DNA of 64,000 nucleotides from Candidatus Nomurabacteria bacterium (GCA_020631905.1 JACKGQ010000001.1:37854-101853); one strand, 5' to 3'; positions 1 through 64,000 are shown, counted from the stretch's first letter. The notes: a model not told the origin generated them from the sequence alone. Program-made: numbers and translations.

Positions 1-1
1 T

Positions 2-283
2 GCTAGATTAGCTCGCGCCCAGTCCCAGTTTTGGAATGCCGCCGAACAGTTAGGTCTAATCCGAGAAACATCGGTAGAGGTTCATCGCAAATTGCGTGAA
101 AAGTTTAACAATATTATCGATAGCTTCAAAAAAGAAGAGTCTATGAGTTTTTCGGAAGCCAGTGAAATAATTAACGACTGGTTTACCGAGTTAATGCAGC
201 GCGATCCATTGCTATTTAGGGAACTATTTGCTAAAATACGTAAAACATTGCAAGAATACGAAAAGGAGCCAAGTAATGCTTAA
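2..283 (+). CDS. hypothetical protein, C-terminal part (gene starts upstream of window)
   Basis: Reading frame of the 92..283 ORF stays open back to base 2 (ARLARAQSQFWNAAEQLGL...). No recognisable motif. Confidence 0.4.
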   Translation, partial: ARLARAQSQFWNAAEQLGLIRETSVEVHRKLREKFNNIIDSFKKEESMSFSEASEIINDWFTELMQRDPLLFRELFAKIRKTLQEYEKEPSNA

Positions 284-464
284 AGATTTTCTACTGTTCA
301 TCAAATACCCCTACACTGCAGGGATCATTGCGATTATTTGGCTTGGTTCGGCAGCATTTATAGCACTCGACAAGCAACTAAACCTGATCGATGTTGTGAT
401 TATCGATATGGTCGTCAGCGTAATTATTGCTGGCTTTGGCTTCCGCGGCAAAAAAGAGATGTAA
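276..464 (+). CDS. small membrane protein (2 predicted TM helices)
   Basis: ATG at 276 follows a GGAG Shine-Dalgarno (aaaaggagccaagtaATG). Hydrophobic stretches GIIAIIWLGSAAFIAL and VVIIDMVVSVIIAGFGF. Overlaps the previous stop. Confidence 0.4.
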   Translation: MLKDFLLFIKYPYTAGIIAIIWLGSAAFIALDKQLNLIDVVIIDMVVSVIIAGFGFRGKKEM

Positions 465-468
465 ATAT

Positions 469-1107
469 ATGGCAAAGACTAAGGATTTTGTTCGAGCAGA
501 ACTAATTGATGCTCTGACTTTAGATCATGTTGATGCAGATGACTTGATCGAAGAATGCCTTAGGCTAGAGCATATCCTAGCCAAGCTCAACCCAGATCTT
601 TGGCCAGATCTTTATGAATCACTCGAGCAACTTGGATATATATATTACAACTCATACGACTTTTCCCAACCACAGACCTATAGTCCCCTAGCACTAGAAG
701 AAATACTTGGCATAACAGACCCAGATCTAGCCTACGACAAAGCGCGCAGAGTATGTCTTACTAGCTTTCACCGAGACGCACTCCCAAAGTTGATCGGGTC
801 TAGACCAGACTTTTTAATCGCAAAAATGGTTACGGCTGGAGAAATAAGAATTATCGTTGGCGACGATCCAAACGCAAACGAAAGCAGTGCTGCAAATGTC
901 GTGATTCATCCGCGACACACCGTTAGACTAGTTGAAGATGGAGTAGTAGATCCGAAAGTCTTGCCTAGCAAGTTTACTCAAGCCATTGTCGGCGCAGGTG
1001 AAGTGATCATAATGGACCCTGCTTTAATGCATACTGTAATTACCACAGGTGTTGGCGACGAAGGTTCAAGACAAAGTACCTCTAACTTTTTCCGGATGAG
1101 TAGGTAG
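469..1107 (+). CDS. hypothetical protein (212 aa)
   Basis: Long ORF. Start chosen at MAKTKDF (ATG 469) rather than the upstream overlap. No confident motif. Confidence 0.5.
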   Translation: MAKTKDFVRAELIDALTLDHVDADDLIEECLRLEHILAKLNPDLWPDLYESLEQLGYIYYNSYDFSQPQTYSPLALEEILGITDPDLAYDKARRVCLTSFHRDALPKLIGSRPDFLIAKMVTAGEIRIIVGDDPNANESSAANVVIHPRHTVRLVEDGVVDPKVLPSKFTQAIVGAGEVIIMDPALMHTVITTGVGDEGSRQSTSNFFRMSR

Positions 1108-1112
1108 GGTTT

Positions 1113-1637
1113 GTGAGTATGTTCGTCAAACCGAACCCAATCGAGGCAAGCGTAAGATCAAATCTAACCCAAGGAGGTCTTTTGATTGTTAGAGAAGGGC
1201 TAGATGGAATTGATGCGTTAACAGGGCATCTTGGTGAAACATCCGTGACTGAATGGACAGGAGATTTCACCGCTCCGCATATTGACTACATCGGCCCACC
1301 AAGCATAGAGCAAATGGTAGTATATGCTGTTCACGTTGGAAGTGTTATTTTTGGACAATCACTAAGCTCTACGTCCGATGATAATTTTGATAAATACACC
1401 CATGGCGAAGTCCTGGCTCTACTCGAAGCTGGTGAGCAGATAACTGCCAGCACCCTGTGTGGATCGGGTATTTATCAGGTTGTTAAACTCAACCGGGGTG
1501 ATTGTGTTGTATTCAACGCCGCACGACTACACGCCGTAGCAAACCCCGACCCCACAAAACCCAGATGCTGCAGAACTCATGCGAGTAAAGCTTATGAAAG
1601 ACAACAACTTTCAAATCTAGGTATCAATCTATTCTAA
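1113..1637 (+). CDS. hypothetical protein (174 aa)
   Basis: ORF lies 5 nt after the previous gene. C-terminal GDCVVFNAARLHAV faintly resembles a cupin/DSBH fold. Unverified. Confidence 0.45.
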   Translation: MSMFVKPNPIEASVRSNLTQGGLLIVREGLDGIDALTGHLGETSVTEWTGDFTAPHIDYIGPPSIEQMVVYAVHVGSVIFGQSLSSTSDDNFDKYTHGEVLALLEAGEQITASTLCGSGIYQVVKLNRGDCVVFNAARLHAVANPDPTKPRCCRTHASKAYERQQLSNLGINLF

Positions 1638-2428
1638 TTTAAGAGTTTCTGGATCTGAGTTATCGAGTCTGATTTACTTGCAGACTTGGTCTCAATTAAT
1701 ACCGCGTTCAGTTGCCATGGTTTGCTTTGGTCTAGCTCGTTCTTAGTCTGAACGTTGTCTTTCCAGCGGGGGATCACACTATCTAAACTCACACCCAAAC
1801 TACTATGTAAGTTACCGCACATGCCGACATCAGTGATGTGGGCGGTGCCGTTTGGTAAAATCATCGCATCGGCAGTTGGCACATGCCAGTGGTCGCCAAC
1901 AATTGCGCTCACCTTGCCATCTAGGTAGTAGCCAATGATCCGCTTCTCACTCGAGTAGTCACCATGAAAGTTCACGATAATTGCGTCGGGTGTACGCTTA
2001 GCTAGCTCTTCATCCAAGATCTCATCAATCATAGTTAGCGGATTACCGACACCAGGTAATGGTTTGCCCACCGTTTGGCCAAGCAAACTTACGAACATTA
2101 TCTTCTTGCCATTCTTTTCCAAGAATTTGGCACTTGGTCCAGTGTAGGCTTCGAAGTTGGCGGGGCCAATGATTGGCTCGGCTGGGTTTTCGAGCTGCGG
2201 GCGAATTGCATCGTCAAATGGTGTCCAGTTGCCGCCAGTAAAGAAATCTACGCCGGCTTGTTGTAGCCTACGAACGTCATCGAGCTTCATGCCGCGACCA
2301 TTGCTTAGGTTCTCGCCCTGAGCTACAACCACATCAGGTTCGTATTGTTCTTTTAGTTCTGGCAAATAATGCAGCAGTACTTCTTGCCCAGCACTCCCCA
2401 TAACATCCCCAAAATATAGAATCTTCAT
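1634..2428 (-). CDS. ymdB: YmdB-like metallophosphoesterase (2',3'-cyclic-nucleotide phosphodiesterase family)
   Basis: N-terminus MKILYFGDVMGSAGQE...AQGENLSNGRGM matches the YmdB/TIGR00282 pattern (GDVVG...NGEN...GKG). Sits directly downstream of rny, as in Firmicutes. Confidence 0.85.
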   Translation of the reverse strand: MKILYFGDVMGSAGQEVLLHYLPELKEQYEPDVVVAQGENLSNGRGMKLDDVRRLQQAGVDFFTGGNWTPFDDAIRPQLENPAEPIIGPANFEAYTGPSAKFLEKNGKKIMFVSLLGQTVGKPLPGVGNPLTMIDEILDEELAKRTPDAIIVNFHGDYSSEKRIIGYYLDGKVSAIVGDHWHVPTADAMILPNGTAHITDVGMCGNLHSSLGVSLDSVIPRWKDNVQTKNELDQSKPWQLNAVLIETKSASKSDSITQIQKLLN

Positions 2429-2459
2429 ACTATTATCCTAACAAAAGTCGTCGATTTTG

Positions 2460-3974
2460 CTATTTGGCGAATTCGATAGCCCGAGTTTCGCGGATCACGT
2501 TTACCTTAATCGTGCCCGGGTACTGCATAGTCGACTCAATTTTAGTGGCTATATCACGAGCAACTTTGATACTTTGCAGATCATCGAGGTCTTGTGGTTT
2601 AACAAAAATCCGAATTTCGCGACCGGCACTAATTGCATAGCTCTTTTCGATACCAGGAAAACTATTGGCAACATTTTCGAGATCCTTCATACGCTCGATA
2701 AAGTTTTCGGCACTAATGTTGCGTGCACCAGGACGAGCGGCACTAACAGCATCGACTACTCGAACCACCATGGCTTCGATTGTAGTAGCCTCGACATCGT
2801 CGTGGTGAGCTTCGGCAGCATGAGCTATTTCTTCTGGAACACCATACTTACGTAGCATTTCACCACTCAAATGATGGTGCTTGCCTTCCATCTTATGGGT
2901 CAATGATTTACCTAGATCGTGTACAAGAGCTGCATATTTACAGATTTTTACATCGGCGCCGATTTGCTCGGCAAGCACACCAGCAATCTGAGCCATTTCT
3001 ACACTATGCTTTAGAACATTTTGACCATAGCTAGTCCTAAAACGAAGTTCACCAAGCAACTGCAAGACTTCTTTTGGTATACCGACAATGCCCACTTCGC
3101 GGGCGGCATCTTCGGCAGCTTTCGTAACATCCTTCTGAACCTGCACCTGAGCTTTCTCAACTACTTCTTCGATACGGCCAGGATGGATTCGACCATCTTT
3201 CATAAGCATCTCGAGTGCTTGGCGAGCTACTTCGCGACGTACAGGGTCGAAACAGCTTAAGATAATCATGCCTGGCGTATCGTCGACCAAGATGTCCACA
3301 CCTGTGGCTCGTTGTAGCGATTGAATGTTCCGACCCTCTTTGCCGATGATTCGGCCCTTCATGTCTTCGTCTTCGAGTTTGACGGCAGTGATTGTTCGTT
3401 CGGCAGTTACTTCGCTAGCCATCCGCTCCATCGCTCCGACCAATACGGCGGCTGCATTTTCGTCTGCCTGATCACGAGCTTCATTCTGCAACTTTGCTAC
3501 AAGGCCTTTAAGATCTTCACGGATATCGCGCTCGGTCATTTCCATTAGTTTATCGGCAGCTTCAGATTTTTTGAGCTTTGCGATTTTTTCGAGCTTTTCT
3601 TGTTGTTTGGTCCGAATATCACGAATGGCATCCTTGAGTTCGGTTATCTCGACTTCTTCTTTGCGAAGTTTCTCGGTTCTTTTATCAAGCTCGTCGAGCT
3701 TCTTGTCGAGATTGCTTTCGCGCTCTACCAGACGTTCTTCGAGCGCAGAGATATCTTTACGGCGTTTAGTTTCTTCTTTGCGTACTTCGTCTAAAATGCG
3801 GTGTTGCTCTTCTTTGGCATCACTCAATAGTTTGTCGGCCTCTTTTTTAGCCTTATCGAGCCTTTTATCGGCTTCTTGCTGAACCGAACCTAATTTTTTC
3901 TTTGACTGTGCCTGACTTGCTCCAAATCCAGCAGCAACGCCAACAAGCGCCAATACAATGGTAATTGGTTCCAT
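2460..3974 (-). CDS. rny: ribonuclease Y
   Basis: N-terminal TM helix, long Lys/Glu coiled coil, KH motif GRIIGKEGRNI and HD domain (LVHDLGK, HHDD). Confidence 0.95.
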   Translation of the reverse strand: MEPITIVLALVGVAAGFGASQAQSKKKLGSVQQEADKRLDKAKKEADKLLSDAKEEQHRILDEVRKEETKRRKDISALEERLVERESNLDKKLDELDKRTEKLRKEEVEITELKDAIRDIRTKQQEKLEKIAKLKKSEAADKLMEMTERDIREDLKGLVAKLQNEARDQADENAAAVLVGAMERMASEVTAERTITAVKLEDEDMKGRIIGKEGRNIQSLQRATGVDILVDDTPGMIILSCFDPVRREVARQALEMLMKDGRIHPGRIEEVVEKAQVQVQKDVTKAAEDAAREVGIVGIPKEVLQLLGELRFRTSYGQNVLKHSVEMAQIAGVLAEQIGADVKICKYAALVHDLGKSLTHKMEGKHHHLSGEMLRKYGVPEEIAHAAEAHHDDVEATTIEAMVVRVVDAVSAARPGARNISAENFIERMKDLENVANSFPGIEKSYAISAGREIRIFVKPQDLDDLQSIKVARDIATKIESTMQYPGTIKVNVIRETRAIEFAK

Positions 3975-4160
3975 ATCCTACCTACTTTCTATTTTGCGGC
4001 AAAAATAGCGCATCAAGAAAATCGCTATCACTTCTCTATTTCTTGACTCTCGCAGTTGCCAATAAATTTATCAAAATTTTAGAACCCGCGATTCTACGGA
4101 CTAATCCACACTCACCAGATTCTACTTATAATATAGTCCTGTTTAGCACGATTGCAAAAT

Positions 4161-4541
4161 TTATTTTCGAGGTTGGGTTATGCGAGCTTCGCGACCGTAA
4201 AATGGTTTGACAATTTTCTGGTCTTGACCAGCTTCGAGCTTGGCGACTGCCAGAGTTTGCCAAGCATCACCCTGCTCGCCAACAATTGGTACATTTAGTC
4301 CGTAAGCTAGGGTGTTGGCCACGGTTATGCCTATGCGTAAGCCAGTAAAGCTGCCTGGGCCTTCGAACACGCCAATACCCTCGATGCTTGTGTAGCTCAA
4401 ACCTTGAGCATCTAGTAATTCTTTTATCTTGAGTAAGATTGTATCGGAAAGTTCGCGGTGGGCTCTCCAAATAACGCTCTGGTCGTTCAGATACAATTCG
4501 GACTCGGGCTTATCGGTGCGAATTAGTAAGATGTTCTTCAT
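4161..4541 (-). CDS. tsaB: tRNA t6A biosynthesis protein TsaB, short N-terminal-domain-only form
   Basis: GPGSFTGLRIGITVANTLAY motif typical of TsaB/YeaZ. Only 126 aa. 4-nt overlap with tsaE. Confidence 0.75.
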   Translation of the reverse strand: MKNILLIRTDKPESELYLNDQSVIWRAHRELSDTILLKIKELLDAQGLSYTSIEGIGVFEGPGSFTGLRIGITVANTLAYGLNVPIVGEQGDAWQTLAVAKLEAGQDQKIVKPFYGREARITQPRK

Positions 4542-5005
4542 GCTATGCCCTCGGTCAAATAGCTAAGTTCCGCGGGGCAAATAAACTCAAATTCACGCTG
4601 GTTCTCGCTTGGGGCAGTGATTTTGATTTGCAACCGCTGCTTGGGTAACAGGTCTTGTACCAGTCCTGCCCACTCGATAATTACTAGGTCTTCGCCGGCT
4701 TGCACAACTTCGTCGAATTCGTCGCTCATAATCCCGGCTTCTTCTAGACGGTAGAAGTCGAAATGGTGGACCTCGAAGTTCGGACAATAGTAAATATTTT
4801 CGATTGTAAAACTTGGACTGCTCACCATATCTGCACTGCCAAGTGCAGCTAGCAAGAATTTGGTAAAGGTAGTTTTTCCGCCACCAACATCGCTAGCCAG
4901 CTCGATCACCTCGTTACCACGAATATTAGCAGCTAGTTTATTTGCTAGTTGCTCGGTTTGTGCGGTACTGCCAGATTTTATGCGCAATGTCGCGTCGGTA
5001 CTCAT
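4538..5005 (-). CDS. tsaE: tRNA t6A biosynthesis ATPase TsaE
   Basis: P-loop GGGKTTFTK, HFDFYRL and the IEW motif of the YjeE/TsaE family. Confidence 0.85.
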   Translation of the reverse strand: MSTDATLRIKSGSTAQTEQLANKLAANIRGNEVIELASDVGGGKTTFTKFLLAALGSADMVSSPSFTIENIYYCPNFEVHHFDFYRLEEAGIMSDEFDEVVQAGEDLVIIEWAGLVQDLLPKQRLQIKITAPSENQREFEFICPAELSYLTEGIA

Positions 5006-6824
5006 AACCCGAATATAATAGCGTAGCTAGCCCCAGCCCACCAACCATAAGCCAAGAAGTCAGACTGCTTTCGATCTTTGGTGGCTCTCGGTAAACGCTC
5101 GAAAATTGACTCGAGTTAGAACTTTCTGTGTCATTCGTTGCTTGATTAACGATCTCGACAAGTTCGTTTTTGGTAGCTGGAGTAGGTAAACTCGTCCACT
5201 GCCAAACGCCGTCGATAAGTGCATAAGACTCGCCTGTTTCTGCCTCATCATACGTAACTACATCACCCCATTGTTCCCCATTAGGCAATAGTAGACGTGC
5301 CGCTCCACCAGAATTGCTTAGAGTTAAGCTGGTATCCTTGGAATAAAGCACGATGTATTCGCCTGGACCAATTGAACCAGACGAGAAAGTGTGGCTGTAC
5401 GAAAAATTACTTCCTGTTTGGACAATCAAGCCTCTTAGATCAATCTTACTGTTATTCGGGTTGTAGAGTTCTATGAACTCTCCCTCAGAATCCTTAACTG
5501 GGCTGGCTGGGTCTGGCAATAACTCAGTGATAATGATTGGTTTAAAGATGTTAAACTTGGCCGGATCAACATATACACTTGTCTTCTTACTAGTCGACTT
5601 TTTGCTAGCAGATTTAACAACTGTAATTGAAGCTCGATAGACATTTGGTTTATTGGGGGTGGGCATACTAGTGAACCGCCAGACACCATCGAATAAAGCA
5701 TAGGCTTCACTTGTTTTAACCTTTGGGTAGCTTACTTCGGCTCCCCAAACCTTGCCACTCGGCAATACCAGGCGTACCGAGCTACCAGAATTAGCCAAAG
5801 ATATATTCGCTTGACCGGAGTAGATTGCTAGATACTGCTGTGGTTTAAGAGTAATCCCATCAAGCGGTAGCTTACGTGAATATGTCGAGCCCATCTGCAT
5901 AACAATGCCGTCTAAATTCACATTGGTAGTGTTCGGGTTGTAAAGCTCAACAAACTCACCTTCGGCATCGGTTACTGGGCTGGCTGGGTCGGGTAGAAGC
6001 TCGTTGATAACAACCGGAGCCAATTCGAGAAAAGCATCGTCGGGATTGGTTGGATCTGTAGAAGTATCAAGAACATCTTCGACAGGCGGTGTGTCGCCAG
6101 TATTGTCTTCGGGCACTTCTGGTGGATCAGTATTGGTGTTTAAGGGTGTTGGTTCGAGCATCATGAAATCGAACGAGTTATCGTTGGTGTCAATTAGTTG
6201 CACCAGTTCCTCGTCTGTATAGGCAAGACTTGGGTCTTCACAGTTGAGTCCTGGAGCCGGTTCCGTAGCTGGATCGACCGGCACCATAGGATCTGTAACT
6301 CCATCGCAGGCTGGATCAACCGGCTCGAGCGTATTCGCAAAATTAATTCGCTGCAAGCTAGTTGTGTTGGTGTGAGTTATTGCTACTTGTGTCTCTGGAA
6401 AAACGGCAGTACCCCAGCCTAAGCGATCGAGCTCAATTGCTTCGTCTTCGCTGCGGACGACGACATGACCACCACTAGCGGCCATTCCGGAAGCTTTTTG
6501 CAGAAACCCCGAGGCATCGGGATCTGGGTATTCCTCGCGAACAAAGAATATATAGCTACGTGGCGCCAGCCAGCCAGTTAAATCGACTTCTAAACTAGTC
6601 GTCGAACCACTCGCCGACACATAAACAATCTCGTATCCTTCCATATTAAAGAACCCATCACCTGGATTATAAATCTCGATCATTTCGTCGAGAGCAGCCT
6701 CGCCCTCGGTCTGTACTTCACTTATCCAAATAGTTGCCGGCTGCGAAACCGACTCAGAGTGAACAGGCGCATAACAAAAAAGTGGGGAAAAAGCGATTAG
6801 CATAGCCTGCATTATCTTTTTCAT
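4938..6824 (-). CDS. secreted, C-terminally membrane-anchored protein with three lamin-tail-domain (LTD) modules
   Basis: Start reassigned to MKKIMQAMLIAFSPLFCYAPVHS (signal peptide, ATG at 6824). LTD signatures are ISEVQTEG..IEIYNPG, INELLPDPASP..EFVELYNPN and ITELLPDPASP..EFIELYNPN. C-terminal TM helix WLMVGGLGLATLLY. Confidence 0.8.
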   Translation of the reverse strand: MKKIMQAMLIAFSPLFCYAPVHSESVSQPATIWISEVQTEGEAALDEMIEIYNPGDGFFNMEGYEIVYVSASGSTTSLEVDLTGWLAPRSYIFFVREEYPDPDASGFLQKASGMAASGGHVVVRSEDEAIELDRLGWGTAVFPETQVAITHTNTTSLQRINFANTLEPVDPACDGVTDPMVPVDPATEPAPGLNCEDPSLAYTDEELVQLIDTNDNSFDFMMLEPTPLNTNTDPPEVPEDNTGDTPPVEDVLDTSTDPTNPDDAFLELAPVVINELLPDPASPVTDAEGEFVELYNPNTTNVNLDGIVMQMGSTYSRKLPLDGITLKPQQYLAIYSGQANISLANSGSSVRLVLPSGKVWGAEVSYPKVKTSEAYALFDGVWRFTSMPTPNKPNVYRASITVVKSASKKSTSKKTSVYVDPAKFNIFKPIIITELLPDPASPVKDSEGEFIELYNPNNSKIDLRGLIVQTGSNFSYSHTFSSGSIGPGEYIVLYSKDTSLTLSNSGGAARLLLPNGEQWGDVVTYDEAETGESYALIDGVWQWTSLPTPATKNELVEIVNQATNDTESSNSSQFSSVYREPPKIESSLTSWLMVGGLGLATLLYSGYEYRRDIAHKIWQYRTNRATSK

Positions 6825-6888
6825 GAGTCTACTATAACATGAGCATTTTTGGCTTTGTTGTTTAAGTCGGGGTGAGTACAATATTTTT

Positions 6889-7407
6889 ATGTTATTTTTA
6901 GCCAAGAATGTAATAGGAATGCCTGTCTCGAGCATCCGATTAGCCGGCAAGGTTGCCGAAGTAACTGGTATACTTGTCGACCCAGATCGACTAAAAGTTG
7001 TGGCTTTCTGGGTAAAGACCGGCGGTAAAAACGTTGACGAGCTACTACTGTTCGAAGATTTGCGTGACTTTAATATGCGCGGCCTAATTATCGACGATCT
7101 ACATAATATTTCACCAGTAGAAGAGCTAACTAGGCTGCAGCGCATCTTGGACATTAACTACCAGATACCGGGCAAAAAAGTTGTTGGTAGTCGTGGCAAG
7201 CTTGGTACTGCCGAGAACTTTAGCTTTGACCCACAAACAGCAGAAGTTATGACAATTTCTGGCAAGCCGAGTCTATCACGTCGATTTAATCAGAACGAAT
7301 TTACGATTCACCGCAGCCAAATATTAGAAGTCGACGACAGTCAGATACGAGTCAATGATGGCCCACAAACCGTTAGCTCTGGCGCCAAAGTAACGGCGAC
7401 CGACTAA
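6889..7407 (+). CDS. PRC-barrel domain protein (two PRC-like halves)
   Basis: VIGMPVSSIRLAGKVAEVTGILVDPDRLKVVAFWV and GKKVVGSRGKLGTAENFSFDPQTAEV resemble PRC-barrel repeats. Confidence 0.55.
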   Translation: MLFLAKNVIGMPVSSIRLAGKVAEVTGILVDPDRLKVVAFWVKTGGKNVDELLLFEDLRDFNMRGLIIDDLHNISPVEELTRLQRILDINYQIPGKKVVGSRGKLGTAENFSFDPQTAEVMTISGKPSLSRRFNQNEFTIHRSQILEVDDSQIRVNDGPQTVSSGAKVTATD

Positions 7408-7419
7408 TAAGCTTCACGC

Positions 7420-7448
7420 TTGAGCTTGCATAGGTGTATTTACATAAT
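7420..7448 (+). promoter_or_regulatory. sigma70-like promoter (TTGAGC-17-CATAAT), 12 nt from ATG
   Basis: TTGAGC at 7420..7425, 17-nt spacer, CATAAT at 7443..7448. No Shine-Dalgarno before ATG 7461. Confidence 0.4.
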
Positions 7449-7460
7449 TAATATTACCAG

Positions 7461-9008
7461 ATGTCGAAAAATGAAGTCGTTATCCCGCCAGCTGATTTTT
7501 CAACCAACTGTCAGCGCAGTATTGATGTAGATGCGGCTGGCCTTATATACCGCGAAGTGTTACAGAGGTGCCGTCCGGTAGTGTCGAGTACCATCTTTGG
7601 CATAAACGCACCCACCGAATTACAGAACGTCCCTTCAAGATTGTCGGCACATCTTGGAGCCCAATCAGTAGATATGTGCCTGCAGACAGCAATTCTTAAA
7701 CAAATAAATCATAGCTATTATGGCGAATCCTTATTAAATCTATTTGGTATCAATCGTCCAGACAAACCGAGCTCAATAGTTGGATCGTGGCAAGGACCCA
7801 TACCTGCAAGAGTCGACCAGGCATTCAAAGATGATCTATTAAGGCAATTAGAGAATTTGGATTTAGACCCATCGATTGTACTTAAACTTATAGAACAATA
7901 TAGAGCAACAAGGCTGCCTGAGTTTGTCGAAATATTTAATAAACTTGCCGGTGGTGAAACAGATACTAAGCTCGACGATTTGTTTTTGTTAGCACAAGAG
8001 ATGATTTTTAATCCTGAATTTAGTTTCCCAGATGATAGTGCTGAATCAGCCTATCTGCTCTGCTACATCGACCCCCGAATCCGAGTACTCCTGAGAAGCA
8101 TATTAGTAGCTAACCAGCTTTTTAGACGCATGGAGAGATCGTTAGTTAATCTTGATGAAGATGCTATCCAGATGCTGGCTTCCTTGAGGATAGCAACTGC
8201 GGCACATGCATTAACCGGTCAGTACTGGCAGCAAGCATGTCGGACTTATCAAGTATCGCCTCAAACTGAAGAGCAGATGGTGGCATACAGTATAAGTGAA
8301 TTAGAAGCCCAAAGAACCTTAGATGAACTTATTAGAACCCCTGGTGGAAAACGCATTATTGACATATACCAGCTGGCTCGAGAATCGTTAGTCGAAGAGG
8401 TTGATCAACTTGCGCACGTAGATGAGTTTGGGATATTCACCAATACCGATACCGGTCACGGACTGAATAGATTCGAGAATTTTCCGGCAACATGGGCCGA
8501 AATGTCATTATTAGATAAGAATGTAGGCCGTCCGTCGAAAACGGGTGGTAGCGCAGTCATCTACGAAGACAACGAGACTCAAGCAAGGACATGGGAGCAA
8601 ATAATCGATAAATATACACCGTACGATCAAATGTTATCGAGCGACACATCGGAATTAGTTTTAGCCGAAGCCAGAAGAGGACATGTTGGTCTGTACGTAA
8701 TCGATATCGACAATCCTGAAGGTGAATTTGCTGGAATCGAGCTTGCCGCAGAACTGCTAGAAATAGCCTTTGAACATTACACACGTAACCAATCGGTAGA
8801 TACCGCCGACCAGAAGCGAGTACGTATTGTCTTGTGGTCATCCTCTGCAAAGTTAGTCGAACATGCTGCAGATCACTTTAGAACTAAGGTAGTGAAACGC
8901 TATAGCGGTAATGATGTTGGCTTTAGCATTGGAGGCACAGGTTCATCTGGCAGGGTAATAAGTGTTGTCGTCTGCAATAAAGTCGCCAGTCAACTTACTC
9001 GGGCCTAA
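7461..9008 (+). CDS. hypothetical 515-aa protein with possible C-terminal receiver-like domain
   Basis: Long ORF. The C-terminal ~130 aa (AVIYEDNETQAR...GLYVIDIDNPEGEFAGIELAAELLE...RIVLWSSSAK) has the alternating pattern of a CheY-like fold. Weak, by eye only. Confidence 0.5.
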   Translation: MSKNEVVIPPADFSTNCQRSIDVDAAGLIYREVLQRCRPVVSSTIFGINAPTELQNVPSRLSAHLGAQSVDMCLQTAILKQINHSYYGESLLNLFGINRPDKPSSIVGSWQGPIPARVDQAFKDDLLRQLENLDLDPSIVLKLIEQYRATRLPEFVEIFNKLAGGETDTKLDDLFLLAQEMIFNPEFSFPDDSAESAYLLCYIDPRIRVLLRSILVANQLFRRMERSLVNLDEDAIQMLASLRIATAAHALTGQYWQQACRTYQVSPQTEEQMVAYSISELEAQRTLDELIRTPGGKRIIDIYQLARESLVEEVDQLAHVDEFGIFTNTDTGHGLNRFENFPATWAEMSLLDKNVGRPSKTGGSAVIYEDNETQARTWEQIIDKYTPYDQMLSSDTSELVLAEARRGHVGLYVIDIDNPEGEFAGIELAAELLEIAFEHYTRNQSVDTADQKRVRIVLWSSSAKLVEHAADHFRTKVVKRYSGNDVGFSIGGTGSSGRVISVVVCNKVASQLTRA

Positions 9009-9597
9009 TATCATCTAGACACTTTTTTATATCGTCGTAGCTAAAGCCTTGCCTCAACAGATACTCAATCAACTTTTGCGTGTCTTGGTATTTGGTTTGG
9101 CGTGACTTTTTGGTAATTAGTTTTTTGAGCATGTCTTGGTCAGTTGCCTCGTTTTCGACCAAAACTTTGTCTATAATTTCTTTGGCCACCCCTTTTTGGG
9201 CTAGTTCACCACGAATTACTCGAGCGCTTTTGGCTTTGCTACCTCGCCTGCACTCGACCCAAAACCGTGCGAATGCTTCGTCGTCTAAATACCTCTCGAC
9301 TCTGGCCACGATATAGTCTTTTTCCTCGTCGTCGTATTTTAGATTATATAATCGATTATATAATTCACGACGCGAGTGTGGCCGGCGCAGCAACCAATCG
9401 AGTGTACGTGCATAGGCTTTGCCCATGTCGGAGTGTTTTTGCAGAACTTTAAGCTCGGCTTCGGAAATTTCTTGGCCGTTCTTGATGCCCAAATCGGCAA
9501 TTTGATTGAGGCTTAAGCCAAGTGCAAACTTACCATCAACATACACGCTCACCCGCTCCGGATTCTTAATCTGTGCTTTTAAACTTGTGATTTTCAT
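8995..9597 (-). CDS. recX: recombination regulator RecX
   Basis: Three-repeat helical RecX pattern: VYVDGKFALGL, AYARTLDWLLRRPHSRRELYNRL, DDEAFARFWVECR, IRGELAQKGV. Confidence 0.85.
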   Translation of the reverse strand: MKITSLKAQIKNPERVSVYVDGKFALGLSLNQIADLGIKNGQEISEAELKVLQKHSDMGKAYARTLDWLLRRPHSRRELYNRLYNLKYDDEEKDYIVARVERYLDDEAFARFWVECRRGSKAKSARVIRGELAQKGVAKEIIDKVLVENEATDQDMLKKLITKKSRQTKYQDTQKLIEYLLRQGFSYDDIKKCLDDIRPE

Positions 9598-9615
9598 GTC
9601 AATGCGGCGACTGGA

Positions 9616-10047
9616 TTACTCACCAGCGGGTTCGTTGCCTTCAATAGTCGTTAATTCATCCGGAGTCGCTCGTTTTATTTCATACGCCTCAAGAGCCACA
9701 AGCCCAGCCAATGTCGCGAAACCTAGATCTGGTAGGTAATAAATGGCTTCGAGGGTGTAACCGCCGAGTGTTCGAAACAGTTGATTGCCAACCTTAACCT
9801 CTACATCAACTCTCTTGCAGGCTACATCCACTGCGACAAAGCTAGCAAACGTCAGCATCGAACCGGTTATAACGTTGCATACACGCCTTAAAACATAGGC
9901 ACCATCTTGAGTCACTTCATTACTTGCTAGTTCTGCAAGGCTCGCTACTCTGATGCTATCGGATTCGTCAGAAAACATACCAATCTTGCGGGCGACATAG
10001 GAAAGTGGTCTAGGTCGACGCATTAGGGTGCGCTCCTGAACTTTCAC
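9616..10047 (-). CDS. hypothetical protein (about 135-143 aa), possibly membrane-associated
   Basis: ORF between recA and recX. Hydrophobic segments ITGSMLTFASFVAVDVA and GFATLAGLVALEAY. Start uncertain (10047 or 10023). Confidence 0.45.
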   Translation of the reverse strand: MKVQERTLMRRPRPLSYVARKIGMFSDESDSIRVASLAELASNEVTQDGAYVLRRVCNVITGSMLTFASFVAVDVACKRVDVEVKVGNQLFRTLGGYTLEAIYYLPDLGFATLAGLVALEAYEIKRATPDELTTIEGNEPAGE

Positions 10048-10639
10048 TGCAGGCTTCTGCCTCGAGACTTACATAACTTTCCGGCTTTTCAGATTGATTT
10101 ATACATGCCCCGACTTGATCCAACTGCCTATATGCGCTAAATCCATGCTGCGGATCTTCTGCCATTGCTCTCAGGATGCTTTCATCCGTTAGATAAACTT
10201 GTACACCACTAGCCATTACCTCATCCAAAACATTTACCTCACGTGTGCTCAAAGGAGTGACTATCTCTTCCGACACCCATTCAGTATTTGGAGTACCATG
10301 CCCGACTGCCGATCTAAACTGCTTTGAGTCTAGCTCATATAGATATCCAGGAGTGTTGCGCATGCGCTGTATGCCTTGCGTGTCCACAGCTAGCCTCCAA
10401 GCTCCCCCGTCTGTAAAACGTGATAATTGATATTCTGGATCATCAGGTTTATATGCCCAATCGAAAGCAAAACACAGCGCATAGCCCATGTCTGAACTAG
10501 CGTACACAAAATTCGGTACGTCCTCGTTTGGCTTAGCTCTGTTGTAGGCAGGATCCAGCAGACTGAGTCGTTGGCTCGAGCCAACAAATAACCTCTCTGG
10601 CTTTTCTGGCTCGCGTGTCAGTGCTGACTGCTCTGTCAC
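10010..10639 (-). CDS. hypothetical protein (209 aa)
   Basis: ORF begins 3 nt after the recA stop. No motif recognised. Confidence 0.55.
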   Translation of the reverse strand: MTEQSALTREPEKPERLFVGSSQRLSLLDPAYNRAKPNEDVPNFVYASSDMGYALCFAFDWAYKPDDPEYQLSRFTDGGAWRLAVDTQGIQRMRNTPGYLYELDSKQFRSAVGHGTPNTEWVSEEIVTPLSTREVNVLDEVMASGVQVYLTDESILRAMAEDPQHGFSAYRQLDQVGACINQSEKPESYVSLEAEACSESSGAHPNAST

Positions 10640-10642
10640 AGA

Positions 10643-11665
10643 CTACTCCTCAGTTTTAATAGAGCGGATTTTTTTGTCGATTTCGGCAAGGACTTTTGGA
10701 TTGTCTTTAAGATACTGCTTGGCAGCTTCGCGGCCTTGGGCGATTTTGTCTGAGCCGTAGCTAAACCACGCACCAGCTTTTTCGACAATGCCGCGGTCGG
10801 TAGCTAGATCGAGCACATCGCCTTCGGTGCTAATACCTTCGTTATACATGATATCGAACTCGGTCTGGCGGAAAGGTGGTGCGATCTTATTCTTGACCAC
10901 TTTTACACGTACGCGGTTGCCAATAATATCTTCACCTGCCTTGATCTGGCTAATTCGGCGGATATCCATGCGCACACTCGCATAAAACTTAAGAGCATTA
11001 CCACCAGTAGTAGTTTCTGGATTACCAAACATCACCCCGATCTTCATGCGGAGTTGGTTAATAAAGATAACTGTGCATTTACTTTTGTTGATTATCCCAG
11101 TTAGCTTACGCAAAGCTTGGCTCATTAGGCGAGCCTGCAAGCCCATGTGGCTATCGCCCATATCACCTTCAATCTCTGCCTGCGGAGTAAGTGCAGCCAC
11201 CGAGTCGACTACTACCATGTCGACCGCTCCAGAACGGACTAAGGTTTCGACAATTTCGAGAGCTTGTTCGCCATTATCTGGCTGCGAGAGAAGAAGCTCA
11301 TCGATATTCACACCAATCCTTTTAGCGTACTGTGGGTCGAGGGCGTGTTCGGCGTCAACAAAAGCAGCTGTACCGCCAGCTTTTTGCAGTTCGGCGATTG
11401 CATGGAGTGTAAGTGTAGTTTTACCACTACTTTCGGGGCCATAAACTTCGATGATTCGACCTTTCGGAATACCGCCACCCAAGGCCATATCTAAACTCAG
11501 CGCACCTGTCTTTGTAGTTTCGACATTAATTGTGTGTTCTGCGCCAAGACGCATAATACTACCCTTGCCAAACTGTTTTTCGATTTGTTCGAGAGCCGCA
11601 CCGAGAGCTTTCATTTTGGCATCGTCCTTAACTGGCGAGTCGTCTGCCTTTTTGCTAGTTGCCAT
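10643..11665 (-). CDS. recA: recombinase RecA
   Basis: [18 protein letters not shown], Walker [10 protein letters not shown], full-length RecA similarity. Start moved to MATSKK (ATG 11665), preceded by GGAGG. Confidence 0.97.
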
Positions 11666-11790
11666 TTCTACCTCCACATGACTTTTACTAGCATAAGTAT
11701 ACCTGAAATCACCTATGGGTACGATGTTAAAAAAACCATACTTCGCAACTCTAGCTGATGAGTTTGGCATCCTGTACAATAAACACAAGC

Positions 11791-13548
11791 ATGAATATTC
11801 CAAATGCAACTGTCTCGAGACTACTGCTAGAGTCTGGAAAGCTAGAAAAAGATGAGCTTGATCAGCTCGAGCTTCAAGCTAAAGACGAAAAAATTACCCT
11901 GCAAGAAATGCTCGCTAAGGAGAATAAGTTAAGCGAAGCTGAGTTAACCGAGCTTTACTCTAAAGAGATAGGCGTTGCTTTTACTGAGATCGATGTCAAA
12001 AACTTAAACATGGATATTGTTCGGCAAATCCCTGAAAAAATTGCCCGCAAATACAATATGATTCTCTTTAAAGATGACTTCGAAGAGAGCGTTAAACACA
12101 TCGCCATGGAAGATCCCGACGACTTACAAGCCCTGGATGTTCTCAAGAAAATGTTTACCGGAACAATCAAAATTTATATTGCAACCCACAATAATATATT
12201 GAGTGCACTCGACCAATACCGAGGGAATATTAGTAGTGAGATTACCAAAGTCATTACCGACGGCGAAGACGAAGAAGAGGAAGAGGTCGACGAAGAAGAA
12301 GTTACCAGCGAAGACTCCCCTATAGCCCAGACTGTCAATCTGTTGGTGGAATACGCAATCAAGAGCGGTGCGAGTGATATTCATATCGAACCTCGTGAAA
12401 AATATGTATCGATAAGATATCGGGTGGATGGAGTGCTAAAAGAAGTCAATAAACTACCAAAGCGAACTCTAAATGCACTAGTTTCAAGAATCAAGATTCT
12501 AAGCAATCTAAAAATCGACGAACGCCGAGCGCCTCAAGACGGTCGATTCAAAATTAACATGAATGGACGTCTGTTTGCGTTTCGTGTAAGCACCTTGCCA
12601 ATTACAGAAGGCGAAAAAGTAGTTATGCGTGTGCTCGATGAGTCGAGCGAACCGCTATCTCTAGATAAGCTTGGTTTCTGGGGAGCGGCTCTGAGTAGTA
12701 TAAACGAAGCCGCAGCTCAGCCTCATGGTATGATCCTAGTAACAGGGCCGACCGGATCAGGGAAATCTACAACTCTGCAAAGTGTTTTAAATATTCTAAA
12801 TAGCCCAGACGTAAATATTTCAACCGTTGAAGATCCAGTCGAATACAAGATACAGGGTGTAAATCAGACGCAAGTGAACCCTGTGGCTGGCATGACTTTT
12901 GCAAATGGCCTCAGAGCACTGCTTCGGCAGGACCCAAACATTATCATGGTAGGAGAAATTCGTGATGGTGAAACTGCTGGACTCGGCGTCCAAGCAGCGT
13001 TGACTGGCCACTTAGTTTTTAGCACATTACACACTAATAACGCAGCCACCTGTTTGCCTCGTTTACTAGACATGGAAATTGAACCCTTCCTAATTGCTAG
13101 TGTGATCCGAGTTGTCGTGGGTCAACGCCTTGTTCGTAAACTCATCCAGGAAGATGCTGAAGAGTACGAACCAGATGCAAACGAAATGCGCGAGATCGAG
13201 CGTGTATTTAGCATTAAGACAAAAGATGATTGGGCCAGAATCGGTAAACTATGCGACCAAGCCCGAGAAGCATTTGGGCTCGAAAAATCTAAGGATAGTA
13301 AGTTGACCTTCTTCCGACCAAAGTCAGACTTAAAAGATCATTCTGGCTACCGTGGCAGAATGGGTATCTACGAGGTACTGCGTAACAGTAGCGAAATCCA
13401 GAAGCTAATTGTCTCAAACGCTACCAGTGAACAGATCCAACAGCAAGCCATTAAGGAAGGCATGGTCACAATGCAGATCGATGGACTTGTAAAGGCTTCA
13501 CTTGGAATGACATCGATAGAGGAAATCTTAAGAGTAACTAGAGAGTAG
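11791..13548 (+). CDS. pilB: type IV pilus assembly ATPase PilB (GspE family)
   Basis: N-terminal T2SSE_N-like region, Walker [11 protein letters not shown], Asp/His boxes ([19 protein letters not shown]). Confidence 0.92.
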
Positions 13549-13555
13549 ATAATTT

Positions 13556-14776
13556 ATGGCCACTTTTAATTATCAAGCCCTGAGCAAAGAGAATAAGCGA
13601 GTCACTGGAACACAAGATGCCGGTAGTACTCAAGAACTGGCAGAAATCTTAAGCAAACAAGGTGTGCAACTGCTGTCGGCTAAAAAAGCTGGCGGCTTTA
13701 GCTTATCAAATGCGGCCAATATGCAGATTGGCAACAATAAGCCAAAACTTAAAGATAAGGTTGTCTTCACTCGACAGCTTGCGACAATGATTAATGCCGG
13801 AGTGCCTTTAGTAAGAAGCTTGGCTACCCTTCAGAGCCAGACCGAAAACCAGTATTTCCAGAAAACCGTGGGCCAGATTACTCGCGATGTTGAAGGTGGT
13901 ATGGCGTTTGCCGATGCTTTAGCTAAACATCCAGATATATTCTCGCCAATATATATAAACATGGTTCGGGCTGGTGAAGCTGGCGGTATTTTGGATGAAA
14001 TTCTCAAGAAATTAGCTTTTCAGCAAGAAAAAGATTCGGCTATCAGACATAAGTTTAAGAGTGCTATGACGTACCCAGTTGTGCTGATTACAATTGCCGT
14101 CGCGGTATTTATAGGGTTAATGACTGTGGTTGTCCCAAAAATTGGCAATATAGTTAGCGACTTAACTAATGGTGCCGAGCTGCCAACACTTACTCGAGTA
14201 ATGATGCAAATCAGTAACTTCATGACAACATATTGGTATATCGAGCTCATATTCGTAGTAGTTGGTGCGTTTGCCTTTAGACGTTGGAAAAAATCACCCA
14301 AGGGTCAAGAACAATTCGACCGAATGCTGTTCAAGCTGCCTGCGATTGGTCCAATCGTAAACAAAGTTGCAATTGCTCGGTTCGCCCGCACTTTTGCTAG
14401 CTTAATGAGTGCTGGAGTATCAGTAGTTGAAACGATCGAAATTACCTCTAAGGCGATTGGGAACAAAGTTGTCGAAAAAGAGCTACTGGCGGCAGCTAAA
14501 GAAGTCGCCAACGGTAAGCAGTTGTCAGAACCAATTAGTCGAAGTGAGGTCTTCCCGCCGATAGTTAGCCAGATGTTGGCGATCGGTGAAGAAACCGGAC
14601 AAACAGACACGATATTAATTAAAGTGGCTGATTTCTACGAAGAAGAAGTTGACGCAGCTGTTGACAGTATTAGTTCCATCTTAGAGCCTATCTTAATAGT
14701 CTTTATGGGTGGCATGGTTGGACTAGTAGCGGCGTCTGTTCTCGGACCGATAAGTAACTTATCACAGCAGATATAG
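13556..14776 (+). CDS. pilC: type IV pilus platform protein PilC (GspF family)
   Basis: Duplicated GspF domain (FTRQLATMINAGVPL / FARTFASLMSAGVSV) and three TM regions. Confidence 0.92.
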   Translation: MATFNYQALSKENKRVTGTQDAGSTQELAEILSKQGVQLLSAKKAGGFSLSNAANMQIGNNKPKLKDKVVFTRQLATMINAGVPLVRSLATLQSQTENQYFQKTVGQITRDVEGGMAFADALAKHPDIFSPIYINMVRAGEAGGILDEILKKLAFQQEKDSAIRHKFKSAMTYPVVLITIAVAVFIGLMTVVVPKIGNIVSDLTNGAELPTLTRVMMQISNFMTTYWYIELIFVVVGAFAFRRWKKSPKGQEQFDRMLFKLPAIGPIVNKVAIARFARTFASLMSAGVSVVETIEITSKAIGNKVVEKELLAAAKEVANGKQLSEPISRSEVFPPIVSQMLAIGEETGQTDTILIKVADFYEEEVDAAVDSISSILEPILIVFMGGMVGLVAASVLGPISNLSQQI

Positions 14777-14798
14777 ACAAGTTTTATACTTGACTCTG

Positions 14799-14827
14799 AA
14801 ATAAGCATAAGCGATAATCAGTCCATA
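14799..14827 (+). promoter_or_regulatory. sigma70-like promoter upstream of the pilin gene (TTGACT-17-GATAAT)
   Basis: TTGACT at 14799..14804, 17-nt spacer, GATAAT at 14822..14827. AAGGAGG Shine-Dalgarno lies downstream. Confidence 0.45.
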
Positions 14828-14873
14828 GCCATAAGAAAAAGGCTTTTATAAGCATAATAAGGAGGTGGGCTCT

Positions 14874-15356
14874 ATGCTCAAGTCAACACTAAGAACAGCA
14901 CGTCAAGGTTTCACAATTATTGAACTCTTGATTGTGATCGCAATCATCGGTATCTTGGCCGGATTGGTATTAAATAACTTCCAAGGTGCACAGGCAAAAG
15001 CTCGTGACTCTCAGCGAAAAACTGACATCAACGCTATGCACGCACAGCTAGAAAACTACTACAACTCGAACGGCAACTACCCGACAACATTCGACGCAAC
15101 AGTATTAGCCGGCATCGACGGTGAGGCTCTAAACGATCCAGATGGCAACGCCATCTCTATGAGTGGTGTAACTGCAACTGCTAAGCCAGCAACAGGCTAT
15201 ACAGCAACCAAGCCAAGTGGCGCACAATACACTTACGCTGCCTACGGCTGCTCAGGCACAGGTGCAACCGATACATGCTCTAGCTACGTTCTATATTCAT
15301 GGCTAGAAGATGGTGGTTCAACTTTTGCTCCATACGAAAAAGCAAGCTTAAACTAA
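14874..15356 (+). CDS. pilA: type IV major pilin (class III signal peptide)
   Basis: MLKSTLRTARQG|FTIIELLIVIAIIGILA prepilin cleavage/methylation motif with Glu+5. C-terminal Cys pair (GCSGTGATDTC). AAGGAGG 10 nt upstream. Confidence 0.9.
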   Translation: MLKSTLRTARQGFTIIELLIVIAIIGILAGLVLNNFQGAQAKARDSQRKTDINAMHAQLENYYNSNGNYPTTFDATVLAGIDGEALNDPDGNAISMSGVTATAKPATGYTATKPSGAQYTYAAYGCSGTGATDTCSSYVLYSWLEDGGSTFAPYEKASLN

Positions 15357-15375
15357 ACAGCTTAACTTTTAATAA

Positions 15376-15405
15376 AAAACTCCCTGGTAACGGGGAGTTT
15401 TTTAT
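15376..15405 (+). terminator. rho-independent terminator after the pilin gene
   Basis: AACTCCC-tggtaac-GGGGAGTT followed by TTTTTT. Confidence 0.7.
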
Positions 15406-15456
15406 TAAATTCACGATTTATGAGATATAATTATCGCATGACGCTTATGGTGGTAT

Positions 15457-16527
15457 ATGGCACTTCTCTACACAGATAGACAGGTATTCGGCTTTGATAT
15501 TGGGCGAAGCACTATTAAGATTGTTCAGATTGACCCGCCGGGTAATAAAAACAAAAAAGGTATTGTTAGAGCATACGGCAATACTACTTTCGACCCTAAA
15601 GCAATCGAAAAAGGCGTTATCACCGATCCCGCTATTGTTGTTAAAGCCGCGCACGACCTAGTTTCGAATGGGCTTGTCGGGAAGCTAACTACCAGACATG
15701 TGGCCTTATCGCTTCCTAACTCACATAGCTTTAGCCGAATAATCAATTTAGAAAGTATGGATGAAGAATCAACAGCTGCAGCTGTCCGTGCAGAAATAGC
15801 CCAATCGATTCCGATGCCAATCACCGACCTATACTACGACTACGAAGCAACACCATTGGGTGATTCTGGAAGTAATGAGGTTTTGATTGTTGCTAGTCCG
15901 AAAACAATAGTTGACTCATATATGAAAGTGGTTGAGGCGCTAGGGTTAATACCTGCTGTGATTGAACCCAATATTAATTCCGTCACTCGCATGGTAGTAA
16001 GCTCTGAGGTCCACGACGAAGTCAGTCTAATCATCGACTTAGGCTCCGACGCGTCTGATTTATCGGTATACGACGGTAAGTTTGTTCGAGCGACCGGAAC
16101 TGCAGAGTGCGGCGGTGAAAAAATGTCCGAAAACATCGCAAGTGCACTCGGAATTAGCTTACAACAAGCTCACAGTATCAAGACTCGCTATGGGTTAGAT
16201 GTCAGTAAGCGCCAAAAAGAAATTCTGAGTGCGCTCGAGCCAGAACTCAGTAAGTTAGTAGGAGAGATCCATAAGGTTATGCGCTACTATAACGACCGCG
16301 CTGACGAGGGTAAACAAATTGGTCAGATTATCTTACTTGGCGGTGGTGCAAACCTGCCAGGACTTAGTAGCTATCTAACCGATAAGACTCGTATTCCAAC
16401 TCGCTTAAATGCTCCTTGGAATAAGTTAACTTTCGGTAAACTTCAACCCACCCATGAACTCGAAACGACTATCTACACAACAGCCGGTGGGCTAAGCCTA
16501 GTATCAGTAGAGGATATCAGACAATGA
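15457..16527 (+). CDS. pilM: type IV pilus assembly protein PilM (actin-like ATPase fold)
   Basis: FGFDIGRSTIKIVQI start, IIDLGSDASDLSV and LLGGGANLPGL motifs typical of PilM/FtsA-like proteins. Confidence 0.85.
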   Translation: MALLYTDRQVFGFDIGRSTIKIVQIDPPGNKNKKGIVRAYGNTTFDPKAIEKGVITDPAIVVKAAHDLVSNGLVGKLTTRHVALSLPNSHSFSRIINLESMDEESTAAAVRAEIAQSIPMPITDLYYDYEATPLGDSGSNEVLIVASPKTIVDSYMKVVEALGLIPAVIEPNINSVTRMVVSSEVHDEVSLIIDLGSDASDLSVYDGKFVRATGTAECGGEKMSENIASALGISLQQAHSIKTRYGLDVSKRQKEILSALEPELSKLVGEIHKVMRYYNDRADEGKQIGQIILLGGGANLPGLSSYLTDKTRIPTRLNAPWNKLTFGKLQPTHELETTIYTTAGGLSLVSVEDIRQ

Positions 16528-17159
16528 TAAATATTCTTCCTCCAACCGTTAAAGAAGAGCGACATTATGGTCGACTCAATAGATTTATTTTGCGGCAAGT
16601 GCTCGGCTTGGCTATGATTGGCGTAATCGCGGTCGGGTTTATGCTTTCCGGACTAAGGTTGGTTAAGAATGACGAAGATATTTTAAACGCTGCCATTGCC
16701 GACAAAACAGCTAGCTACAGTCAACTTACCGAGACAGAGACAACCGCCAAACAGGCAAATAGCCTGGTTATGGCTATTCAGGGTCTATTCGAGAAAGAGG
16801 TCCGGTTCTCTACCTTACTCACCGATATCGCAGCCTCTATGCCGCTGAACACTCGCCTAAAGTCGTTGTCATTAACTGGCTCAAAAACTCAACCACTCCA
16901 GATAGTTGCTCAGGTCGATACCCAGAATTTAGCGGCAGTCTTACGCAAAAGTTTGGTTGATTCCCCAACATTTGAATCGGCTGATATTTTAAGTATAGTC
17001 CCAGGCGAGACAGACCCAGATGGTGGCATCAAGAACTACGATGTTACCATTAGTGCCGAGTTTACAGGCGCAGCCGACGCCAGAGCCGCCGAGAAAGCCA
17101 AGCAAGAAGCTGAAGCCGAAGCCGCCAAGAAAGCTGCAACGGAGGCTCAGAATAAATGA
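16524..17159 (+). CDS. pilN: PilN-like pilus assembly protein
   Basis: MINILPP start, single TM helix, ATGA overlap with pilM. Ala/Glu/Lys-rich tail. Confidence 0.65.
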   Translation: MINILPPTVKEERHYGRLNRFILRQVLGLAMIGVIAVGFMLSGLRLVKNDEDILNAAIADKTASYSQLTETETTAKQANSLVMAIQGLFEKEVRFSTLLTDIAASMPLNTRLKSLSLTGSKTQPLQIVAQVDTQNLAAVLRKSLVDSPTFESADILSIVPGETDPDGGIKNYDVTISAEFTGAADARAAEKAKQEAEAEAAKKAATEAQNK

Positions 17160-17746
17160 AAAGTGTAAATTTCGACGCAAAAAAGTTTTTCTATATCTTA
17201 ATCGGATTACTCGTTTTAGGTGGTATAGCTACTGGGTATGGTCTAGCCTGGGCCAATAAACAACTTGCTGATCGAGCTCAAAAGATTAGCTTACTAAACC
17301 TTCAAGCAGACGAGCTAGACAAGAAAATTATCAATGCCCATAAACTTCAGGCCGAACTTTCTAGTAACCAAGATCTGCTAACAACCGCCAGCGAAGTCCT
17401 ACCAAGAACAAAAAACCCTGAGAATATTGTCGGCGAACTTATATCAATCGCCGCCAAGCTCGGTATTGAGTTAGAAAGTATCAATTTCGTTGGTGGATCA
17501 ACTAGCGCCAATAGCCCGATTAGTCAGTCGGACAAGGTGGATGATATACCGGGAGTTTATAGCATTGGAATCTCTACTGGCTTTTCAACTTCTTACGAAA
17601 AACTCCTAAAACTACTCGAAGATCTCGAGAATAATAAGCGTCGCTTCGAAATAACCGACATCGATATTACGCCAATAGAAAACGATTCAGGAGCGATAGC
17701 TTCCTATGTAACTCAGCTAACCATACTAACTTATGTGAGGCCATAA
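17156..17746 (+). CDS. pilO: PilO-like pilus assembly protein
   Basis: N-terminal TM helix plus coiled coil, in the position after pilN. 4-nt overlap. Confidence 0.5.
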   Translation: MKSVNFDAKKFFYILIGLLVLGGIATGYGLAWANKQLADRAQKISLLNLQADELDKKIINAHKLQAELSSNQDLLTTASEVLPRTKNPENIVGELISIAAKLGIELESINFVGGSTSANSPISQSDKVDDIPGVYSIGISTGFSTSYEKLLKLLEDLENNKRRFEITDIDITPIENDSGAIASYVTQLTILTYVRP

Positions 17747-18114
17747 TGAACATCAGTCTAAATTCTTTAAAAACTATCAATTATAAGAAGTTATCTATAA
17801 AAATTCTTAACTACTACCGGCTGCACAATTTTACTGCTTTAGTTATTGTTGCTGGAGGTTTTGTTGGTTTCGCTTTATTTAGAGTCAATTCACTAAATAA
17901 TTCAGTGAATGATCCGACTAGCTTAGATACAACTGTGCTCTCAGAAGCAGAGCCTCTAATACTTACTAAGCTCAATTTCGATCAGACAACAGTTGATCGA
18001 CTAAATGCGCTTGCATTAGACGAAGATGTGCAAATTGACTCAAACCTGCCAGACAACCGAAACAATCCGTTTGATGACAAGCAGAGCTCTCAACTTGACG
18101 TGCCTGCGCAATAG
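17746..18114 (+). CDS. hypothetical single-pass membrane protein, last gene of the pilus operon
   Basis: Start overlaps the pilO stop. TM helix FTALVIVAGGFVGFALF. No known motif. Confidence 0.45.
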   Translation: MNISLNSLKTINYKKLSIKILNYYRLHNFTALVIVAGGFVGFALFRVNSLNNSVNDPTSLDTTVLSEAEPLILTKLNFDQTTVDRLNALALDEDVQIDSNLPDNRNNPFDDKQSSQLDVPAQ

Positions 18115-18123
18115 TAATAAAAA

Positions 18124-18663
18124 TTAGCGAACTATATCTGCCCGCCGTGTAGGCTTATCTTCTCGCATGAGGTAGCGTTCGCGGGCTTCCATGATTTGCC
18201 GACTATATTTAGTTGGGTCGGGGCAATAATTAAACTGAAAATTAGACTGCTCGCCTGCTGTCTCGATGAGTAACGTTCCATAATTGAATAACGTGGCCAT
18301 AAAGCCTTTTTGCTCAATTGTCACATCTTCTATATTTGCTAAGCCTAAGCTAGATATCTTTCGGTTTAGCAGACCTTTTTGTAACGTCTGTCTAATCTCA
18401 TCGTCCATCAGCACTAAACGATTCGACCAGTACACAACTGTTTCGAATAGCAAAAGCATTGATACGATAATCGTGATACCTGTAGCTGTTAGAACACCCC
18501 ACGCCTTACTCGCCGAGCTATCGAAATTAAATAGTTCACCGCTAGCCCATATAACTAATGCCAGCGAGCCTCCAAAGGCGATAATCGTAAGTAAATAGAT
18601 ATAAATCAGACCCATCGGACTTCTTCGAACCTTAAAACATACTTTACTTTCTGAGTTTTCCAT
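18124..18663 (-). CDS. membrane protein with bacterial PH domain (YdbS/YdbT-like, bPH_2)
   Basis: Two N-terminal TM helices followed by VTIEQKGFMATLFNYGTLLIETAGE, typical of bPH_2 domains. Confidence 0.6.
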   Translation of the reverse strand: MENSESKVCFKVRRSPMGLIYIYLLTIIAFGGSLALVIWASGELFNFDSSASKAWGVLTATGITIIVSMLLLFETVVYWSNRLVLMDDEIRQTLQKGLLNRKISSLGLANIEDVTIEQKGFMATLFNYGTLLIETAGEQSNFQFNYCPDPTKYSRQIMEARERYLMREDKPTRRADIVR

Positions 18664-18672
18664 CTGTAGATA

Positions 18673-19701
18673 TTATAGCAACTTCTGGTTATTATTCAGT
18701 TTTTCTTGACCAAGATGCTTATAGGCTTTTGAGGTAGTCTTCCTCCCGCGAGGTGTACGTTCGATTAAACCTAGCTGTAGCAAAAAAGGTTCGTAGTAAT
18801 CTTCGATGGTTGTTGGCTCATCGCCAAGAATAGCCGCTAAGGTATTCAAGCCAACAGGGCCACCATTATAATTATCAATGATAGCTGTAAGCAACAACCT
18901 ATCGCTAGGATCAAGGCCAAGGTTATCGATCTCTAGCAAAGATAAAGCTCGATTTGTGAGATCCTGATCGATAAAGCCATCACCATTGATATCGGCGTAA
19001 TCTCGAACTCTTTTTAAGAGTCGGTTGGCAATTCTAGGTGTTAAGCGAGAACGAGCAGCAAGCTGTCGAGCAGCATCGGCATCGATTTTTACTCCGAGTA
19101 TTTTTGCTGATCTTTGCAAGATAGTTGAAATATCCTCATCTGAGTAAAACTCTAGACGGTGAATAATCCCGAAACGATCCCGCAATGGCGCTGCCAGTGC
19201 ACCAGTTCTGGTTGTAGCTCCTATCAGCGTAAACTTCGGTAAATCTAGTCTTAAGCTTTTTGCCGAAGGACCTTTGCCTAACATAATATCGAGTTTGAAA
19301 TCTTCCATCGCACTGTATAGTACCTCTTCGACCGCCCGACTTAGTCGGTGAATTTCATCGATAAACAAAACATCGCCGTCTTTGAGGTTAGTGATTAAAC
19401 TTGCTAGGTCTCCAGCGCGCTCGATAGCCGGCCCAGACGTAACGCGTAGTTGCGCACCCATTTCATTGGCAATTACCGTTGCCAGGGTTGTCTTGCCTAA
19501 ACCTGGTGGTCCGTATAGCAAAACATGATCAATTGATTCACTACGCTTTTTCGCAGCGCTAATCGCCAGCTTGAGGTTTTTCTTAACACGCTCTTGACCG
19601 ATATATTCATCAAAATTTTTTGGTCTGAGGCTTATCTCGTCTTGTTGTTCTTGAACATCGTCGGTGTGAGCGCTGTTATCAACTAGTCTCTGGACAGCCA
19701 T
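18673..19701 (-). CDS. ruvB: Holliday junction helicase RuvB
   Basis: [31 protein letters not shown] and a C-terminal winged helix. Confidence 0.97.
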
Positions 19702-20282
19702 TATCGCTTACTTCCGCTTAATGCCAATTTGATTCTCTGCTCTACACTAAGTTGGCTATCCATACCCTTTAGTGCAGCCGAAGCTTCACTGCTAGAAAAC
19801 CCGAGCGCGACTAAGGCCTGCGTGGCTTCATCTTGGGCAATGTTTGGCTCGCCCAAAAAGTCTGTTGCCGACTCACCACTGGATACCCCAAGCTTACCTT
19901 TTAGATCAACAACAATTCGCTCAGCGAGTCTTTTGCCAACACCGCTGGCTGCTTGCATATAATTAACTTCACCACTAGTTATCGCCTGCACAAGCCGTGT
20001 TGCATTACCGAGATTTAGTAGGCTGATAGCCATTTTCGGGCCAACCCCATTCACGCTCAATAACTTTTCAAATAAATGTTTGCTAGATTGCTCTAAGAAA
20101 CCGTATAGATCATGAGCGTCTTCTTTGATGTGCTCGTAAATAACTAGTTGCGATTCTTTGCCTAGACTTAACTGACTTTCGGTCTCAAGACTAACTTGCA
20201 CGCCATAGCCTAAGCCGTGAACATCTATCACAACTTGTGACCCAGCCTTGTCTGTTACAACCCCACGCAAATATGCAATCAT
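19701..20282 (-). CDS. ruvA: Holliday junction DNA-binding protein RuvA
   Basis: MIAYLRGVV start, HhH motifs ([24 protein letters not shown]). Overlaps the ruvB start. Confidence 0.93.
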
Positions 20283-20317
20283 GGTTTAATTGTACCGCAT
20301 TCAGCTATAATGACCTC

Positions 20318-20527
20318 ATGACATCTGAAGTAGAAAAATCATCAAAAAAGATATACCCCGAACCGCAGCGCGGACCACTCGCTAAACCTAAACAGAGCTA
20401 CTTAACAAGCTCATTACCGACCGGAAAAGAATATAATCTAAGATTATCGAGACTCTTAAGTATTGCTGTCGCTATCGTTGTAGTGGTCTTATTAATATTT
20501 ATGTACTATGGGCTAGTGTCTCTGTAG
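20318..20527 (+). CDS. small membrane protein (69 aa), tentative
   Basis: ATG at 20318. C-terminal TM helix IAVAIVVVVLLIFMYYGLV. Overlaps the ruvC 3' end. Confidence 0.3.
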   Translation: MTSEVEKSSKKIYPEPQRGPLAKPKQSYLTSSLPTGKEYNLRLSRLLSIAVAIVVVVLLIFMYYGLVSL

Positions 20528-20994
20528 TTACTGCTCATTGCATGGGTCAGAGCAGCACCTAGCGCATCGGCGCAGTCGTCTGGCGTAGGACGTTTACTGA
20601 GATTAAGTAAGACTCTAACCATTTCTTGTACTTGAGCTTTATCGGCTTTGCCGTAACCTACTAACGAGCTTTTGATCTGTAGGGGTGTGTACTCGACTAT
20701 CGGTACACCTGCTTGTTCTAATACAAGCAAGATTACTCCTCTGGCTTGGCTAACACTCATGGCCGTGGTTACATTCTGAGAGAAGAACAGTTTTTCGACA
20801 CTAGCCACATCTGGATTAAATTCCGAGACTAGCCCACTTAACTCATCATAAATCTCTTTAAGCCTACGCTCATGGACATCTTTAACCTTGGTTTTGATTA
20901 CTCCTGCGTCGAGCATCTTGTGACTAAAGCCATCACTTTCGATCAACCCGAAACCAACTATACCTATTCCTGGATCTATTCCTAATATCTTCAT
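20506..20994 (-). CDS. ruvC: Holliday junction resolvase RuvC
   Basis: MKILGIDPGIGIVGFG and the EKLFFSQN motif (RNase H-fold resolvase). Confidence 0.93.
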   Translation of the reverse strand: MKILGIDPGIGIVGFGLIESDGFSHKMLDAGVIKTKVKDVHERRLKEIYDELSGLVSEFNPDVASVEKLFFSQNVTTAMSVSQARGVILLVLEQAGVPIVEYTPLQIKSSLVGYGKADKAQVQEMVRVLLNLSKRPTPDDCADALGAALTHAMSSNYRDTSP

Positions 20995-21004
20995 ATTCTA
21001 CTTG

Positions 21005-21475
21005 CTATAACTTTATAATCCCCGCCAAGAAAAGTAAAAGAAAGGCAATAATAGGCATAATTATCAATATACTGAACTTACGTAAACGCTGCCAAAAGTT
21101 AAGTCCAACGACAATTATTCCACCGGTGAGCAGACTCATTACTCCCCAACTTTTAAGAAACCGCACGAACTTAAAATGATAATCATAGTCTTGAACTAAG
21201 ATACTGCATTCATCTCCAATCACGTCATATGGATATGCCAAAGAACATCTCTTGAGGCTTACAATATCGGTTTCTTGACTGTAAAAGTCGAAAGGATAAC
21301 CTCTGGTAGTTAACTTTTTCTCGATCGCATAACTGCTCAAGCCTGAAATAAAGACCCCTGTTCCTCGGCTTCCGGTATTAAGTATGGTTAAAGCTGTGAA
21401 CAGCAAACCCAAGCAAACCATGATTATTGCCAAGTAGAGCAACAACCAATTAAGGCCGACTATTCTCTTCATCAA
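21005..21475 (-). CDS. hypothetical membrane protein (156 aa)
   Basis: Three or four hydrophobic helices. Start overlaps the yebC stop. Confidence 0.5.
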   Translation of the reverse strand: MMKRIVGLNWLLLYLAIIMVCLGLLFTALTILNTGSRGTGVFISGLSSYAIEKKLTTRGYPFDFYSQETDIVSLKRCSLAYPYDVIGDECSILVQDYDYHFKFVRFLKSWGVMSLLTGGIIVVGLNFWQRLRKFSILIIMPIIAFLLLFLAGIIKL

Positions 21476-22182
21476 ACTGGGTAGAAATTAGTGTGGACAC
21501 TCACAACATCTTCAAGATCATCTACAGCATCAAGTAGTTTCTGAATCTTATCAGCTTGAGCTTGGTCTGAAATTTGGACAACGGCGTTTGGTTCATAGAC
21601 TAATTCAGCTGAGGCTACTTTTAGGCCCGCGTTAATGATCGACTGACGAACTGCATGTAGATCTTTAGGGTCTGTATATACATAAAGCTCACCATCTTCT
21701 TCATTCACGTCTATCGCACCTGCCTCTAGAGCAGTCAAGGTTGCATCATCTCCACTCGCTTCAACTACGATTAAACCTTTCCTCTCGAACTGAAACGCCA
21801 CACTACCCGGGTCGGCAATCGAACCACCATTCTTGTTAAACGCATTTTTAACTTCTGGGAAAGTTCGATTGCGATTATCTGTGGCACACTCGACCAACAC
21901 AGCCACACCACCTTGAGCGTAGCCTTCGTAAAGCACTTCCTCCAAGGCCGCAGCCGATTTGTCTTCTGCTCGCTTGATTGCTTTTTCGATATTTATTAGG
22001 GGCATGTTGGCAGCCTTGGCTGTCTCGATTACCGTGGCGAGTGCCGGGTTAGTCAGTGGATCGGTGCCACTCCTGGCTGCTACGGCAATCTGATTACCTA
22101 TCTTAGTAAATACGGCGCCTTTCTTGGCATCGTTGCCAGCTTTGTCGCGCTTAATCTTGGCCCATTTACTATGTCCTGCCAT
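21472..22182 (-). CDS. yebC: YebC/PmpR family DNA-binding regulator
   Basis: MAGHSKWAKIKRDKAGNDAKKGAVFTK canonical N-terminus. Confidence 0.93.
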   Translation of the reverse strand: MAGHSKWAKIKRDKAGNDAKKGAVFTKIGNQIAVAARSGTDPLTNPALATVIETAKAANMPLINIEKAIKRAEDKSAAALEEVLYEGYAQGGVAVLVECATDNRNRTFPEVKNAFNKNGGSIADPGSVAFQFERKGLIVVEASGDDATLTALEAGAIDVNEEDGELYVYTDPKDLHAVRQSIINAGLKVASAELVYEPNAVVQISDQAQADKIQKLLDAVDDLEDVVSVHTNFYPV

Positions 22183-22204
22183 ATATTTGCTCCTTTTCTA
22201 GAAA

Positions 22205-23638
22205 CTATTCTAGCAGATCATATGGTTTTATCAGAGATGTCTTCTGATGTAGCACCCAGGTAGCCACAATGATGATTAGGTATATGGTTAGTAGCTGAGC
22301 CGTATTAATTGATACAATCAACTCCGAATATGGTATTGACGCTAGCCAGGCAGAGATTGACAAAATGTAACTAAGTAACAAACCAGTTATTGCAGTGATT
22401 AACTTGGTGAGCAAAAACTTTGAGCTTATGAATATCATTATGCCAGCCCCAAAAGATAAGACCATAATTATTGGGATTAACGGCACAACTAGTATATTCG
22501 CGAGCAAAGAAACCAAGCTTACGCGCGTAAATACCCACATAATTAGCGGCATTGTCATCAGTGATGCAGCTAAGCTTTCGATCGCCACCTGAATCAAGAA
22601 GTTAGGTTTTTTATTTTTGAAAATTCGTGTCTGCAGCTGAGGGCCAATCATTAAGACTCCAAAGAAAGCTGCAAAACTAAGCCACCAGCCTATGTCGTAC
22701 CAAATAAAGTCTGGGTTAAACCATACACTTCCTGCAGCAGATAACATTAGCAATACAATTGGCCTTATTGTTCGGCCCACATACCAAGCTGCTAGGCTTA
22801 AACCAATTACCCATGCCGCTCGAACTATCGAAGCACTGGCACCAGCTATCATGATAAACAACGTTATTAACGTTACAGAAATAACCATAGCTTGAAACTT
22901 TGATAATCTACCCAGCCGGCGTCTAACAAGTCTAACAAGGACGCTTAAATTGTAGCCAGAAACCGCGATGATGTGAGTTAAACCAGCAGCCCTTAGATTG
23001 TTCTGGTTCTGGTCGGTTATTGAACTCCTTTGCCCTACCAAAATACCTAATGCCAAACTTGCATCTTGATCTGACAGTTGGCTAAATAAGTTGGCAGAAA
23101 AGCTGCGCCTAAACTCTTCGAGCTTACTGCCACTTCTCGCCAATACTTCGATGCTTGTGAAAGACATGCTGGCAATTCTTGTCCCAAAACCACTATTCAA
23201 TTTGCCGGTTGCCCGTATTATGTCGTGCCTAAGAACTAAAGGGGCGCCAAAACCCCTTATTCTTATTTTCCCCTTTGGCTTGATAGTATTATCTTTGATA
23301 TATATGGTTACTTGATCTATTTCAATTTCAGTTTGGCGACGATCGTCATATATTGAATCCGTAATTACCCTGCCTTCTACCACAACTTTCTGGCCAATAA
23401 GCCTGTCGGCTGCCCGATGCGAGCTAAGCCAAGCTTGCGACCTGAACACTCCTAGAGTAAAAGTGCATAATAATAAGCCGATAACAGATATAAATTTACG
23501 AAACCTAATGACTGGCAGTAAAATTAGCGAGACGACATAAAACCATACAGATATTCGATCTATATACTGGGCAGACCATAGCCCGAGCAATATGCCTCCA
23601 GAGCCAAGCCAAACCATGGTACTGGTACGTATCTTCAT
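22205..23638 (-). CDS. comEC: DNA internalisation channel ComEC/Rec2 (competence domain only, no beta-lactamase domain)
   Basis: Polytopic membrane protein. DUF4131-like OB region, then LRAAGLTHIIAVSGYNLSVL, the competence-domain signature. Confidence 0.85.
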   Translation of the reverse strand: MKIRTSTMVWLGSGGILLGLWSAQYIDRISVWFYVVSLILLPVIRFRKFISVIGLLLCTFTLGVFRSQAWLSSHRAADRLIGQKVVVEGRVITDSIYDDRRQTEIEIDQVTIYIKDNTIKPKGKIRIRGFGAPLVLRHDIIRATGKLNSGFGTRIASMSFTSIEVLARSGSKLEEFRRSFSANLFSQLSDQDASLALGILVGQRSSITDQNQNNLRAAGLTHIIAVSGYNLSVLVRLVRRRLGRLSKFQAMVISVTLITLFIMIAGASASIVRAAWVIGLSLAAWYVGRTIRPIVLLMLSAAGSVWFNPDFIWYDIGWWLSFAAFFGVLMIGPQLQTRIFKNKKPNFLIQVAIESLAASLMTMPLIMWVFTRVSLVSLLANILVVPLIPIIMVLSFGAGIMIFISSKFLLTKLITAITGLLLSYILSISAWLASIPYSELIVSINTAQLLTIYLIIIVATWVLHQKTSLIKPYDLLE

Positions 23639-23727
23639 CTGAATTCTAGCTTAGCATACACCTTGACAATGTTGTCAAAATAACAGATAATCGACCAGTC
23701 CAAAAACGTATGATATTTTACGTTTGC

Positions 23728-23760
23728 GGGCTATTAGCTCAGTTGGGCAACCTTGAGCTA
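23728..23760 (+). repeat. tRNA-Lys 5'-end fragment (18/19 nt identical to 23845..23863) folded into a 7-bp hairpin
   Basis: gggctattagctcagttgg versus gggccattagctcagttgg. The fragment continues as TAGCTCA-N12-TGAGCTA rather than a tRNA D-arm. Confidence 0.6.
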
Positions 23761-23844
23761 AATATTAAAGTATAATGCTCTAACCAACATCAAAACGAAG
23801 TTGGTTGAAACATTAAACTTTAAAACAAAGATTAACCCGATTTC

Positions 23845-23921
23845 GGGCCATTAGCTCAGTTGGTTAGAGCACAGGCCTTTTAAGCCTGGTGTCCTGGGTT
23901 CGAGCCCCAGATGGCCCTCCA
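23845..23921 (+). tRNA. tRNA-Lys (anticodon UUU), CCA encoded
   Basis: Cloverleaf by eye: acceptor GGGCCAT/ATGGCCC, D-arm AGCTCAGTTGGTTAGAGC, anticodon loop CTTTTAA, T-arm CTGGGTTCGAGCCCCAG, then TCCA. Confidence 0.93.
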
Positions 23922-23979
23922 GTACCGCTTATGCTTAAAACAGAGGTAAATGCCTCTGTTTTTTTGATACACTATTCCT

Positions 23980-24735
23980 ATGAGTAAATATAAAGTAATT
24001 ATCTTTGACCTTGACGGAACAGCTATTCCTAATAAGCCTAATGGCATGCCTTCTGAAAGACTGATCAAGGCAGTAGCGGCAGCAAAATCAAAAATAAAAC
24101 TTTGTGCGGCAACTGGTAGACCTATCACTAATGCCAAACCAATTCTAGATGCCCTGCAGCTTGACGAGCCTTGTGTTATCTCAGCAGGAACGCAAATAGT
24201 ATTGCCGCAAACAGGTAAAATCGTCTGGGAAGCAGCAATCGAAGCCAATGACATTAACAAAATATTAGAAATATGCGGTCCATATCACTATGAGTTGTTA
24301 ATTAAGAATGAACTGATGGGTGAAGGTGATAAGGCATCAAACCGAATCATTGATGAGCATGTTAATGTCATGTATTTGATGGGCTGTGCAGAACCAGACG
24401 CAACTGAGATTCTAAATAGACTTAGCCGAATACCTTCTATAACAGCTGCTGGAGTAAAATCCTGGACACATGAGGGGGTTGACATTCATATTACACATGT
24501 AAATGCGACTAAGGAACATGCAATTATAGAACTTTTAAATAATCTGGGGATAGACAAAGCCGACTCTGTTGGAGTTGGTGATGCGAATAACGATGTTCAT
24601 TTGTTTGAGTCCGTAGGGTATAAGGTTGCTATGGGTAATGCAACCGAGCTACTAAAATTAAAGGCTGATGTAATTTGTGAGGACGTAGACGACGACGGAC
24701 TAGCTAAGTTAATTGAGCATCTTGCTGAAAAATAA
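23980..24735 (+). CDS. Cof-type HAD-IIB phosphatase
   Basis: Motif I IIFDLDGT, motif IV GDANNDVHLFE, cap region of Cof-like size. Confidence 0.85.
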   Translation: MSKYKVIIFDLDGTAIPNKPNGMPSERLIKAVAAAKSKIKLCAATGRPITNAKPILDALQLDEPCVISAGTQIVLPQTGKIVWEAAIEANDINKILEICGPYHYELLIKNELMGEGDKASNRIIDEHVNVMYLMGCAEPDATEILNRLSRIPSITAAGVKSWTHEGVDIHITHVNATKEHAIIELLNNLGIDKADSVGVGDANNDVHLFESVGYKVAMGNATELLKLKADVICEDVDDDGLAKLIEHLAEK

Positions 24736-24846
24736 TTGCAGTAAGAAGTACGGTGGCCCTCAAATTTAATTATGCTTAAACTCCTAAATTTAGTGGAGTT
24801 TTTCGTTTTACTTGAATATAGAATTATAAATTCTAGACTTTTAAAT

Positions 24847-25257
24847 ATGAGAAAAAGTATTACACAAGAATTTGATTACGGCTGTGGCATAGCTTGTTAC
24901 GCCTTTGCGTTAAATATTAGCTACAAAGAAGCAGAAAGAATACTCGGTCCAGAGCAGTCAGCGAGTACTAGGTTCTGGGTAAAGGATCTGACTCAAAAAC
25001 TAAATCAGGCTGGACTGAAATATAGTTCTCGACACCTAAATCAAACATTAAAGAAGCAGATATATAATGACGGTACAATAGTTTTAATCCGCAGGTCTAA
25101 GAAATATATTGCTGGGCATTACCTAATTAGGCACGAGGGTGTATGGATGGACCCTTGGATTAACATGCCAAACGATAATAACATTGGAAATGCTAAATCA
25201 GGATTCAGGAAGAGGCTACCTGGAAGTCCAATGTATGCTCTTTTTCCTGAAAAATAG
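24847..25257 (+). CDS. papain-like cysteine peptidase (C39-like fold), tentative
   Basis: Start moved to MRKSITQEF. DYGCGIACYAFAL (candidate nucleophile Cys) and IAGHYLIRHEG (candidate His). Confidence 0.45.
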   Translation: MRKSITQEFDYGCGIACYAFALNISYKEAERILGPEQSASTRFWVKDLTQKLNQAGLKYSSRHLNQTLKKQIYNDGTIVLIRRSKKYIAGHYLIRHEGVWMDPWINMPNDNNIGNAKSGFRKRLPGSPMYALFPEK

Positions 25258-25276
25258 TTTCAACGGAGATATATAT

Positions 25277-25330
25277 AGCCCTCCAAGTAAAAATCACCAC
25301 CCTTATCGGGTGGTTTTTACTTGGAGGGCT
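25277..25330. terminator. long imperfect hairpin (about 22 bp stem)
   Basis: AGCCCTCCAAGTAAAAATCACCACCC-ttatc-GGGTGGTTTTTACTTGGAGGGCT. The core is related to the hairpin at 58078..58115. Confidence 0.45.
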
Positions 25331-25371
25331 ATCGGGGCTCGAAGAATAATCTGTAAGCCTTCAGGCCATAT

Positions 25372-25400
25372 TTGTAAAATACTGCTTGTCATTGTATAAT
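25372..25400 (+). promoter_or_regulatory. sigma70-like promoter (TTGTAA-17-TATAAT), 7 nt from ATG (leaderless configuration)
   Basis: TTGTAA at 25372..25377, TATAAT at 25395..25400, ATG at 25408. No Shine-Dalgarno. Confidence 0.45.
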
Positions 25401-25407
25401 TACGTAT

Positions 25408-26109
25408 ATGTCAACAATCAAACAGCGTGCCAAGCATCTACTTGGCACTAATTTCTTCGAAGAACCGAATTCTGCAGAATATGTCGCCCCCATGGTTTTG
25501 AGCCCACCTGTCGAAGATCAGTACGTTCTTCGCTGTCCATTAGTTGTTCTGGGTCAGCCATATAGTCTCCCGAATGAAATGAATTGGTGTGCAGACTTTA
25601 TCCAGGCATGCATGAACTACCAACTAAAGGTCATTGGGGTAAATCAACCATATATGTACTTAACGATACGCCACGGTAAGGTTATCTCAGAAACTGACGA
25701 CGAATGGCATGTAGATGGTTTTTCTATGAAAGTGCCTCACATTCCAGAGCAAAATTATATCTGGACTAGCGCTAACCCAACCGAAATTACGTCCTTTGGC
25801 TTACATATACCTGACGATTTTGATCCATTACACCACAACCTACAGCTGCTAATACAAGATAGCCTGCCGACTAATGCCAAAATCGCCACTCTAGAGCCAC
25901 AAACCATTTACGCTATGGATCCTTATGTCTTTCATCGTAGGCCAACTGTTGAGACTGGACAAACGCGTACTTTCTTGAGATTAAGCTTTACACCAATACC
26001 GATTGATGACGTCAACAATCATACAAACCCTGCTTTCGGCAAGATCACTACCTCATACGACGGAGTAAAAGACTTCAGAGATAAATTATCTCGATATGTG
26101 GCTAAATAG
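25408..26109 (+). CDS. hypothetical protein, possible 2OG-Fe(II)/DSBH-fold oxygenase
   Basis: Candidate facial triad WHVDGF (HxD) ... YVFHRRP, plus RTFLRLSF (Arg-x-Ser). Read by eye only. Confidence 0.4.
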   Translation: MSTIKQRAKHLLGTNFFEEPNSAEYVAPMVLSPPVEDQYVLRCPLVVLGQPYSLPNEMNWCADFIQACMNYQLKVIGVNQPYMYLTIRHGKVISETDDEWHVDGFSMKVPHIPEQNYIWTSANPTEITSFGLHIPDDFDPLHHNLQLLIQDSLPTNAKIATLEPQTIYAMDPYVFHRRPTVETGQTRTFLRLSFTPIPIDDVNNHTNPAFGKITTSYDGVKDFRDKLSRYVAK

Positions 26110-26169
26110 GTAGCGCCATCATACCCCGCAACTCAGTAGTCCTGAGGCAGAGACTGGCTGCAGATGATC

Positions 26170-27840
26170 TTAGAATTTCTCGCGCAAGTGAGCCATACTG
26201 TACTGCCAATTGGAGTCTGTCTTTTTGTGTGGATTAAAAATATTTTGAGGATCAAATATTTCTTTTACTTGCTTGAAATATCCAAACACTTCGGAGCCAT
26301 ACATTGTTTCGAGCCATGGTCCACGAATCATACCATCGTTATGCTCTCCCGAAAGTGAGCCTTTGTACTTGAGGACAATGGCATTAATTTCTTTCATGGC
26401 TGGTTCAAGCTTGGCCTTTTCCTCGGCCTTTTCAATATTCATGAGCGGAATAATATGAAAGTTACCATCACCCATGTGACCGGCTATTGTAGCTAACAAC
26501 TTATATTTCTTAATGACTTCACGAACTTCGGGCAAGAACTGTGGCAAGATTTGCGGTGGTACTATGAGGTCGTCCATGAACGGCGCAGTGTGCTTATCTT
26601 TAACTTTGTCGCGCAATAACTTAAAGCTTGCCCGACGCATAATCCAGAACTTCTCACTCTTATCTTCGGTCTCGTCTTCTTCAAAAAGCGCCTCATGACC
26701 AAATTCGGACATATCTTTGTGCATCTCGTGCACCTTACGACGGACTTCTTCGACAGAATCGGCTTGGAATTCTATCAACAAAACCATCTTTGGTATGCCC
26801 CGGAAAAGCTTTAGTGCGTCTGGTATAAGCTGAAACGCCAGCTTGATAGTCCGTGGCCAACCAATTAACTTATGGAAGCTAAAGAACAACTTAAAGCTCA
26901 ACATTAGAGTATAGTTATCAAAACCTTCGAAAGTGGCTGGCTTATGGGTTAACACCTTATTAATCACTTCAGCTAGATCGTCTGTCTTTCTTAAGAATAC
27001 AACCAGCGTGCCTGAGTGCTTTGGCGCAGGCACAAGCTTAAAGGTAACGTCAGTAACTATGCCAAGCGTACCCTGCGACCCGACAATCAAACGAGTGATG
27101 TCAAAAATACCTGTCTCGCGGTCCCAGACGTTCCACAAATGATATCCGGTCGAATCTTTACTAACACCAGGTTTAGCAGCTTTTATAGCATCGTAATGCT
27201 TATCGACAAGTTCAAAAATTTGGCGGTATAAGTTGCCTTCGAAATCTTGCTGGGCCATTTTTTTATCGAGTTCTGGTTTAGTCAAGGCTCTAACTTCGTA
27301 TTCTTTACCATCTGCCAACACTACTTTTAGCGACTCAATAAACTCTTCTGTCTTACCAAACTGTAGTGAACGTTCACCACCAGCATTATTGGCAACCATT
27401 CCACCAATCGTGCATAGATCCCGCGATGCTGGATAGCTAGGCATAACCGAGCCTTGTTCGAGCGTAGCTTTTTCAAAATCACGATAATAAACTCCAGGCT
27501 GAGCATTGGCAGTTTCTGATGTGACTTGACCTATTTGGGTAAAATACTTCGCAAAATCTAAAACCACCGAGTCGTTTATTGCACCGCCGGACATGCAGGT
27601 GCCAGCGCTCCTGACCGTCAACGACAGACCTGGGTTATCTAGCTTATTTCCTGCAACATATTCAACAATCTTTTGGACATCTTGGCTGTGTTTAGGAGCT
27701 ACAATTAGTTCTGGTACCAGTTCAAACATACTGGCGTCGTGACTAAATTTTTCTTTAAGTTCCGCCGAATCATCGACGTCGCCCTCGATAATCGAGGCTA
27801 AGGTTTGTTTCAAATCGCTCATTACCACTAGCATACTCAT
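26170..27840 (-). CDS. FAD-linked oxidase (GlcD / D-lactate dehydrogenase family)
   Basis: FAD_binding_4-type N-terminal domain (RSAGTCMSGGAIN, CTIGGMVANNAGG). C-terminal FAD-oxidase_C pattern (GSLSGEHNDG, DPQNIFNP). Confidence 0.85.
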   Translation of the reverse strand: MSMLVVMSDLKQTLASIIEGDVDDSAELKEKFSHDASMFELVPELIVAPKHSQDVQKIVEYVAGNKLDNPGLSLTVRSAGTCMSGGAINDSVVLDFAKYFTQIGQVTSETANAQPGVYYRDFEKATLEQGSVMPSYPASRDLCTIGGMVANNAGGERSLQFGKTEEFIESLKVVLADGKEYEVRALTKPELDKKMAQQDFEGNLYRQIFELVDKHYDAIKAAKPGVSKDSTGYHLWNVWDRETGIFDITRLIVGSQGTLGIVTDVTFKLVPAPKHSGTLVVFLRKTDDLAEVINKVLTHKPATFEGFDNYTLMLSFKLFFSFHKLIGWPRTIKLAFQLIPDALKLFRGIPKMVLLIEFQADSVEEVRRKVHEMHKDMSEFGHEALFEEDETEDKSEKFWIMRRASFKLLRDKVKDKHTAPFMDDLIVPPQILPQFLPEVREVIKKYKLLATIAGHMGDGNFHIIPLMNIEKAEEKAKLEPAMKEINAIVLKYKGSLSGEHNDGMIRGPWLETMYGSEVFGYFKQVKEIFDPQNIFNPHKKTDSNWQYSMAHLREKF

Positions 27841-27888
27841 AAGTGCTAACTATTTCAATCCGCTTATGGCTTGTGTATATTTAATTAC

Positions 27889-29070
27889 ATGAAACATCTG
27901 GTTATAGCTGGGGGCGGGTTTGCTGGTGTTCGACTCGCGCGCAAGCTAAAAAAACAAACCGATTTACGGATCACATTAATCAACGACAGTGAGGACTTTA
28001 GGTACTCTCCAGCCCTCTACCGAGCTGCAACTGGCTTTAAGCTTGGAACAGCTCGTTTACCGCTTGAGTGGATGCTGCTAGATTCGAATAACCTAACCCT
28101 CGTTAAAGGTAAGGCGAGCAAGATTGATCATGCAAAAAAAATCATTAGCCTAGAAGATGGACAAAAATTTGTGTACGACTTTGTAGTCTGCGCTCTTGGC
28201 TCAACAACCACCCATTTTGGTATTGATGGAATCGCCGAGCACTCTTTTGGGGTTAAGAGTCCAGAAGAGATATTAGAACTCAAACAACACATGCATGATA
28301 CAGTTGCTAATAAATCTAATTCTCAACACAACTACGTAATTATCGGTGCAGGTCCTACTGGAGTAGAGGTTGCAGCAGCGCTCGGCAACTACCTTAATTC
28401 CGTATTGCTTAAACACAAGACTAAATATCCGCATGTACGTATTTACCTTATCGAGGCTGGTCCGCGTATCTTACCGCAAATGAGTGAACGCGCTTCCAAG
28501 AAAGTCGAGAAGTTTTTGTTTAAGCTTGGAGTCACAATCCTAAAAGATACTCGGGTTACTTCAGAGACTAACCTTTTACTGAAAACATCTGCCGGTGAAT
28601 TAAGAACCCAAAATGTCATCTGGACCGCTGGGACGCGCAATAATCCGTTTTTCGAGAATAATCCGAAACAATTTAAGCTCGATCAAAGAGGCCGAGTAGT
28701 GGTCAATGGGCATCTCGAGGCCCAAGATAAACTGTATGTCTGTGGCGATAACTGTAACTCAAGGTTTAGCGGCCTAGCAATCACAGCCATAGGTCATGGT
28801 AACTATATTGCCAAAGACCTAAAAGCTCGAATGAACCACCGAGCTAGACCAACCAATACCGACCGTCACCCTATTCAAGTTGTACCGATTGCTAACAGCG
28901 CAATTCTTCAGTACCGTCGCCTTGTATTAAGCGGCAGGCTAATCGCATTTATCCGTCACATTGCCGACCTAATTGGTTACAGCGATGTGCTCGGACCACT
29001 CAAAGCAATAACAATCTGGAGCAACATCGAAAAAACCGAAGAAGTCTGCCCCAGCTGCCAAGTTAACTAG
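27889..29070 (+). CDS. ndh: type II NADH dehydrogenase (NDH-2) family flavoprotein
   Basis: Two Rossmann motifs, VIAGGGFAG and IIGAGPTGVE. GD motif YVCGDN. Start moved to MKHLVIAG. Confidence 0.8.
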   Translation: MKHLVIAGGGFAGVRLARKLKKQTDLRITLINDSEDFRYSPALYRAATGFKLGTARLPLEWMLLDSNNLTLVKGKASKIDHAKKIISLEDGQKFVYDFVVCALGSTTTHFGIDGIAEHSFGVKSPEEILELKQHMHDTVANKSNSQHNYVIIGAGPTGVEVAAALGNYLNSVLLKHKTKYPHVRIYLIEAGPRILPQMSERASKKVEKFLFKLGVTILKDTRVTSETNLLLKTSAGELRTQNVIWTAGTRNNPFFENNPKQFKLDQRGRVVVNGHLEAQDKLYVCGDNCNSRFSGLAITAIGHGNYIAKDLKARMNHRARPTNTDRHPIQVVPIANSAILQYRRLVLSGRLIAFIRHIADLIGYSDVLGPLKAITIWSNIEKTEEVCPSCQVN

Positions 29071-29989
29071 ATGTTATATTCGGCTGCTTATCGTTAACGA
29101 GGATTGCCACAACCAAGCCAACTGCAAATAAATGACCATAAACTTCGTTTACACCCAAAACGGCAGCAGTTAAAATCATTGTTCCTAAAATTACTAAGAC
29201 AACTAGTCTTGAAGCAAAGTTAAGTATTAGAGCTAAGCCTAAAATTAACTCAATCGTGCCGGCAATCAATATAAAATTGCGGTCTGTGGCACCAGCTTGT
29301 GCCAGTAAATTCCAGTGGTGTTCGTCTAAAAAGCCTTGGGCCAGAGTTAAATTCGCTAGCTTTTCGCTAAATGCTAAAACTACCAGACCAATTCCAATCC
29401 CGACTCTATAGAAATTGAGCGAGGCATATCTAAGCTTTTTGTTGAGGCTATACTTACCGGGAATCTTTAAATATCTATCGAGCGAATATCTACCAGGCCC
29501 TCTAAACAATAGGTATCCGGCGATTGCAATGTATTCAAAATGCTCGAGCACATCTACTGGACTGGTCTTGAAAAATACTAGCAACCACCCAGTCGCTAGA
29601 AGATAAGCTGCAAGGTCTGTATATAGGCCAAGTATCAATATAATTGCTGATGTCAAGAATAGATAGCCTATCAAGCCAGCGATGTAACTGTGGTCCGCGG
29701 TAACATTTGGCGCCAAAAGATAGCCATTAATAAAATTTACTAGTAAAAAGCCTGCTGTACTCAGCCTTACAACAGTTGGCACGTAGTTTCTGATTGGCTT
29801 GAATCTGGCGTCTAGTTTTTTATCAAATTTGTTTGCGCTGAGCCATTTTCCGATTAACCTTAAAACTGCCAGTCCAATAAACAAGATTAGACCAGCAATT
29901 AGCCACTCGCCGAATTCTAGCCGAGGTTGATGTTCTACAAACATATCATTCTCGAACCACTTTACATGTGCAAAAATTTCTTGCATCAA
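29063..29989 (-). CDS. hypothetical polytopic membrane protein (308 aa)
   Basis: About 8 hydrophobic helices. No motif recognised. Confidence 0.5.
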   Translation of the reverse strand: MMQEIFAHVKWFENDMFVEHQPRLEFGEWLIAGLILFIGLAVLRLIGKWLSANKFDKKLDARFKPIRNYVPTVVRLSTAGFLLVNFINGYLLAPNVTADHSYIAGLIGYLFLTSAIILILGLYTDLAAYLLATGWLLVFFKTSPVDVLEHFEYIAIAGYLLFRGPGRYSLDRYLKIPGKYSLNKKLRYASLNFYRVGIGIGLVVLAFSEKLANLTLAQGFLDEHHWNLLAQAGATDRNFILIAGTIELILGLALILNFASRLVVLVILGTMILTAAVLGVNEVYGHLFAVGLVVAILVNDKQPNITSS

Positions 29990-29999
29990 ATCCTACTTT

Positions 30000-30491
30000 C
30001 TACTTTTTCTTCTTTTCTTCTTCTTTAGACGACTTCGGGCGTCCGTAGTAAAGAATTAGGGAAATCATGATTGCCGCAATCCAGAGCGCGTATTCCTGGT
30101 AGGTTGAAATGGTTTGGTTAATGTTAGACGCAAGTAAATTATTACGCGTTTCATAAGATACGGCTAGTTGGACGATTAACCAGCCAACTATTACGATCGC
30201 CGGAGTTAAGAGTACCCCCATAATCCATAAGTGAGTTTTCTTAGTTGATTTCCGAGTTAGCAACAAAGCTGTTACGGCCGGTCCAAAACCCAGGAATATT
30301 GAGGTAGCTGCATCAATATTGTTGCTACCTACAGGCACAAGCGAGCGAGCAAACAATATCGCCTCATTGTTGGTCACATAGACCAATACCCAGCCGAAAG
30401 CCAACATACCTAACACCGACAGCATGTTCGATCGAAAATATAATGCCATCAGAGCTAACCCTGCTAAAGCAAAAAAGATTATGCTTTCCAC
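30000..30491 (-). CDS. hypothetical membrane protein (163 aa) with Lys/Glu tail
   Basis: About 5 TM helices. Ends in SKEEEKKKK. Confidence 0.5.
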   Translation of the reverse strand: MESIIFFALAGLALMALYFRSNMLSVLGMLAFGWVLVYVTNNEAILFARSLVPVGSNNIDAATSIFLGFGPAVTALLLTRKSTKKTHLWIMGVLLTPAIVIVGWLIVQLAVSYETRNNLLASNINQTISTYQEYALWIAAIMISLILYYGRPKSSKEEEKKKK

Positions 30492-30550
30492 AGGCTAAGC
30501 ATACCCCGAAAACGACCGATTGTCATTCTTGCAGCGCTAGCTTTAGCATT

Positions 30551-31618
30551 CTAGAGGGAGCTTGATGTTTTGCTCGCCAAGACCTTTTTAACAAAATGGG
30601 CGTACCTTTCGGTCTGGTCTTCAAAACCATGGTCCTCACCATGTAGCATGAAATATGAAACTCGATTTGGAAATTCGCGTTTAAGTCGCTGGGCATTTTC
30701 AAGTGTAGAGCCTGCTGGAGCTACAGTATCATTAGTTAAAACACCAATAGTTATATCTAAGTTCGGGTGGCGGTTCATCGCTTCAGTTCTTTGATCTAAA
30801 GCTGAGCCCATAGACATGCCCTTAGCGTAATCCAAAATTACTCCAGGGTGTCTAAAATATCTACCTAAATCAGCTAACTCTAGAGCAATACCGCCCAGAA
30901 AACTTTCACCATAGCCATAGGCTCCAACATGCTCGCCGTTATACGGGTGTAGGTGATCCGAGGTGTATAAGGCTTGTTGGACTTTTTCTGCATTCAGTAG
31001 TTGTCTTCGGCTGCGCTTGAGTTCAGATGGGCTAGCCATCACGAATACTTTTTCAACCTTGATCTTCTGGTCGGCCGCTGCTATCGCTAGACCCATGGCC
31101 AGCTCACTACCAAAAGAAAATCCAACAATGTTAATTAGCTCAACTCCGCATTCTCTAAGCACCTTGGTTGGCCCCTCCATAATCCCAGAGAAGACACCGA
31201 TCCTAGCGCGAGCTCGAGCAGACTTATTAGGCACTACAGATCTGCCAGTGCCAGGTGTGTTGAAACTAATCATTGGCATCTCGCAGGCTTCGGCTATCTT
31301 ATAGCCTTGATAGGCAATCGATCCTTTCTGTAATGTCGCTTCAAAACCCAGTAGCTGCACGAGCACCGGCTTGGTTGGGTCGAATCTTTCCCAGTTAAAT
31401 CTACGGAATTCTACACCTTGGATTGTTTCTGTTTCGGGAATTTTTGATTCGACTCTCTGCCACAGCTCAGCTGGATCTTGCTGGCTGCTTGCAATCGCTT
31501 GCATCAGATATTCTTGAGGCGTTAAACCTTGGAGTAGGTTAAACCTAGCCACCGGGCTATTCAACCTTGGTGAACTTTCGAAACTGTCTGTTAACTTTTG
31601 TTTTGATATTGATGGCAT
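30551..31618 (-). CDS. alpha/beta-hydrolase fold protein
   Basis: Nucleophile elbow GFSFGS (GxSxG). Late HGEDHGF fits a catalytic His region. Confidence 0.6.
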   Translation of the reverse strand: MPSISKQKLTDSFESSPRLNSPVARFNLLQGLTPQEYLMQAIASSQQDPAELWQRVESKIPETETIQGVEFRRFNWERFDPTKPVLVQLLGFEATLQKGSIAYQGYKIAEACEMPMISFNTPGTGRSVVPNKSARARARIGVFSGIMEGPTKVLRECGVELINIVGFSFGSELAMGLAIAAADQKIKVEKVFVMASPSELKRSRRQLLNAEKVQQALYTSDHLHPYNGEHVGAYGYGESFLGGIALELADLGRYFRHPGVILDYAKGMSMGSALDQRTEAMNRHPNLDITIGVLTNDTVAPAGSTLENAQRLKREFPNRVSYFMLHGEDHGFEDQTERYAHFVKKVLASKTSSSL

Positions 31619-31649
31619 AATACTATTATAGCATTTTTCACTATATTTT

Positions 31650-32159
31650 TCAATATTGAGTGTCTGATGACATATCTATGTTTAACCTATTGCCCAGGTA
31701 ATAGCCCCTGGCCTGTGCCTGACCAGCATTAATTTCTAATACATACTTCGCGGGCTTATCAGAAGTGTAGGTAACTTCGGGCATGGATCCTGCAGGTGGA
31801 GCGTTGTAAACTATGTCGACAATTCTAAAATCTGAGTCCATCCAAATGATATCGAGCGGAAAGTTCATATCTTTCATCCAGAAGCTATAATAATTTTCAG
31901 ATTCAAAAACAAACAGCATACCGCTCTCTTCATCCAATGTAGGACGACCAGACAAGCCTCGGCTCCGCTCCACGCTAGTTATCGCATATTCGAGATGTAT
32001 GCCCAAGCTAGTTGGCTGAGCTTGGTTGGTCGATATACTTTGTTGGTAAAGCAAAAGGCTTGAAGCCACACCAATCGCTGCCAGAACAACTATTAATAGG
32101 ATTACGCGGTTACTTCGTCTAAGCGCCGACTTTATCTTTACGATTTCTCTGCTTAGCAT
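31650..32159 (-). CDS. DUF192 (COG1430) family protein with N-terminal TM/signal anchor
   Basis: RSRGLSGR...GMLFVF...SFWMKDMNFPLDIIWMD pattern of DUF192. Overlaps the rimK 3' end by 41 nt. Confidence 0.7.
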   Translation of the reverse strand: MLSREIVKIKSALRRSNRVILLIVVLAAIGVASSLLLYQQSISTNQAQPTSLGIHLEYAITSVERSRGLSGRPTLDEESGMLFVFESENYYSFWMKDMNFPLDIIWMDSDFRIVDIVYNAPPAGSMPEVTYTSDKPAKYVLEINAGQAQARGYYLGNRLNIDMSSDTQY

Positions 32160-33018
32160 TGGCTTCTACATATTCGATAATTTTCGTGGCAATATCTACG
32201 CCAGTAATTGATTCTATGCCCTCTAATCCAGGTGCTGAATTGACTTCAAGTACCATCGGACCACTATTTGAGCGAATGATATCAACGCCACATATCGATA
32301 AGCCCATGCTTTTTGCCGCTCTGATAGCAAGATTCTTTTCTTCGGGAGTCATGAATGTTTTTTTACCTTGTCCACCCTGATGGATATTCGATCTAAAATC
32401 ATCATCTAGACTACGACGCTCATAGCAGGCGACCACTTGACCACCGATCACAAATGCGCGTATATCAGCACCGGCGGCTTCTTCGATATATTCCTGAAGT
32501 AAAAAGCTGGTGTCATTGACATAGAACGCCTGGATTACAGATTTCGCAGCTTTTCTTGTCTCGACCAGTACTACTCCATTACCCTGTGTACCACTTGCAA
32601 GCTTTAGAATCATGGGTAAGCCAATGTGGTCGATTAAGTCGTCGACTTCGGATGTTTGTCTAGAAAAGATTGTTTTCGGTATATTTACGCCGTATTTGCT
32701 CATAATTTGTAGTGAGCGCAATTTATCTCTTGAGCGACTAATTGCAATCGAGCGGGCAGTAGTGTAGACGCCCATCATCTCAAATTGCCTTACAATCGAA
32801 GAACCATATGGGGTTAGGCCTGGTAGGATTCTGGGTATTACAGCATCAACCCCTTTAAGGCTGCTCCCTCGGTAACGTACATCTGGTCGGTTTTTCTCTA
32901 TCTCTACATAACACTCTGGGAACTTTACGGTTTTGAATTCATGCCCACGTGCTTTTGCCGCCTCACGCAATCGCTTGACTGTGTAGCCGGGCTGTCTGGT
33001 TAATACAACTATCTTCAT
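32119..33018 (-). CDS. rimK: RimK-type ATP-grasp alpha-L-glutamate ligase
   Basis: Near full-length RimK pattern: SRDKLRSLQ, ILKLASGTQGNGV, LLQEYIEEAAGADIRAFVIGG, FRSNIHQGG, CGVDII...VLEVNSAPGLEGIE. Confidence 0.9.
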   Translation of the reverse strand: MKIVVLTRQPGYTVKRLREAAKARGHEFKTVKFPECYVEIEKNRPDVRYRGSSLKGVDAVIPRILPGLTPYGSSIVRQFEMMGVYTTARSIAISRSRDKLRSLQIMSKYGVNIPKTIFSRQTSEVDDLIDHIGLPMILKLASGTQGNGVVLVETRKAAKSVIQAFYVNDTSFLLQEYIEEAAGADIRAFVIGGQVVACYERRSLDDDFRSNIHQGGQGKKTFMTPEEKNLAIRAAKSMGLSICGVDIIRSNSGPMVLEVNSAPGLEGIESITGVDIATKIIEYVEANAKQRNRKDKVGA

Positions 33019-33920
33019 ATGCTTCCTTTCTCTATGGAATCTTTAACTGATTGTCTAAGTCGATTCAACTTCTCTTCGATATATGCTCCAGAAGTTAATT
33101 GTGGTACCGGGTTAACCTCTAAACATATGTAGGCTTTATACTTCTCTGCATAGACCAAGTCAACACCCCCCATCTCTCGTTCTAGAATCCTGGCAGCAGA
33201 TTCAGCCATATCTAGTGTGTCTTGGTCAATTTCATTAATTGAGATTACTTCTGCCAAACCACCTTGCGAAGTATTGTTTAGGTGACCTTGATTATTCGAA
33301 CTTCTACGGATTATCATAATCGGCTTGAAGTCTGCGCATATTAAACGTAGATCGTGATTATTCGGCACATACTCTTGCAAGAGCATCATACGATTACTGG
33401 TCGTTTTGGCCAAAGAGTCCGTAGGGTTAATAAGAAAATTATCATTCCCCCGACTCGTGGCCGCCGCTTTATAAACATAATCGCTGGCCCCATCGGCGTT
33501 CATCTGGGTAGCTAACCACTCTTTATCAACCGAGAACCATGTTTTTGGTATTTTAACTCCATTGATCGCCAGTTTCATCATTGCTGATAATTTAGTTGTA
33601 GACCGCTGGTGCAATACCTCGCTATTCCAACAACTTACGCCTTTGCTATTGGCATACAATGCGGCAGCATACGCTAGGTCCTTGTAATATACACCGCCGG
33701 CATTTGCATACCAGCCAAAGAAAAGAATCAAATTATAATCTTTAAGATCGACCCCATTTTTTGTTTGGACTAATGTATGTTCGTTACTAATCATAAACCT
33801 GAGGTCAGTATAATCTGCTGTATCTACCTCCATGTGCTCACTGAATGCCTCCCCGATCAACTCGGGGTCGTTTTTCGTTTTTAGGTTTGACCTACCAAGG
33901 ATTAATAATTTCTGCTTCAT
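33015..33920 (-). CDS. divergent ATP-grasp ligase (paralog B)
   Basis: LLQEYVPNNHDLRLI, GHLNNTSQGGLA, GGVDLV...CLEVNPVPQLTSG. ATGA overlaps on both sides (start at 33920 chosen). Confidence 0.8.
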   Translation of the reverse strand: MKQKLLILGRSNLKTKNDPELIGEAFSEHMEVDTADYTDLRFMISNEHTLVQTKNGVDLKDYNLILFFGWYANAGGVYYKDLAYAAALYANSKGVSCWNSEVLHQRSTTKLSAMMKLAINGVKIPKTWFSVDKEWLATQMNADGASDYVYKAAATSRGNDNFLINPTDSLAKTTSNRMMLLQEYVPNNHDLRLICADFKPIMIIRRSSNNQGHLNNTSQGGLAEVISINEIDQDTLDMAESAARILEREMGGVDLVYAEKYKAYICLEVNPVPQLTSGAYIEEKLNRLRQSVKDSIEKGSI

Positions 33921-34999
33921 GCTGTTCCCACTATTAACGATTCGAATTCTTCTACGTTCATCATATGACTTTCTAAGCTTTCCCACAATCTTAAGTTTGC
34001 GCCAAAATAGACCGCATCTTTAGTAAGTACAAACCCAGGGATATCTGAATGACCACCATTAAAAGCTCGAGCTGTTTCACAAAATGCTACTCGACTTGCC
34101 CCACCCTTGTCATGAAAACCTATAATCAATGTGGCCAATCTTACCAGTTCATAAACTTGCTTGAAATCACGTTTATTACCATCCACTCCCCAACCTAGTG
34201 CAACCGCAAGATACCTTAGGCTTCTTTTGTACATAAACCTCGTAAAGCTAAGTTGTTCGGCAAGCACTCCAATCCCCTCCTCGTCTAGGCTATATGGTAT
34301 GCCGTTCTGTCTGCGACCAACATGCACCAGCAGCTCATGGGCAAGCAGCCTAACCGCTCTAGATCTGTTAGTTATAAATTTACCATCAGGCACAAAAACT
34401 GTTTTCTGACTACCAACGATATAAAGCGCATTTCCCCTTTTTGCTTTTTTTATCTGCCAACCAAGATTTATTAGCCCAAGGCCCTCCATGACATTTCTTA
34501 CTGCCTCACCATAACTCATGCCCACCTCTACATTTGACCGTATGGTTCGGAGCTGGTTTTTAAAAATTCGATTAAACATCTTGCGATAGTAATCAAAGCA
34601 CTCGTCTGATGGCTTGTAGTGAGTGTTGAGTTTCAGGTCGATATCTACCAATTCACAGAATTTATCAAACAAGTTTTGCGTTTTAGTAGTAGCTGAACGT
34701 TGAGCAAGATAAGCAACAATTTCCTCTAGCCCTGCCATGTCAGGCGCGCCGTACTTCTCGGCCATTAATTTTCTGTACTTATCGACATCTCTAGAGATAC
34801 TGGCTTCGATTAAGTCAGCACTCAATTTATCGAATCTTGCTAGGTTCAACTTACTGCTATTTGTTAGTCTTAATCGCATATCAGGAAAACGAGTCTTATC
34901 TTGTAAGAATTTCTGACATTCCGCATCGAGGGTTTTGAGGCGACTAGCATTATAAAAACTTCTAAGCGACTTCATCTTACTTATCCAGTAGTTCACCAA
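33917..34999 (-). CDS. putative zinc metallopeptidase, DUF1704/MATCAP-like (HExxxH)
   Basis: LLAHELLVHVGRRQNG (HELLVH), then EEGIGVLAEQL (QEGLA-like motif). Embedded between ATP-grasp genes. Confidence 0.5.
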   Translation of the reverse strand: MVNYWISKMKSLRSFYNASRLKTLDAECQKFLQDKTRFPDMRLRLTNSSKLNLARFDKLSADLIEASISRDVDKYRKLMAEKYGAPDMAGLEEIVAYLAQRSATTKTQNLFDKFCELVDIDLKLNTHYKPSDECFDYYRKMFNRIFKNQLRTIRSNVEVGMSYGEAVRNVMEGLGLINLGWQIKKAKRGNALYIVGSQKTVFVPDGKFITNRSRAVRLLAHELLVHVGRRQNGIPYSLDEEGIGVLAEQLSFTRFMYKRSLRYLAVALGWGVDGNKRDFKQVYELVRLATLIIGFHDKGGASRVAFCETARAFNGGHSDIPGFVLTKDAVYFGANLRLWESLESHMMNVEEFESLIVGTA

Positions 35000-35894
35000 T
35001 ATATTTGTTAAAGGCTTGCATCTTTGTGTCTACAAACGATCCCGACAGTAGCTGAGGCGATGAGTTAACTTCAAGCACATAATATTCTCTGGTTGACTTG
35101 TTCATCAATATGTCGACGCCAGCAACTTCTATATTTGACTGAACCGCTGATTTTTCGGCCATTTGTATAACTTCACTTGGCAGCTTGTCTAGCTCGATTA
35201 AAGTAGCTTCTCCGCCAGCTGAAACATTATTAAGATGGCTACCACTTACAGCTCGACGATGAATGACTAATACTGCTCGGCCACCCAATACCAACACTCG
35301 ATAATCACCATCGTTTTCTATAAATGGCTGCACGACATAAGTAATCGTTGGATCTAGCTCCAAGACTCTTTTGAGTTGATCGATATCTGTTATCAGGTGA
35401 TTGTTTTTGCCCTTGCGACCAACAATATCTTTCAGGATAAAAGGATATGAGTATGGCAATTTATCTGCATTAGCAAGTTCGAGCAACAGTCTGTTCGAAG
35501 TATGAAAACTGGGTATAACTGGTATGTTGGCTTCTGCCCGCAGGCCATCACCAGACAGCTTCGAGTAAAAGCCCGACCGATACATTGAGTCGATATATGG
35601 CTTATCGGCTGCTTTCAGCGCCTGTACACACAGACTTACCTGGGTTCTGTTGTTGCGTGTTGTTCTAAAAAATACCAAATCATAATCACATATATTGTTG
35701 CCAGAGATATTATCAATCACTAGAGGTGATTTGCCTGTATTAACCTCAAATAACAGGTCTTCGAGGGTAGAAATATCAACCCGAAGGTTATCGATACCAG
35801 TTTCCATGGCGTCCTTGAATGGACCCAACGCGAGCGATTTTTTTGACGCAGGTCGAGCGTGCAGCAGGACTAGTACTTTTCGACTTGATTTCAT
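34977..35894 (-). CDS. divergent ATP-grasp ligase (paralog A)
   Basis: ILKDIVGRKGKNNHLI, VVQPFIENDGDYRVLVLGG, SHLNNVSAGGEA, AGVDIL...VLEVNSSPQLLSG. Confidence 0.8.
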   Translation of the reverse strand: MKSSRKVLVLLHARPASKKSLALGPFKDAMETGIDNLRVDISTLEDLLFEVNTGKSPLVIDNISGNNICDYDLVFFRTTRNNRTQVSLCVQALKAADKPYIDSMYRSGFYSKLSGDGLRAEANIPVIPSFHTSNRLLLELANADKLPYSYPFILKDIVGRKGKNNHLITDIDQLKRVLELDPTITYVVQPFIENDGDYRVLVLGGRAVLVIHRRAVSGSHLNNVSAGGEATLIELDKLPSEVIQMAEKSAVQSNIEVAGVDILMNKSTREYYVLEVNSSPQLLSGSFVDTKMQAFNKYIGELLDK

Positions 35895-35900
35895 GCTTAG

Positions 35901-35929
35901 ATTATGTCATACTTATGCAAATATGTCCA
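35901..35929 (-). promoter_or_regulatory. candidate promoter of the ATP-grasp operon (TGGACA-17-CATAAT, 6 nt from ATG)
   Basis: On the minus strand: TGGACA (35929..35924), 17-nt spacer, CATAAT (35906..35901), ATG at 35894. The -35 box overlaps the ATG of the divergent gene. Confidence 0.35.
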
Positions 35930-37206
35930 GTGTATTGATTGTTTCGAGGCCTAAAGTTCAGGATGGTTCTAGGCTAAACCTAAACTATAAAATCGGTGAT
36001 TACGAGCATACAATTCGGTTTGATTTTTTCCGCAACATTCCAGATACACAAGCTGTAACGAGTCTCTTGAATTGGCTTGCGCTGACCTATGCTACGTATA
36101 TCTTTGATATCGAATTTCCAGATGTCGTCGACGTCGAGTTTGCGCTAAGTGACGCAGAGAGGATATTCTTCGAAAAACTTTACGACCTTGGCATGCGCGA
36201 GTTCAAATACCTAAACAAGATCGAGGTCTCCAAAACTCCCACGATTAGTAGTCCTAGTAAAACACAGAAAACGTTTGGCAGCACAAAGACTCCTACAGCC
36301 CAAAAGGTCTTGTTAATGAATGGTGGCGGTAAAGACGGCGTAGCCGGGAGTGTAATTCTAGACTTAGCTGGTGTTGATTTTTCTTGGTTCTCGGTTAACC
36401 CCGGAGTAAGTCAGCTAAACATAGTAAACAAATCGACACAGGGATCGGTCAATGTTAAACGGGCTATTGGTAGACAAACTATATGGGAGCGAGCTCAATA
36501 CAAGGGCCACAAGCCTACGAGCTCAGGACTGGCGATTATTGGGCTACTAACTGCACTGATTTATGACTACACCGATATTGTAACTTCCAACGAGCAGGCT
36601 GCCAATGAAGCCACAATCATTCATAACGGATTTGCTGTCAACCACCAATACACAAAATCTGCGGAATTCGAGCAAGATCTGCAAGCGCTCTGCCACGAAC
36701 ACGGTATCAATATAAGATATTGGAGTATCCTAAGGCCACTAAAAGAAAACGAAATACTAAAGATAATTGAAAGACACCAACCAGCTTCCATTAGCCAGAT
36801 CACTAGTTGTAATCATGGTTTTTTAACAGGCACTTGGTGCTTAAACTGCACAAAATGTGCCTTTGTCGCGCTTTCTTTTGCAACTTACGCCCCGATAGCA
36901 TATGGCAAAATCTGGCCTATCAATCGCCCGTTAGACAATCTTGGTATTGTGCCCAGCTTAAAAGATCTGCTAGAAGCAGATAAACCTTTTGAATGTATTG
37001 GGACTTCCGACGAACTGACTGCGCTGTGCCAAGATTTTCTTAGTATATCAGCAGACGACACACCTGCAGAGGTTATGAATATTATAAATCAGAGGGCCTC
37101 TAGGCCACGCGTCGATCTCGAGCCTTATGACCCAAAACACTACACGCCAGACATACCAAAAAATATCATTGAGTCTGTAACAAAATTGGTCAAAAAACTA
37201 AATTAA
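35923..37206 (+). CDS. hypothetical 427-aa protein, possible PP-loop (adenine nucleotide alpha-hydrolase) fold with C-terminal Cys cluster
   Basis: The track N-terminus (35695) is antisense to the neighbouring gene, so the start was moved to MSSVLIV (35923; 35893 also possible). VLLMNGGGKDGVAGS resembles SGGxDS. SCNHGFLTGTWCLNCTKCAF is a Cys cluster. Confidence 0.4.
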   Translation: MSSVLIVSRPKVQDGSRLNLNYKIGDYEHTIRFDFFRNIPDTQAVTSLLNWLALTYATYIFDIEFPDVVDVEFALSDAERIFFEKLYDLGMREFKYLNKIEVSKTPTISSPSKTQKTFGSTKTPTAQKVLLMNGGGKDGVAGSVILDLAGVDFSWFSVNPGVSQLNIVNKSTQGSVNVKRAIGRQTIWERAQYKGHKPTSSGLAIIGLLTALIYDYTDIVTSNEQAANEATIIHNGFAVNHQYTKSAEFEQDLQALCHEHGINIRYWSILRPLKENEILKIIERHQPASISQITSCNHGFLTGTWCLNCTKCAFVALSFATYAPIAYGKIWPINRPLDNLGIVPSLKDLLEADKPFECIGTSDELTALCQDFLSISADDTPAEVMNIINQRASRPRVDLEPYDPKHYTPDIPKNIIESVTKLVKKLN

Positions 37207-38657
37207 TTTGAGATAACTTCGAAGTGCCTAGCATCTTCGAGATGGCGTGGGTTAGTGATATCGAACTTGGCTTTATCGCCTTCGTCGATGATACCCGGCC
37301 TTGCACGCTCGGCCTCCCAGACGAGGATATTACCTTCTAGATAAGCGATATCTTTTAGATATGCTCCACCTTTACCATCGGTGCCCTTTAAAGTTCGCTT
37401 TAGCAGGCTAACTGTTCTATCGTGCGCCTTTTTACGGGCAGCTGCAATAACCGCTTCTAGGCCTTCAGCCTCTAATGTTTCGGGCTTAACTTTTTTGATC
37501 TCTTGCAAGTAGTCTATGGCGTTAATAATTCGATACACCTCAGCAAATGATCGTTCCGTTGCTGCTTCGTTGCCATAACCTAAGCCAAGTGATATTGATA
37601 AGTGTCTGCGTAATATGTCATCCCAGCGTTTGCTTTTAGTAAACTCTTCTGGCGTTTCATAAGGCAGCTGCTCCATAACTACTGCGCGTCCTTCGTTGCC
37701 TAAAGCATAACGATCAGTTCCAATGCCATATAGCATTACTTTTTGTCTCAAACCATTACTTCGTTCGAGGCCGTGAGTCAGCTCGTGGACCGGTAGCCCA
37801 GTAAATCTATTGATTGGCATATTAATTTTCTTGGGCCTTTGGAGTCCTGGATTTTCTGGGTCATGAGTCATCGACCACGAAGCGGCACTTGCATCTAGGA
37901 TGTTATAGTTGGTCAGGCCGATGTTGTCTAAACCTACGCGCAAGATTGGATCGCCGACATCATTCGTAATCGGTCCTCGTGATGGTATATCAGCTCCCTC
38001 AAACATTAATGCAAATCTACCTGTTCCTTCGGCGAAGTGACGATCTCGGACGTCCAAGAATGTTTCTAGATCGGGCATTAATATGCTTGCGTCGGTACCC
38101 GAGGATGGTAATAAATCCAATACTGTACGAGCCGCTTCGGCAACATATGCGCGCTCGTCGTCTATAAGTCCGCCGGCGAGATCTGAATAATGGCTAGTTG
38201 TTGCTTCGAATATATCCTGACGCGGTCTTCCGTATACAAAGTAGTTATATAGTTCGAAAGCGCGAGCTGATTGACCTTTAGTCTTTTTGAGAGCCCCGGG
38301 CGTGGCTGCGAGTGCCATTCGAATATTGGCAACTAGTTCGTTGATTCGCAAAACATACATAGCCGACACCCTTTGATCTGGGTGTGTTTTAGCATCTTCC
38401 TTTAGGCTTAGTAGCTTGGACTCTAAAGCCTTGAGTTCCTCAATATCTTCAGGTAATAGTCTTGGTCGTAGATCGGGGTTGTGGTTACCGCCAGATTCTT
38501 CGAACTTTGCCAGTTCTTTTTCGAACTGCAATTTATTTGGTGTAAGTTTGGTGTAGACCTCGTCGGCAATAGATGCAATCGGCTCCAAATTAGCAAAAAG
38601 TTGCTCATCTAGCTTTTCGGGTTTATCTAGTACCAATAACATATTTGTATTATGCAT
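37203..38657 (-). CDS. putative zinc metallopeptidase, large DUF1704/MATCAP-like paralog (HExxH)
   Basis: GLPVHELTHGLERSNG, then LGNEGRAVVMEQLP, parallel to the motifs of the 360-aa protein. Stop overlaps the convergent 427-aa gene. Confidence 0.5.
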   Translation of the reverse strand: MHNTNMLLVLDKPEKLDEQLFANLEPIASIADEVYTKLTPNKLQFEKELAKFEESGGNHNPDLRPRLLPEDIEELKALESKLLSLKEDAKTHPDQRVSAMYVLRINELVANIRMALAATPGALKKTKGQSARAFELYNYFVYGRPRQDIFEATTSHYSDLAGGLIDDERAYVAEAARTVLDLLPSSGTDASILMPDLETFLDVRDRHFAEGTGRFALMFEGADIPSRGPITNDVGDPILRVGLDNIGLTNYNILDASAASWSMTHDPENPGLQRPKKINMPINRFTGLPVHELTHGLERSNGLRQKVMLYGIGTDRYALGNEGRAVVMEQLPYETPEEFTKSKRWDDILRRHLSISLGLGYGNEAATERSFAEVYRIINAIDYLQEIKKVKPETLEAEGLEAVIAAARKKAHDRTVSLLKRTLKGTDGKGGAYLKDIAYLEGNILVWEAERARPGIIDEGDKAKFDITNPRHLEDARHFEVISN

Positions 38658-38669
38658 GATATAAAGTAT

Positions 38670-38698
38670 ATTATACTACACTTTTATTCTTAAGTCAA
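38670..38698 (-). promoter_or_regulatory. near-consensus promoter (TTGACT-17-TATAAT), 12 nt from ATG of the 484-aa peptidase gene
   Basis: Minus strand: TTGACT (38698..38693), 17-nt spacer, TATAAT (38675..38670), ATG at 38657. No Shine-Dalgarno. Confidence 0.5.
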
Positions 38699-38831
38699 TG
38701 ATAGGACAAATCTAATTTACACGTTTGTAAGCGAGGTAGAGTATTAGAGCCAAGATGGCTAATAACATAACAATGAGTGTAATAAAGCCGGAATTATTCT
38801 GCTTAAGCGATTTCACTTGCTAGAGTGTACT

Positions 38832-39914
38832 CTATAGCCAACGTTTTTTGCTACCAGAAAATTCTTCGAGCAAGTCTTTCTGTTTCTTGCTAAGTTTGGT
38901 TGGAGTCTCGACCACTACTGTTACAATATGCGGACCGCGACTTTCGCTACGGATATGTGGCACGCCGTGGCCAGAAAGCTTAAAGTCGGTGCCACTTTGA
39001 GTGCCTGCCGGAACTTTCATTTTGATTGGTCCATCGACTGTTTCAACCTCTATTTCTGTACCCAGTGCGGCTTCGACCATACCAATCTTCTCTTCGCTTA
39101 AGATTAAGTCCCCTTCTCGCGTAAAACGTTTGTGAGGTTTAACTCGAACATTCACAAACAGATCGCCTGCCGCACCTTTACTGGTTGCTTCGCCGTGTTC
39201 ACGTAAACGAATGATTGCACCATCATCGATGCCAGCAGGAACCTTTAGGATGACTTCTTTTTCTTTGCGCTGCGTACCTTTACCACCACAGACCGAACAA
39301 TTTTGCTCAGGAATTTCACCCTCGCCATGACATTTACTGCAAACGGTCGCTTGCTGCATATTGCCAAAAACCGTTCGCATTACGCGTATTTCTTGACCGC
39401 TACCATTGCAAGTATCACATTTCTTGAGTTCATGGCCAGGCTCGGCGCGTTTGCCTTTACAGTGTTCACAAACACCTTCAAGATTCAGTGAGATTTTCTT
39501 TTCGGTTCCAAAAACAGCCTCTTCAAAGCTGAGCTCAATCGCGACCTCAACATCTCGACCTCTTTCGGGCTGAGCACTACGCGCTCCACCCATACCACCA
39601 CCAAAGAAGCTACCAAAGATATCGCCCAAACCTCCCTCACCAAAGTCAAAGTGGAATTCTTGCCCACCAAAACCATTAAAGCCACCCCCAGCAGCTCCGC
39701 CGCCAACACCGGCATGACCAAACTGATCGTAGCGTTGTTTTTTGTCGGGGTTGCTTAAGACCTCGTTGGCCTCGTTGATCTCCCGAAACTTTTCTTCGTC
39801 GCCACCTTGATCGGGGTGATATTTAACTGCAAGTCGACGGTATGCCTTCTTAATTTCATCGGCCGAGGCACTCTTGTCGATACCTAATACTTCGTAATAA
39901 TCTCGTTTAGACAT
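38832..39914 (-). CDS. dnaJ: chaperone DnaJ
   Basis: J domain (DYYEVLG...KYHPD), Gly-rich linker, four CxxCxGxG zinc motifs. Start moved to MSKRDYY. Confidence 0.96.
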   Translation of the reverse strand: MSKRDYYEVLGIDKSASADEIKKAYRRLAVKYHPDQGGDEEKFREINEANEVLSNPDKKQRYDQFGHAGVGGGAAGGGFNGFGGQEFHFDFGEGGLGDIFGSFFGGGMGGARSAQPERGRDVEVAIELSFEEAVFGTEKKISLNLEGVCEHCKGKRAEPGHELKKCDTCNGSGQEIRVMRTVFGNMQQATVCSKCHGEGEIPEQNCSVCGGKGTQRKEKEVILKVPAGIDDGAIIRLREHGEATSKGAAGDLFVNVRVKPHKRFTREGDLILSEEKIGMVEAALGTEIEVETVDGPIKMKVPAGTQSGTDFKLSGHGVPHIRSESRGPHIVTVVVETPTKLSKKQKDLLEEFSGSKKRWL

Positions 39915-39925
39915 ATATTTCAATT

Positions 39926-39952
39926 TTAGCACTTAACGGCCTTGAGTGCTAG
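39926..39952. promoter_or_regulatory. CIRCE-like HrcA operator upstream of dnaJ
   Basis: TTAGCACTT-N9-GAGTGCTAG versus consensus TTAGCACTC-N9-GAGTGCTAA (2 mismatches). Confidence 0.7.
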
Positions 39953-39975
39953 CATTTTTGAGTTATCATAATTGG

Positions 39976-40563
39976 ATGAAACGAGTTAATCGCAACATTA
40001 AATTCTTTCTGGCTTCTGACGTTTTCTTTTACTCAAGTTACGACCTTATCAGTGTTTTCTTGACTGTTCTAATTACCACAAGCATAACTAATGGTAGCCT
40101 AGATGCAGTTGGCATAGTCCTGGGTTATGCTCTAATTCTTAGAGCATTTTCGGAGTTGGCATTTTCTAAAATGCTGCAAAATCTATCGAGCAAAAACAAG
40201 ATTCGTTTCATAAGTCTTGGAAACGTCCTGTATGGAGTTACATTAATATGTATGGGTTTTGCTTCTTCGCTGTTCACCATATATATCTTTCAAACTATTT
40301 TAGCGCTAATTGATGCTTCGACTTATCCGTTGAAATGGGCATTGTTTTCTAAAATCTTAGATAAAGGCAACGAGGAATTCGAATGGAGTCTAGAAGACAT
40401 TGGGGCAACCACCGCCGCGGCAATATTTGCAGTAATCGGAGGTTTTGTATCCCAAATTTATGGCCTAAGCGTTACATTTAGTATGATCGGTGCGACCTTC
40501 GTAATTTGTGGTTTTATATTCCACTTTATAAAAATCAGAGAGCACAAGCGAAGTCTAAAATAG
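39976..40563 (+). CDS. six-helix membrane protein, half-size MFS-like
   Basis: Six hydrophobic helices in about 195 aa. Start moved to MKRVNRN. Weak MFS-like appearance only. Confidence 0.4.
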   Translation: MKRVNRNIKFFLASDVFFYSSYDLISVFLTVLITTSITNGSLDAVGIVLGYALILRAFSELAFSKMLQNLSSKNKIRFISLGNVLYGVTLICMGFASSLFTIYIFQTILALIDASTYPLKWALFSKILDKGNEEFEWSLEDIGATTAAAIFAVIGGFVSQIYGLSVTFSMIGATFVICGFIFHFIKIREHKRSLK

Positions 40564-41298
40564 ACTGTTCCAATAGTAGTCAAATCGGAAATAAATAAGC
40601 AAAATAACCACTGCGTACATACTTATAAGCAGAGTCAGGTGATACTTTTCAAAGAGTGAGGCTATCTGCTTTGGAAGTTTAATATGCTTCTGTAGATGAG
40701 CGTAAAGAGTCAGGTACACAAAAGTTGGAATCACCACCGTCCAGGTCATCATGCAGTAGATACATAGAGCATTCAACTCGTAGAGTGCTTGGCTGATAAA
40801 CCAGACAACCGACAACAACCCAAGTACCCCGGCAGCCCACATTACCTGCCAGAACCACTTCTTATATTTTGCGCCAGCTAGAGCACCAAAAGCCACGCTC
40901 AAGAGTGCTCCAAACGCAGCCGTGCCGAGCAGTGGGTTTGGTGGTCCAAGCACCTGGCCCTGATCCGAGCCAATCGAAGATGTGCACGAAACGATAGGGC
41001 TAACGCTGCAGCTGGCAATATGGTTGGTGTCTTTAAGTGTCTTGATCTCTTCGACAGTAAGGTTAATCGAAGCCACCAGCCCAAATGCTGCAACAAGGAT
41101 TAAAAAATACGGGAGTAGTAAGTTTAACTTCTCTTTTAGACTGCTCGCGTTGCTACTAATGCCACGCCAAAGCCATAACTCTAGTAACAGAGTTAATAGA
41201 GCACCGATTAAGACTGCCCAGATGTGTTCGCTCACAAAAAAGACTGCGTACACAACATAAGCGAGTGGCAAGCTAGCCGAAATGGATTGTTTGTTCAT
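40555..41298 (-). CDS. vitamin K epoxide reductase (VKOR) family protein
   Basis: Loop cysteines CSVSPIVSC and active-site CIYC in a TM helix. Four or five TM helices. Confidence 0.75.
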   Translation of the reverse strand: MNKQSISASLPLAYVVYAVFFVSEHIWAVLIGALLTLLLELWLWRGISSNASSLKEKLNLLLPYFLILVAAFGLVASINLTVEEIKTLKDTNHIASCSVSPIVSCTSSIGSDQGQVLGPPNPLLGTAAFGALLSVAFGALAGAKYKKWFWQVMWAAGVLGLLSVVWFISQALYELNALCIYCMMTWTVVIPTFVYLTLYAHLQKHIKLPKQIASLFEKYHLTLLISMYAVVILLIYFRFDYYWNSLF

Positions 41299-41367
41299 CT
41301 AGCAAATATTCTACACTGCCAGTCTATGCCTAGGCTAGTAATGTAACTAAAATGTTGCCAGCCTTAT

Positions 41368-41393
41368 GGAAATTTAATTTAAATTAAATTTCG
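41368..41393. repeat. 26-bp AT-rich palindrome, copy 1 (25/26)
   Basis: GGAAATTTAATTTAAATTAAATTTCg. A perfect copy lies at 57884..57909. Confidence 0.9.
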
Positions 41394-41418
41394 AGTAGAA
41401 AGCTGAGCCAACAGTTAT

Positions 41419-41790
41419 TTAGTTTTCAACAATCTCACCATCTATGGCTTTGTCATATTTAGATCCAGATTTTTGGCGGTTTTTGTAGGCTTTTTTAATT
41501 TGTGAACGGACGAGTCGACCAGTAAGAGAAATCCCTACTATCAAGGCTAGAACCCCGACCAACCAGATAGATATATATGTAATCGGGAAAGATTCTTGCC
41601 ACCAGTAAATAAACGGAAATAACGTCGCCAGCGGCGGTAAAAGTAGTGCCGCGATTATGCCCAGCAAGCCCCACCACTTGAGGAACCAATAAATCATGAA
41701 CAGCCACATGGTTATGCCACTGAGCACGAATGTTAAGTAGCCAAGCAGCGCCGGGGCACTAAGTCCTATCGCTTTTGTACTATTCTTCAT
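41419..41790 (-). CDS. hypothetical membrane protein (123 aa)
   Basis: Three or four TM helices with a basic C-terminal tail. 4-nt overlap with the GNAT gene. Confidence 0.5.
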   Translation of the reverse strand: MKNSTKAIGLSAPALLGYLTFVLSGITMWLFMIYWFLKWWGLLGIIAALLLPPLATLFPFIYWWQESFPITYISIWLVGVLALIVGISLTGRLVRSQIKKAYKNRQKSGSKYDKAIDGEIVEN

Positions 41791-42323
41791 TTAATCCTCC
41801 TGTCGTACTTATAGTACTGCATACCTTCGAAATCTACCTCTCCTTCTGGCTCAAAGCCAGCCTTCATTAATGATTTAACACTAGCTTGATTATCTGGCTC
41901 AACCCCAGCTTCGAAAACAACAACGTTGGCAAGTTCTGGCATGTCCAACAGATTTCTTAGCATCTTAGCAGCCAACCCCTTGCCTCTTTGGGCAGGATCA
42001 ACCATAAAGGTTATGCCGGCAGTGAGAACATCTTCGGCAGACAACACACCTTGCTCGCCACTTGCATCGATACCCCAGACCACATATTTATCGCTAATGC
42101 CTGCATCGATAAAGCCAACTGCCTTCTCGTCCTCCGTAACAATATACGGATGATACGAAATTCGCTTGGCACCCCTAAACTCCGTGCCAACTGGTTCGCT
42201 TAGTAATCTTTCAACATTATCTAGCCAGGTTTTATCACCTAGCCATTTTCTTGTTTGGCTATCTGAGTACCAATTACTAATTTTAGCCAAGTCTTCTGAT
42301 TGATACGGCCTGAGTTCTATCAT
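41787..42323 (-). CDS. GNAT family N-acetyltransferase
   Basis: Acetyl-CoA motif A: VDPAQRGKGLAAKMLRNLL. Confidence 0.8.
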   Translation of the reverse strand: MIELRPYQSEDLAKISNWYSDSQTRKWLGDKTWLDNVERLLSEPVGTEFRGAKRISYHPYIVTEDEKAVGFIDAGISDKYVVWGIDASGEQGVLSAEDVLTAGITFMVDPAQRGKGLAAKMLRNLLDMPELANVVVFEAGVEPDNQASVKSLMKAGFEPEGEVDFEGMQYYKYDRRIK

Positions 42324-42368
42324 ATTTGAGGGTTAAAAAAGCTCGGGTTTTGTGCCGAGCAATTTTAA

Positions 42369-44330
42369 TTATTCTTCGACGACTTCGCCTTCGACGGCAT
42401 CGTCGCCTTTCTTTTGCTTCTCGCGCTTGGTTTTAGCGTTGTCTTTTTTGTCGCCTTCATCAGACTTAGACTCTCCACCTTCGGCAGAAGCTGCCTCTTC
42501 GGCTTGCTTAGCTTCGTACAGCTTGGCACCGATTGGCATAATCTTATCGTTTAGCTCTTTGGCGGCTGCCTCGAGTTTGTCTTTGTCGGCTTCTGACTCT
42601 TCAAGCGCCTTCTTAGCCTCGGCAACAGCCTCGTCGAGAGCTTTGATGTCGGCTTCTTCGAGCTTGTCTTTACCCTCTTCTTTAAACTTCTCGGCCTGGT
42701 AAATAGCACTGTCGAGTTGGTTGCGTGACTCAATGCTTTCGCGCTTTTTCTTATCTTCTTCGGCGTGAGCTTCGGCCTCTTTTTGAGCCTTTTCGATATC
42801 TTCTTTGCTCATATTGCCAGAGTCACTGATGGTGATGCTTTGCTCTTTGCCTGTGCCTTTGTCTTTGGCGCTCACATTTAGAATACCGTTAGCGTCGATC
42901 TTAAAGGTAACTTCGATTTGCGGGATACCGCGTGGAGCTGGCGCAATGCCAGTTAGCTGGAATGTGCCAAGCTTTTTGTTGTCGGCAGCCATCTCGCGCT
43001 CACCTTGGAGCACCACGATCTCGACACCGGGCTGGTTGTCGGCAGCGGTACTGAAAGTTTCGCTCTTACTGGTCGGAATGGTTGTGTTGCGGTCTATCAG
43101 ATTGGTTTTAACGCCTCCCAGCGTTTCGATTCCGAGACTAAGTGGGGTAACGTCTAGAAGTAGCACGTCCTTAACCTCGCCTGCCAAAACTCCACCCTGG
43201 ATAGCTGCGCCTAAAGCGACAACTTCGTCTGGGTTTACACCTTTCATTGGCTCTTTACCAAAAATCTCTTCGACCTTCTTCACCACAGCCGGCATGCGGG
43301 TCATACCACCAACTAGCACGACAGCATCGATGTCGCTCTTGCTAATTTTGGCGTCTTTCATAGCCTTTTCGCAAGGCTCAGCTGTCTTGGCGATCAGATC
43401 ACCAACCATGTCTTCGAGCTTGGCTCGAGTTAGCTGGTATTCAAAGTGAACCGGACCATCTTCGTTGGCCGTTAAGAACGGCATGTTGATACTAACTTCT
43501 TGGCTAGTGCTTAGTTCGATCTTGGCTTTTTCGGCCTCGTCGCGCATGCGCTGCATAGCGGCTTTGTCTTTGGTTAGGTCGATACCGTTTTCTTTTTTGA
43601 ACTCATCTAGCAAGTGGTTAACGATTACGCGATCGAAGTCAGCGCCACCGAGGTGAGTATCGCCATTGGTACTCTTAACTTCGAATACACCGTCGCCGAG
43701 CTCCAGAATAGAGACGTCGAAAGTACCACCACCTAGGTCGTAAACAGCAATTTTTTCATCTTTCTTGCCCTCTTTGTCTAGACCATAAGCTAAGGCAGCG
43801 GCCGTCGGCTCGTTGATAATTCTTTTTACTTCTAGGCCAGCAATCTTACCGGCGTCTTTGGTAGCCTGACGTTGGCTGTCGTCGAAATATGCAGGTACAG
43901 TAATGACTGCTTCGGTGACAGGCTCGCCTAAGTAGGCTTCGGCATCGGCCTTGAGCTTACCTAAGATCATCGCGCTAACTTCTTCTGGGCTGTATTCGCT
44001 ATCGCCCATCTTAACTTTTACGGCACTGCCACTTTTAACGATTTCGTAAGGCATTAGATCGATATCTTTTTGAACCTCTTTGTCGTCAAACTTACGTCCG
44101 ATGAGTCGTTTAACCTCGAAAACTGTATTACTTGGATTAGTAACTGCTTGACGGCGCGCGATTGCGCCAACGATTCGTTCTTCTTTGCCGTCTTTGTTCT
44201 TTTTTACGGCAACTACACTTGGGGTTGTGCGACTACCTTCGCTATTGGCAATTACATCAGCTTTACCAGATTGCATGACTGCCATTGCAGAGTTAGTCGT
44301 TCCAAGATCGATTCCAATGATTTTTCCCAT
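42369..44330 (-). CDS. dnaK: chaperone DnaK (Hsp70)
   Basis: [17 protein letters not shown], full-length Hsp70 with an acidic C-terminal tail. Start moved to [10 protein letters not shown]. Confidence 0.98.
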
Positions 44331-44361
44331 TTTAAGATAACCCTTTCTTAAAGATTCATAA

Positions 44362-44388
44362 TTTAGCACTCTAAATGGTACTGTGCTA
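44362..44388. promoter_or_regulatory. CIRCE-like operator, proximal copy upstream of dnaK
   Basis: TTAGCACTC-N9-CTGTGCTAA (left arm perfect, right arm 2 mismatches). Confidence 0.6.
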
Positions 44389-44410
44389 AAAATATTGTAG
44401 CATACATAAA

Positions 44411-44437
44411 TTAGCAGTCAACACAGGCGAGTGCTAA
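44411..44437. promoter_or_regulatory. CIRCE operator, distal copy upstream of dnaK
   Basis: TTAGCAGTC-N9-GAGTGCTAA (1 mismatch). Confidence 0.75.
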
Positions 44438-44782
44438 TTATAATCCACTGTCAAAATGGGAATAATCAGGAATTATAGGTACAGGGTTGCGATTTTCAGG
44501 ACAACTACCGATTTGGTCGTCAAAATAATATAGGCTGGGGCTAGGATCTAGACTGCCCGATACAGTGCAGCCTTCGGTTTGAGTTTTCGACACCTCAAGT
44601 GGTGTCATATAGCCTTTACCGGCAATAGCAAGTGCGACAGTGAGCCGACCGCACTTATGTCTGCAGGCTGGCCTAATTCTCTCGGACCTAAAGCCCGATT
44701 CCCTAGGTTGACGCAGATCTAGTCGTATACTTTGCCAAAAAGGGCATTCTGCGCAGACTTTTTGAGCTGCTAGATATTCCAT
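44438..44782 (-). CDS. hypothetical Cys-containing protein (114 aa)
   Basis: ORF with CAEC near the N-terminus and five further Cys. The stop abuts the CIRCE element. No family recognised. Confidence 0.35.
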   Translation of the reverse strand: MEYLAAQKVCAECPFWQSIRLDLRQPRESGFRSERIRPACRHKCGRLTVALAIAGKGYMTPLEVSKTQTEGCTVSGSLDPSPSLYYFDDQIGSCPENRNPVPIIPDYSHFDSGL

Positions 44783-44805
44783 CTGGTTATTTTAATATGT
44801 TTTAG

Positions 44806-45003
44806 CTATTTAAACAATCTAATGATGTGGCGAACATAAAAGGGTAAGCTATATAGAATCACGATATAAAGAAATAGCTGGAGACCACTTTGCCATAAGT
44901 AGATGTCGTTGAATATCCATGTACCCGTTAGTGCATAGAAGCTAGTCCATAGAAATATGCAGAAAAGAGTTAAATGTGAATACCTGGATTGGAGTATTTT
45001 CAT
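44806..45003 (-). CDS. small membrane protein (65 aa)
   Basis: Two hydrophobic helices. Confidence 0.35.
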   Translation of the reverse strand: MKILQSRYSHLTLFCIFLWTSFYALTGTWIFNDIYLWQSGLQLFLYIVILYSLPFYVRHIIRLFK

Positions 45004-45008
45004 CTGTC

Positions 45009-45572
45009 TTACAACTCTACCTGGTTTGAGACAATCGTGCTACCTAAAAATCTTGAAGTATGACCAGCAGTCTGTAGCTGCGCGAGATCAGATATTATGG
45101 CTAGCTCGGTGTAGCGTAAGTCGGTGCGACCAGCAACAACCGCATTGAAGTTGTTGTGAATCCGCTCGAATTCATCGCAAACACAGGTAGTGGGTGAATT
45201 ACCCTTCCAAACCTTAATTGCCTCAACAAAGTGTCTTTCAAATAATGTGCGTGCGCAATCGGCTGGCATAGTTTCTGATACAGCACCCGTAAAGTGCAGA
45301 CAGGCAGAAAGTAGGCGTAGCTTAACACGGAAATCGTATAAGGCCACAAGCTCGATCATATCTGGTGATTCCGCAACCAGAGTGAAAAATATATCTTCTA
45401 GCTTTTCGGCAATCTTACCATCGCTAACTTCAACTCCACGCAACAGACCTTCGTACATACTGACACCTAGAATATGCATGCTTTGAATTGTGTCCTGGTA
45501 TCTTGTCCAGAATTCAGTATGTTGTGTTGGAAATAACTCTTCGCGAGCAAAATTTGGAACAACTTCGGCCAT
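45009..45572 (-). CDS. hypothetical protein (187 aa)
   Basis: ORF starting 2 nt after the grpE stop. No motif recognised. Confidence 0.5.
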   Translation of the reverse strand: MAEVVPNFAREELFPTQHTEFWTRYQDTIQSMHILGVSMYEGLLRGVEVSDGKIAEKLEDIFFTLVAESPDMIELVALYDFRVKLRLLSACLHFTGAVSETMPADCARTLFERHFVEAIKVWKGNSPTTCVCDEFERIHNNFNAVVAGRTDLRYTELAIISDLAQLQTAGHTSRFLGSTIVSNQVEL

Positions 45573-45574
45573 GG

Positions 45575-46066
45575 CTAGCGAGTTACTTTTACCATCGCCA
45601 CCCGAATTACTCTGCCATTTAGCCGGTAGCCACGTTGCAACTCTTCACTAACAACTTCATGGCCGTTACCGCCTTCTTCGACGGCTACTGCTTCCATTAA
45701 CTCTGGGTCAAAATCTTTGCCAACGGTTTCGATTACCTCTAGACCAAACTCAGTCATTAAACTTTCTAGTTGCTTATCGAGTGCTTTGACACCTTGAGCC
45801 CACTTATTGTCGTCGAGCTCAGCTGGCATGTGAGCGAATGCCCGATGCAAATTATCAATTAATGGCACCAATTGACCAACAGCGATTTCCTTACCGGTGG
45901 CTAGAGCTGCAATCCGATCGCTTTCGGCCCGTTTGCGAATGTTTTCGGCATCGGCTCGCTCGCGCTGAAGGGCTTCGGTTAGGTCGGCTAACTGTTGCTG
46001 CAACATCTCGTTATTACTAACATTTTGATTTTTGGTTTTATGTTGGTTATTTTCTCTTCTTGCCAC
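45575..46066 (-). CDS. grpE: nucleotide exchange factor GrpE
   Basis: Coiled-coil N-terminus plus C-terminal GYRLNGRVIRVAMVKV, typical of GrpE. Confidence 0.92.
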   Translation of the reverse strand: MARRENNQHKTKNQNVSNNEMLQQQLADLTEALQRERADAENIRKRAESDRIAALATGKEIAVGQLVPLIDNLHRAFAHMPAELDDNKWAQGVKALDKQLESLMTEFGLEVIETVGKDFDPELMEAVAVEEGGNGHEVVSEELQRGYRLNGRVIRVAMVKVTR

Positions 46067-46308
46067 TATTTTACCCTCGTAAACATTTCATTTAGACCGT
46101 CTATACACTCTTGGAGTGCTTCTGTGCCAAGAACTTCTCTAGAGACTACCCTAAGCTGGTCATATTGTAAGCCTCGATCATTTCCTGGCATCAAATCTGC
46201 AGCACTTCCTAACATTGCTAGCCTAAACGCGTGATCAGCAAGATCAGGATCGCCTACAATCCCATAGGCACGCTTTAGGACGCGTCTGGCTTCGGTAGTG
46301 CTAGACAT
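46066..46308 (-). CDS. hypothetical protein (about 80 aa) between hrcA and grpE
   Basis: ORF with its stop overlapping the grpE start. Start chosen at MSSTTEARR. Confidence 0.4.
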   Translation of the reverse strand: MSSTTEARRVLKRAYGIVGDPDLADHAFRLAMLGSAADLMPGNDRGLQYDQLRVVSREVLGTEALQECIDGLNEMFTRVK

Positions 46309-47020
46309 ACAACTCCTGTTCAAGCATCTCACCAGCCATGCCAACTAGGCCCATAACCTGGCGGTAGTTCTGACGAGTCGGGCCAACCGTCCCAATATAA
46401 CTATTGTCGCTAAACGGGCTACGGAATTTGCTAATAACTAGGGTGCAGCCACTGGCTTTGCCAATAGGATTTTCTCTTCCGATGAAGACACTTATTGGTT
46501 TGTTCGGAGCTGTCTCGCGTAACCATGGCTCAAGATTGTCGAGCAGGTAAGCAACCTCTTGTACGGCATTGCCACCACTAAATTCTGGCTGTCCAAATAG
46601 ATGGCTCAAGCCACTAATATATAGTTGACCACCAATTGTGCCGATAGCGGCGTTGTCGGTTAGCTGAACTAAGCTATCAACTGCTGAACGGATTGCTTGC
46701 TCTGGTTCGCCAGCGCTATGGATACGTACATCGAGCGCTCTGGCATTGGGCTCGATCTGTTTTACTGTCGGACTACCCTCTGACAAACTGTTGACATACC
46801 ACCTATAGCCCCTATCTGTCGGCACTCGCCCAGCACTTGTGTGTGGTTGCTTTATCATCCCCAAGACTTCGAGTTGCGCCATCTCGGCCCGAATTGTCGC
46901 GCTACTAACATTAAACAACTTAGCGAGCGTTACACTCCCAACTGGCCCTGCAAGTTCGGCATGTTCTTCGATAATTGCGGCCAATATCTTGGCTTGTCTC
47001 TCTGTCATAATTGCAAGCAT
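46301..47020 (-). CDS. hrcA: heat-inducible repressor HrcA (short, 239 aa)
   Basis: N-terminal winged helix (RQAKILAAIIEEH...VGSVTLAKLFNVSSATIRAEMAQLE..G), C-terminal GPTRQNYRQVMGLV. A CIRCE element lies upstream. Confidence 0.88.
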   Translation of the reverse strand: MLAIMTERQAKILAAIIEEHAELAGPVGSVTLAKLFNVSSATIRAEMAQLEVLGMIKQPHTSAGRVPTDRGYRWYVNSLSEGSPTVKQIEPNARALDVRIHSAGEPEQAIRSAVDSLVQLTDNAAIGTIGGQLYISGLSHLFGQPEFSGGNAVQEVAYLLDNLEPWLRETAPNKPISVFIGRENPIGKASGCTLVISKFRSPFSDNSYIGTVGPTRQNYRQVMGLVGMAGEMLEQELYV

Positions 47021-47030
47021 TATAACTTTT

Positions 47031-47057
47031 TAGCACTCAAAACTCAAGACTGCTAAA
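47031..47057. promoter_or_regulatory. CIRCE operator upstream of hrcA
   Basis: TTAGCACTC-N9-GACTGCTAA (1 mismatch). Confidence 0.75.
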
Positions 47058-47847
47058 TCGCTTCTAACGCGGCTTTGTGTTCCCTAGCTCTTTCGGCAGT
47101 CCACATAAGGCTTTCAATTGCTAATCTTCGAACTTGGTCTTCTTCGGAAGCAGAGAGCTCGCGCCTAATCCAAGCATCGACAGTTTCTGCCAAACTGCCG
47201 AGATCTTGGTTCATTACAAATAAAATATTTGGGTCATCAAAGTAAGCAGGTAGCCGCAACTCAACATCCTCTATCGCGACTGCGAATCTACCAATCATGT
47301 CTTGTACTTTATTTTCTGGCCACGCTTCGGGTCGTCCTTCTCTACCGTATATTCTAAGTGTCCACGCGTCCTGGAGACCATCAACCGTTAAGTAGTCAGG
47401 TGCTAAAACTATTGCCCGAGAATTTGGGTCGATTGACCGGATATTTATAAAACCTTTGGTATCTACGTCTTTGATTGGCATTTTGCCAGAGTTGACCGCT
47501 GCTTCTATAGGTAAGATATGGGTGGCATAAAATCTATCCATATTGGCGCCATTTGCATTCATCTCTATCAGTAATCCCTCGAGGAAAGCAGCCACCATTT
47601 CGTCTTCGGAAACAAAGATGTACGGATCACCTTGTGTCTCCCCAGACCTCATTTCTCGAGTTACCCATGATGGCACTTTTGCATATGTGCCCTTTTGAGC
47701 AAGCGCCTCCATTGCCGAAGTTTTACCAGTACACAGAATTTCGTTGGTGATAACAACCATACCAGCAACCCTAAACCTTTCGGTTGTCGGCTCGGAAGGA
47801 TATACTCTGCCAGATTTCTCAGCTAGTAAGGCTCTGGTTGTTTGCAT
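47053..47847 (-). CDS. guanylate-kinase-like protein with degenerate P-loop plus unknown C-terminal domain
   Basis: VTREMRSGETQGDPYIFVSEDEM resembles the GK motif TTRxxRxGExxGxxYxFVS. The P-loop position reads CTGKTS. Confidence 0.45.
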   Translation of the reverse strand: MQTTRALLAEKSGRVYPSEPTTERFRVAGMVVITNEILCTGKTSAMEALAQKGTYAKVPSWVTREMRSGETQGDPYIFVSEDEMVAAFLEGLLIEMNANGANMDRFYATHILPIEAAVNSGKMPIKDVDTKGFINIRSIDPNSRAIVLAPDYLTVDGLQDAWTLRIYGREGRPEAWPENKVQDMIGRFAVAIEDVELRLPAYFDDPNILFVMNQDLGSLAETVDAWIRRELSASEEDQVRRLAIESLMWTAERAREHKAALEAI

Positions 47848-47943
47848 ATCCTTACTATAACATAAGATTTACATTATTCTAAACATGTTTAAGTATTCTT
47901 AAACGAATGTGTTGATTTTGTTACACCTCATCAATATTTTTAC

Positions 47944-49410
47944 GTGAAGTTTGGTGGTATAATTCCACAAGTGAAGTGGCTCAATAAGCAACCTGATTAT
48001 GATTTAACATACAACGACGTCTTTCTGGTACCATCACTAACAGATGTTGCTAGTCGAACAGAGGTCGATCTGACTACTACTGATGGAATTGGCACGACTG
48101 TGCCAATTGTTGTTGCCAACATGAATGCTGTATCCGGTAAACGTATGGCCGAGAGCGTAGCTAGGCGCGGTGGAATCGCAGTTATTCCGCAAGATATGCC
48201 AAAGCAAAAACTCGAAAAAATTATTAACTACGTAAAATCTCGACATACGGTATATGAAACAGCTGTCGCTCTGAATAAAGACGAGCATCTAAACAAGGCG
48301 CTTGCTTTGATGCAGAAACGCTCACATGGCACCGTTGTGGTCGTCGATGAAGCCAATAAGCCAATCGGCATATTTACCGAAAAAGATGCCGCCGACTGGG
48401 ATCGTTTTGCCGACCTAGAACAGGCTATGTCGACAGATGTGATTACCGTTCAGGACAGCATGACTCAAACAGAAATGTTTGAAAAGCTCGAGACCGAGAG
48501 ACTCGAACTTGCGCCGGTTGTCGACAAAAGTGGAGTTTTACTTGGTATTGTCAGTAAGAAAGGTTTAGTACGCTCGAGTGTCTTTAAGCCAAACGTCGAC
48601 ACCAAAGGTAGGTTAAAGGTAGCTGCAGCGGTGGGTATTAATGGTGATGTTGCCGCCAAAGTACAGCAACTACTCGATCTTGAGGTTGATATTATTGTGC
48701 TCGATACTGCCCACGGCCACCAAACCAAAATGATCGAAGCAGTCAAAACAGCTCGCAAAGCTGCCCCGAAAGCGACTTTGGTTGCCGGCAACGTGGTGAC
48801 GGTTCAAGCTACCCGAGATTTAATTGCCGCTGGAGCCGATATCATTAAGGTAGGCGTTGGCCCCGGAGCAATGTGCACGACACGCATGATGACTGGTGTT
48901 GGCCGACCGCAGTTTAGCGCCGTCTACGAATGTGCTACCGAAGCGCGCAAGCTAGGTAAAAAAGTCTGGGCCGATGGCGGGGTAAAACATCCACGTGATG
49001 TCGCCTTGGCATTAGCCGCCGGTGCCGACAATGTGATGTTTGCATCCTGGTTAGCGGCCACCTACGAAAGTGCCGCCGATATGCAAATCGACGAGCAAGG
49101 TCGTTTATATAAAGAAAACTACGGCATGGCCTCAAAAAAAGCGGTCGCCTTGCGCAACCGTAACCAATCTGCCTTCGACAGATACAAAAAAGCATTCTTC
49201 GAAGAAGGTATTAGCGCGTCTAAGCTGTATATTGATCCACGCACGCCAAGTGTCGAGGATATTATAGACCAGATTTCGGCCGGAGTGCGTAGCTCGTGCA
49301 CCTACGCTGGCGCCCGCAATCTAACTGAGTTCTTCGACAAAGCGGTGGTTGGCGTACAGTCAGCAGCCGGATTTAGTGAAGGTATGGCTCACACCTCATC
49401 TTGGAGTTAA
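47944..49410 (+). CDS. guaB: IMPDH-family enzyme with CBS pair, GuaB1-like (possible GMP reductase)
   Basis: [12 protein letters not shown]...[28 protein letters not shown], catalytic loop [11 protein letters not shown]. From memory, the N-terminus resembles mycobacterial GuaB1. GTG start. Confidence 0.8.
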
Positions 49411-49895
49411 GCTTGGTGATCATTAACAACACAGAATATAGAGGTAAGAAAGTAACCTTCGAGTGGCACGATGCCGACTCTTTTAATGGCCTAGACCCAA
49501 CTATGGTTAGTCAAGTCTACGCGGTATGTTTACTGGACGGAAAGGTCGTTTTAGTCACCTACCCAGATGATAGATCTAATCTGCCCGGAGGTACGGTTGA
49601 GCCTGGAGAGAGCTACATTCAGACTTTGGAACGAGAAGTTCAAGAGGAAACGAATATGTTGCTACTTGATTTTAAGCCAATCGGCTACCAAGTAGTCAAA
49701 GAAGAGGATGGCAAAGAGCACATACAGCTCCGTTACGTGGCTTGGGTACAAAAGCTTGCCGATTTCGAACAAGACCCAGGTGGTCGCGTGACTGGTAATA
49801 AACAAGTTAATCTAGATGACTTAAATAAAGAAGTTAGATATGGTGAGATTGGCGAAAGAATTATTTTACGAGCTAAGGAGGTAATGAAAATATGA
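49401..49895 (+). CDS. NUDIX hydrolase
   Basis: Nudix box GGTVEPGESYIQTLEREVQEETN. Confidence 0.75.
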   Translation: MELSLVIINNTEYRGKKVTFEWHDADSFNGLDPTMVSQVYAVCLLDGKVVLVTYPDDRSNLPGGTVEPGESYIQTLEREVQEETNMLLLDFKPIGYQVVKEEDGKEHIQLRYVAWVQKLADFEQDPGGRVTGNKQVNLDDLNKEVRYGEIGERIILRAKEVMKI

Positions 49896-50344
49896 AAGCA
49901 CCGGATTTTAATCTGCCCGACCAGAACGGTCAGACTCATCAACTGAGCGATTATGCCGGTAAGTGGTTGGTGGTTTACTTCTACCCTAAAGACAGTACGC
50001 CGGGCTGTACAGTAGAGGCATGTGCCTTCCGCGACGGCCGAGACGAGTTACTGGCTCGTGGTGTAGAAGTTGTTGGAATTAGTAAAGACTCCGTGGCTAG
50101 CCATGCAAAGTTTGTAGACAAACACGAACTCAATTTTACACTTTTGTCGGATGAGTCCGCCACGACCATTCAGGCATATGGCGCTTGGGCCGAGAAAAGC
50201 ATGTTTGGCAAAAAGTATATGGGCATATTGCGCAACACCTATCTGATTAACCCAGAGGGTGAGGTAGTTAAGACTTACAAGAAAGTTAGCCCCAAAGATC
50301 ATTACCGGCAGATTCTAACTGATCTAGAACAATTGCAAGGCTAA
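49892..50344 (+). CDS. bcp: thiol peroxidase Bcp (peroxiredoxin)
   Basis: FYPKDSTPGCTVEAC peroxidatic-Cys motif. ATGA overlap with the preceding gene. Confidence 0.9.
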   Translation: MKAPDFNLPDQNGQTHQLSDYAGKWLVVYFYPKDSTPGCTVEACAFRDGRDELLARGVEVVGISKDSVASHAKFVDKHELNFTLLSDESATTIQAYGAWAEKSMFGKKYMGILRNTYLINPEGEVVKTYKKVSPKDHYRQILTDLEQLQG

Positions 50345-50495
50345 TCGCCAAACGGCCAATCAACTACAAAATCTTGATCTAATGCTACGCCTCCAGCGAC
50401 TGGAGCTACTTTTTGTTCGACTGCTGGGCGTTGCGCTGCAGCTTGTTCTCCTGGTGTAGTTTGTTGTTCGCACATATCTTTGCGTCTCCTTATGA

Positions 50496-50518
50496 ACTTA
50501 AAATCTCCCTTTCGGGAG
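50496..50518 (-). terminator. candidate terminator/attenuator hairpin (CTCCC-GAAA-GGGAG + AUUUUAAGUU)
   Basis: Read on the minus strand, downstream of the 91-aa gene. Preceded by a 14-bp bulged hairpin (50523..50567). Confidence 0.4.
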
Positions 50519-50654
50519 TTATGCTCTTTTGGTTGATATTTGCCCGAAACTAGATATCAACAAGAGCACTAGCGTTAATCACGAGTGCAATCTTATTGGT
50601 ATAGAGCTTCGAACCCATGCGCATAGGTTAGCGCTTAGGATGGACTTTTGCAAA

Positions 50655-50930
50655 TTAAAGTTTCGTATAAACAGTGCCGGTTACGACCAAAACCACTAGT
50701 CCAGTGCTTAGCAGTATCCAAGGATTATCTACTAATACTTCTGATCTATCGATCAGTTTTTCAAAACCATAGTATGTAGACACTAAGCCAAAAGCCGCAG
50801 CTCCAGCAAATACCAACGGATAACGCCTCGCCAAGTGATCGCGCCCGGCAGATAAACGCTTAACGAAAAGCTTCTCGGCATCGGTCAACTTAACTTCATC
50901 TTGTCGGACTCTTTCAGCTATTTTTCCCAT
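50655..50930 (-). CDS. hypothetical membrane protein (91 aa)
   Basis: Two TM helices (LVFAGAAAFGLVSTYYGF, ILLSTGLVVLVVTGTVY). Confidence 0.5.
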   Translation of the reverse strand: MGKIAERVRQDEVKLTDAEKLFVKRLSAGRDHLARRYPLVFAGAAAFGLVSTYYGFEKLIDRSEVLVDNPWILLSTGLVVLVVTGTVYTKL

Positions 50931-50965
50931 ATGTCTATTATAGCTCAGCTAAGTCCATTGAGATA

Positions 50966-52780
50966 CTATTCATTGCGCTGCAGGAGTACCGTAAAGGCTT
51001 CGCTAGGGATATCAACTTTGCCGAAACGCTTCATACGCTCCTTGCCTTTTTTCTGTTTTTCGAGCAGCTTCTTGCGCCGACTTACATCACCGCCATAAAG
51101 CTTGGCCGTTACATCTTTTCGAAAACCACTTAAATCTTCGCGAGCAATAAATTTTCCACCGATACCTGCCTGCAAAGCAACCTTAAACTGTTGCCGAGGG
51201 ATAATGTCTTTTAGTTTTGCGACAATATCTCTGCCTATCGTTACTGCTTCGGAGCGATGACGAACAATACTCAGCGCCTCGACGATATCGCCAGCTACAT
51301 AAAAATCTACACGTACTAAGTCTTCGGCTCGATAACCAGACAACTCATAGTTAAAGCTGCCATAGCCGCTTGTTTGACTCTTAAGCTTATCGTAAAAATC
51401 GGTCAATAGGTTGGCTAGAGGAGCTTCGAAGTTGACCACGGCTAGTTTTGTATCTAGGTAGTCTATATTCTTTTGAATACCTCGAGCACTGGCAACAAGC
51501 TGAATTACTGCCCCAACATACTCACTCGGACACACAACCTCACCATTAACCCACGGTTCGCGTATCTCGGCAATTGACTGAGCGTCTGGTAAGGCGCTAG
51601 CCGAACGAATGTCTAGTTCTTCGCCACTAGTTAATAACACATGGTAATCAGTGCTTGGGTTGCTAGTGATTAACTCTAGGTCGTATTCTCGCTCGAGCCG
51701 TTCTTTAACAATATCCATATGTAATAAGCCCAAAAAACCTACCCTAAAACCATGGCCTAGAACTGGTGAGTTTTCTGGTTCGTAAACCAAAGCCGAATCA
51801 CTTAAAGTTAGTTTTTCGATAGCGTCTTTTAGCTGAGCATATTGATCGTTGCTACTCGGAAATATCCCCGCAAATACAAATGGAGTCACCTCTTTATAGC
51901 CAGGCAGGGCTTGTGAGGCTGGTTTCTTTCTAAGAGTGACCGTATCACCAACCTTGGCCTGAGCAGTAGTTTTTAGATTGGTTACCACATAGCCAATCTC
52001 GCCAGTGTCTAGTTTTGGATCTGCCACAAGATTCGGCGACAAGTGGCCAACTTCGAGTGCCAAACCGTCGGCAGCGGTGGCTAACATTTTGATTTCTGAT
52101 CCTTTGGGTAACGAGCCTTCGAATACCCTTAGATATAGAATAACTCCCCGATAATCGTCATAATAACTATCAAATATTAAAGCTCTGGTTTCGTCTGATT
52201 GTTTGGTGTCGGGAGCAGGCACACGTTCTACAATTGCCTGAAGCACGCTATCCACACCCTCACCAGTTTTGGCAGAAACCTTGAGTATGTCTTCGTCTTT
52301 ACAGCCAAGCAGGGTTTTGACTTCTGCGCTAACTCGCTGCACGTCGGCAGCTGGTAAATCTATCTTGTTCAGAACAGGAATAATCTCCAGGTTAGCCTCT
52401 ATTGCCAAATAGACATTGGCTAAAGTTTGGGCCTGAATACCCTGAGAAGCATCCACAATTAATAGTGCACCTTCACAGGCTTGTAAACTACGTGAAACTT
52501 CGTAGCTAAAATCGACGTGCCCCGGAGTATCTATCAAGTTGAGTTGATACTCAACTTGAGATCTTGGATCTTGGATCTTGGGTATTGGAGTGTAGCGCAT
52601 ACGGACGGGAGCCAGCTTAATGGTAATCCCCTTTTCACGTTCCAAATCCATCTTATCGAGGAGCTGTTGTTTCATGGCTCGTTTTTCGACCGTGCCAGTC
52701 ATCTCCAGCAGACGGTCAGCCAAAGTCGACTTGCCGTGATCTATGTGTGCAATAATGCAAAAATTCCTAATCTGGTTCAC
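50966..52780 (-). CDS. lepA: translation elongation factor 4 (LepA)
   Basis: IRNFCIIAHIDHGKSTLADRLL, DTPGHVDF, NKIDL and the LepA C-terminal domain. Start set at GTG 52780 (VNQIRNF); the upstream extension is not conserved-looking. Confidence 0.93.
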   Translation of the reverse strand: MNQIRNFCIIAHIDHGKSTLADRLLEMTGTVEKRAMKQQLLDKMDLEREKGITIKLAPVRMRYTPIPKIQDPRSQVEYQLNLIDTPGHVDFSYEVSRSLQACEGALLIVDASQGIQAQTLANVYLAIEANLEIIPVLNKIDLPAADVQRVSAEVKTLLGCKDEDILKVSAKTGEGVDSVLQAIVERVPAPDTKQSDETRALIFDSYYDDYRGVILYLRVFEGSLPKGSEIKMLATAADGLALEVGHLSPNLVADPKLDTGEIGYVVTNLKTTAQAKVGDTVTLRKKPASQALPGYKEVTPFVFAGIFPSSNDQYAQLKDAIEKLTLSDSALVYEPENSPVLGHGFRVGFLGLLHMDIVKERLEREYDLELITSNPSTDYHVLLTSGEELDIRSASALPDAQSIAEIREPWVNGEVVCPSEYVGAVIQLVASARGIQKNIDYLDTKLAVVNFEAPLANLLTDFYDKLKSQTSGYGSFNYELSGYRAEDLVRVDFYVAGDIVEALSIVRHRSEAVTIGRDIVAKLKDIIPRQQFKVALQAGIGGKFIAREDLSGFRKDVTAKLYGGDVSRRKKLLEKQKKGKERMKRFGKVDIPSEAFTVLLQRNE

Positions 52781-53018
52781 GAGACCCCCAATCCAAAATA
52801 CGAACAAGTAGTATTTTGTAGATTGTGTGATGCAATCTTTGCAAGTTTTGACTGTGATACGCACTCAACGTATTTTCTATACGTCTCGTTTGCGTTTCTC
52901 GCCAAGGACTCACAAATATTTTCATCTCGCGTGACCCAGAAAGCCTGCATTAGATGTTTGCATGAAATATTCATCCGCAATACTCTAGCAGATATTAAAC
53001 TGTTTTAACAGGGGTAGA

Positions 53019-54596
53019 TTACTGGATCTTGATTTGTCGCATCACAACTTTGCGAATTTTGTTGATAACCGGTTTAACCTCATCGACTCCAAATAGCCAA
53101 GACACCAAAACGTGTACAACAATTGTTAGTATGCCGATTAACGCAACCTTCACCATCAGGGTTAAGCCCCTATCGCCAACATTTAGCGGTAGCAATATCG
53201 AGAATAAATATGAACCAATGGTCACAAACGCCGATACTGACAAGATATTTGTCAGACTTTTCAAGAATTCCTTACTAAACAAGTGCCTATCACGTAAGGA
53301 CATAATCGCCAGCAGAATCACAACCTCAATCGCTGACACGGTTGAGGCTGCTACCGCAAGACCACTAACCCCGTACGATGTTTTCTGAGAAAGATACCAA
53401 GCCAAATACACGTTAAGCACAATTATTAATATCGACACCAGAAGTGGCGTCACAGTATCTTTTTGGGCATAATAAAATCTCGAAATAATTGAGTACAGAG
53501 TTCTAAAGAACATCCCAACTACTAGAAAGCCGAAAATAATTGCTATTTCACGGTTATCGCGAGCAAATATTATTCTTGCCAAGTAATCTCTTGTGAAATA
53601 ACTGGTTGCCACAACAGGTACGGATATCCAGATCATCATTCGCAAGACATTTAAGAATTCTTTCTTGAATAAATCTGGTCTACCTTGCGAAATCCTTTCT
53701 GTAAAACGCGGAAAAGCAGCCGTGCTTATCGCTAACCCAATTAACGAAACTGGGGCATTATGCAATATATAGGCATTCTCAAAGTTAGCTGTAGCACTAG
53801 ACGAAATATTATTGGCAAATCTGTTTTGCGCCAAACTATTGATACTTGAAATTCCCTGATCAATCGAACGCGGTGGCAGAGCCTTCATAACACTCCTAAA
53901 CGCCTTGTTCTTAAAATTCATTCGAAGGTGATGGCGGAAGTTTAATCCCGACATACCTGCAAAGACGACAATTAAATATAAAGCACCCCCAATTGCTGCG
54001 CCTAGACCCAAACCTACAACTCCCATCGAATCTCTGAATAAATATAGGCTTATAATGATCGAGGTGTTGTAGACAATCGGCGCAAACGCCGTAAAGAAAA
54101 ATCTACCAATAGCCTGCTGGACGCTAGACAAAACAGAACTGATAGAAAACAGGAGTGGATTAACTGCTACAAGCCGCATGATGGCGGCAGTTAGATCGAG
54201 TTTCTCGGCACTCATCCCACCGGCAATAGTGTGTTGCAATATAAAATGCGGAAAGATAATTAGCAGCAAACTAAAGAAAAACATCACGATTGCCACCAAG
54301 TTAAGAACGTAGGATGTTAGAACCCACGACTCTTGACGTCCATTTTTATTCAACTTATCTGAAAGTACCGGCAAGAAAGCTACGCTCAAACCTCCCGACG
54401 CCAGCATCAAAAAAATCATGTCTGGAATCTTGAAGGCAGTAAAGTAAGCGCTGGTACTAAAGTTATTAAAGTTAGCATTAATCAGTTTGGTGCGGAGTAT
54501 TCCTAAAATAGTACCCGTCAAAGAAGATCCGGCTAGCAGTAAAGCAGCCGAGCCAAACGAGAGTCGCATATTGGCGCGTCGAAGAATCCGATTCAC
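53019..54596 (-). CDS. murJ: lipid II flippase MurJ (MviN)
   Basis: 14-TM MOP-superfamily pattern with an MviN-like N-terminus (LLAGSSLTGTILGILRTKLI, FTAFKIPDMIF). Confidence 0.85.
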   Translation of the reverse strand: MNRILRRANMRLSFGSAALLLAGSSLTGTILGILRTKLINANFNNFSTSAYFTAFKIPDMIFLMLASGGLSVAFLPVLSDKLNKNGRQESWVLTSYVLNLVAIVMFFFSLLLIIFPHFILQHTIAGGMSAEKLDLTAAIMRLVAVNPLLFSISSVLSSVQQAIGRFFFTAFAPIVYNTSIIISLYLFRDSMGVVGLGLGAAIGGALYLIVVFAGMSGLNFRHHLRMNFKNKAFRSVMKALPPRSIDQGISSINSLAQNRFANNISSSATANFENAYILHNAPVSLIGLAISTAAFPRFTERISQGRPDLFKKEFLNVLRMMIWISVPVVATSYFTRDYLARIIFARDNREIAIIFGFLVVGMFFRTLYSIISRFYYAQKDTVTPLLVSILIIVLNVYLAWYLSQKTSYGVSGLAVAASTVSAIEVVILLAIMSLRDRHLFSKEFLKSLTNILSVSAFVTIGSYLFSILLPLNVGDRGLTLMVKVALIGILTIVVHVLVSWLFGVDEVKPVINKIRKVVMRQIKIQ

Positions 54597-54629
54597 ACCA
54601 TTAGTATACTAGGGTTAAGGGGCGGTGAG

Positions 54630-55055
54630 CTAGTTTTTTATTTGTTTCACAATACTGGCAGTTTGTTGAGGCAGCCTGTCTTGCCTAAACCACTGTGCTG
54701 CAACTAGCTCATGCCCAAGGGTTAGGTCTGGCTTACTACTGAATACTGCCAAATATATTTTGATGTGATCTTTCTTAAATTCTTTTACAGACACTCCTGA
54801 ATCGATTAGTCTGAGTTTGGAGAGTCGAATGCCCAGCTCTTCGAATATCTCGCGCTTACTAGCACTTTCTGGCGTTTCGCGTTTCGGCCTGTAAGCACCT
54901 CCAGGCAAATTCCAGCTACGATCGTAACTATGTTTGACGAGGAGTATTTCACTCTTATACCGAACCATAACTTTCACACCAAAAGTAGTTGGCCTAACTA
55001 CACGCCAGTATATCTGCCTCACTTTGTGTGCGAGTAGCAGAATTAATTTGGTCAC
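54630..55055 (-). CDS. NUDIX hydrolase
   Basis: Nudix box PGGAYRPKRETPESASKREIFEELG. Confidence 0.7.
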   Translation of the reverse strand: MTKLILLLAHKVRQIYWRVVRPTTFGVKVMVRYKSEILLVKHSYDRSWNLPGGAYRPKRETPESASKREIFEELGIRLSKLRLIDSGVSVKEFKKDHIKIYLAVFSSKPDLTLGHELVAAQWFRQDRLPQQTASIVKQIKN

Positions 55056-55058
55056 GCC

Positions 55059-56912
55059 TTAATCTAACTTGGCGCTAGCCGGGAGTTTGGCATTTTTAAA
55101 GATCTCAACCACCTCGTCGGCTTCTACTGTCTCTTTCTTGATTAGGGTTTCTTTAAGAGCTTCTAGATATTTGAGATTGGCAGCAATCACCGCCTCGGCT
55201 CGTTTGGCTGCCTCTGAAACTAGTTGAGCAACCTCTTTGTCGATTCGTTGGGCAGTTTCTTCGCTATATGGTCGGTCATGGACCATGCGATCGAACATCA
55301 TACCTTCGTCACTATGAAAGACCATGTCGCGCAAGTCTTTACTACCCATACCTTGCTTGATAACCATATCACGTGCGTAATCGACGGCTTTTTGCAGATC
55401 TGAACCTGCACCCGTAGTTACGTCTTCTGGACCATAAATAATCTTTTCGGCAATACGTCCGCCCAAAATTCGAGCCAGAACGTCTTTGTACCACTTAATG
55501 CTGTGGTAGTGTTGATCCTCTGGTGGAATAAACCAAGTTACGCCGCCCGTGTGACCGCGGCTAACAATCGTCACCTTATGAACCATGTCGCTTTCAGGCA
55601 TTAGATGGCCAACAAGTGCATGGCCAGCTTCGTGGTAGGCGGTCAATTCTTTCTCTTTGTCTGTCATGATGTTGTTTTTGCGAGCAGGGCCAATAGCGAC
55701 TTTTTCGAAGGCTTCGACCAAATCTTGGTTGGCAATCGTCTTGCTATTGCGCCGAGCAGCTTTAATGGCAGACTCGTTGGCTATATTGGCCAGATCTGCA
55801 CCAGAGCTACCAGCGGTTTTTGCGGCCATCGCCGACAGATCAACATTCTTTTCGACTGGCTTGTTTTTGAAATGTACTTTTAGGATTTCTTCGCGGTCGC
55901 GGCGATCAGGCAGCTCGACGTTTACACGGCGATCGAACCGACCCGGACGCAAGAGGGCAGGATCGAGCACGTCGGCACGGTTAGTTGCTGCTAGCAAAAT
56001 TACATTTTGGCCCTGTTCAAATCCATCCATCTCGACCAAGATTTGGTTAAGGGTCTGCTCACGCTCGTCATGACCACCACCCATACCGCTACCACGCTTA
56101 CGGCCAACGGCATCGATTTCGTCGATAAAGATAATGCATGGAGCATTCTTTTTGGCACGGTTAAATAAATCACGCACACGGCTAGCACCTACACCTACAA
56201 ACATTTCCACGAATTCTGAACCACTAATCGAGAAGAAGGGCACTTTGGCTTCGCCAGCAACAGCCCGAGCAATCATAGTTTTACCGGTACCTGGTGGGCC
56301 AACCAATAAGACGCCCTTAGGTATTTTAGCGCCGACGTTTTTAAACTTTTCTGGGTGACGCAAAAAATCAACAACTTCAGCTAAGTCTTCTTTGGCATTT
56401 TCGTTACCAGCAATATCGCTGAAAGTCACTTTATCTTTTTCGTTGCCATAAAGTCGGGCCTTGCTCTTACCAAAACTCATCGCTTGGCTGCCCTGGCCTT
56501 GGGCAGAACGGAACATAATTACTAGTACCAGTAAGATGCCAATTGGCAGTACCAGGCCAGACAAAACACTTATCCAGAGACCGCCAGAATCGCTTTGCTC
56601 TTGAAAATCTAACTCTACATCTTTATTGACTAAACCTTGATCGGCAAAACTAACATTTACATCACGGATTGCATATTCCGAAGGTTCGGTATCACCCTTC
56701 TTAACTACCTCGACTTTTTCACCTTCGACAATCAGTTTACTGACTTCACCGTTGTTGGCTTGTTCGATAACACGAGTGATCGTAACTTTTTCGAGAGCAC
56801 TTGTCTGACTATAAGCTGCATAGAAAGCTAGGCCTATCAGGGCTAAAATGGTAATAAAAATTAGGGATTTAAGCCGACTCTGGTTGGTCGGTTTATTGTT
56901 CTTTGGCTTCAT
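55059..56912 (-). CDS. ftsH: ATP-dependent zinc metalloprotease FtsH
   Basis: Two N-terminal TM helices, AAA+ [18 protein letters not shown] zinc site. Confidence 0.97.
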
Positions 56913-56931
56913 AAAGCTCTATTCTACTTGT

Positions 56932-57825
56932 TTAACTCCTAGCCAGCAACCTAAACGAACGCTTTGTTAGACCAATCTGGTGCTCGCCATCTAGATCGAG
57001 TAGGCTACCCGGCCGGCCAGCCTTGATTTTTACAACTAAAAGATCAATCTGTTTTTTTGTGTAATCGCTAACCTGGTTATTGCGTAAGATATGATGCAAC
57101 ACAGATGCAGCAAAGTCATGAGGAAGCTGGTTAAACCAGCTCCGACTATATACTCGATTGCCTCTTCGGTAGCTATGGTGGGTCACGTAATTATCGAGTA
57201 GGCTATCAATTTGCTGATTTAGTCCTTGAACACGGTTAATGTGGTGGAGTAGATGGTCGCGTTGGTCGGAACTCAATTTAGGTACGATGTTGTTGCGAAT
57301 ATAATTGCGCAAGTACTTGTTATCGGTATTACTTGAGTCATCACGCCATACCAACCCCTGGCTCTCGGCATATGACCTAAGTTCCTGCTTGGTAGTACTT
57401 AGTAATGGCCGAATAAGGTTGGAATGTGTCCGCAAGCTACTTAAGCCATGGCGTCCTGTACCACGAGACATGTTAATAATCGCTGTCTCAATCAGATCAT
57501 CTTGGTGATGGGCAGTGATGATCCCATCCGCGGAGTGCTTGGCTGCAGCTATCTTTAAAAAATTGTAGCGCATATCTCGAGCCAGCTCTTCGCTAACGTT
57601 AGGGCCAAGGCTTGCTTCACCCAGTTCGAAAGGCAGACCGTACTTTTTTGCTAGTTGGAGTACATGCTTTGCATCTTCGTTCGAATCAGGGCGAATGCCA
57701 TGATCAAAGTGAGCCACAACTAGCTCGACATCTGGCAGTAGCGTTAAGGCGTGTAGCAATGCTACTGAGTCGACACCACCAGATACCGCAACAACATACT
57801 TTCCAGGTTTTAACGCTTGAATCAC
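56932..57825 (-). CDS. tilS: tRNA(Ile)-lysidine synthetase TilS (short form)
   Basis: PP-loop VAVSGGVDSVALL, then AHHQDD. Confidence 0.9.
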   Translation of the reverse strand: MIQALKPGKYVVAVSGGVDSVALLHALTLLPDVELVVAHFDHGIRPDSNEDAKHVLQLAKKYGLPFELGEASLGPNVSEELARDMRYNFLKIAAAKHSADGIITAHHQDDLIETAIINMSRGTGRHGLSSLRTHSNLIRPLLSTTKQELRSYAESQGLVWRDDSSNTDNKYLRNYIRNNIVPKLSSDQRDHLLHHINRVQGLNQQIDSLLDNYVTHHSYRRGNRVYSRSWFNQLPHDFAASVLHHILRNNQVSDYTKKQIDLLVVKIKAGRPGSLLDLDGEHQIGLTKRSFRLLARS

Positions 57826-57883
57826 GCCAATATTATACCCCAGACTAAGCTATCGATTTGAGATATAGAAGCACAGAATTGTT

Positions 57884-57909
57884 GGAAATTTAATTTAAAT
57901 TAAATTTCC
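57884..57909. repeat. 26-bp AT-rich perfect palindrome, copy 2
   Basis: GGAAATTTAATTTAAATTAAATTTCC equals its own reverse complement. Lies 59 nt upstream of the tilS ATG. Confidence 0.9.
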
Positions 57910-57940
57910 AGTATGATGATTACTTTAAGATACATTCTTG

Positions 57941-57954
57941 CACCGAGGATCGAA
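57941..57954 (-). repeat. tRNA T-arm/3'-end fragment (14 nt identical to 58123..58136)
   Basis: accgaggatcgaac is shared with the intact CAU tRNA. The surrounding sequence does not fold into a cloverleaf by eye. Confidence 0.5.
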
Positions 57955-58077
57955 CGAACGCACGATGGTTGATTAGCCAATGGCTACTCCACCGTCTACT
58001 ATTTGTTGTGTAAATATGTAGATTTGACAAGATTCGTAGACCTCGCCTGAGGTCGCAAGGCCTGACTTGCACCCATA

Positions 58078-58115
58078 CCAAAGTAAAACCACCCAGAAGG
58101 GTGGCTTTACTTTGG
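58078..58115 (-). terminator. hairpin terminator immediately after the tRNA 3' end
   Basis: CCAAAGTAAAACCACCC-agaa-GGGTGGCTTTACTTTGG. The U-rich 3' arm on the minus strand overlaps the encoded CCA. Confidence 0.55.
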
Positions 58116-58189
58116 TAGCGGGACCGAGGATCGAACTCGGGACCTCAGGCTTATGAGTCCTGCGCTCTAACCATCTGAGCTATCCCGCC
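58113..58189 (-). tRNA. tRNA with CAU anticodon (Met or lysidine-modified Ile2), CCA encoded
   Basis: Reverse complement GGCGGGATAGCTCAGATGGTTAGAGCGCAGGACTCATAAGCCTGAGGTCCCGAGTTCGATCCTCGGTCCCGCTACCA. Anticodon loop CTCATAA. Met versus Ile2 cannot be decided by eye. Confidence 0.85.
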
Positions 58190-58363
58190 ACGTCGTCGTA
58201 AGCCGCGCCTTTGTCTCGTTTTGAATAATATTCAAAAGCTTCGACCCTAGACTTGCTTACTCCTTATTCCCACAAAACAGGTTTTGCGGGAGCCCTAACT
58301 CATGAACCACAAACCAAGGCGGAGGGGATTATATCAGAGGTGGAGGTAGATTAAAAGGTTTGC

Positions 58364-60022
58364 TTAATCGGTTCCGCCTGGAGCGCTAACCCTGATCTCG
58401 TTACTATACACATCGCATTGGCTGGTTGCCGAATCGTATCGGCATACCCGAAATGCATAGGACTGGCCATCCAGTAGGCATATTGTCGTAGTCGTGTCAT
58501 CAGTAACATAACGACTACCGTAAATTGGATCCGTACAGCCTTCGGCTACAGCTGGCACAAATTGTCGCTTCCGCTTGCTTCCCCACCAAGTGTAGCTATT
58601 CTTGACTCTCGAAGTATTGTTAAACACACTTTCAACTGGATAAGTTAGGTCGCCGTTACGATTCCATAGAACCTTCACTCCATCTGGAGCACTAAAGCCA
58701 GTCTTAAATTGCCAATTGAGCACCACGCCGGCTGTATCCTGAGCTACTGCACCAAGAGTAATCTCTGGGTCAGGGGAACTAGCCTTTTCGGCCTCGAACG
58801 TCACAGTCGCCACTAGCTTTGACCTATTGCCACTCTTGTCAACAACCGTAACTGTATAGACAACCTTACCTTCACGCGAGCTCATTTCGATACTGAATGC
58901 GCCCGCCTCATCGGCAGTAACCTCTTGAGTGTCATCGGAGTCGCTAACCACTTTTACGTTTAAGCCTGGTTCTGTTGTACCTTTTATCTCGACCGATGCT
59001 GTGGTCGAGCCTAACGGGATTTCAATTTTTGCGCCATCAACTGGAGAGGTTATGTTAAGATCTGGAGCTTCTATATCTGCCAGAAAACCTAGTAGTTCTC
59101 GAAAGCTATCACTATCTAAGTCTTGAGTGCGATTCCACATCAAGAATTCGTCTTTCTTTAAGGCTTGGAGATTTAGATCGCTCACAGTATCGCTGTTGGT
59201 CTGCTTAACAAATTTAAGTTTTTTACCCTCGGTCAACTCGTTGTTTGTGTTTGGCTCATCTACAGTACTTTGGTAAACCTCGATCGACTCCTCTGTTTTA
59301 TCGGCCGTAACCCTAAATGCTGTACCTTTGGCAATAGCCGATAATTTTGAGGTTGTAACCGAAAAAACTCGCACATCGGACGCAGTTACTCGCGCGTAGA
59401 CATCACCAGATTCGAGAAGCGAATCGATCTTATGTGAGTTTGTGGTACTTAACCTAACCTCGGTATTAGCGTTAAGTCTAAGTAATGAGCCATCATCGAA
59501 AACGACAACAGCCCGACTTGTTTCGTCTGAAGAAGTTCTCAGCCAATCTCCTTCTTCCATGACCACTGTTGTGTCGGCTACTTTCCATAAAGTACCTTCG
59601 TCGGTAGTGTAGTCAACTTTGCCTTCTACCAAAGTAATCTTTGCTTTTAGCGGTACGGCAATTGAGCTATCAATTTGCTCTGGCGCGACTTGTTGGTTGC
59701 CATGAATAAAAAACCAGTAATAGGCCGCTGCGCCAAACGCTAAGAATAAGGCCGCTAAAACAATAATGATTTTTTTGCGACGAGAGCTACCGTCATTTAC
59801 GGAGATCTTTAAATCGTCTGAAAGCTCAGCGCTAGCAGATGCTAGAGTTGCTTCGTCTGGTGCATCTGAGGTATTTTGGGCAACTTGTTTGCTGGGAAGA
59901 TTTTGGTCAGACACACCGGTAATTTCTTCTGTACTCACCGGTTGAGAAATTGAGCTCACGCTCGGTGAAGCCGTCGATTGCTTTTCGGGCGTTTTTGTTT
60001 GTTTGTCTAGATCGTCACCCAT
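58364..60022 (-). CDS. membrane-anchored FecR-domain protein with Ig-like and Cys-containing C-terminal domains
   Basis: Disordered N-terminus, TM helix IIIVLAALFLAFGAAAYYWFFI, FecR-like region (GDWLRTS...VVVFDDGSLLRLNANTEV...AKGTAFRV). Confidence 0.6.
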   Translation of the reverse strand: MGDDLDKQTKTPEKQSTASPSVSSISQPVSTEEITGVSDQNLPSKQVAQNTSDAPDEATLASASAELSDDLKISVNDGSSRRKKIIIVLAALFLAFGAAAYYWFFIHGNQQVAPEQIDSSIAVPLKAKITLVEGKVDYTTDEGTLWKVADTTVVMEEGDWLRTSSDETSRAVVVFDDGSLLRLNANTEVRLSTTNSHKIDSLLESGDVYARVTASDVRVFSVTTSKLSAIAKGTAFRVTADKTEESIEVYQSTVDEPNTNNELTEGKKLKFVKQTNSDTVSDLNLQALKKDEFLMWNRTQDLDSDSFRELLGFLADIEAPDLNITSPVDGAKIEIPLGSTTASVEIKGTTEPGLNVKVVSDSDDTQEVTADEAGAFSIEMSSREGKVVYTVTVVDKSGNRSKLVATVTFEAEKASSPDPEITLGAVAQDTAGVVLNWQFKTGFSAPDGVKVLWNRNGDLTYPVESVFNNTSRVKNSYTWWGSKRKRQFVPAVAEGCTDPIYGSRYVTDDTTTTICLLDGQSYAFRVCRYDSATSQCDVYSNEIRVSAPGGTD

Positions 60023-60059
60023 TTCTTACCCCTCAAAAGATACTGAGGTAAATTGTAGC

Positions 60060-60093
60060 ATAAATAAAGCCAGCTGAGTGAATTCCCAGCTGG
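60060..60093 (-). terminator. rho-independent terminator after the small-ORF unit
   Basis: Minus strand: CCAGCTG-ggaattcact-CAGCTGG followed by CTTTATTTA. Confidence 0.6.
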
Positions 60094-60136
60094 ACTTTGG
60101 TGGTTGACTGACCACTTAGAAACAACGGATGCGCTT

Positions 60137-60208
60137 TTAGTCGAGCAGACGATCGATCATGTAGATGACGATATTGCGAGACTTATGGCGTTCGTAGCTT
60201 AGACCCAT
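60137..60208 (-). CDS. very small ORF (23 aa), tentative
   Basis: MGLSYERHKSRNIVIYMIDRLLD. AAAGGAA lies 8 nt upstream. Sits between the 57-aa ORF and the terminator. Confidence 0.25.
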   Translation of the reverse strand: MGLSYERHKSRNIVIYMIDRLLD

Positions 60209-60250
60209 GTTGTATTCCTTTCAGCGGTAAGCCGATAGGCTATGAGCAAA

Positions 60251-60424
60251 CTAGCAGAACATGCACTGACCCGCGGCTTCTTTAGCCTTGGCGTCTTCTT
60301 CTTGCTGTTTCAAGAATGCTAATACATCGTCTGCCTGCGAAGCTTTTTTGCTACTAAGAGCAGTTGCGTTCTTAGGCGAAGCGTTTTTAGCCTTCTCGTT
60401 TTTAGTCTTTAAACTTAAAGCCAT
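60251..60424 (-). CDS. small basic protein (57 aa) ending in CMFC
   Basis: MALSLKTKNEKAKNASPKNATALSSKKASQADDVLAFLKQQEEDAKAKEAAGQCMFC. GAGGAG lies 10 nt upstream. Has its own promoter and terminator. Below the 60-aa cutoff of the ORF track. Confidence 0.55.
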   Translation of the reverse strand: MALSLKTKNEKAKNASPKNATALSSKKASQADDVLAFLKQQEEDAKAKEAAGQCMFC

Positions 60425-60481
60425 TTTTTATCGGCTCCTCGTATTTTATTTTGTAATATTTGTTTCTGCAGGAACACTATG

Positions 60482-60509
60482 TATTATACATGGTTTTGAT
60501 TATTTGTCA
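60482..60509 (-). promoter_or_regulatory. near-consensus promoter (TTGACA-16-TATAAT) for the small-ORF unit
   Basis: Minus strand: TTGACA (60509..60504), 16-nt spacer, TATAAT (60487..60482). The -35 box lies in the last codons of murB. Confidence 0.5.
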
Positions 60510-61573
60510 ATATGCTTATGTTTATTCTTAAACTTCCCTAGTAGTCTAACTTCTGGTTCTAATTTAAGCCCGAGTTTTGTTAAAACACTCGATTGAATAT
60601 TGAGCATAACATTATAGATATCTTGTGCAGTCGCCCCGCTTAAAGCCTCGATTTTGAGTAGATTCTGATCGTTAAGTTTTACTCTACCCCAGTTTTGCCC
60701 GCGTTTAAAGCCAGCCGCCAACAAGACATGGGCTGCTGAGACACGGTTGGCACTTCCGCCATGAACAGTATTCATTTTTTTAACGATGTTTGGGTTGGTT
60801 TCTGTTTCGTCGAAGTTAATGATAGCGTTCGCTAACTTTTCTGGAACAAGCGGGTTACGAAAGAAAGAACCAGCGGTTCGCGAGAATCGAGGATCGTGAG
60901 GATGCCATATCGATCCCGAACGCCTGCGAGTTTCGATAATAATCTGTCGACGATCCGTAAGACTATCGACAGACAGCTGGAGTTCTTCGGCGACTTCTAG
61001 TGCCTTCTGATATTCCAGAACATGTGTAACTTTTTTGCTGAGGTTTAAACAGACCCTGGTGATAATAAGGTGAGGTGAATTCTGGAAAATGGTTTGCTTA
61101 TAGCCTAGTTCTAGCTGATTCTGGTGAAAGACTACCCGTCGACTGCGCAATCTATCCCACGCCTCCACCCACTCTATTCGTTCACCGATCGTTTGGCCAT
61201 AAGCAGCAATGTTTATGAATGTCGCTCCAGCAATTGTGCCGGGTACTTCGCTTAACAGCTCAATCCCCCAGAGTTTGCGCTTTAAGGCCTGCTCGACCAA
61301 TGCATCCCATTCAACACCGGAATCAACGAGAACTTTATCTTGATCGAATACTATTCGGCCACCGCTTTGTAAGATAGTTAAGCCCGGCAATCCATAATCC
61401 GAAACAAGCACATTACTTCCGCCCCCGAGCAACCAGATAGTTTGGCGCCGTTTCGACTCTGATAAGATTTCAATTAATTCCTCTGAGTTACTAGCTATCA
61501 CCGCTCGCTCAGCTGGCCCACCCACGCCCAAAGAAGTATAGTCGGCTAAGGATAGGTTATCCACGATCTCCAT
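60500..61573 (-). CDS. murB: UDP-N-acetylenolpyruvoylglucosamine reductase MurB
   Basis: FAD-binding PCMH region (YTSLGVGGPA, LLGGGSNVLV), C-terminal MurB domain (SAGSFFRNP). Confidence 0.9.
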   Translation of the reverse strand: MEIVDNLSLADYTSLGVGGPAERAVIASNSEELIEILSESKRRQTIWLLGGGSNVLVSDYGLPGLTILQSGGRIVFDQDKVLVDSGVEWDALVEQALKRKLWGIELLSEVPGTIAGATFINIAAYGQTIGERIEWVEAWDRLRSRRVVFHQNQLELGYKQTIFQNSPHLIITRVCLNLSKKVTHVLEYQKALEVAEELQLSVDSLTDRRQIIIETRRRSGSIWHPHDPRFSRTAGSFFRNPLVPEKLANAIINFDETETNPNIVKKMNTVHGGSANRVSAAHVLLAAGFKRGQNWGRVKLNDQNLLKIEALSGATAQDIYNVMLNIQSSVLTKLGLKLEPEVRLLGKFKNKHKHIDK

Positions 61574-61588
61574 TTATTTAAGTATACG

Positions 61589-64000
61589 CTACTTCACAAC
61601 AGCGTGTGTCTCGGAGCCGATGCGATCAAAGACCGGATTGAGTGACTTCATGATTGCAAAAAGAACAGCCGAACCAGTTACCATAAAAAGCCAGTCGTGT
61701 CTGCTTAATGGGCCAACCTCGAAATATGAAGCCATTTTGGGAATATAAAGAACTGCGAACTGTAAAACAAAACTACTAGCAATCGCTACCGATAGCCATG
61801 GATTACTGAACCAACGGATATTGTAGTCTGTGCGAATATCAATCAAGCGCACCAACTCATACACCACCATGGCCGTAAAGCCAGCCGAGACTGCCGCCAA
61901 GATTGATTCGTGGTGCAGGTTATACCAAAACTGGAATAATAACGCTGTGGTCATCAGGCCACCAAATACGAAGATTTCCACCCAAGTGCGTCGATTTAGG
62001 ATAGGCTGTTGATAGTAAGTCGGTTTTTGCCGAAGTGAATCTTTTTGAGCCGGGTCAGACCCAAGTGCAACCGCTGGCAAACCATCCGTAACGATATTAA
62101 TAAACAGTAATTGGGCTGCTGTAAGGATTAGGTTGTCGAAGAATAATATTCCAAATGTCACCGCCAGAACTTCGGCGATGTTGCACGAAATTAAGAAGTT
62201 CACAAATTTACGGACATTATCAAAAATACCCCTACCTTCTTCGATAGCACTAATTATTGTTAGAAACTGGTCGTCTAGCAAAATAAGATCAGCCGCCTCT
62301 TTACTGGCATCTGTGCCGGCTATGCCCATGGCGATACCTATGTCGGCAGCTTTGATAGCCGGTGCATCGTTGACACCATCACCAGTCATAGCAACTTGAT
62401 GACCATGTTTCTTAAGTGCTTGGACAATTCTAATTTTATGCTCCGGATCGACTCGAGCGTAAACACTTACATCTTCTACAATAGCTTCGAACTCTGCCTG
62501 ACTAAGGCTGTCGAGCTCTGCACCAGAAATTGCCTTGCCGTGTAGACCAATCTCCTCGGCTATTGCTGTGGCAGTGTCGATATAGTCACCAGTTATCATA
62601 ATCACCCTTATGCCACTTTCTGTCTGGACTCGATGAATTACATCTATGACCTCGGAGCGAGGTGGGTCCATCATCGCTTGTAAACCTACAAAGGTCAGAT
62701 TTGACTCAATCTGAGTATTCGATGTCGGCTGATTTGCGTGATTATCACTGGCAAATGCTAGTACTCGGAGTGCTTGGCTCGATAGCCGATGGTTTTCGTC
62801 AAGTATCTGCTGACGAATGTTTGGATTCAATGGCTTTTGCTGACCGCTGCTAGTCAAATAGTGGCTGCACAGAGCAAGCACTTTCTCTGTTGCGCCTTTT
62901 GTAGCGATCGAATAGCCACCAGACGGATTCTTGGTTACGACTGACATCATTTTGCGCAGGCTTGTAAATGGTATCTCTGTTTCTCGCCCCCAAACAGATC
63001 GTATATCAGCATCCTGCATTCCGAGTTTGGCAGCTGAAACTAGCAGTGCGGCTTCGGTTGGGTCGCCTAAAATTTGATTATGTTGGAGCTGCGCGTTGTT
63101 ACACAAGACACCGATGCGCATAAGGGCAAAAATGGCCTCATTTGGCTTTACTTGTTTCTTGCCAATAGTTAATTTACCCGTGGTTTCGTAACCACTGCCT
63201 GTTAGGCTATACGTTTTACCGTCGATATGAATTGCTCTAACGGTCATCTCTCCCCGCGTCAGCGTACCAGTCTTGTCAGAACAGATGATATCGGTACTGC
63301 CTAATGCCTCAACTGCACTCAATTTTCGGACCAGAGCCTGTTTAGTAGCCATACGTCTTGCCCCGAGCGCTAAACTTATACGTACTACAAATGCCAGTCC
63401 TTCTGGTATAGCGGCTACCGCTAATGCAACTGCAGCCGTAAAAGCAAAGATGGATCGTTCGAGTAACGATTGGCCGGTTTGCGAATCGACAAACAAAAAG
63501 ATGATCGCAAACACCCCGGCGCAAATTAATAAAATGAATATACCAAGCTTCTTGCCCAGATCGTCTAGCTTGCGTTGCATTGGGGTAGCTTCTTCTTCGA
63601 CCTCATTCACCAATTTTGCGATCTTGCCGATTTCGGTGGCTTGACCTGTAGCTGTAACAATACCTTCGGCCCTGCCTTGCGTGATAAATGTACCTGCAAA
63701 TGCCATGCACTTTTGGTCGCCGAGTGGTTTATCGCCTTTTTGGGCGAGAGTATTTTTGCTTACAGGCACGCTCTCTCCGGTTAAGCTGGCTTCGTTTGCA
63801 TAAAGGTTACTGACCGAAATTAACCGTAAATCCGCTGGTACTTTCGAACCTTCATCCAAGACAACAACATCACCCGGTACAAGTTCGATAGCATCAATCT
63901 CGAAAATCTGACCAGCTCGCCGAACTTGAGCCTTAGAGCCAACTAGTTTTTTTAGGGCTTCGACGGTTTTCTCGGCACGATACTCATTTAGAAAACCAAT
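61589..64000 (-). CDS. P-type cation-transporting ATPase (type IIA-like, Ca2+/Mg2+ class), 5'-truncated by window edge
   Basis: Frame is open to base 64000 (IGFLNEYRAEKTVEALKKL...PGDVVVLDEG). Motifs TGES, IPEGL, CSDKTGTLT, TGDGVNDAPA. Confidence 0.93.
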   Translation of the reverse strand: MGFLNEYRAEKTVEALKKLVGSKAQVRRAGQIFEIDAIELVPGDVVVLDEGSKVPADLRLISVSNLYANEASLTGESVPVSKNTLAQKGDKPLGDQKCMAFAGTFITQGRAEGIVTATGQATEIGKIAKLVNEVEEEATPMQRKLDDLGKKLGIFILLICAGVFAIIFLFVDSQTGQSLLERSIFAFTAAVALAVAAIPEGLAFVVRISLALGARRMATKQALVRKLSAVEALGSTDIICSDKTGTLTRGEMTVRAIHIDGKTYSLTGSGYETTGKLTIGKKQVKPNEAIFALMRIGVLCNNAQLQHNQILGDPTEAALLVSAAKLGMQDADIRSVWGRETEIPFTSLRKMMSVVTKNPSGGYSIATKGATEKVLALCSHYLTSSGQQKPLNPNIRQQILDENHRLSSQALRVLAFASDNHANQPTSNTQIESNLTFVGLQAMMDPPRSEVIDVIHRVQTESGIRVIMITGDYIDTATAIAEEIGLHGKAISGAELDSLSQAEFEAIVEDVSVYARVDPEHKIRIVQALKKHGHQVAMTGDGVNDAPAIKAADIGIAMGIAGTDASKEAADLILLDDQFLTIISAIEEGRGIFDNVRKFVNFLISCNIAEVLAVTFGILFFDNLILTAAQLLFINIVTDGLPAVALGSDPAQKDSLRQKPTYYQQPILNRRTWVEIFVFGGLMTTALLFQFWYNLHHESILAAVSAGFTAMVVYELVRLIDIRTDYNIRWFSNPWLSVAIASSFVLQFAVLYIPKMASYFEVGPLSRHDWLFMVTGSAVLFAIMKSLNPVFDRIGSETHAVVK

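Follow-up and report, generated by a model that had tools for sequence, protein, structure and literature searches.

A stretch of 64,000 nucleotides from Candidatus Nomurabacteria bacterium, referred to here as the window, carries in one operon three genes for ATP-grasp ligases, a canonical RimK and two paralogs named A and B, which raises the question of whether the paralogs are redundant copies of RimK or enzymes of different specificity. A sequence-only reading of the window had favoured stepwise or substrate-specific additions over simple redundancy.

Gene order and signature motifs

The three ligases are encoded on the minus strand. The canonical RimK, an alpha-L-glutamate ligase of 299 aa (32119-33018), was recognised by NCBIfam, TIGR00768 and the Pfam families RimK and Rimk_N. 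Only the Pfam RimK domain was detected in paralog A (301 aa; 33015-33920, from an ATG at 33920, the longest ORF starting with a GTG at 33986), and paralog B (305 aa; 34977-35894) matched Pfam RimK with 72 bits. Between them, on the same strand, lies the gene of a short MATCAP/DUF1704-like zinc peptidase, the partner of A (Pfam PF08014; 33917-34975, 352 aa from an ATG at 34975, or 360 aa from an alternative TTG at 34999). Divergent from B, on the plus strand, is the gene of a MurL-like protein of 427 aa (NCBIfam NF041275; 35923-37206, with an alternative ATG start at 35893), and beyond it that of a long MATCAP/DUF1704-like zinc peptidase of 484 aa (Pfam PF08014; 37203-38657, minus strand). ATGA overlaps were found at the MATCAP-like/A and A/RimK junctions, hence at both ends of A; the RimK, A and MATCAP-like genes are translationally coupled, in agreement with the coupled operon described previously.

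On the other side of RimK, three more genes are found on the minus strand. A DUF192 protein whose N-terminus carries a membrane or signal segment (31650-32159; Pfam PF02643, E=1e-28) is encoded 3' of RimK in 39 loci, with a median gap of -41 nt, and its only relatives in a PDB search were the uncharacterised 3m7a and 3pjy. The gene for a small membrane protein of about 160 aa, mem160 (30000-30491), is the conserved final gene of the cluster, being present in 72 of 85 loci, RimK-less ones included. No Pfam family and no recognisable transporter family was found for mem160 in a Pfam search; its basic C-terminal tail contains many K, H and R residues, the final one being H, K or R in 61 of the 72 proteins. 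Between both genes lies an alpha/beta-hydrolase-like gene (30551-31618; weak Pfam Abhydrolase_1 match) without counterpart in the 84 other loci compared and with its own TATAAT-like element upstream, which is lineage-specific and probably outside the core cluster. A purely cytosolic tail-editing model leaves the secreted DUF192 protein and the membrane protein without explanation.

The motifs that had been quoted to separate A and B from RimK were all recovered when re-translated from the respective genes. RimK shows FRSNIHQGG (32371-32397) and VLEVNSAPGLEGIE (32212-32253), whereas A has HLNNTSQGG (33258-33284) in place of FRSNIHQGG and LEVNPVPQLTSG (33087-33122), with a 5-residue deletion, in place of LEVNSAPGLEGIES. 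The corresponding segments of B are HLNNVSAGG (35211-35237) and LEVNSSPQLLSG (35040-35075), the latter also weakly TTL-like in Pfam; all six lie on the minus strand. A and B thus have in common the signature HLNN(T/V)S(Q/A)GG and LEVNxxPQLxSG. The consensus was THLNNTSQGG plus LEVNAIPQLTSG for A-type proteins (n = 38 homologues) and SHLNNTSQGG plus LEVNSxPQL for B-type proteins (n = 33). Among the sequences used for the tree, the pattern [HY][LM][NS]N...G[GA] was present in 60 of 60 from the non-RimK ligase clade and FR[SA]N in 21 of 21 canonical RimKs, and of 142 further representatives retrieved by an exhaustive profile search, 118 had the HLNN motif. The signature that A and B share is not due to chance.

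Paralogs A and B as a sister family of RimK

The RimK of the locus reached the cutoffs of NF007764 (331.6 bits vs 331) and TIGR00768 (277 bits vs 143.4), with identities of 49% to E. coli RimK and 56-76% to the RimKs of other Saccharibacteria. It carries a net charge of +11, and in the alignment all its belt and site arginines (R8, R64, R96, R98, R102, R189 and R211) were kept. In four loci (L022, L023, L033 and L056) its place is taken by a protein with ATP-grasp_4 and LAL_C2 domains, suggesting an equivalent chain-starting role for the two enzymes. These L-amino-acid ligases belong to another ATP-grasp branch and none is encoded in the window, but they occupy the place of RimK beside an HLNN ligase.

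In contrast to RimK, A and B scored below the TIGR00768 cutoff (87 and 75 bits). More than 115 homologues of A were found, with 34-50% identity and all of about 300 aa, and about 60 close homologues of B, many of them fused to a RimB-like PF05618 domain. Profile comparison with hhalign joined A to B with E=4e-82 over 293 columns, compared to 2.6e-24 and 4e-35 for A and B, respectively, against RimK. AlphaFold models were obtained with pLDDT values of 92.6 for A (top Foldseek matches RimK, ArgX and LysX) and 95 for B (ArgX, RimK and LysX), each aligning with these three enzymes over about 300 columns, and PDB profile searches placed RimK above LysX/ArgX for both. The N-terminal domains had been described as different from that of RimK and from each other; it holds that no Pfam Rimk_N match exists in A or B, but the proteins are homologous over their full length by hhalign and AlphaFold, and share the fold of RimK.

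In a neighbour-joining tree built from RimK and HLNN-type sequences (LysX, MptN, CofF and TTL were not part of it), an HLNN clade stood apart from RimK, with A and B as distinct subclades and moderate bootstrap values (51, 60 and 75 of 100 for HLNN, A and B). A and B are each conserved as separate orthologues with 35-40% identity in the same genomes in which RimK is 71-76% identical. The whole family comprises 1,108 representative clusters (50% identity) at E<=1e-30 in an exhaustive profile search, and neither a curated model nor a description in the literature was found for it. All 80 listed loci, from 156 species-level hits, were titled Saccharibacteria, other Patescibacteria or unnamed bacterium; by this motif-pattern scan, the family is known so far from Saccharibacteria and other Patescibacteria only. 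Therefore, A and B very probably represent two separately conserved lineages of an undescribed sister family of RimK, named here the HLNN family, and with an altered lid and no arginine belt, as described below, the earlier argument against simple redundancy stands.

The active sites were compared with E. coli numbering and with residue roles taken from the RimK literature (PMC10375531 and PMC10092738). K141, R189, R203, N213, G217, D248, E260 and N262 were invariant in every group (>100 sequences), so that the ATP, Mg and acyl-phosphate residues are all retained in the HLNN family. The lid of A and B differs from that of RimK by F210H, R211L, S212N, H215S and G266Q plus the 5-residue deletion. 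The arginines R96/R98/R102, which form the poly-glutamate belt of RimK, are lost in the family; of the belt arginines A keeps only R106, and B has G108, Y110 and S114 at these positions. R64, at the site for the side chain of the incoming glutamate, is replaced in A by F68, followed by an invariant W70-Y71, but is retained in B as R77; these R64 and belt calls come from N-terminal-domain alignments at about 20% identity. The median net charge was +13 for RimK and -5 for both A and B. The absence of the belt, the rebuilt lid and the acidic charge therefore point to substrates other than the poly-Glu tail of RimK. As its lid is changed, its belt and R64 are lost and its charge is inverted, A does not look like a RimK duplicate with a conserved Glu pocket, and B departs from one in part, with R64 kept as R77.

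Predicted peptidase and epimerase partners

The short MATCAP-like protein scored 31.7 bits with Pfam PF08014 (cutoff 27), and the top PDB match of its family profile was human MATCAP (7z5g, E=4.9e-4), the alignment covering the HExxxH, EEGxA and KDxxYL motifs. In the window the first two correspond to HELLVH (34322-34339) and EEGIGVLAE (34256-34282), both on the minus strand, and H213, E214, H218 and E233 were invariant in 21 orthologues. Its gene lies immediately 5' of A in 20 loci, with a median gap of -4 nt. The long MATCAP-like protein (PF08014, 28.3 bits vs cutoff 27) shows the motifs HELTH (37773-37787) and NEGRAVVME (37671-37697) on the minus strand and is 39% identical to the product of a 464-aa gene after B in locus L003. 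Such a gene follows B in six loci, and proteins of this family are strongly acidic, with a median net charge of -15. The position of the MATCAP-like gene is occupied by a RimB-like protease in most other Saccharibacteria, and a RimB-like gene or fused domain lies beside an HLNN ligase in about 60 loci; RimB is a proven protease of poly-Glu tails (PMC11957791). By gene order, A and B are thus each genetically coupled to a predicted eraser peptidase.

The MurL-like protein matched NF041275 with E=4.8e-38 but with 130.8 bits, far under the cutoff of 700, and its orthologues carry the Pfam domains MurL_N and MurL_epimerase_C, a predicted ATP-dependent epimerase of terminal L-Glu. It adjoins a B-type ligase in 14 loci, whose MurL-like proteins form their own clade, and in locus L038 its gene is inside the operon, between two ligase genes. 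Of the other relatives, 52 of 80 adjoin MurD; the B-linked clade has swapped this usual neighbour for HLNN ligases. The only substrate known for MurL is a small nucleotide-linked peptide (PMC8788868).

When the MATCAP-like genes and the MurL-like epimerase are included, the operon would consist of pairs of ligase and eraser, as in RimK-RimB. Thus, of the stepwise or substrate-specific additions proposed before, the distinct ligases are borne out, but that proposal omitted these partner genes and a pure assembly line does not fit them. The acidic charge of A and B also weakens a stepwise addition onto the acidic product of RimK, so that a relay from RimK to A or B is doubtful.

The closest parallel is RimK-RimB (RimABK in S6 polyglutamylation of Pseudomonas, and RimB-RimK hybrids), in which a ligase gene also lies beside that of a trimming protease. 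A bona fide RimK is present in the window as well, and in most Saccharibacteria loci a RimB-like domain, free or fused, accompanies the HLNN ligase and RimK. In contrast, this locus has two additional ligases from another subfamily, acidic and without the poly-Glu belt, lacks RimA, and encodes a MATCAP/DUF1704-like metalloenzyme instead of a retropepsin. In the MurD2-MurL pair of the alternative peptidoglycan of Xanthomonas, the gene of a ligase joining L-Glu to a peptide carboxylate also adjoins that of a MurL-family ATP-dependent epimerase of the terminal Glu, but here the neighbour is a RimK-like ATP-grasp enzyme and not a Mur ligase, and the MurL-like proteins linked to the cluster fall into a separate clade and score far under the MurL equivalog cutoff.

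Possible functions of the cluster

We regard it as an even call whether A and B are ligases of distinct specificity coupled to erasers, and not redundant RimK copies. As such, both would be carboxylate-amine ligases acting via an acyl-phosphate, with the same machinery for ATP, Mg and the C-terminal carboxylate as RimK, LysX and ArgX and a lid rebuilt with H-L-N-N-T-S for F-R-S-N-x-H and PQL for PGLEG, each extending a peptide chain at its alpha-carboxyl end by one defined residue. Tentatively, B would add L-Glu, because the Glu side-chain arginine is kept and a MurL-like epimerase is linked to it, and this residue could then be converted to D-Glu; A would add a non-acidic residue, because its pocket is hydrophobic and aromatic (F68, W70 and Y71). 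The MATCAP-like enzymes would trim terminal residues, and the cluster as a whole would be a multi-enzyme system extending and trimming the C-terminus of a peptide or protein tail. The acceptor could be a short free peptide whose synthesis is begun by RimK, or in variant loci by the L-amino-acid ligase, a candidate that leads without being probable. Less probable are ribosomal protein S6 or another protein tail and, somewhat below these, the basic tail of the membrane protein encoded in the operon itself; a cell-wall precursor has a low probability.

A different reading, possible but rather doubtful in our judgement, is that the product of the cluster is a free non-ribosomal oligopeptide or a modified cell-envelope precursor: RimK or the L-amino-acid ligase would use free amino acids to begin a chain, A and B would lengthen it, the MurL-like enzyme would make a terminal D-Glu, the peptidases would edit its length, and DUF192 and mem160 would handle or export the product. 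ATP-grasp ligases acting on cell-wall precursors do exist, such as the D-aspartate ligase of Enterococcus. The swap of RimK for an L-amino-acid-ligase type in the four loci is easier to reconcile with the synthesis of a free peptide than with the modification of a protein, the cluster constantly ends with the secreted DUF192 and the membrane protein, and both the small nucleotide-linked substrate of MurL and the free poly-alpha-Glu made by RimK and RimB (PMC10375531/PMC10092738; PMC11957791) are consistent with it. Nevertheless, the membrane protein belongs to no recognisable transporter family, no Mur ligase gene lies within the cluster, and proteins or ribosomal peptides are the substrates of the nearest structural relatives (RimK, LysX and ArgX, followed by graspetide ligases). 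Also, RimK reaches the S6-ligase equivalog score and is conserved at 56-76%, as expected if linked to the ribosome.

The remaining readings concern A and B themselves. That they are bacterial members of the tubulin-tyrosine-ligase (TTL) family and, with the MATCAP-like peptidases adjoining both, form a genuine homologue of the tubulin tyrosination/detyrosination cycle is improbable. H-L-N-N seems to resemble the H-L-T-N motif of TTL, and Pfam TTL was matched by 22 of the 33 B-type proteins and 9 of the 38 A-type ones (best 36.7 bits) but not by RimK. The best-scoring stretches are short, however: in most B-type proteins they span about 40 residues surrounding LEVNxxPQL, and in A and P0011 they fall near residues 110-185; the B of the locus scored 19.5 bits, under the cutoff of 20.1. 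No TTL/TTLL appeared among the 60 B-profile matches listed (49 further at E<=1), in all 19 A-profile matches or among the 50 best Foldseek hits for either model, and profile and structure comparisons point to RimK/LysX as nearer. In TTL/TTLL with MATCAP (KIAA0895L) carboxypeptidase, an ATP-grasp ligase that extends a C-terminal tail is opposed by a MATCAP-family zinc peptidase, as would be the case in the window, whose peptidases exceed the Pfam MATCAP cutoff and match human MATCAP at its motifs, but the ligases are on the RimK/LysX branch; the likeness lies in working logic and eraser family, not in the writer family. Redundant RimK duplicates that polyglutamylate ribosomal protein S6 are very improbable: their co-transcription with RimK, the Pfam RimK domain, RimK as closest PDB relative and the R64 equivalent of B would agree, against which stand the scores under the family cutoff, the loss of R211, H215 and the belt, the inverted charge, the separate clade and the separate, more divergent orthologues.

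It is more improbable still that A and B work like LysX/ArgX, in a protected biosynthetic pathway in which a small carrier protein receives an amino acid on its C-terminal glutamate. The top structural matches do include ArgX and LysX, and LysX was the third-best NCBIfam match, but TIGR02144 gave about 52 bits against a cutoff of 275.6, and the tightly packed cluster had, in the 85 loci, neither a LysW-like small acidic zinc-ribbon gene nor downstream LysY, LysZ, LysJ or LysK-type enzymes. Moreover, A and B lack the basic belt with which LysX/ArgX hold the acidic LysW tail (PMC10375531/PMC10092738). With LysX/ArgX, MptN and CofF they have in common the three-domain fold, the catalytic residues, comparable NCBIfam scores and, putatively, the addition of a single defined residue to a specific carboxylate without polymerising, but they reach none of those family cutoffs, their HLNN and PQL motifs are distinct, and no carrier-protein or cofactor-pathway genes are linked here. 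Finally, it is scarcely credible that A and B have lost catalysis and serve as regulatory or scaffold paralogs, as the missing R211 and belt arginines might suggest. More than 100 sequences show no variation in the ATP, Mg and acyl-phosphate residues, and the strong conservation of the new motifs indicates that a functional active site is under selection.

Placement of A and B within the RimK family

The cluster lies downstream of hrcA-grpE-dnaK-dnaJ and is encoded on the minus strand, except for a MurL-like gene on the plus strand (35923-37206). It comprises a long MATCAP/DUF1704-like zinc peptidase gene (38657-37203, 484 aa), the ATP-grasp paralog B (35894-34977, identical to KC878_02165), a short MATCAP-like gene (34975-33917), the ATP-grasp paralog A (33920-33015, identical to KC878_02175), RimK (33018-32119), DUF192 (32159-31650), an alpha/beta-hydrolase-like gene (31618-30551) and, as last gene, a membrane protein of about 160 aa (30491-30000), all on the minus strand, with the MurL-like gene set between the long MATCAP-like gene and B. 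ATGA overlaps form the junctions between the short MATCAP-like gene and A and between A and RimK, and the stop codon of B and the ATG that follows are 1 nt apart. The hydrolase-like gene is an insertion seen in this genome only, with its own TATAAT-like element upstream.

Both paralogs matched the Pfam RimK domain PF08443 (A, 51.8 bits; B, 72.2 bits; gathering cutoff 21), the sole Pfam domain detected in either, and the same domain matched 36 of 38 A-type and 33 of 33 B-type homologues. When the family profiles were searched against the PDB, RimK structures came first (E about 1e-23 for the B family and about 1e-13 for the A family), followed by LysX and ArgX; the AlphaFold models (pLDDT 95.0 for B and 92.6 for A) had RimK, ArgX and LysX as their best Foldseek matches, with graspetide ligases next. 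In profile-profile comparisons with hhalign, A and B aligned over their full length (E=4e-82), and aligned to RimK with E=2.6e-24 (A) and 4e-35 (B), N-terminal domain included. No Pfam match to Rimk_N (PF18030) was obtained for A or B, yet both hhalign and Foldseek aligned their N-terminal domain with that of RimK.

Neither paralog reached the cutoffs of the models for RimK proper. Against TIGR00768 (RimK family alpha-L-glutamate ligase, cutoff 143.4), A scored 87 and B 75.2 bits, compared to 277 for the adjacent RimK; against NF007764 (S6--L-glutamate ligase, cutoff 331), the values were 32, 41 and 331.6 bits, respectively. The sequence-only reading had pointed to a signature shared by A and B and distinct from that of the neighbouring RimK, and each motif that it quoted was indeed found in the window at the gene to which it had been assigned. 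The 38 A-type and 33 B-type homologues have HLNNTSQGG and LEVNxxPQL as their consensus, and the signature is also present in 118 of 142 further representatives; it is a property of the family (hereafter the HLNN family). Every canonical RimK examined has FR(S/A)N...GG and (S/A)PG(L/F). In neighbour-joining trees, computed without LysX, MptN, CofF or TTL sequences, the HLNN proteins separated from RimK and A and B fell in different subclades (bootstraps of 51, 60 and 75 out of 100 for HLNN, A and B). The HMM-based groups are not strictly monophyletic, because a few divergent ATP-grasp genes are misassigned in them; the grouping by motif has moderate support.

An exhaustive profile search gave 1,108 clusters at 50% identity with E<=1e-30. 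A scan of one genome per species, based on the motif pattern, which also defines the taxonomic range given here, found 156 relatives, and all of the 80 loci listed were titled Saccharibacteria, other Patescibacteria or unnamed bacterium. No paper tying Saccharibacteria to RimK or ATP-grasp enzymes was found in the searchable literature.

Membership of the TTL family, which the HLNN motif and the neighbouring MATCAP-like genes had suggested, was rejected: scores against Pfam TTL (PF03133, cutoff 20.1 bits) were 19.5 for B and 15.7 for A, with best-scoring stretches of only about 40 residues, and TTL was absent among the PDB profile matches listed for both families and from the Foldseek top 50 of both models. 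The LysX/ArgX carrier ligases were also rejected, as A and B scored about 52 bits against TIGR02144 (cutoff 275.6); no small ORF for a LysW-like carrier was found in the packed window cluster or in the related loci. Within the HLNN family, one representative from the exhaustive search (P0346, 626 aa) has an HLNN-type ligase (SHLNNISAGA, FEVNETPSI) fused in tandem to a different ATP-grasp domain (DFRTNATE, AEVNIPCNF).

Active-site residues and net charge

The residues of A and B were mapped onto E. coli RimK numbering, with residue roles taken from earlier work (PMC10375531, PMC10092738). K141, R189, R203, N213, G217, D248, E260 and N262 are invariant in RimK and throughout the HLNN ligases, A and B included; the residues that handle ATP, Mg and the acyl-phosphate (all of these but G217) are therefore intact, including R189, which in RimK binds the C-terminal carboxylate to be phosphorylated (PMC10375531, PMC10092738). 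Given this invariance, A and B are, judging from their sequences, probably active as enzymes.

The substrate side differs. Compared to RimK, the HLNN family has the replacements F210H, R211L, S212N, H215S and G266Q, those of R211 and H215 being present in both A and B, and five residues are deleted after L267. Among the poly-Glu arginines (R8, R64, R96, R98 and R102), the last three of which form a 'belt', A keeps only the R96 equivalent (R106) and B only that of R64 (R77), the arginine with which RimK binds the newly arriving glutamate by its side chain (PMC10375531, PMC10092738); the belt positions of B are G108, Y110 and S114, and at the position of R64 A has a hydrophobic F68, followed by an inserted, invariant W70-Y71, in N-terminal-domain alignments of about 20% identity on which MAFFT and hhalign were concordant. 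We conclude that A and B belong to a separate family related to RimK, that their substrate sites have changed and that they are coupled to peptidases. With its rebuilt active site, the HLNN family represents a large and so far unnamed branch within the RimK family.

The cluster proteins also differ in net charge. The basic families are the Saccharibacteria RimKs (median +13), free RimB (+8) and the short MATCAP-like peptidases (median +6); the acidic ones are the A-type and B-type HLNN ligases (median -5), the very acidic long MATCAP-like family (median -15) and the MATCAP-like proteins of 450-504 aa in RimB-type loci (-22). This split may reflect two kinds of substrate.

Peptidase and MurL-like partners across related loci

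When 85 related loci were compared, two main arrangements were found. About 60 have, in this order, an HLNN ligase, a RimB-like retropepsin (a free protein or a fusion at either end), then RimK, DUF192 (in about half of them) and a small membrane protein. In about 21, including the window, the order is short MATCAP-like peptidase, A, RimK, DUF192 and membrane protein, often with B and the long MATCAP-like gene upstream. Four Saccharibacteria loci have a protein of L-amino-acid-ligase type (ATP-grasp_4 plus LAL_C2, 437-452 aa) in the usual position of RimK, with the genes for an HLNN ligase and the small membrane protein as neighbours (L022, 9175-10488; L023, 8930-10249; L033, 9692-11050; L056, 10022-11341). 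With genes called as longest ORFs, median gaps were -4 nt from the short MATCAP-like gene to A, -2.5 nt from A to RimK and -4 nt from RimB to RimK. A search for functional literature on DUF192 returned none.

The assignment of the two peptidases was supported by Pfam PF08014 (cutoff 27 bits), with 31.7 bits for the short (360 aa) and 28.3 for the long gene product. Each carries an HExx(x)H zinc motif and a downstream Glu ligand (xEGxA, 'QEGLA'), namely HELLVH with EEGIGVLAE in the short protein and HELTH with NEGRAVVME in the long one. Both motif pairs align to human MATCAP (7z5g) and are kept in nearly all the orthologues, which were gathered from the loci by purpose-built HMMs, a protein search with the short gene having given 2 matches. 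The short family profile aligned to 7z5g with E=4.9e-4, matching HExxxH, the EEGxA zinc-ligand motif and a C-terminal KDxxYL.

RimB is a proven protease of poly-Glu tails that also stimulates RimK (PMC11957791). That the peptidase slot is taken by either RimB or a MATCAP-like enzyme constitutes the main argument for ligase/eraser pairs. Nothing connecting MATCAP or DUF1704 with ATP-grasp enzymes was found in the searchable literature, as far as which shows this is the first genomic context joining bacterial MATCAP/DUF1704 peptidases to amino-acid ligases, a link that could account for the role of this family outside eukaryotes.

The MurL-like protein of the window is, by its score, a distant MurL (130.8 bits versus an equivalog cutoff of 700), and the MurL_N plus MurL_epimerase_C architecture (PF26299, PF26298) was read on its orthologues in loci L001 and L003. 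In the known arrangement MurL is paired with MurD2 (PMC8788868), and at least 52 of 80 metagenomic relatives adjoin MurD, whereas the neighbour in the window is the HLNN ligase gene and not MurD. A RimK-like ATP-grasp gene instead of MurD was also found beside the MurL-like gene in loci L038 (6571-7896) and L086-L090; in L038 it lies inside the operon, overlapping the next ligase gene. Those beside HLNN ligases formed their own clade of 14 (bootstrap 53, metagenomic and genome loci pooled); this epimerase clade has apparently moved out of peptidoglycan synthesis to a new partner. On one metagenome contig (L164, Ga0316209_1000131), a MurL-MurD pair is immediately preceded by a gene for a RimB-like retropepsin.

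Possible acceptors and genomic position

MurL epimerises the terminal L-Glu just added by the neighbouring ligase (PMC8788868), and by analogy the B-type ligase would probably add L-Glu, whose end the MurL-like enzyme could then convert to D-Glu. In the same scheme, A would add a non-acidic residue and the MATCAP-like enzymes would take off terminal residues. The three ligases had been suggested from the sequence to act stepwise or on different substrates; a relay of A and B onto the acidic product of RimK is weakened by the acidic charge of both.

Regarding the acceptor, a free peptide would fit, in agreement with the loci carrying an L-amino-acid ligase, with MurL and with the envelope proteins. 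Ribosomal protein S6 also fits, in agreement with the conserved and basic RimK; searches with the S6 and S18 proteins of E. coli found no rpsF in the window or in 165 loci. For the acidic enzymes, a candidate is the cytoplasm-facing tail of the small multi-pass membrane protein of the cluster, for which no known family was matched. In the window protein and in 72 related loci this C-terminal tail is strongly basic and rich in K, H and R, its last residue being one of these in 61 of the 72 (H 32, K 19, R 10). A wider reading, which we regard as improbable, is that this Saccharibacteria operon encodes a 'C-terminal tail code'. Three ligases that differ in specificity would act together with a MurL-like epimerase and with the two MATCAP-like proteins as carboxypeptidases, so that a short peptide tail on a protein, either S6 or the operon's basic-tailed membrane protein, would be written, capped (D-Glu being one of the caps) and erased. 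Such a system would parallel, in prokaryotes, the glutamylation/tyrosination cycle of tubulin, and the MATCAP eraser family might have its origin in bacteria. If the logic of ligase, eraser and epimerase is true, peptide tails in bacteria would be modified reversibly in a way of a new type, which is testable in cultivated Saccharibacteria strains.

As Saccharibacteria genomes are tiny and this multi-enzyme cluster is nevertheless widely kept, an important function is suggested. Its usual position in this group is just downstream of the dnaK-dnaJ heat-shock genes: in 58 of the 85 loci it follows dnaJ on the same strand at a distance of at most 3.5 kb, after hrcA-grpE-dnaK (38832-47020 versus 30000-38657 for the cluster in the window). 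Between genomes RimK is 71-76% identical, and A, B, the peptidases and DUF192 only 30-40%; that the position is kept despite such divergence is a hint that the cluster is co-regulated with the heat-shock operon. Ahead of the ligase cluster, dnaJ is also immediately followed by a conserved small ORF for a single-pass membrane peptide of about 35 aa, which in the window starts with GTG (38712-38816, minus strand; MKSLKQNNSGFITLIVMLLAILALILYLAYKRVN). The same ORF was found in L001 (6545-6658) and, after dnaJ, in L053, L057, L069, L075 and L076, with the shared motif GFI(T/P)(M/L)IV...Y.RV.
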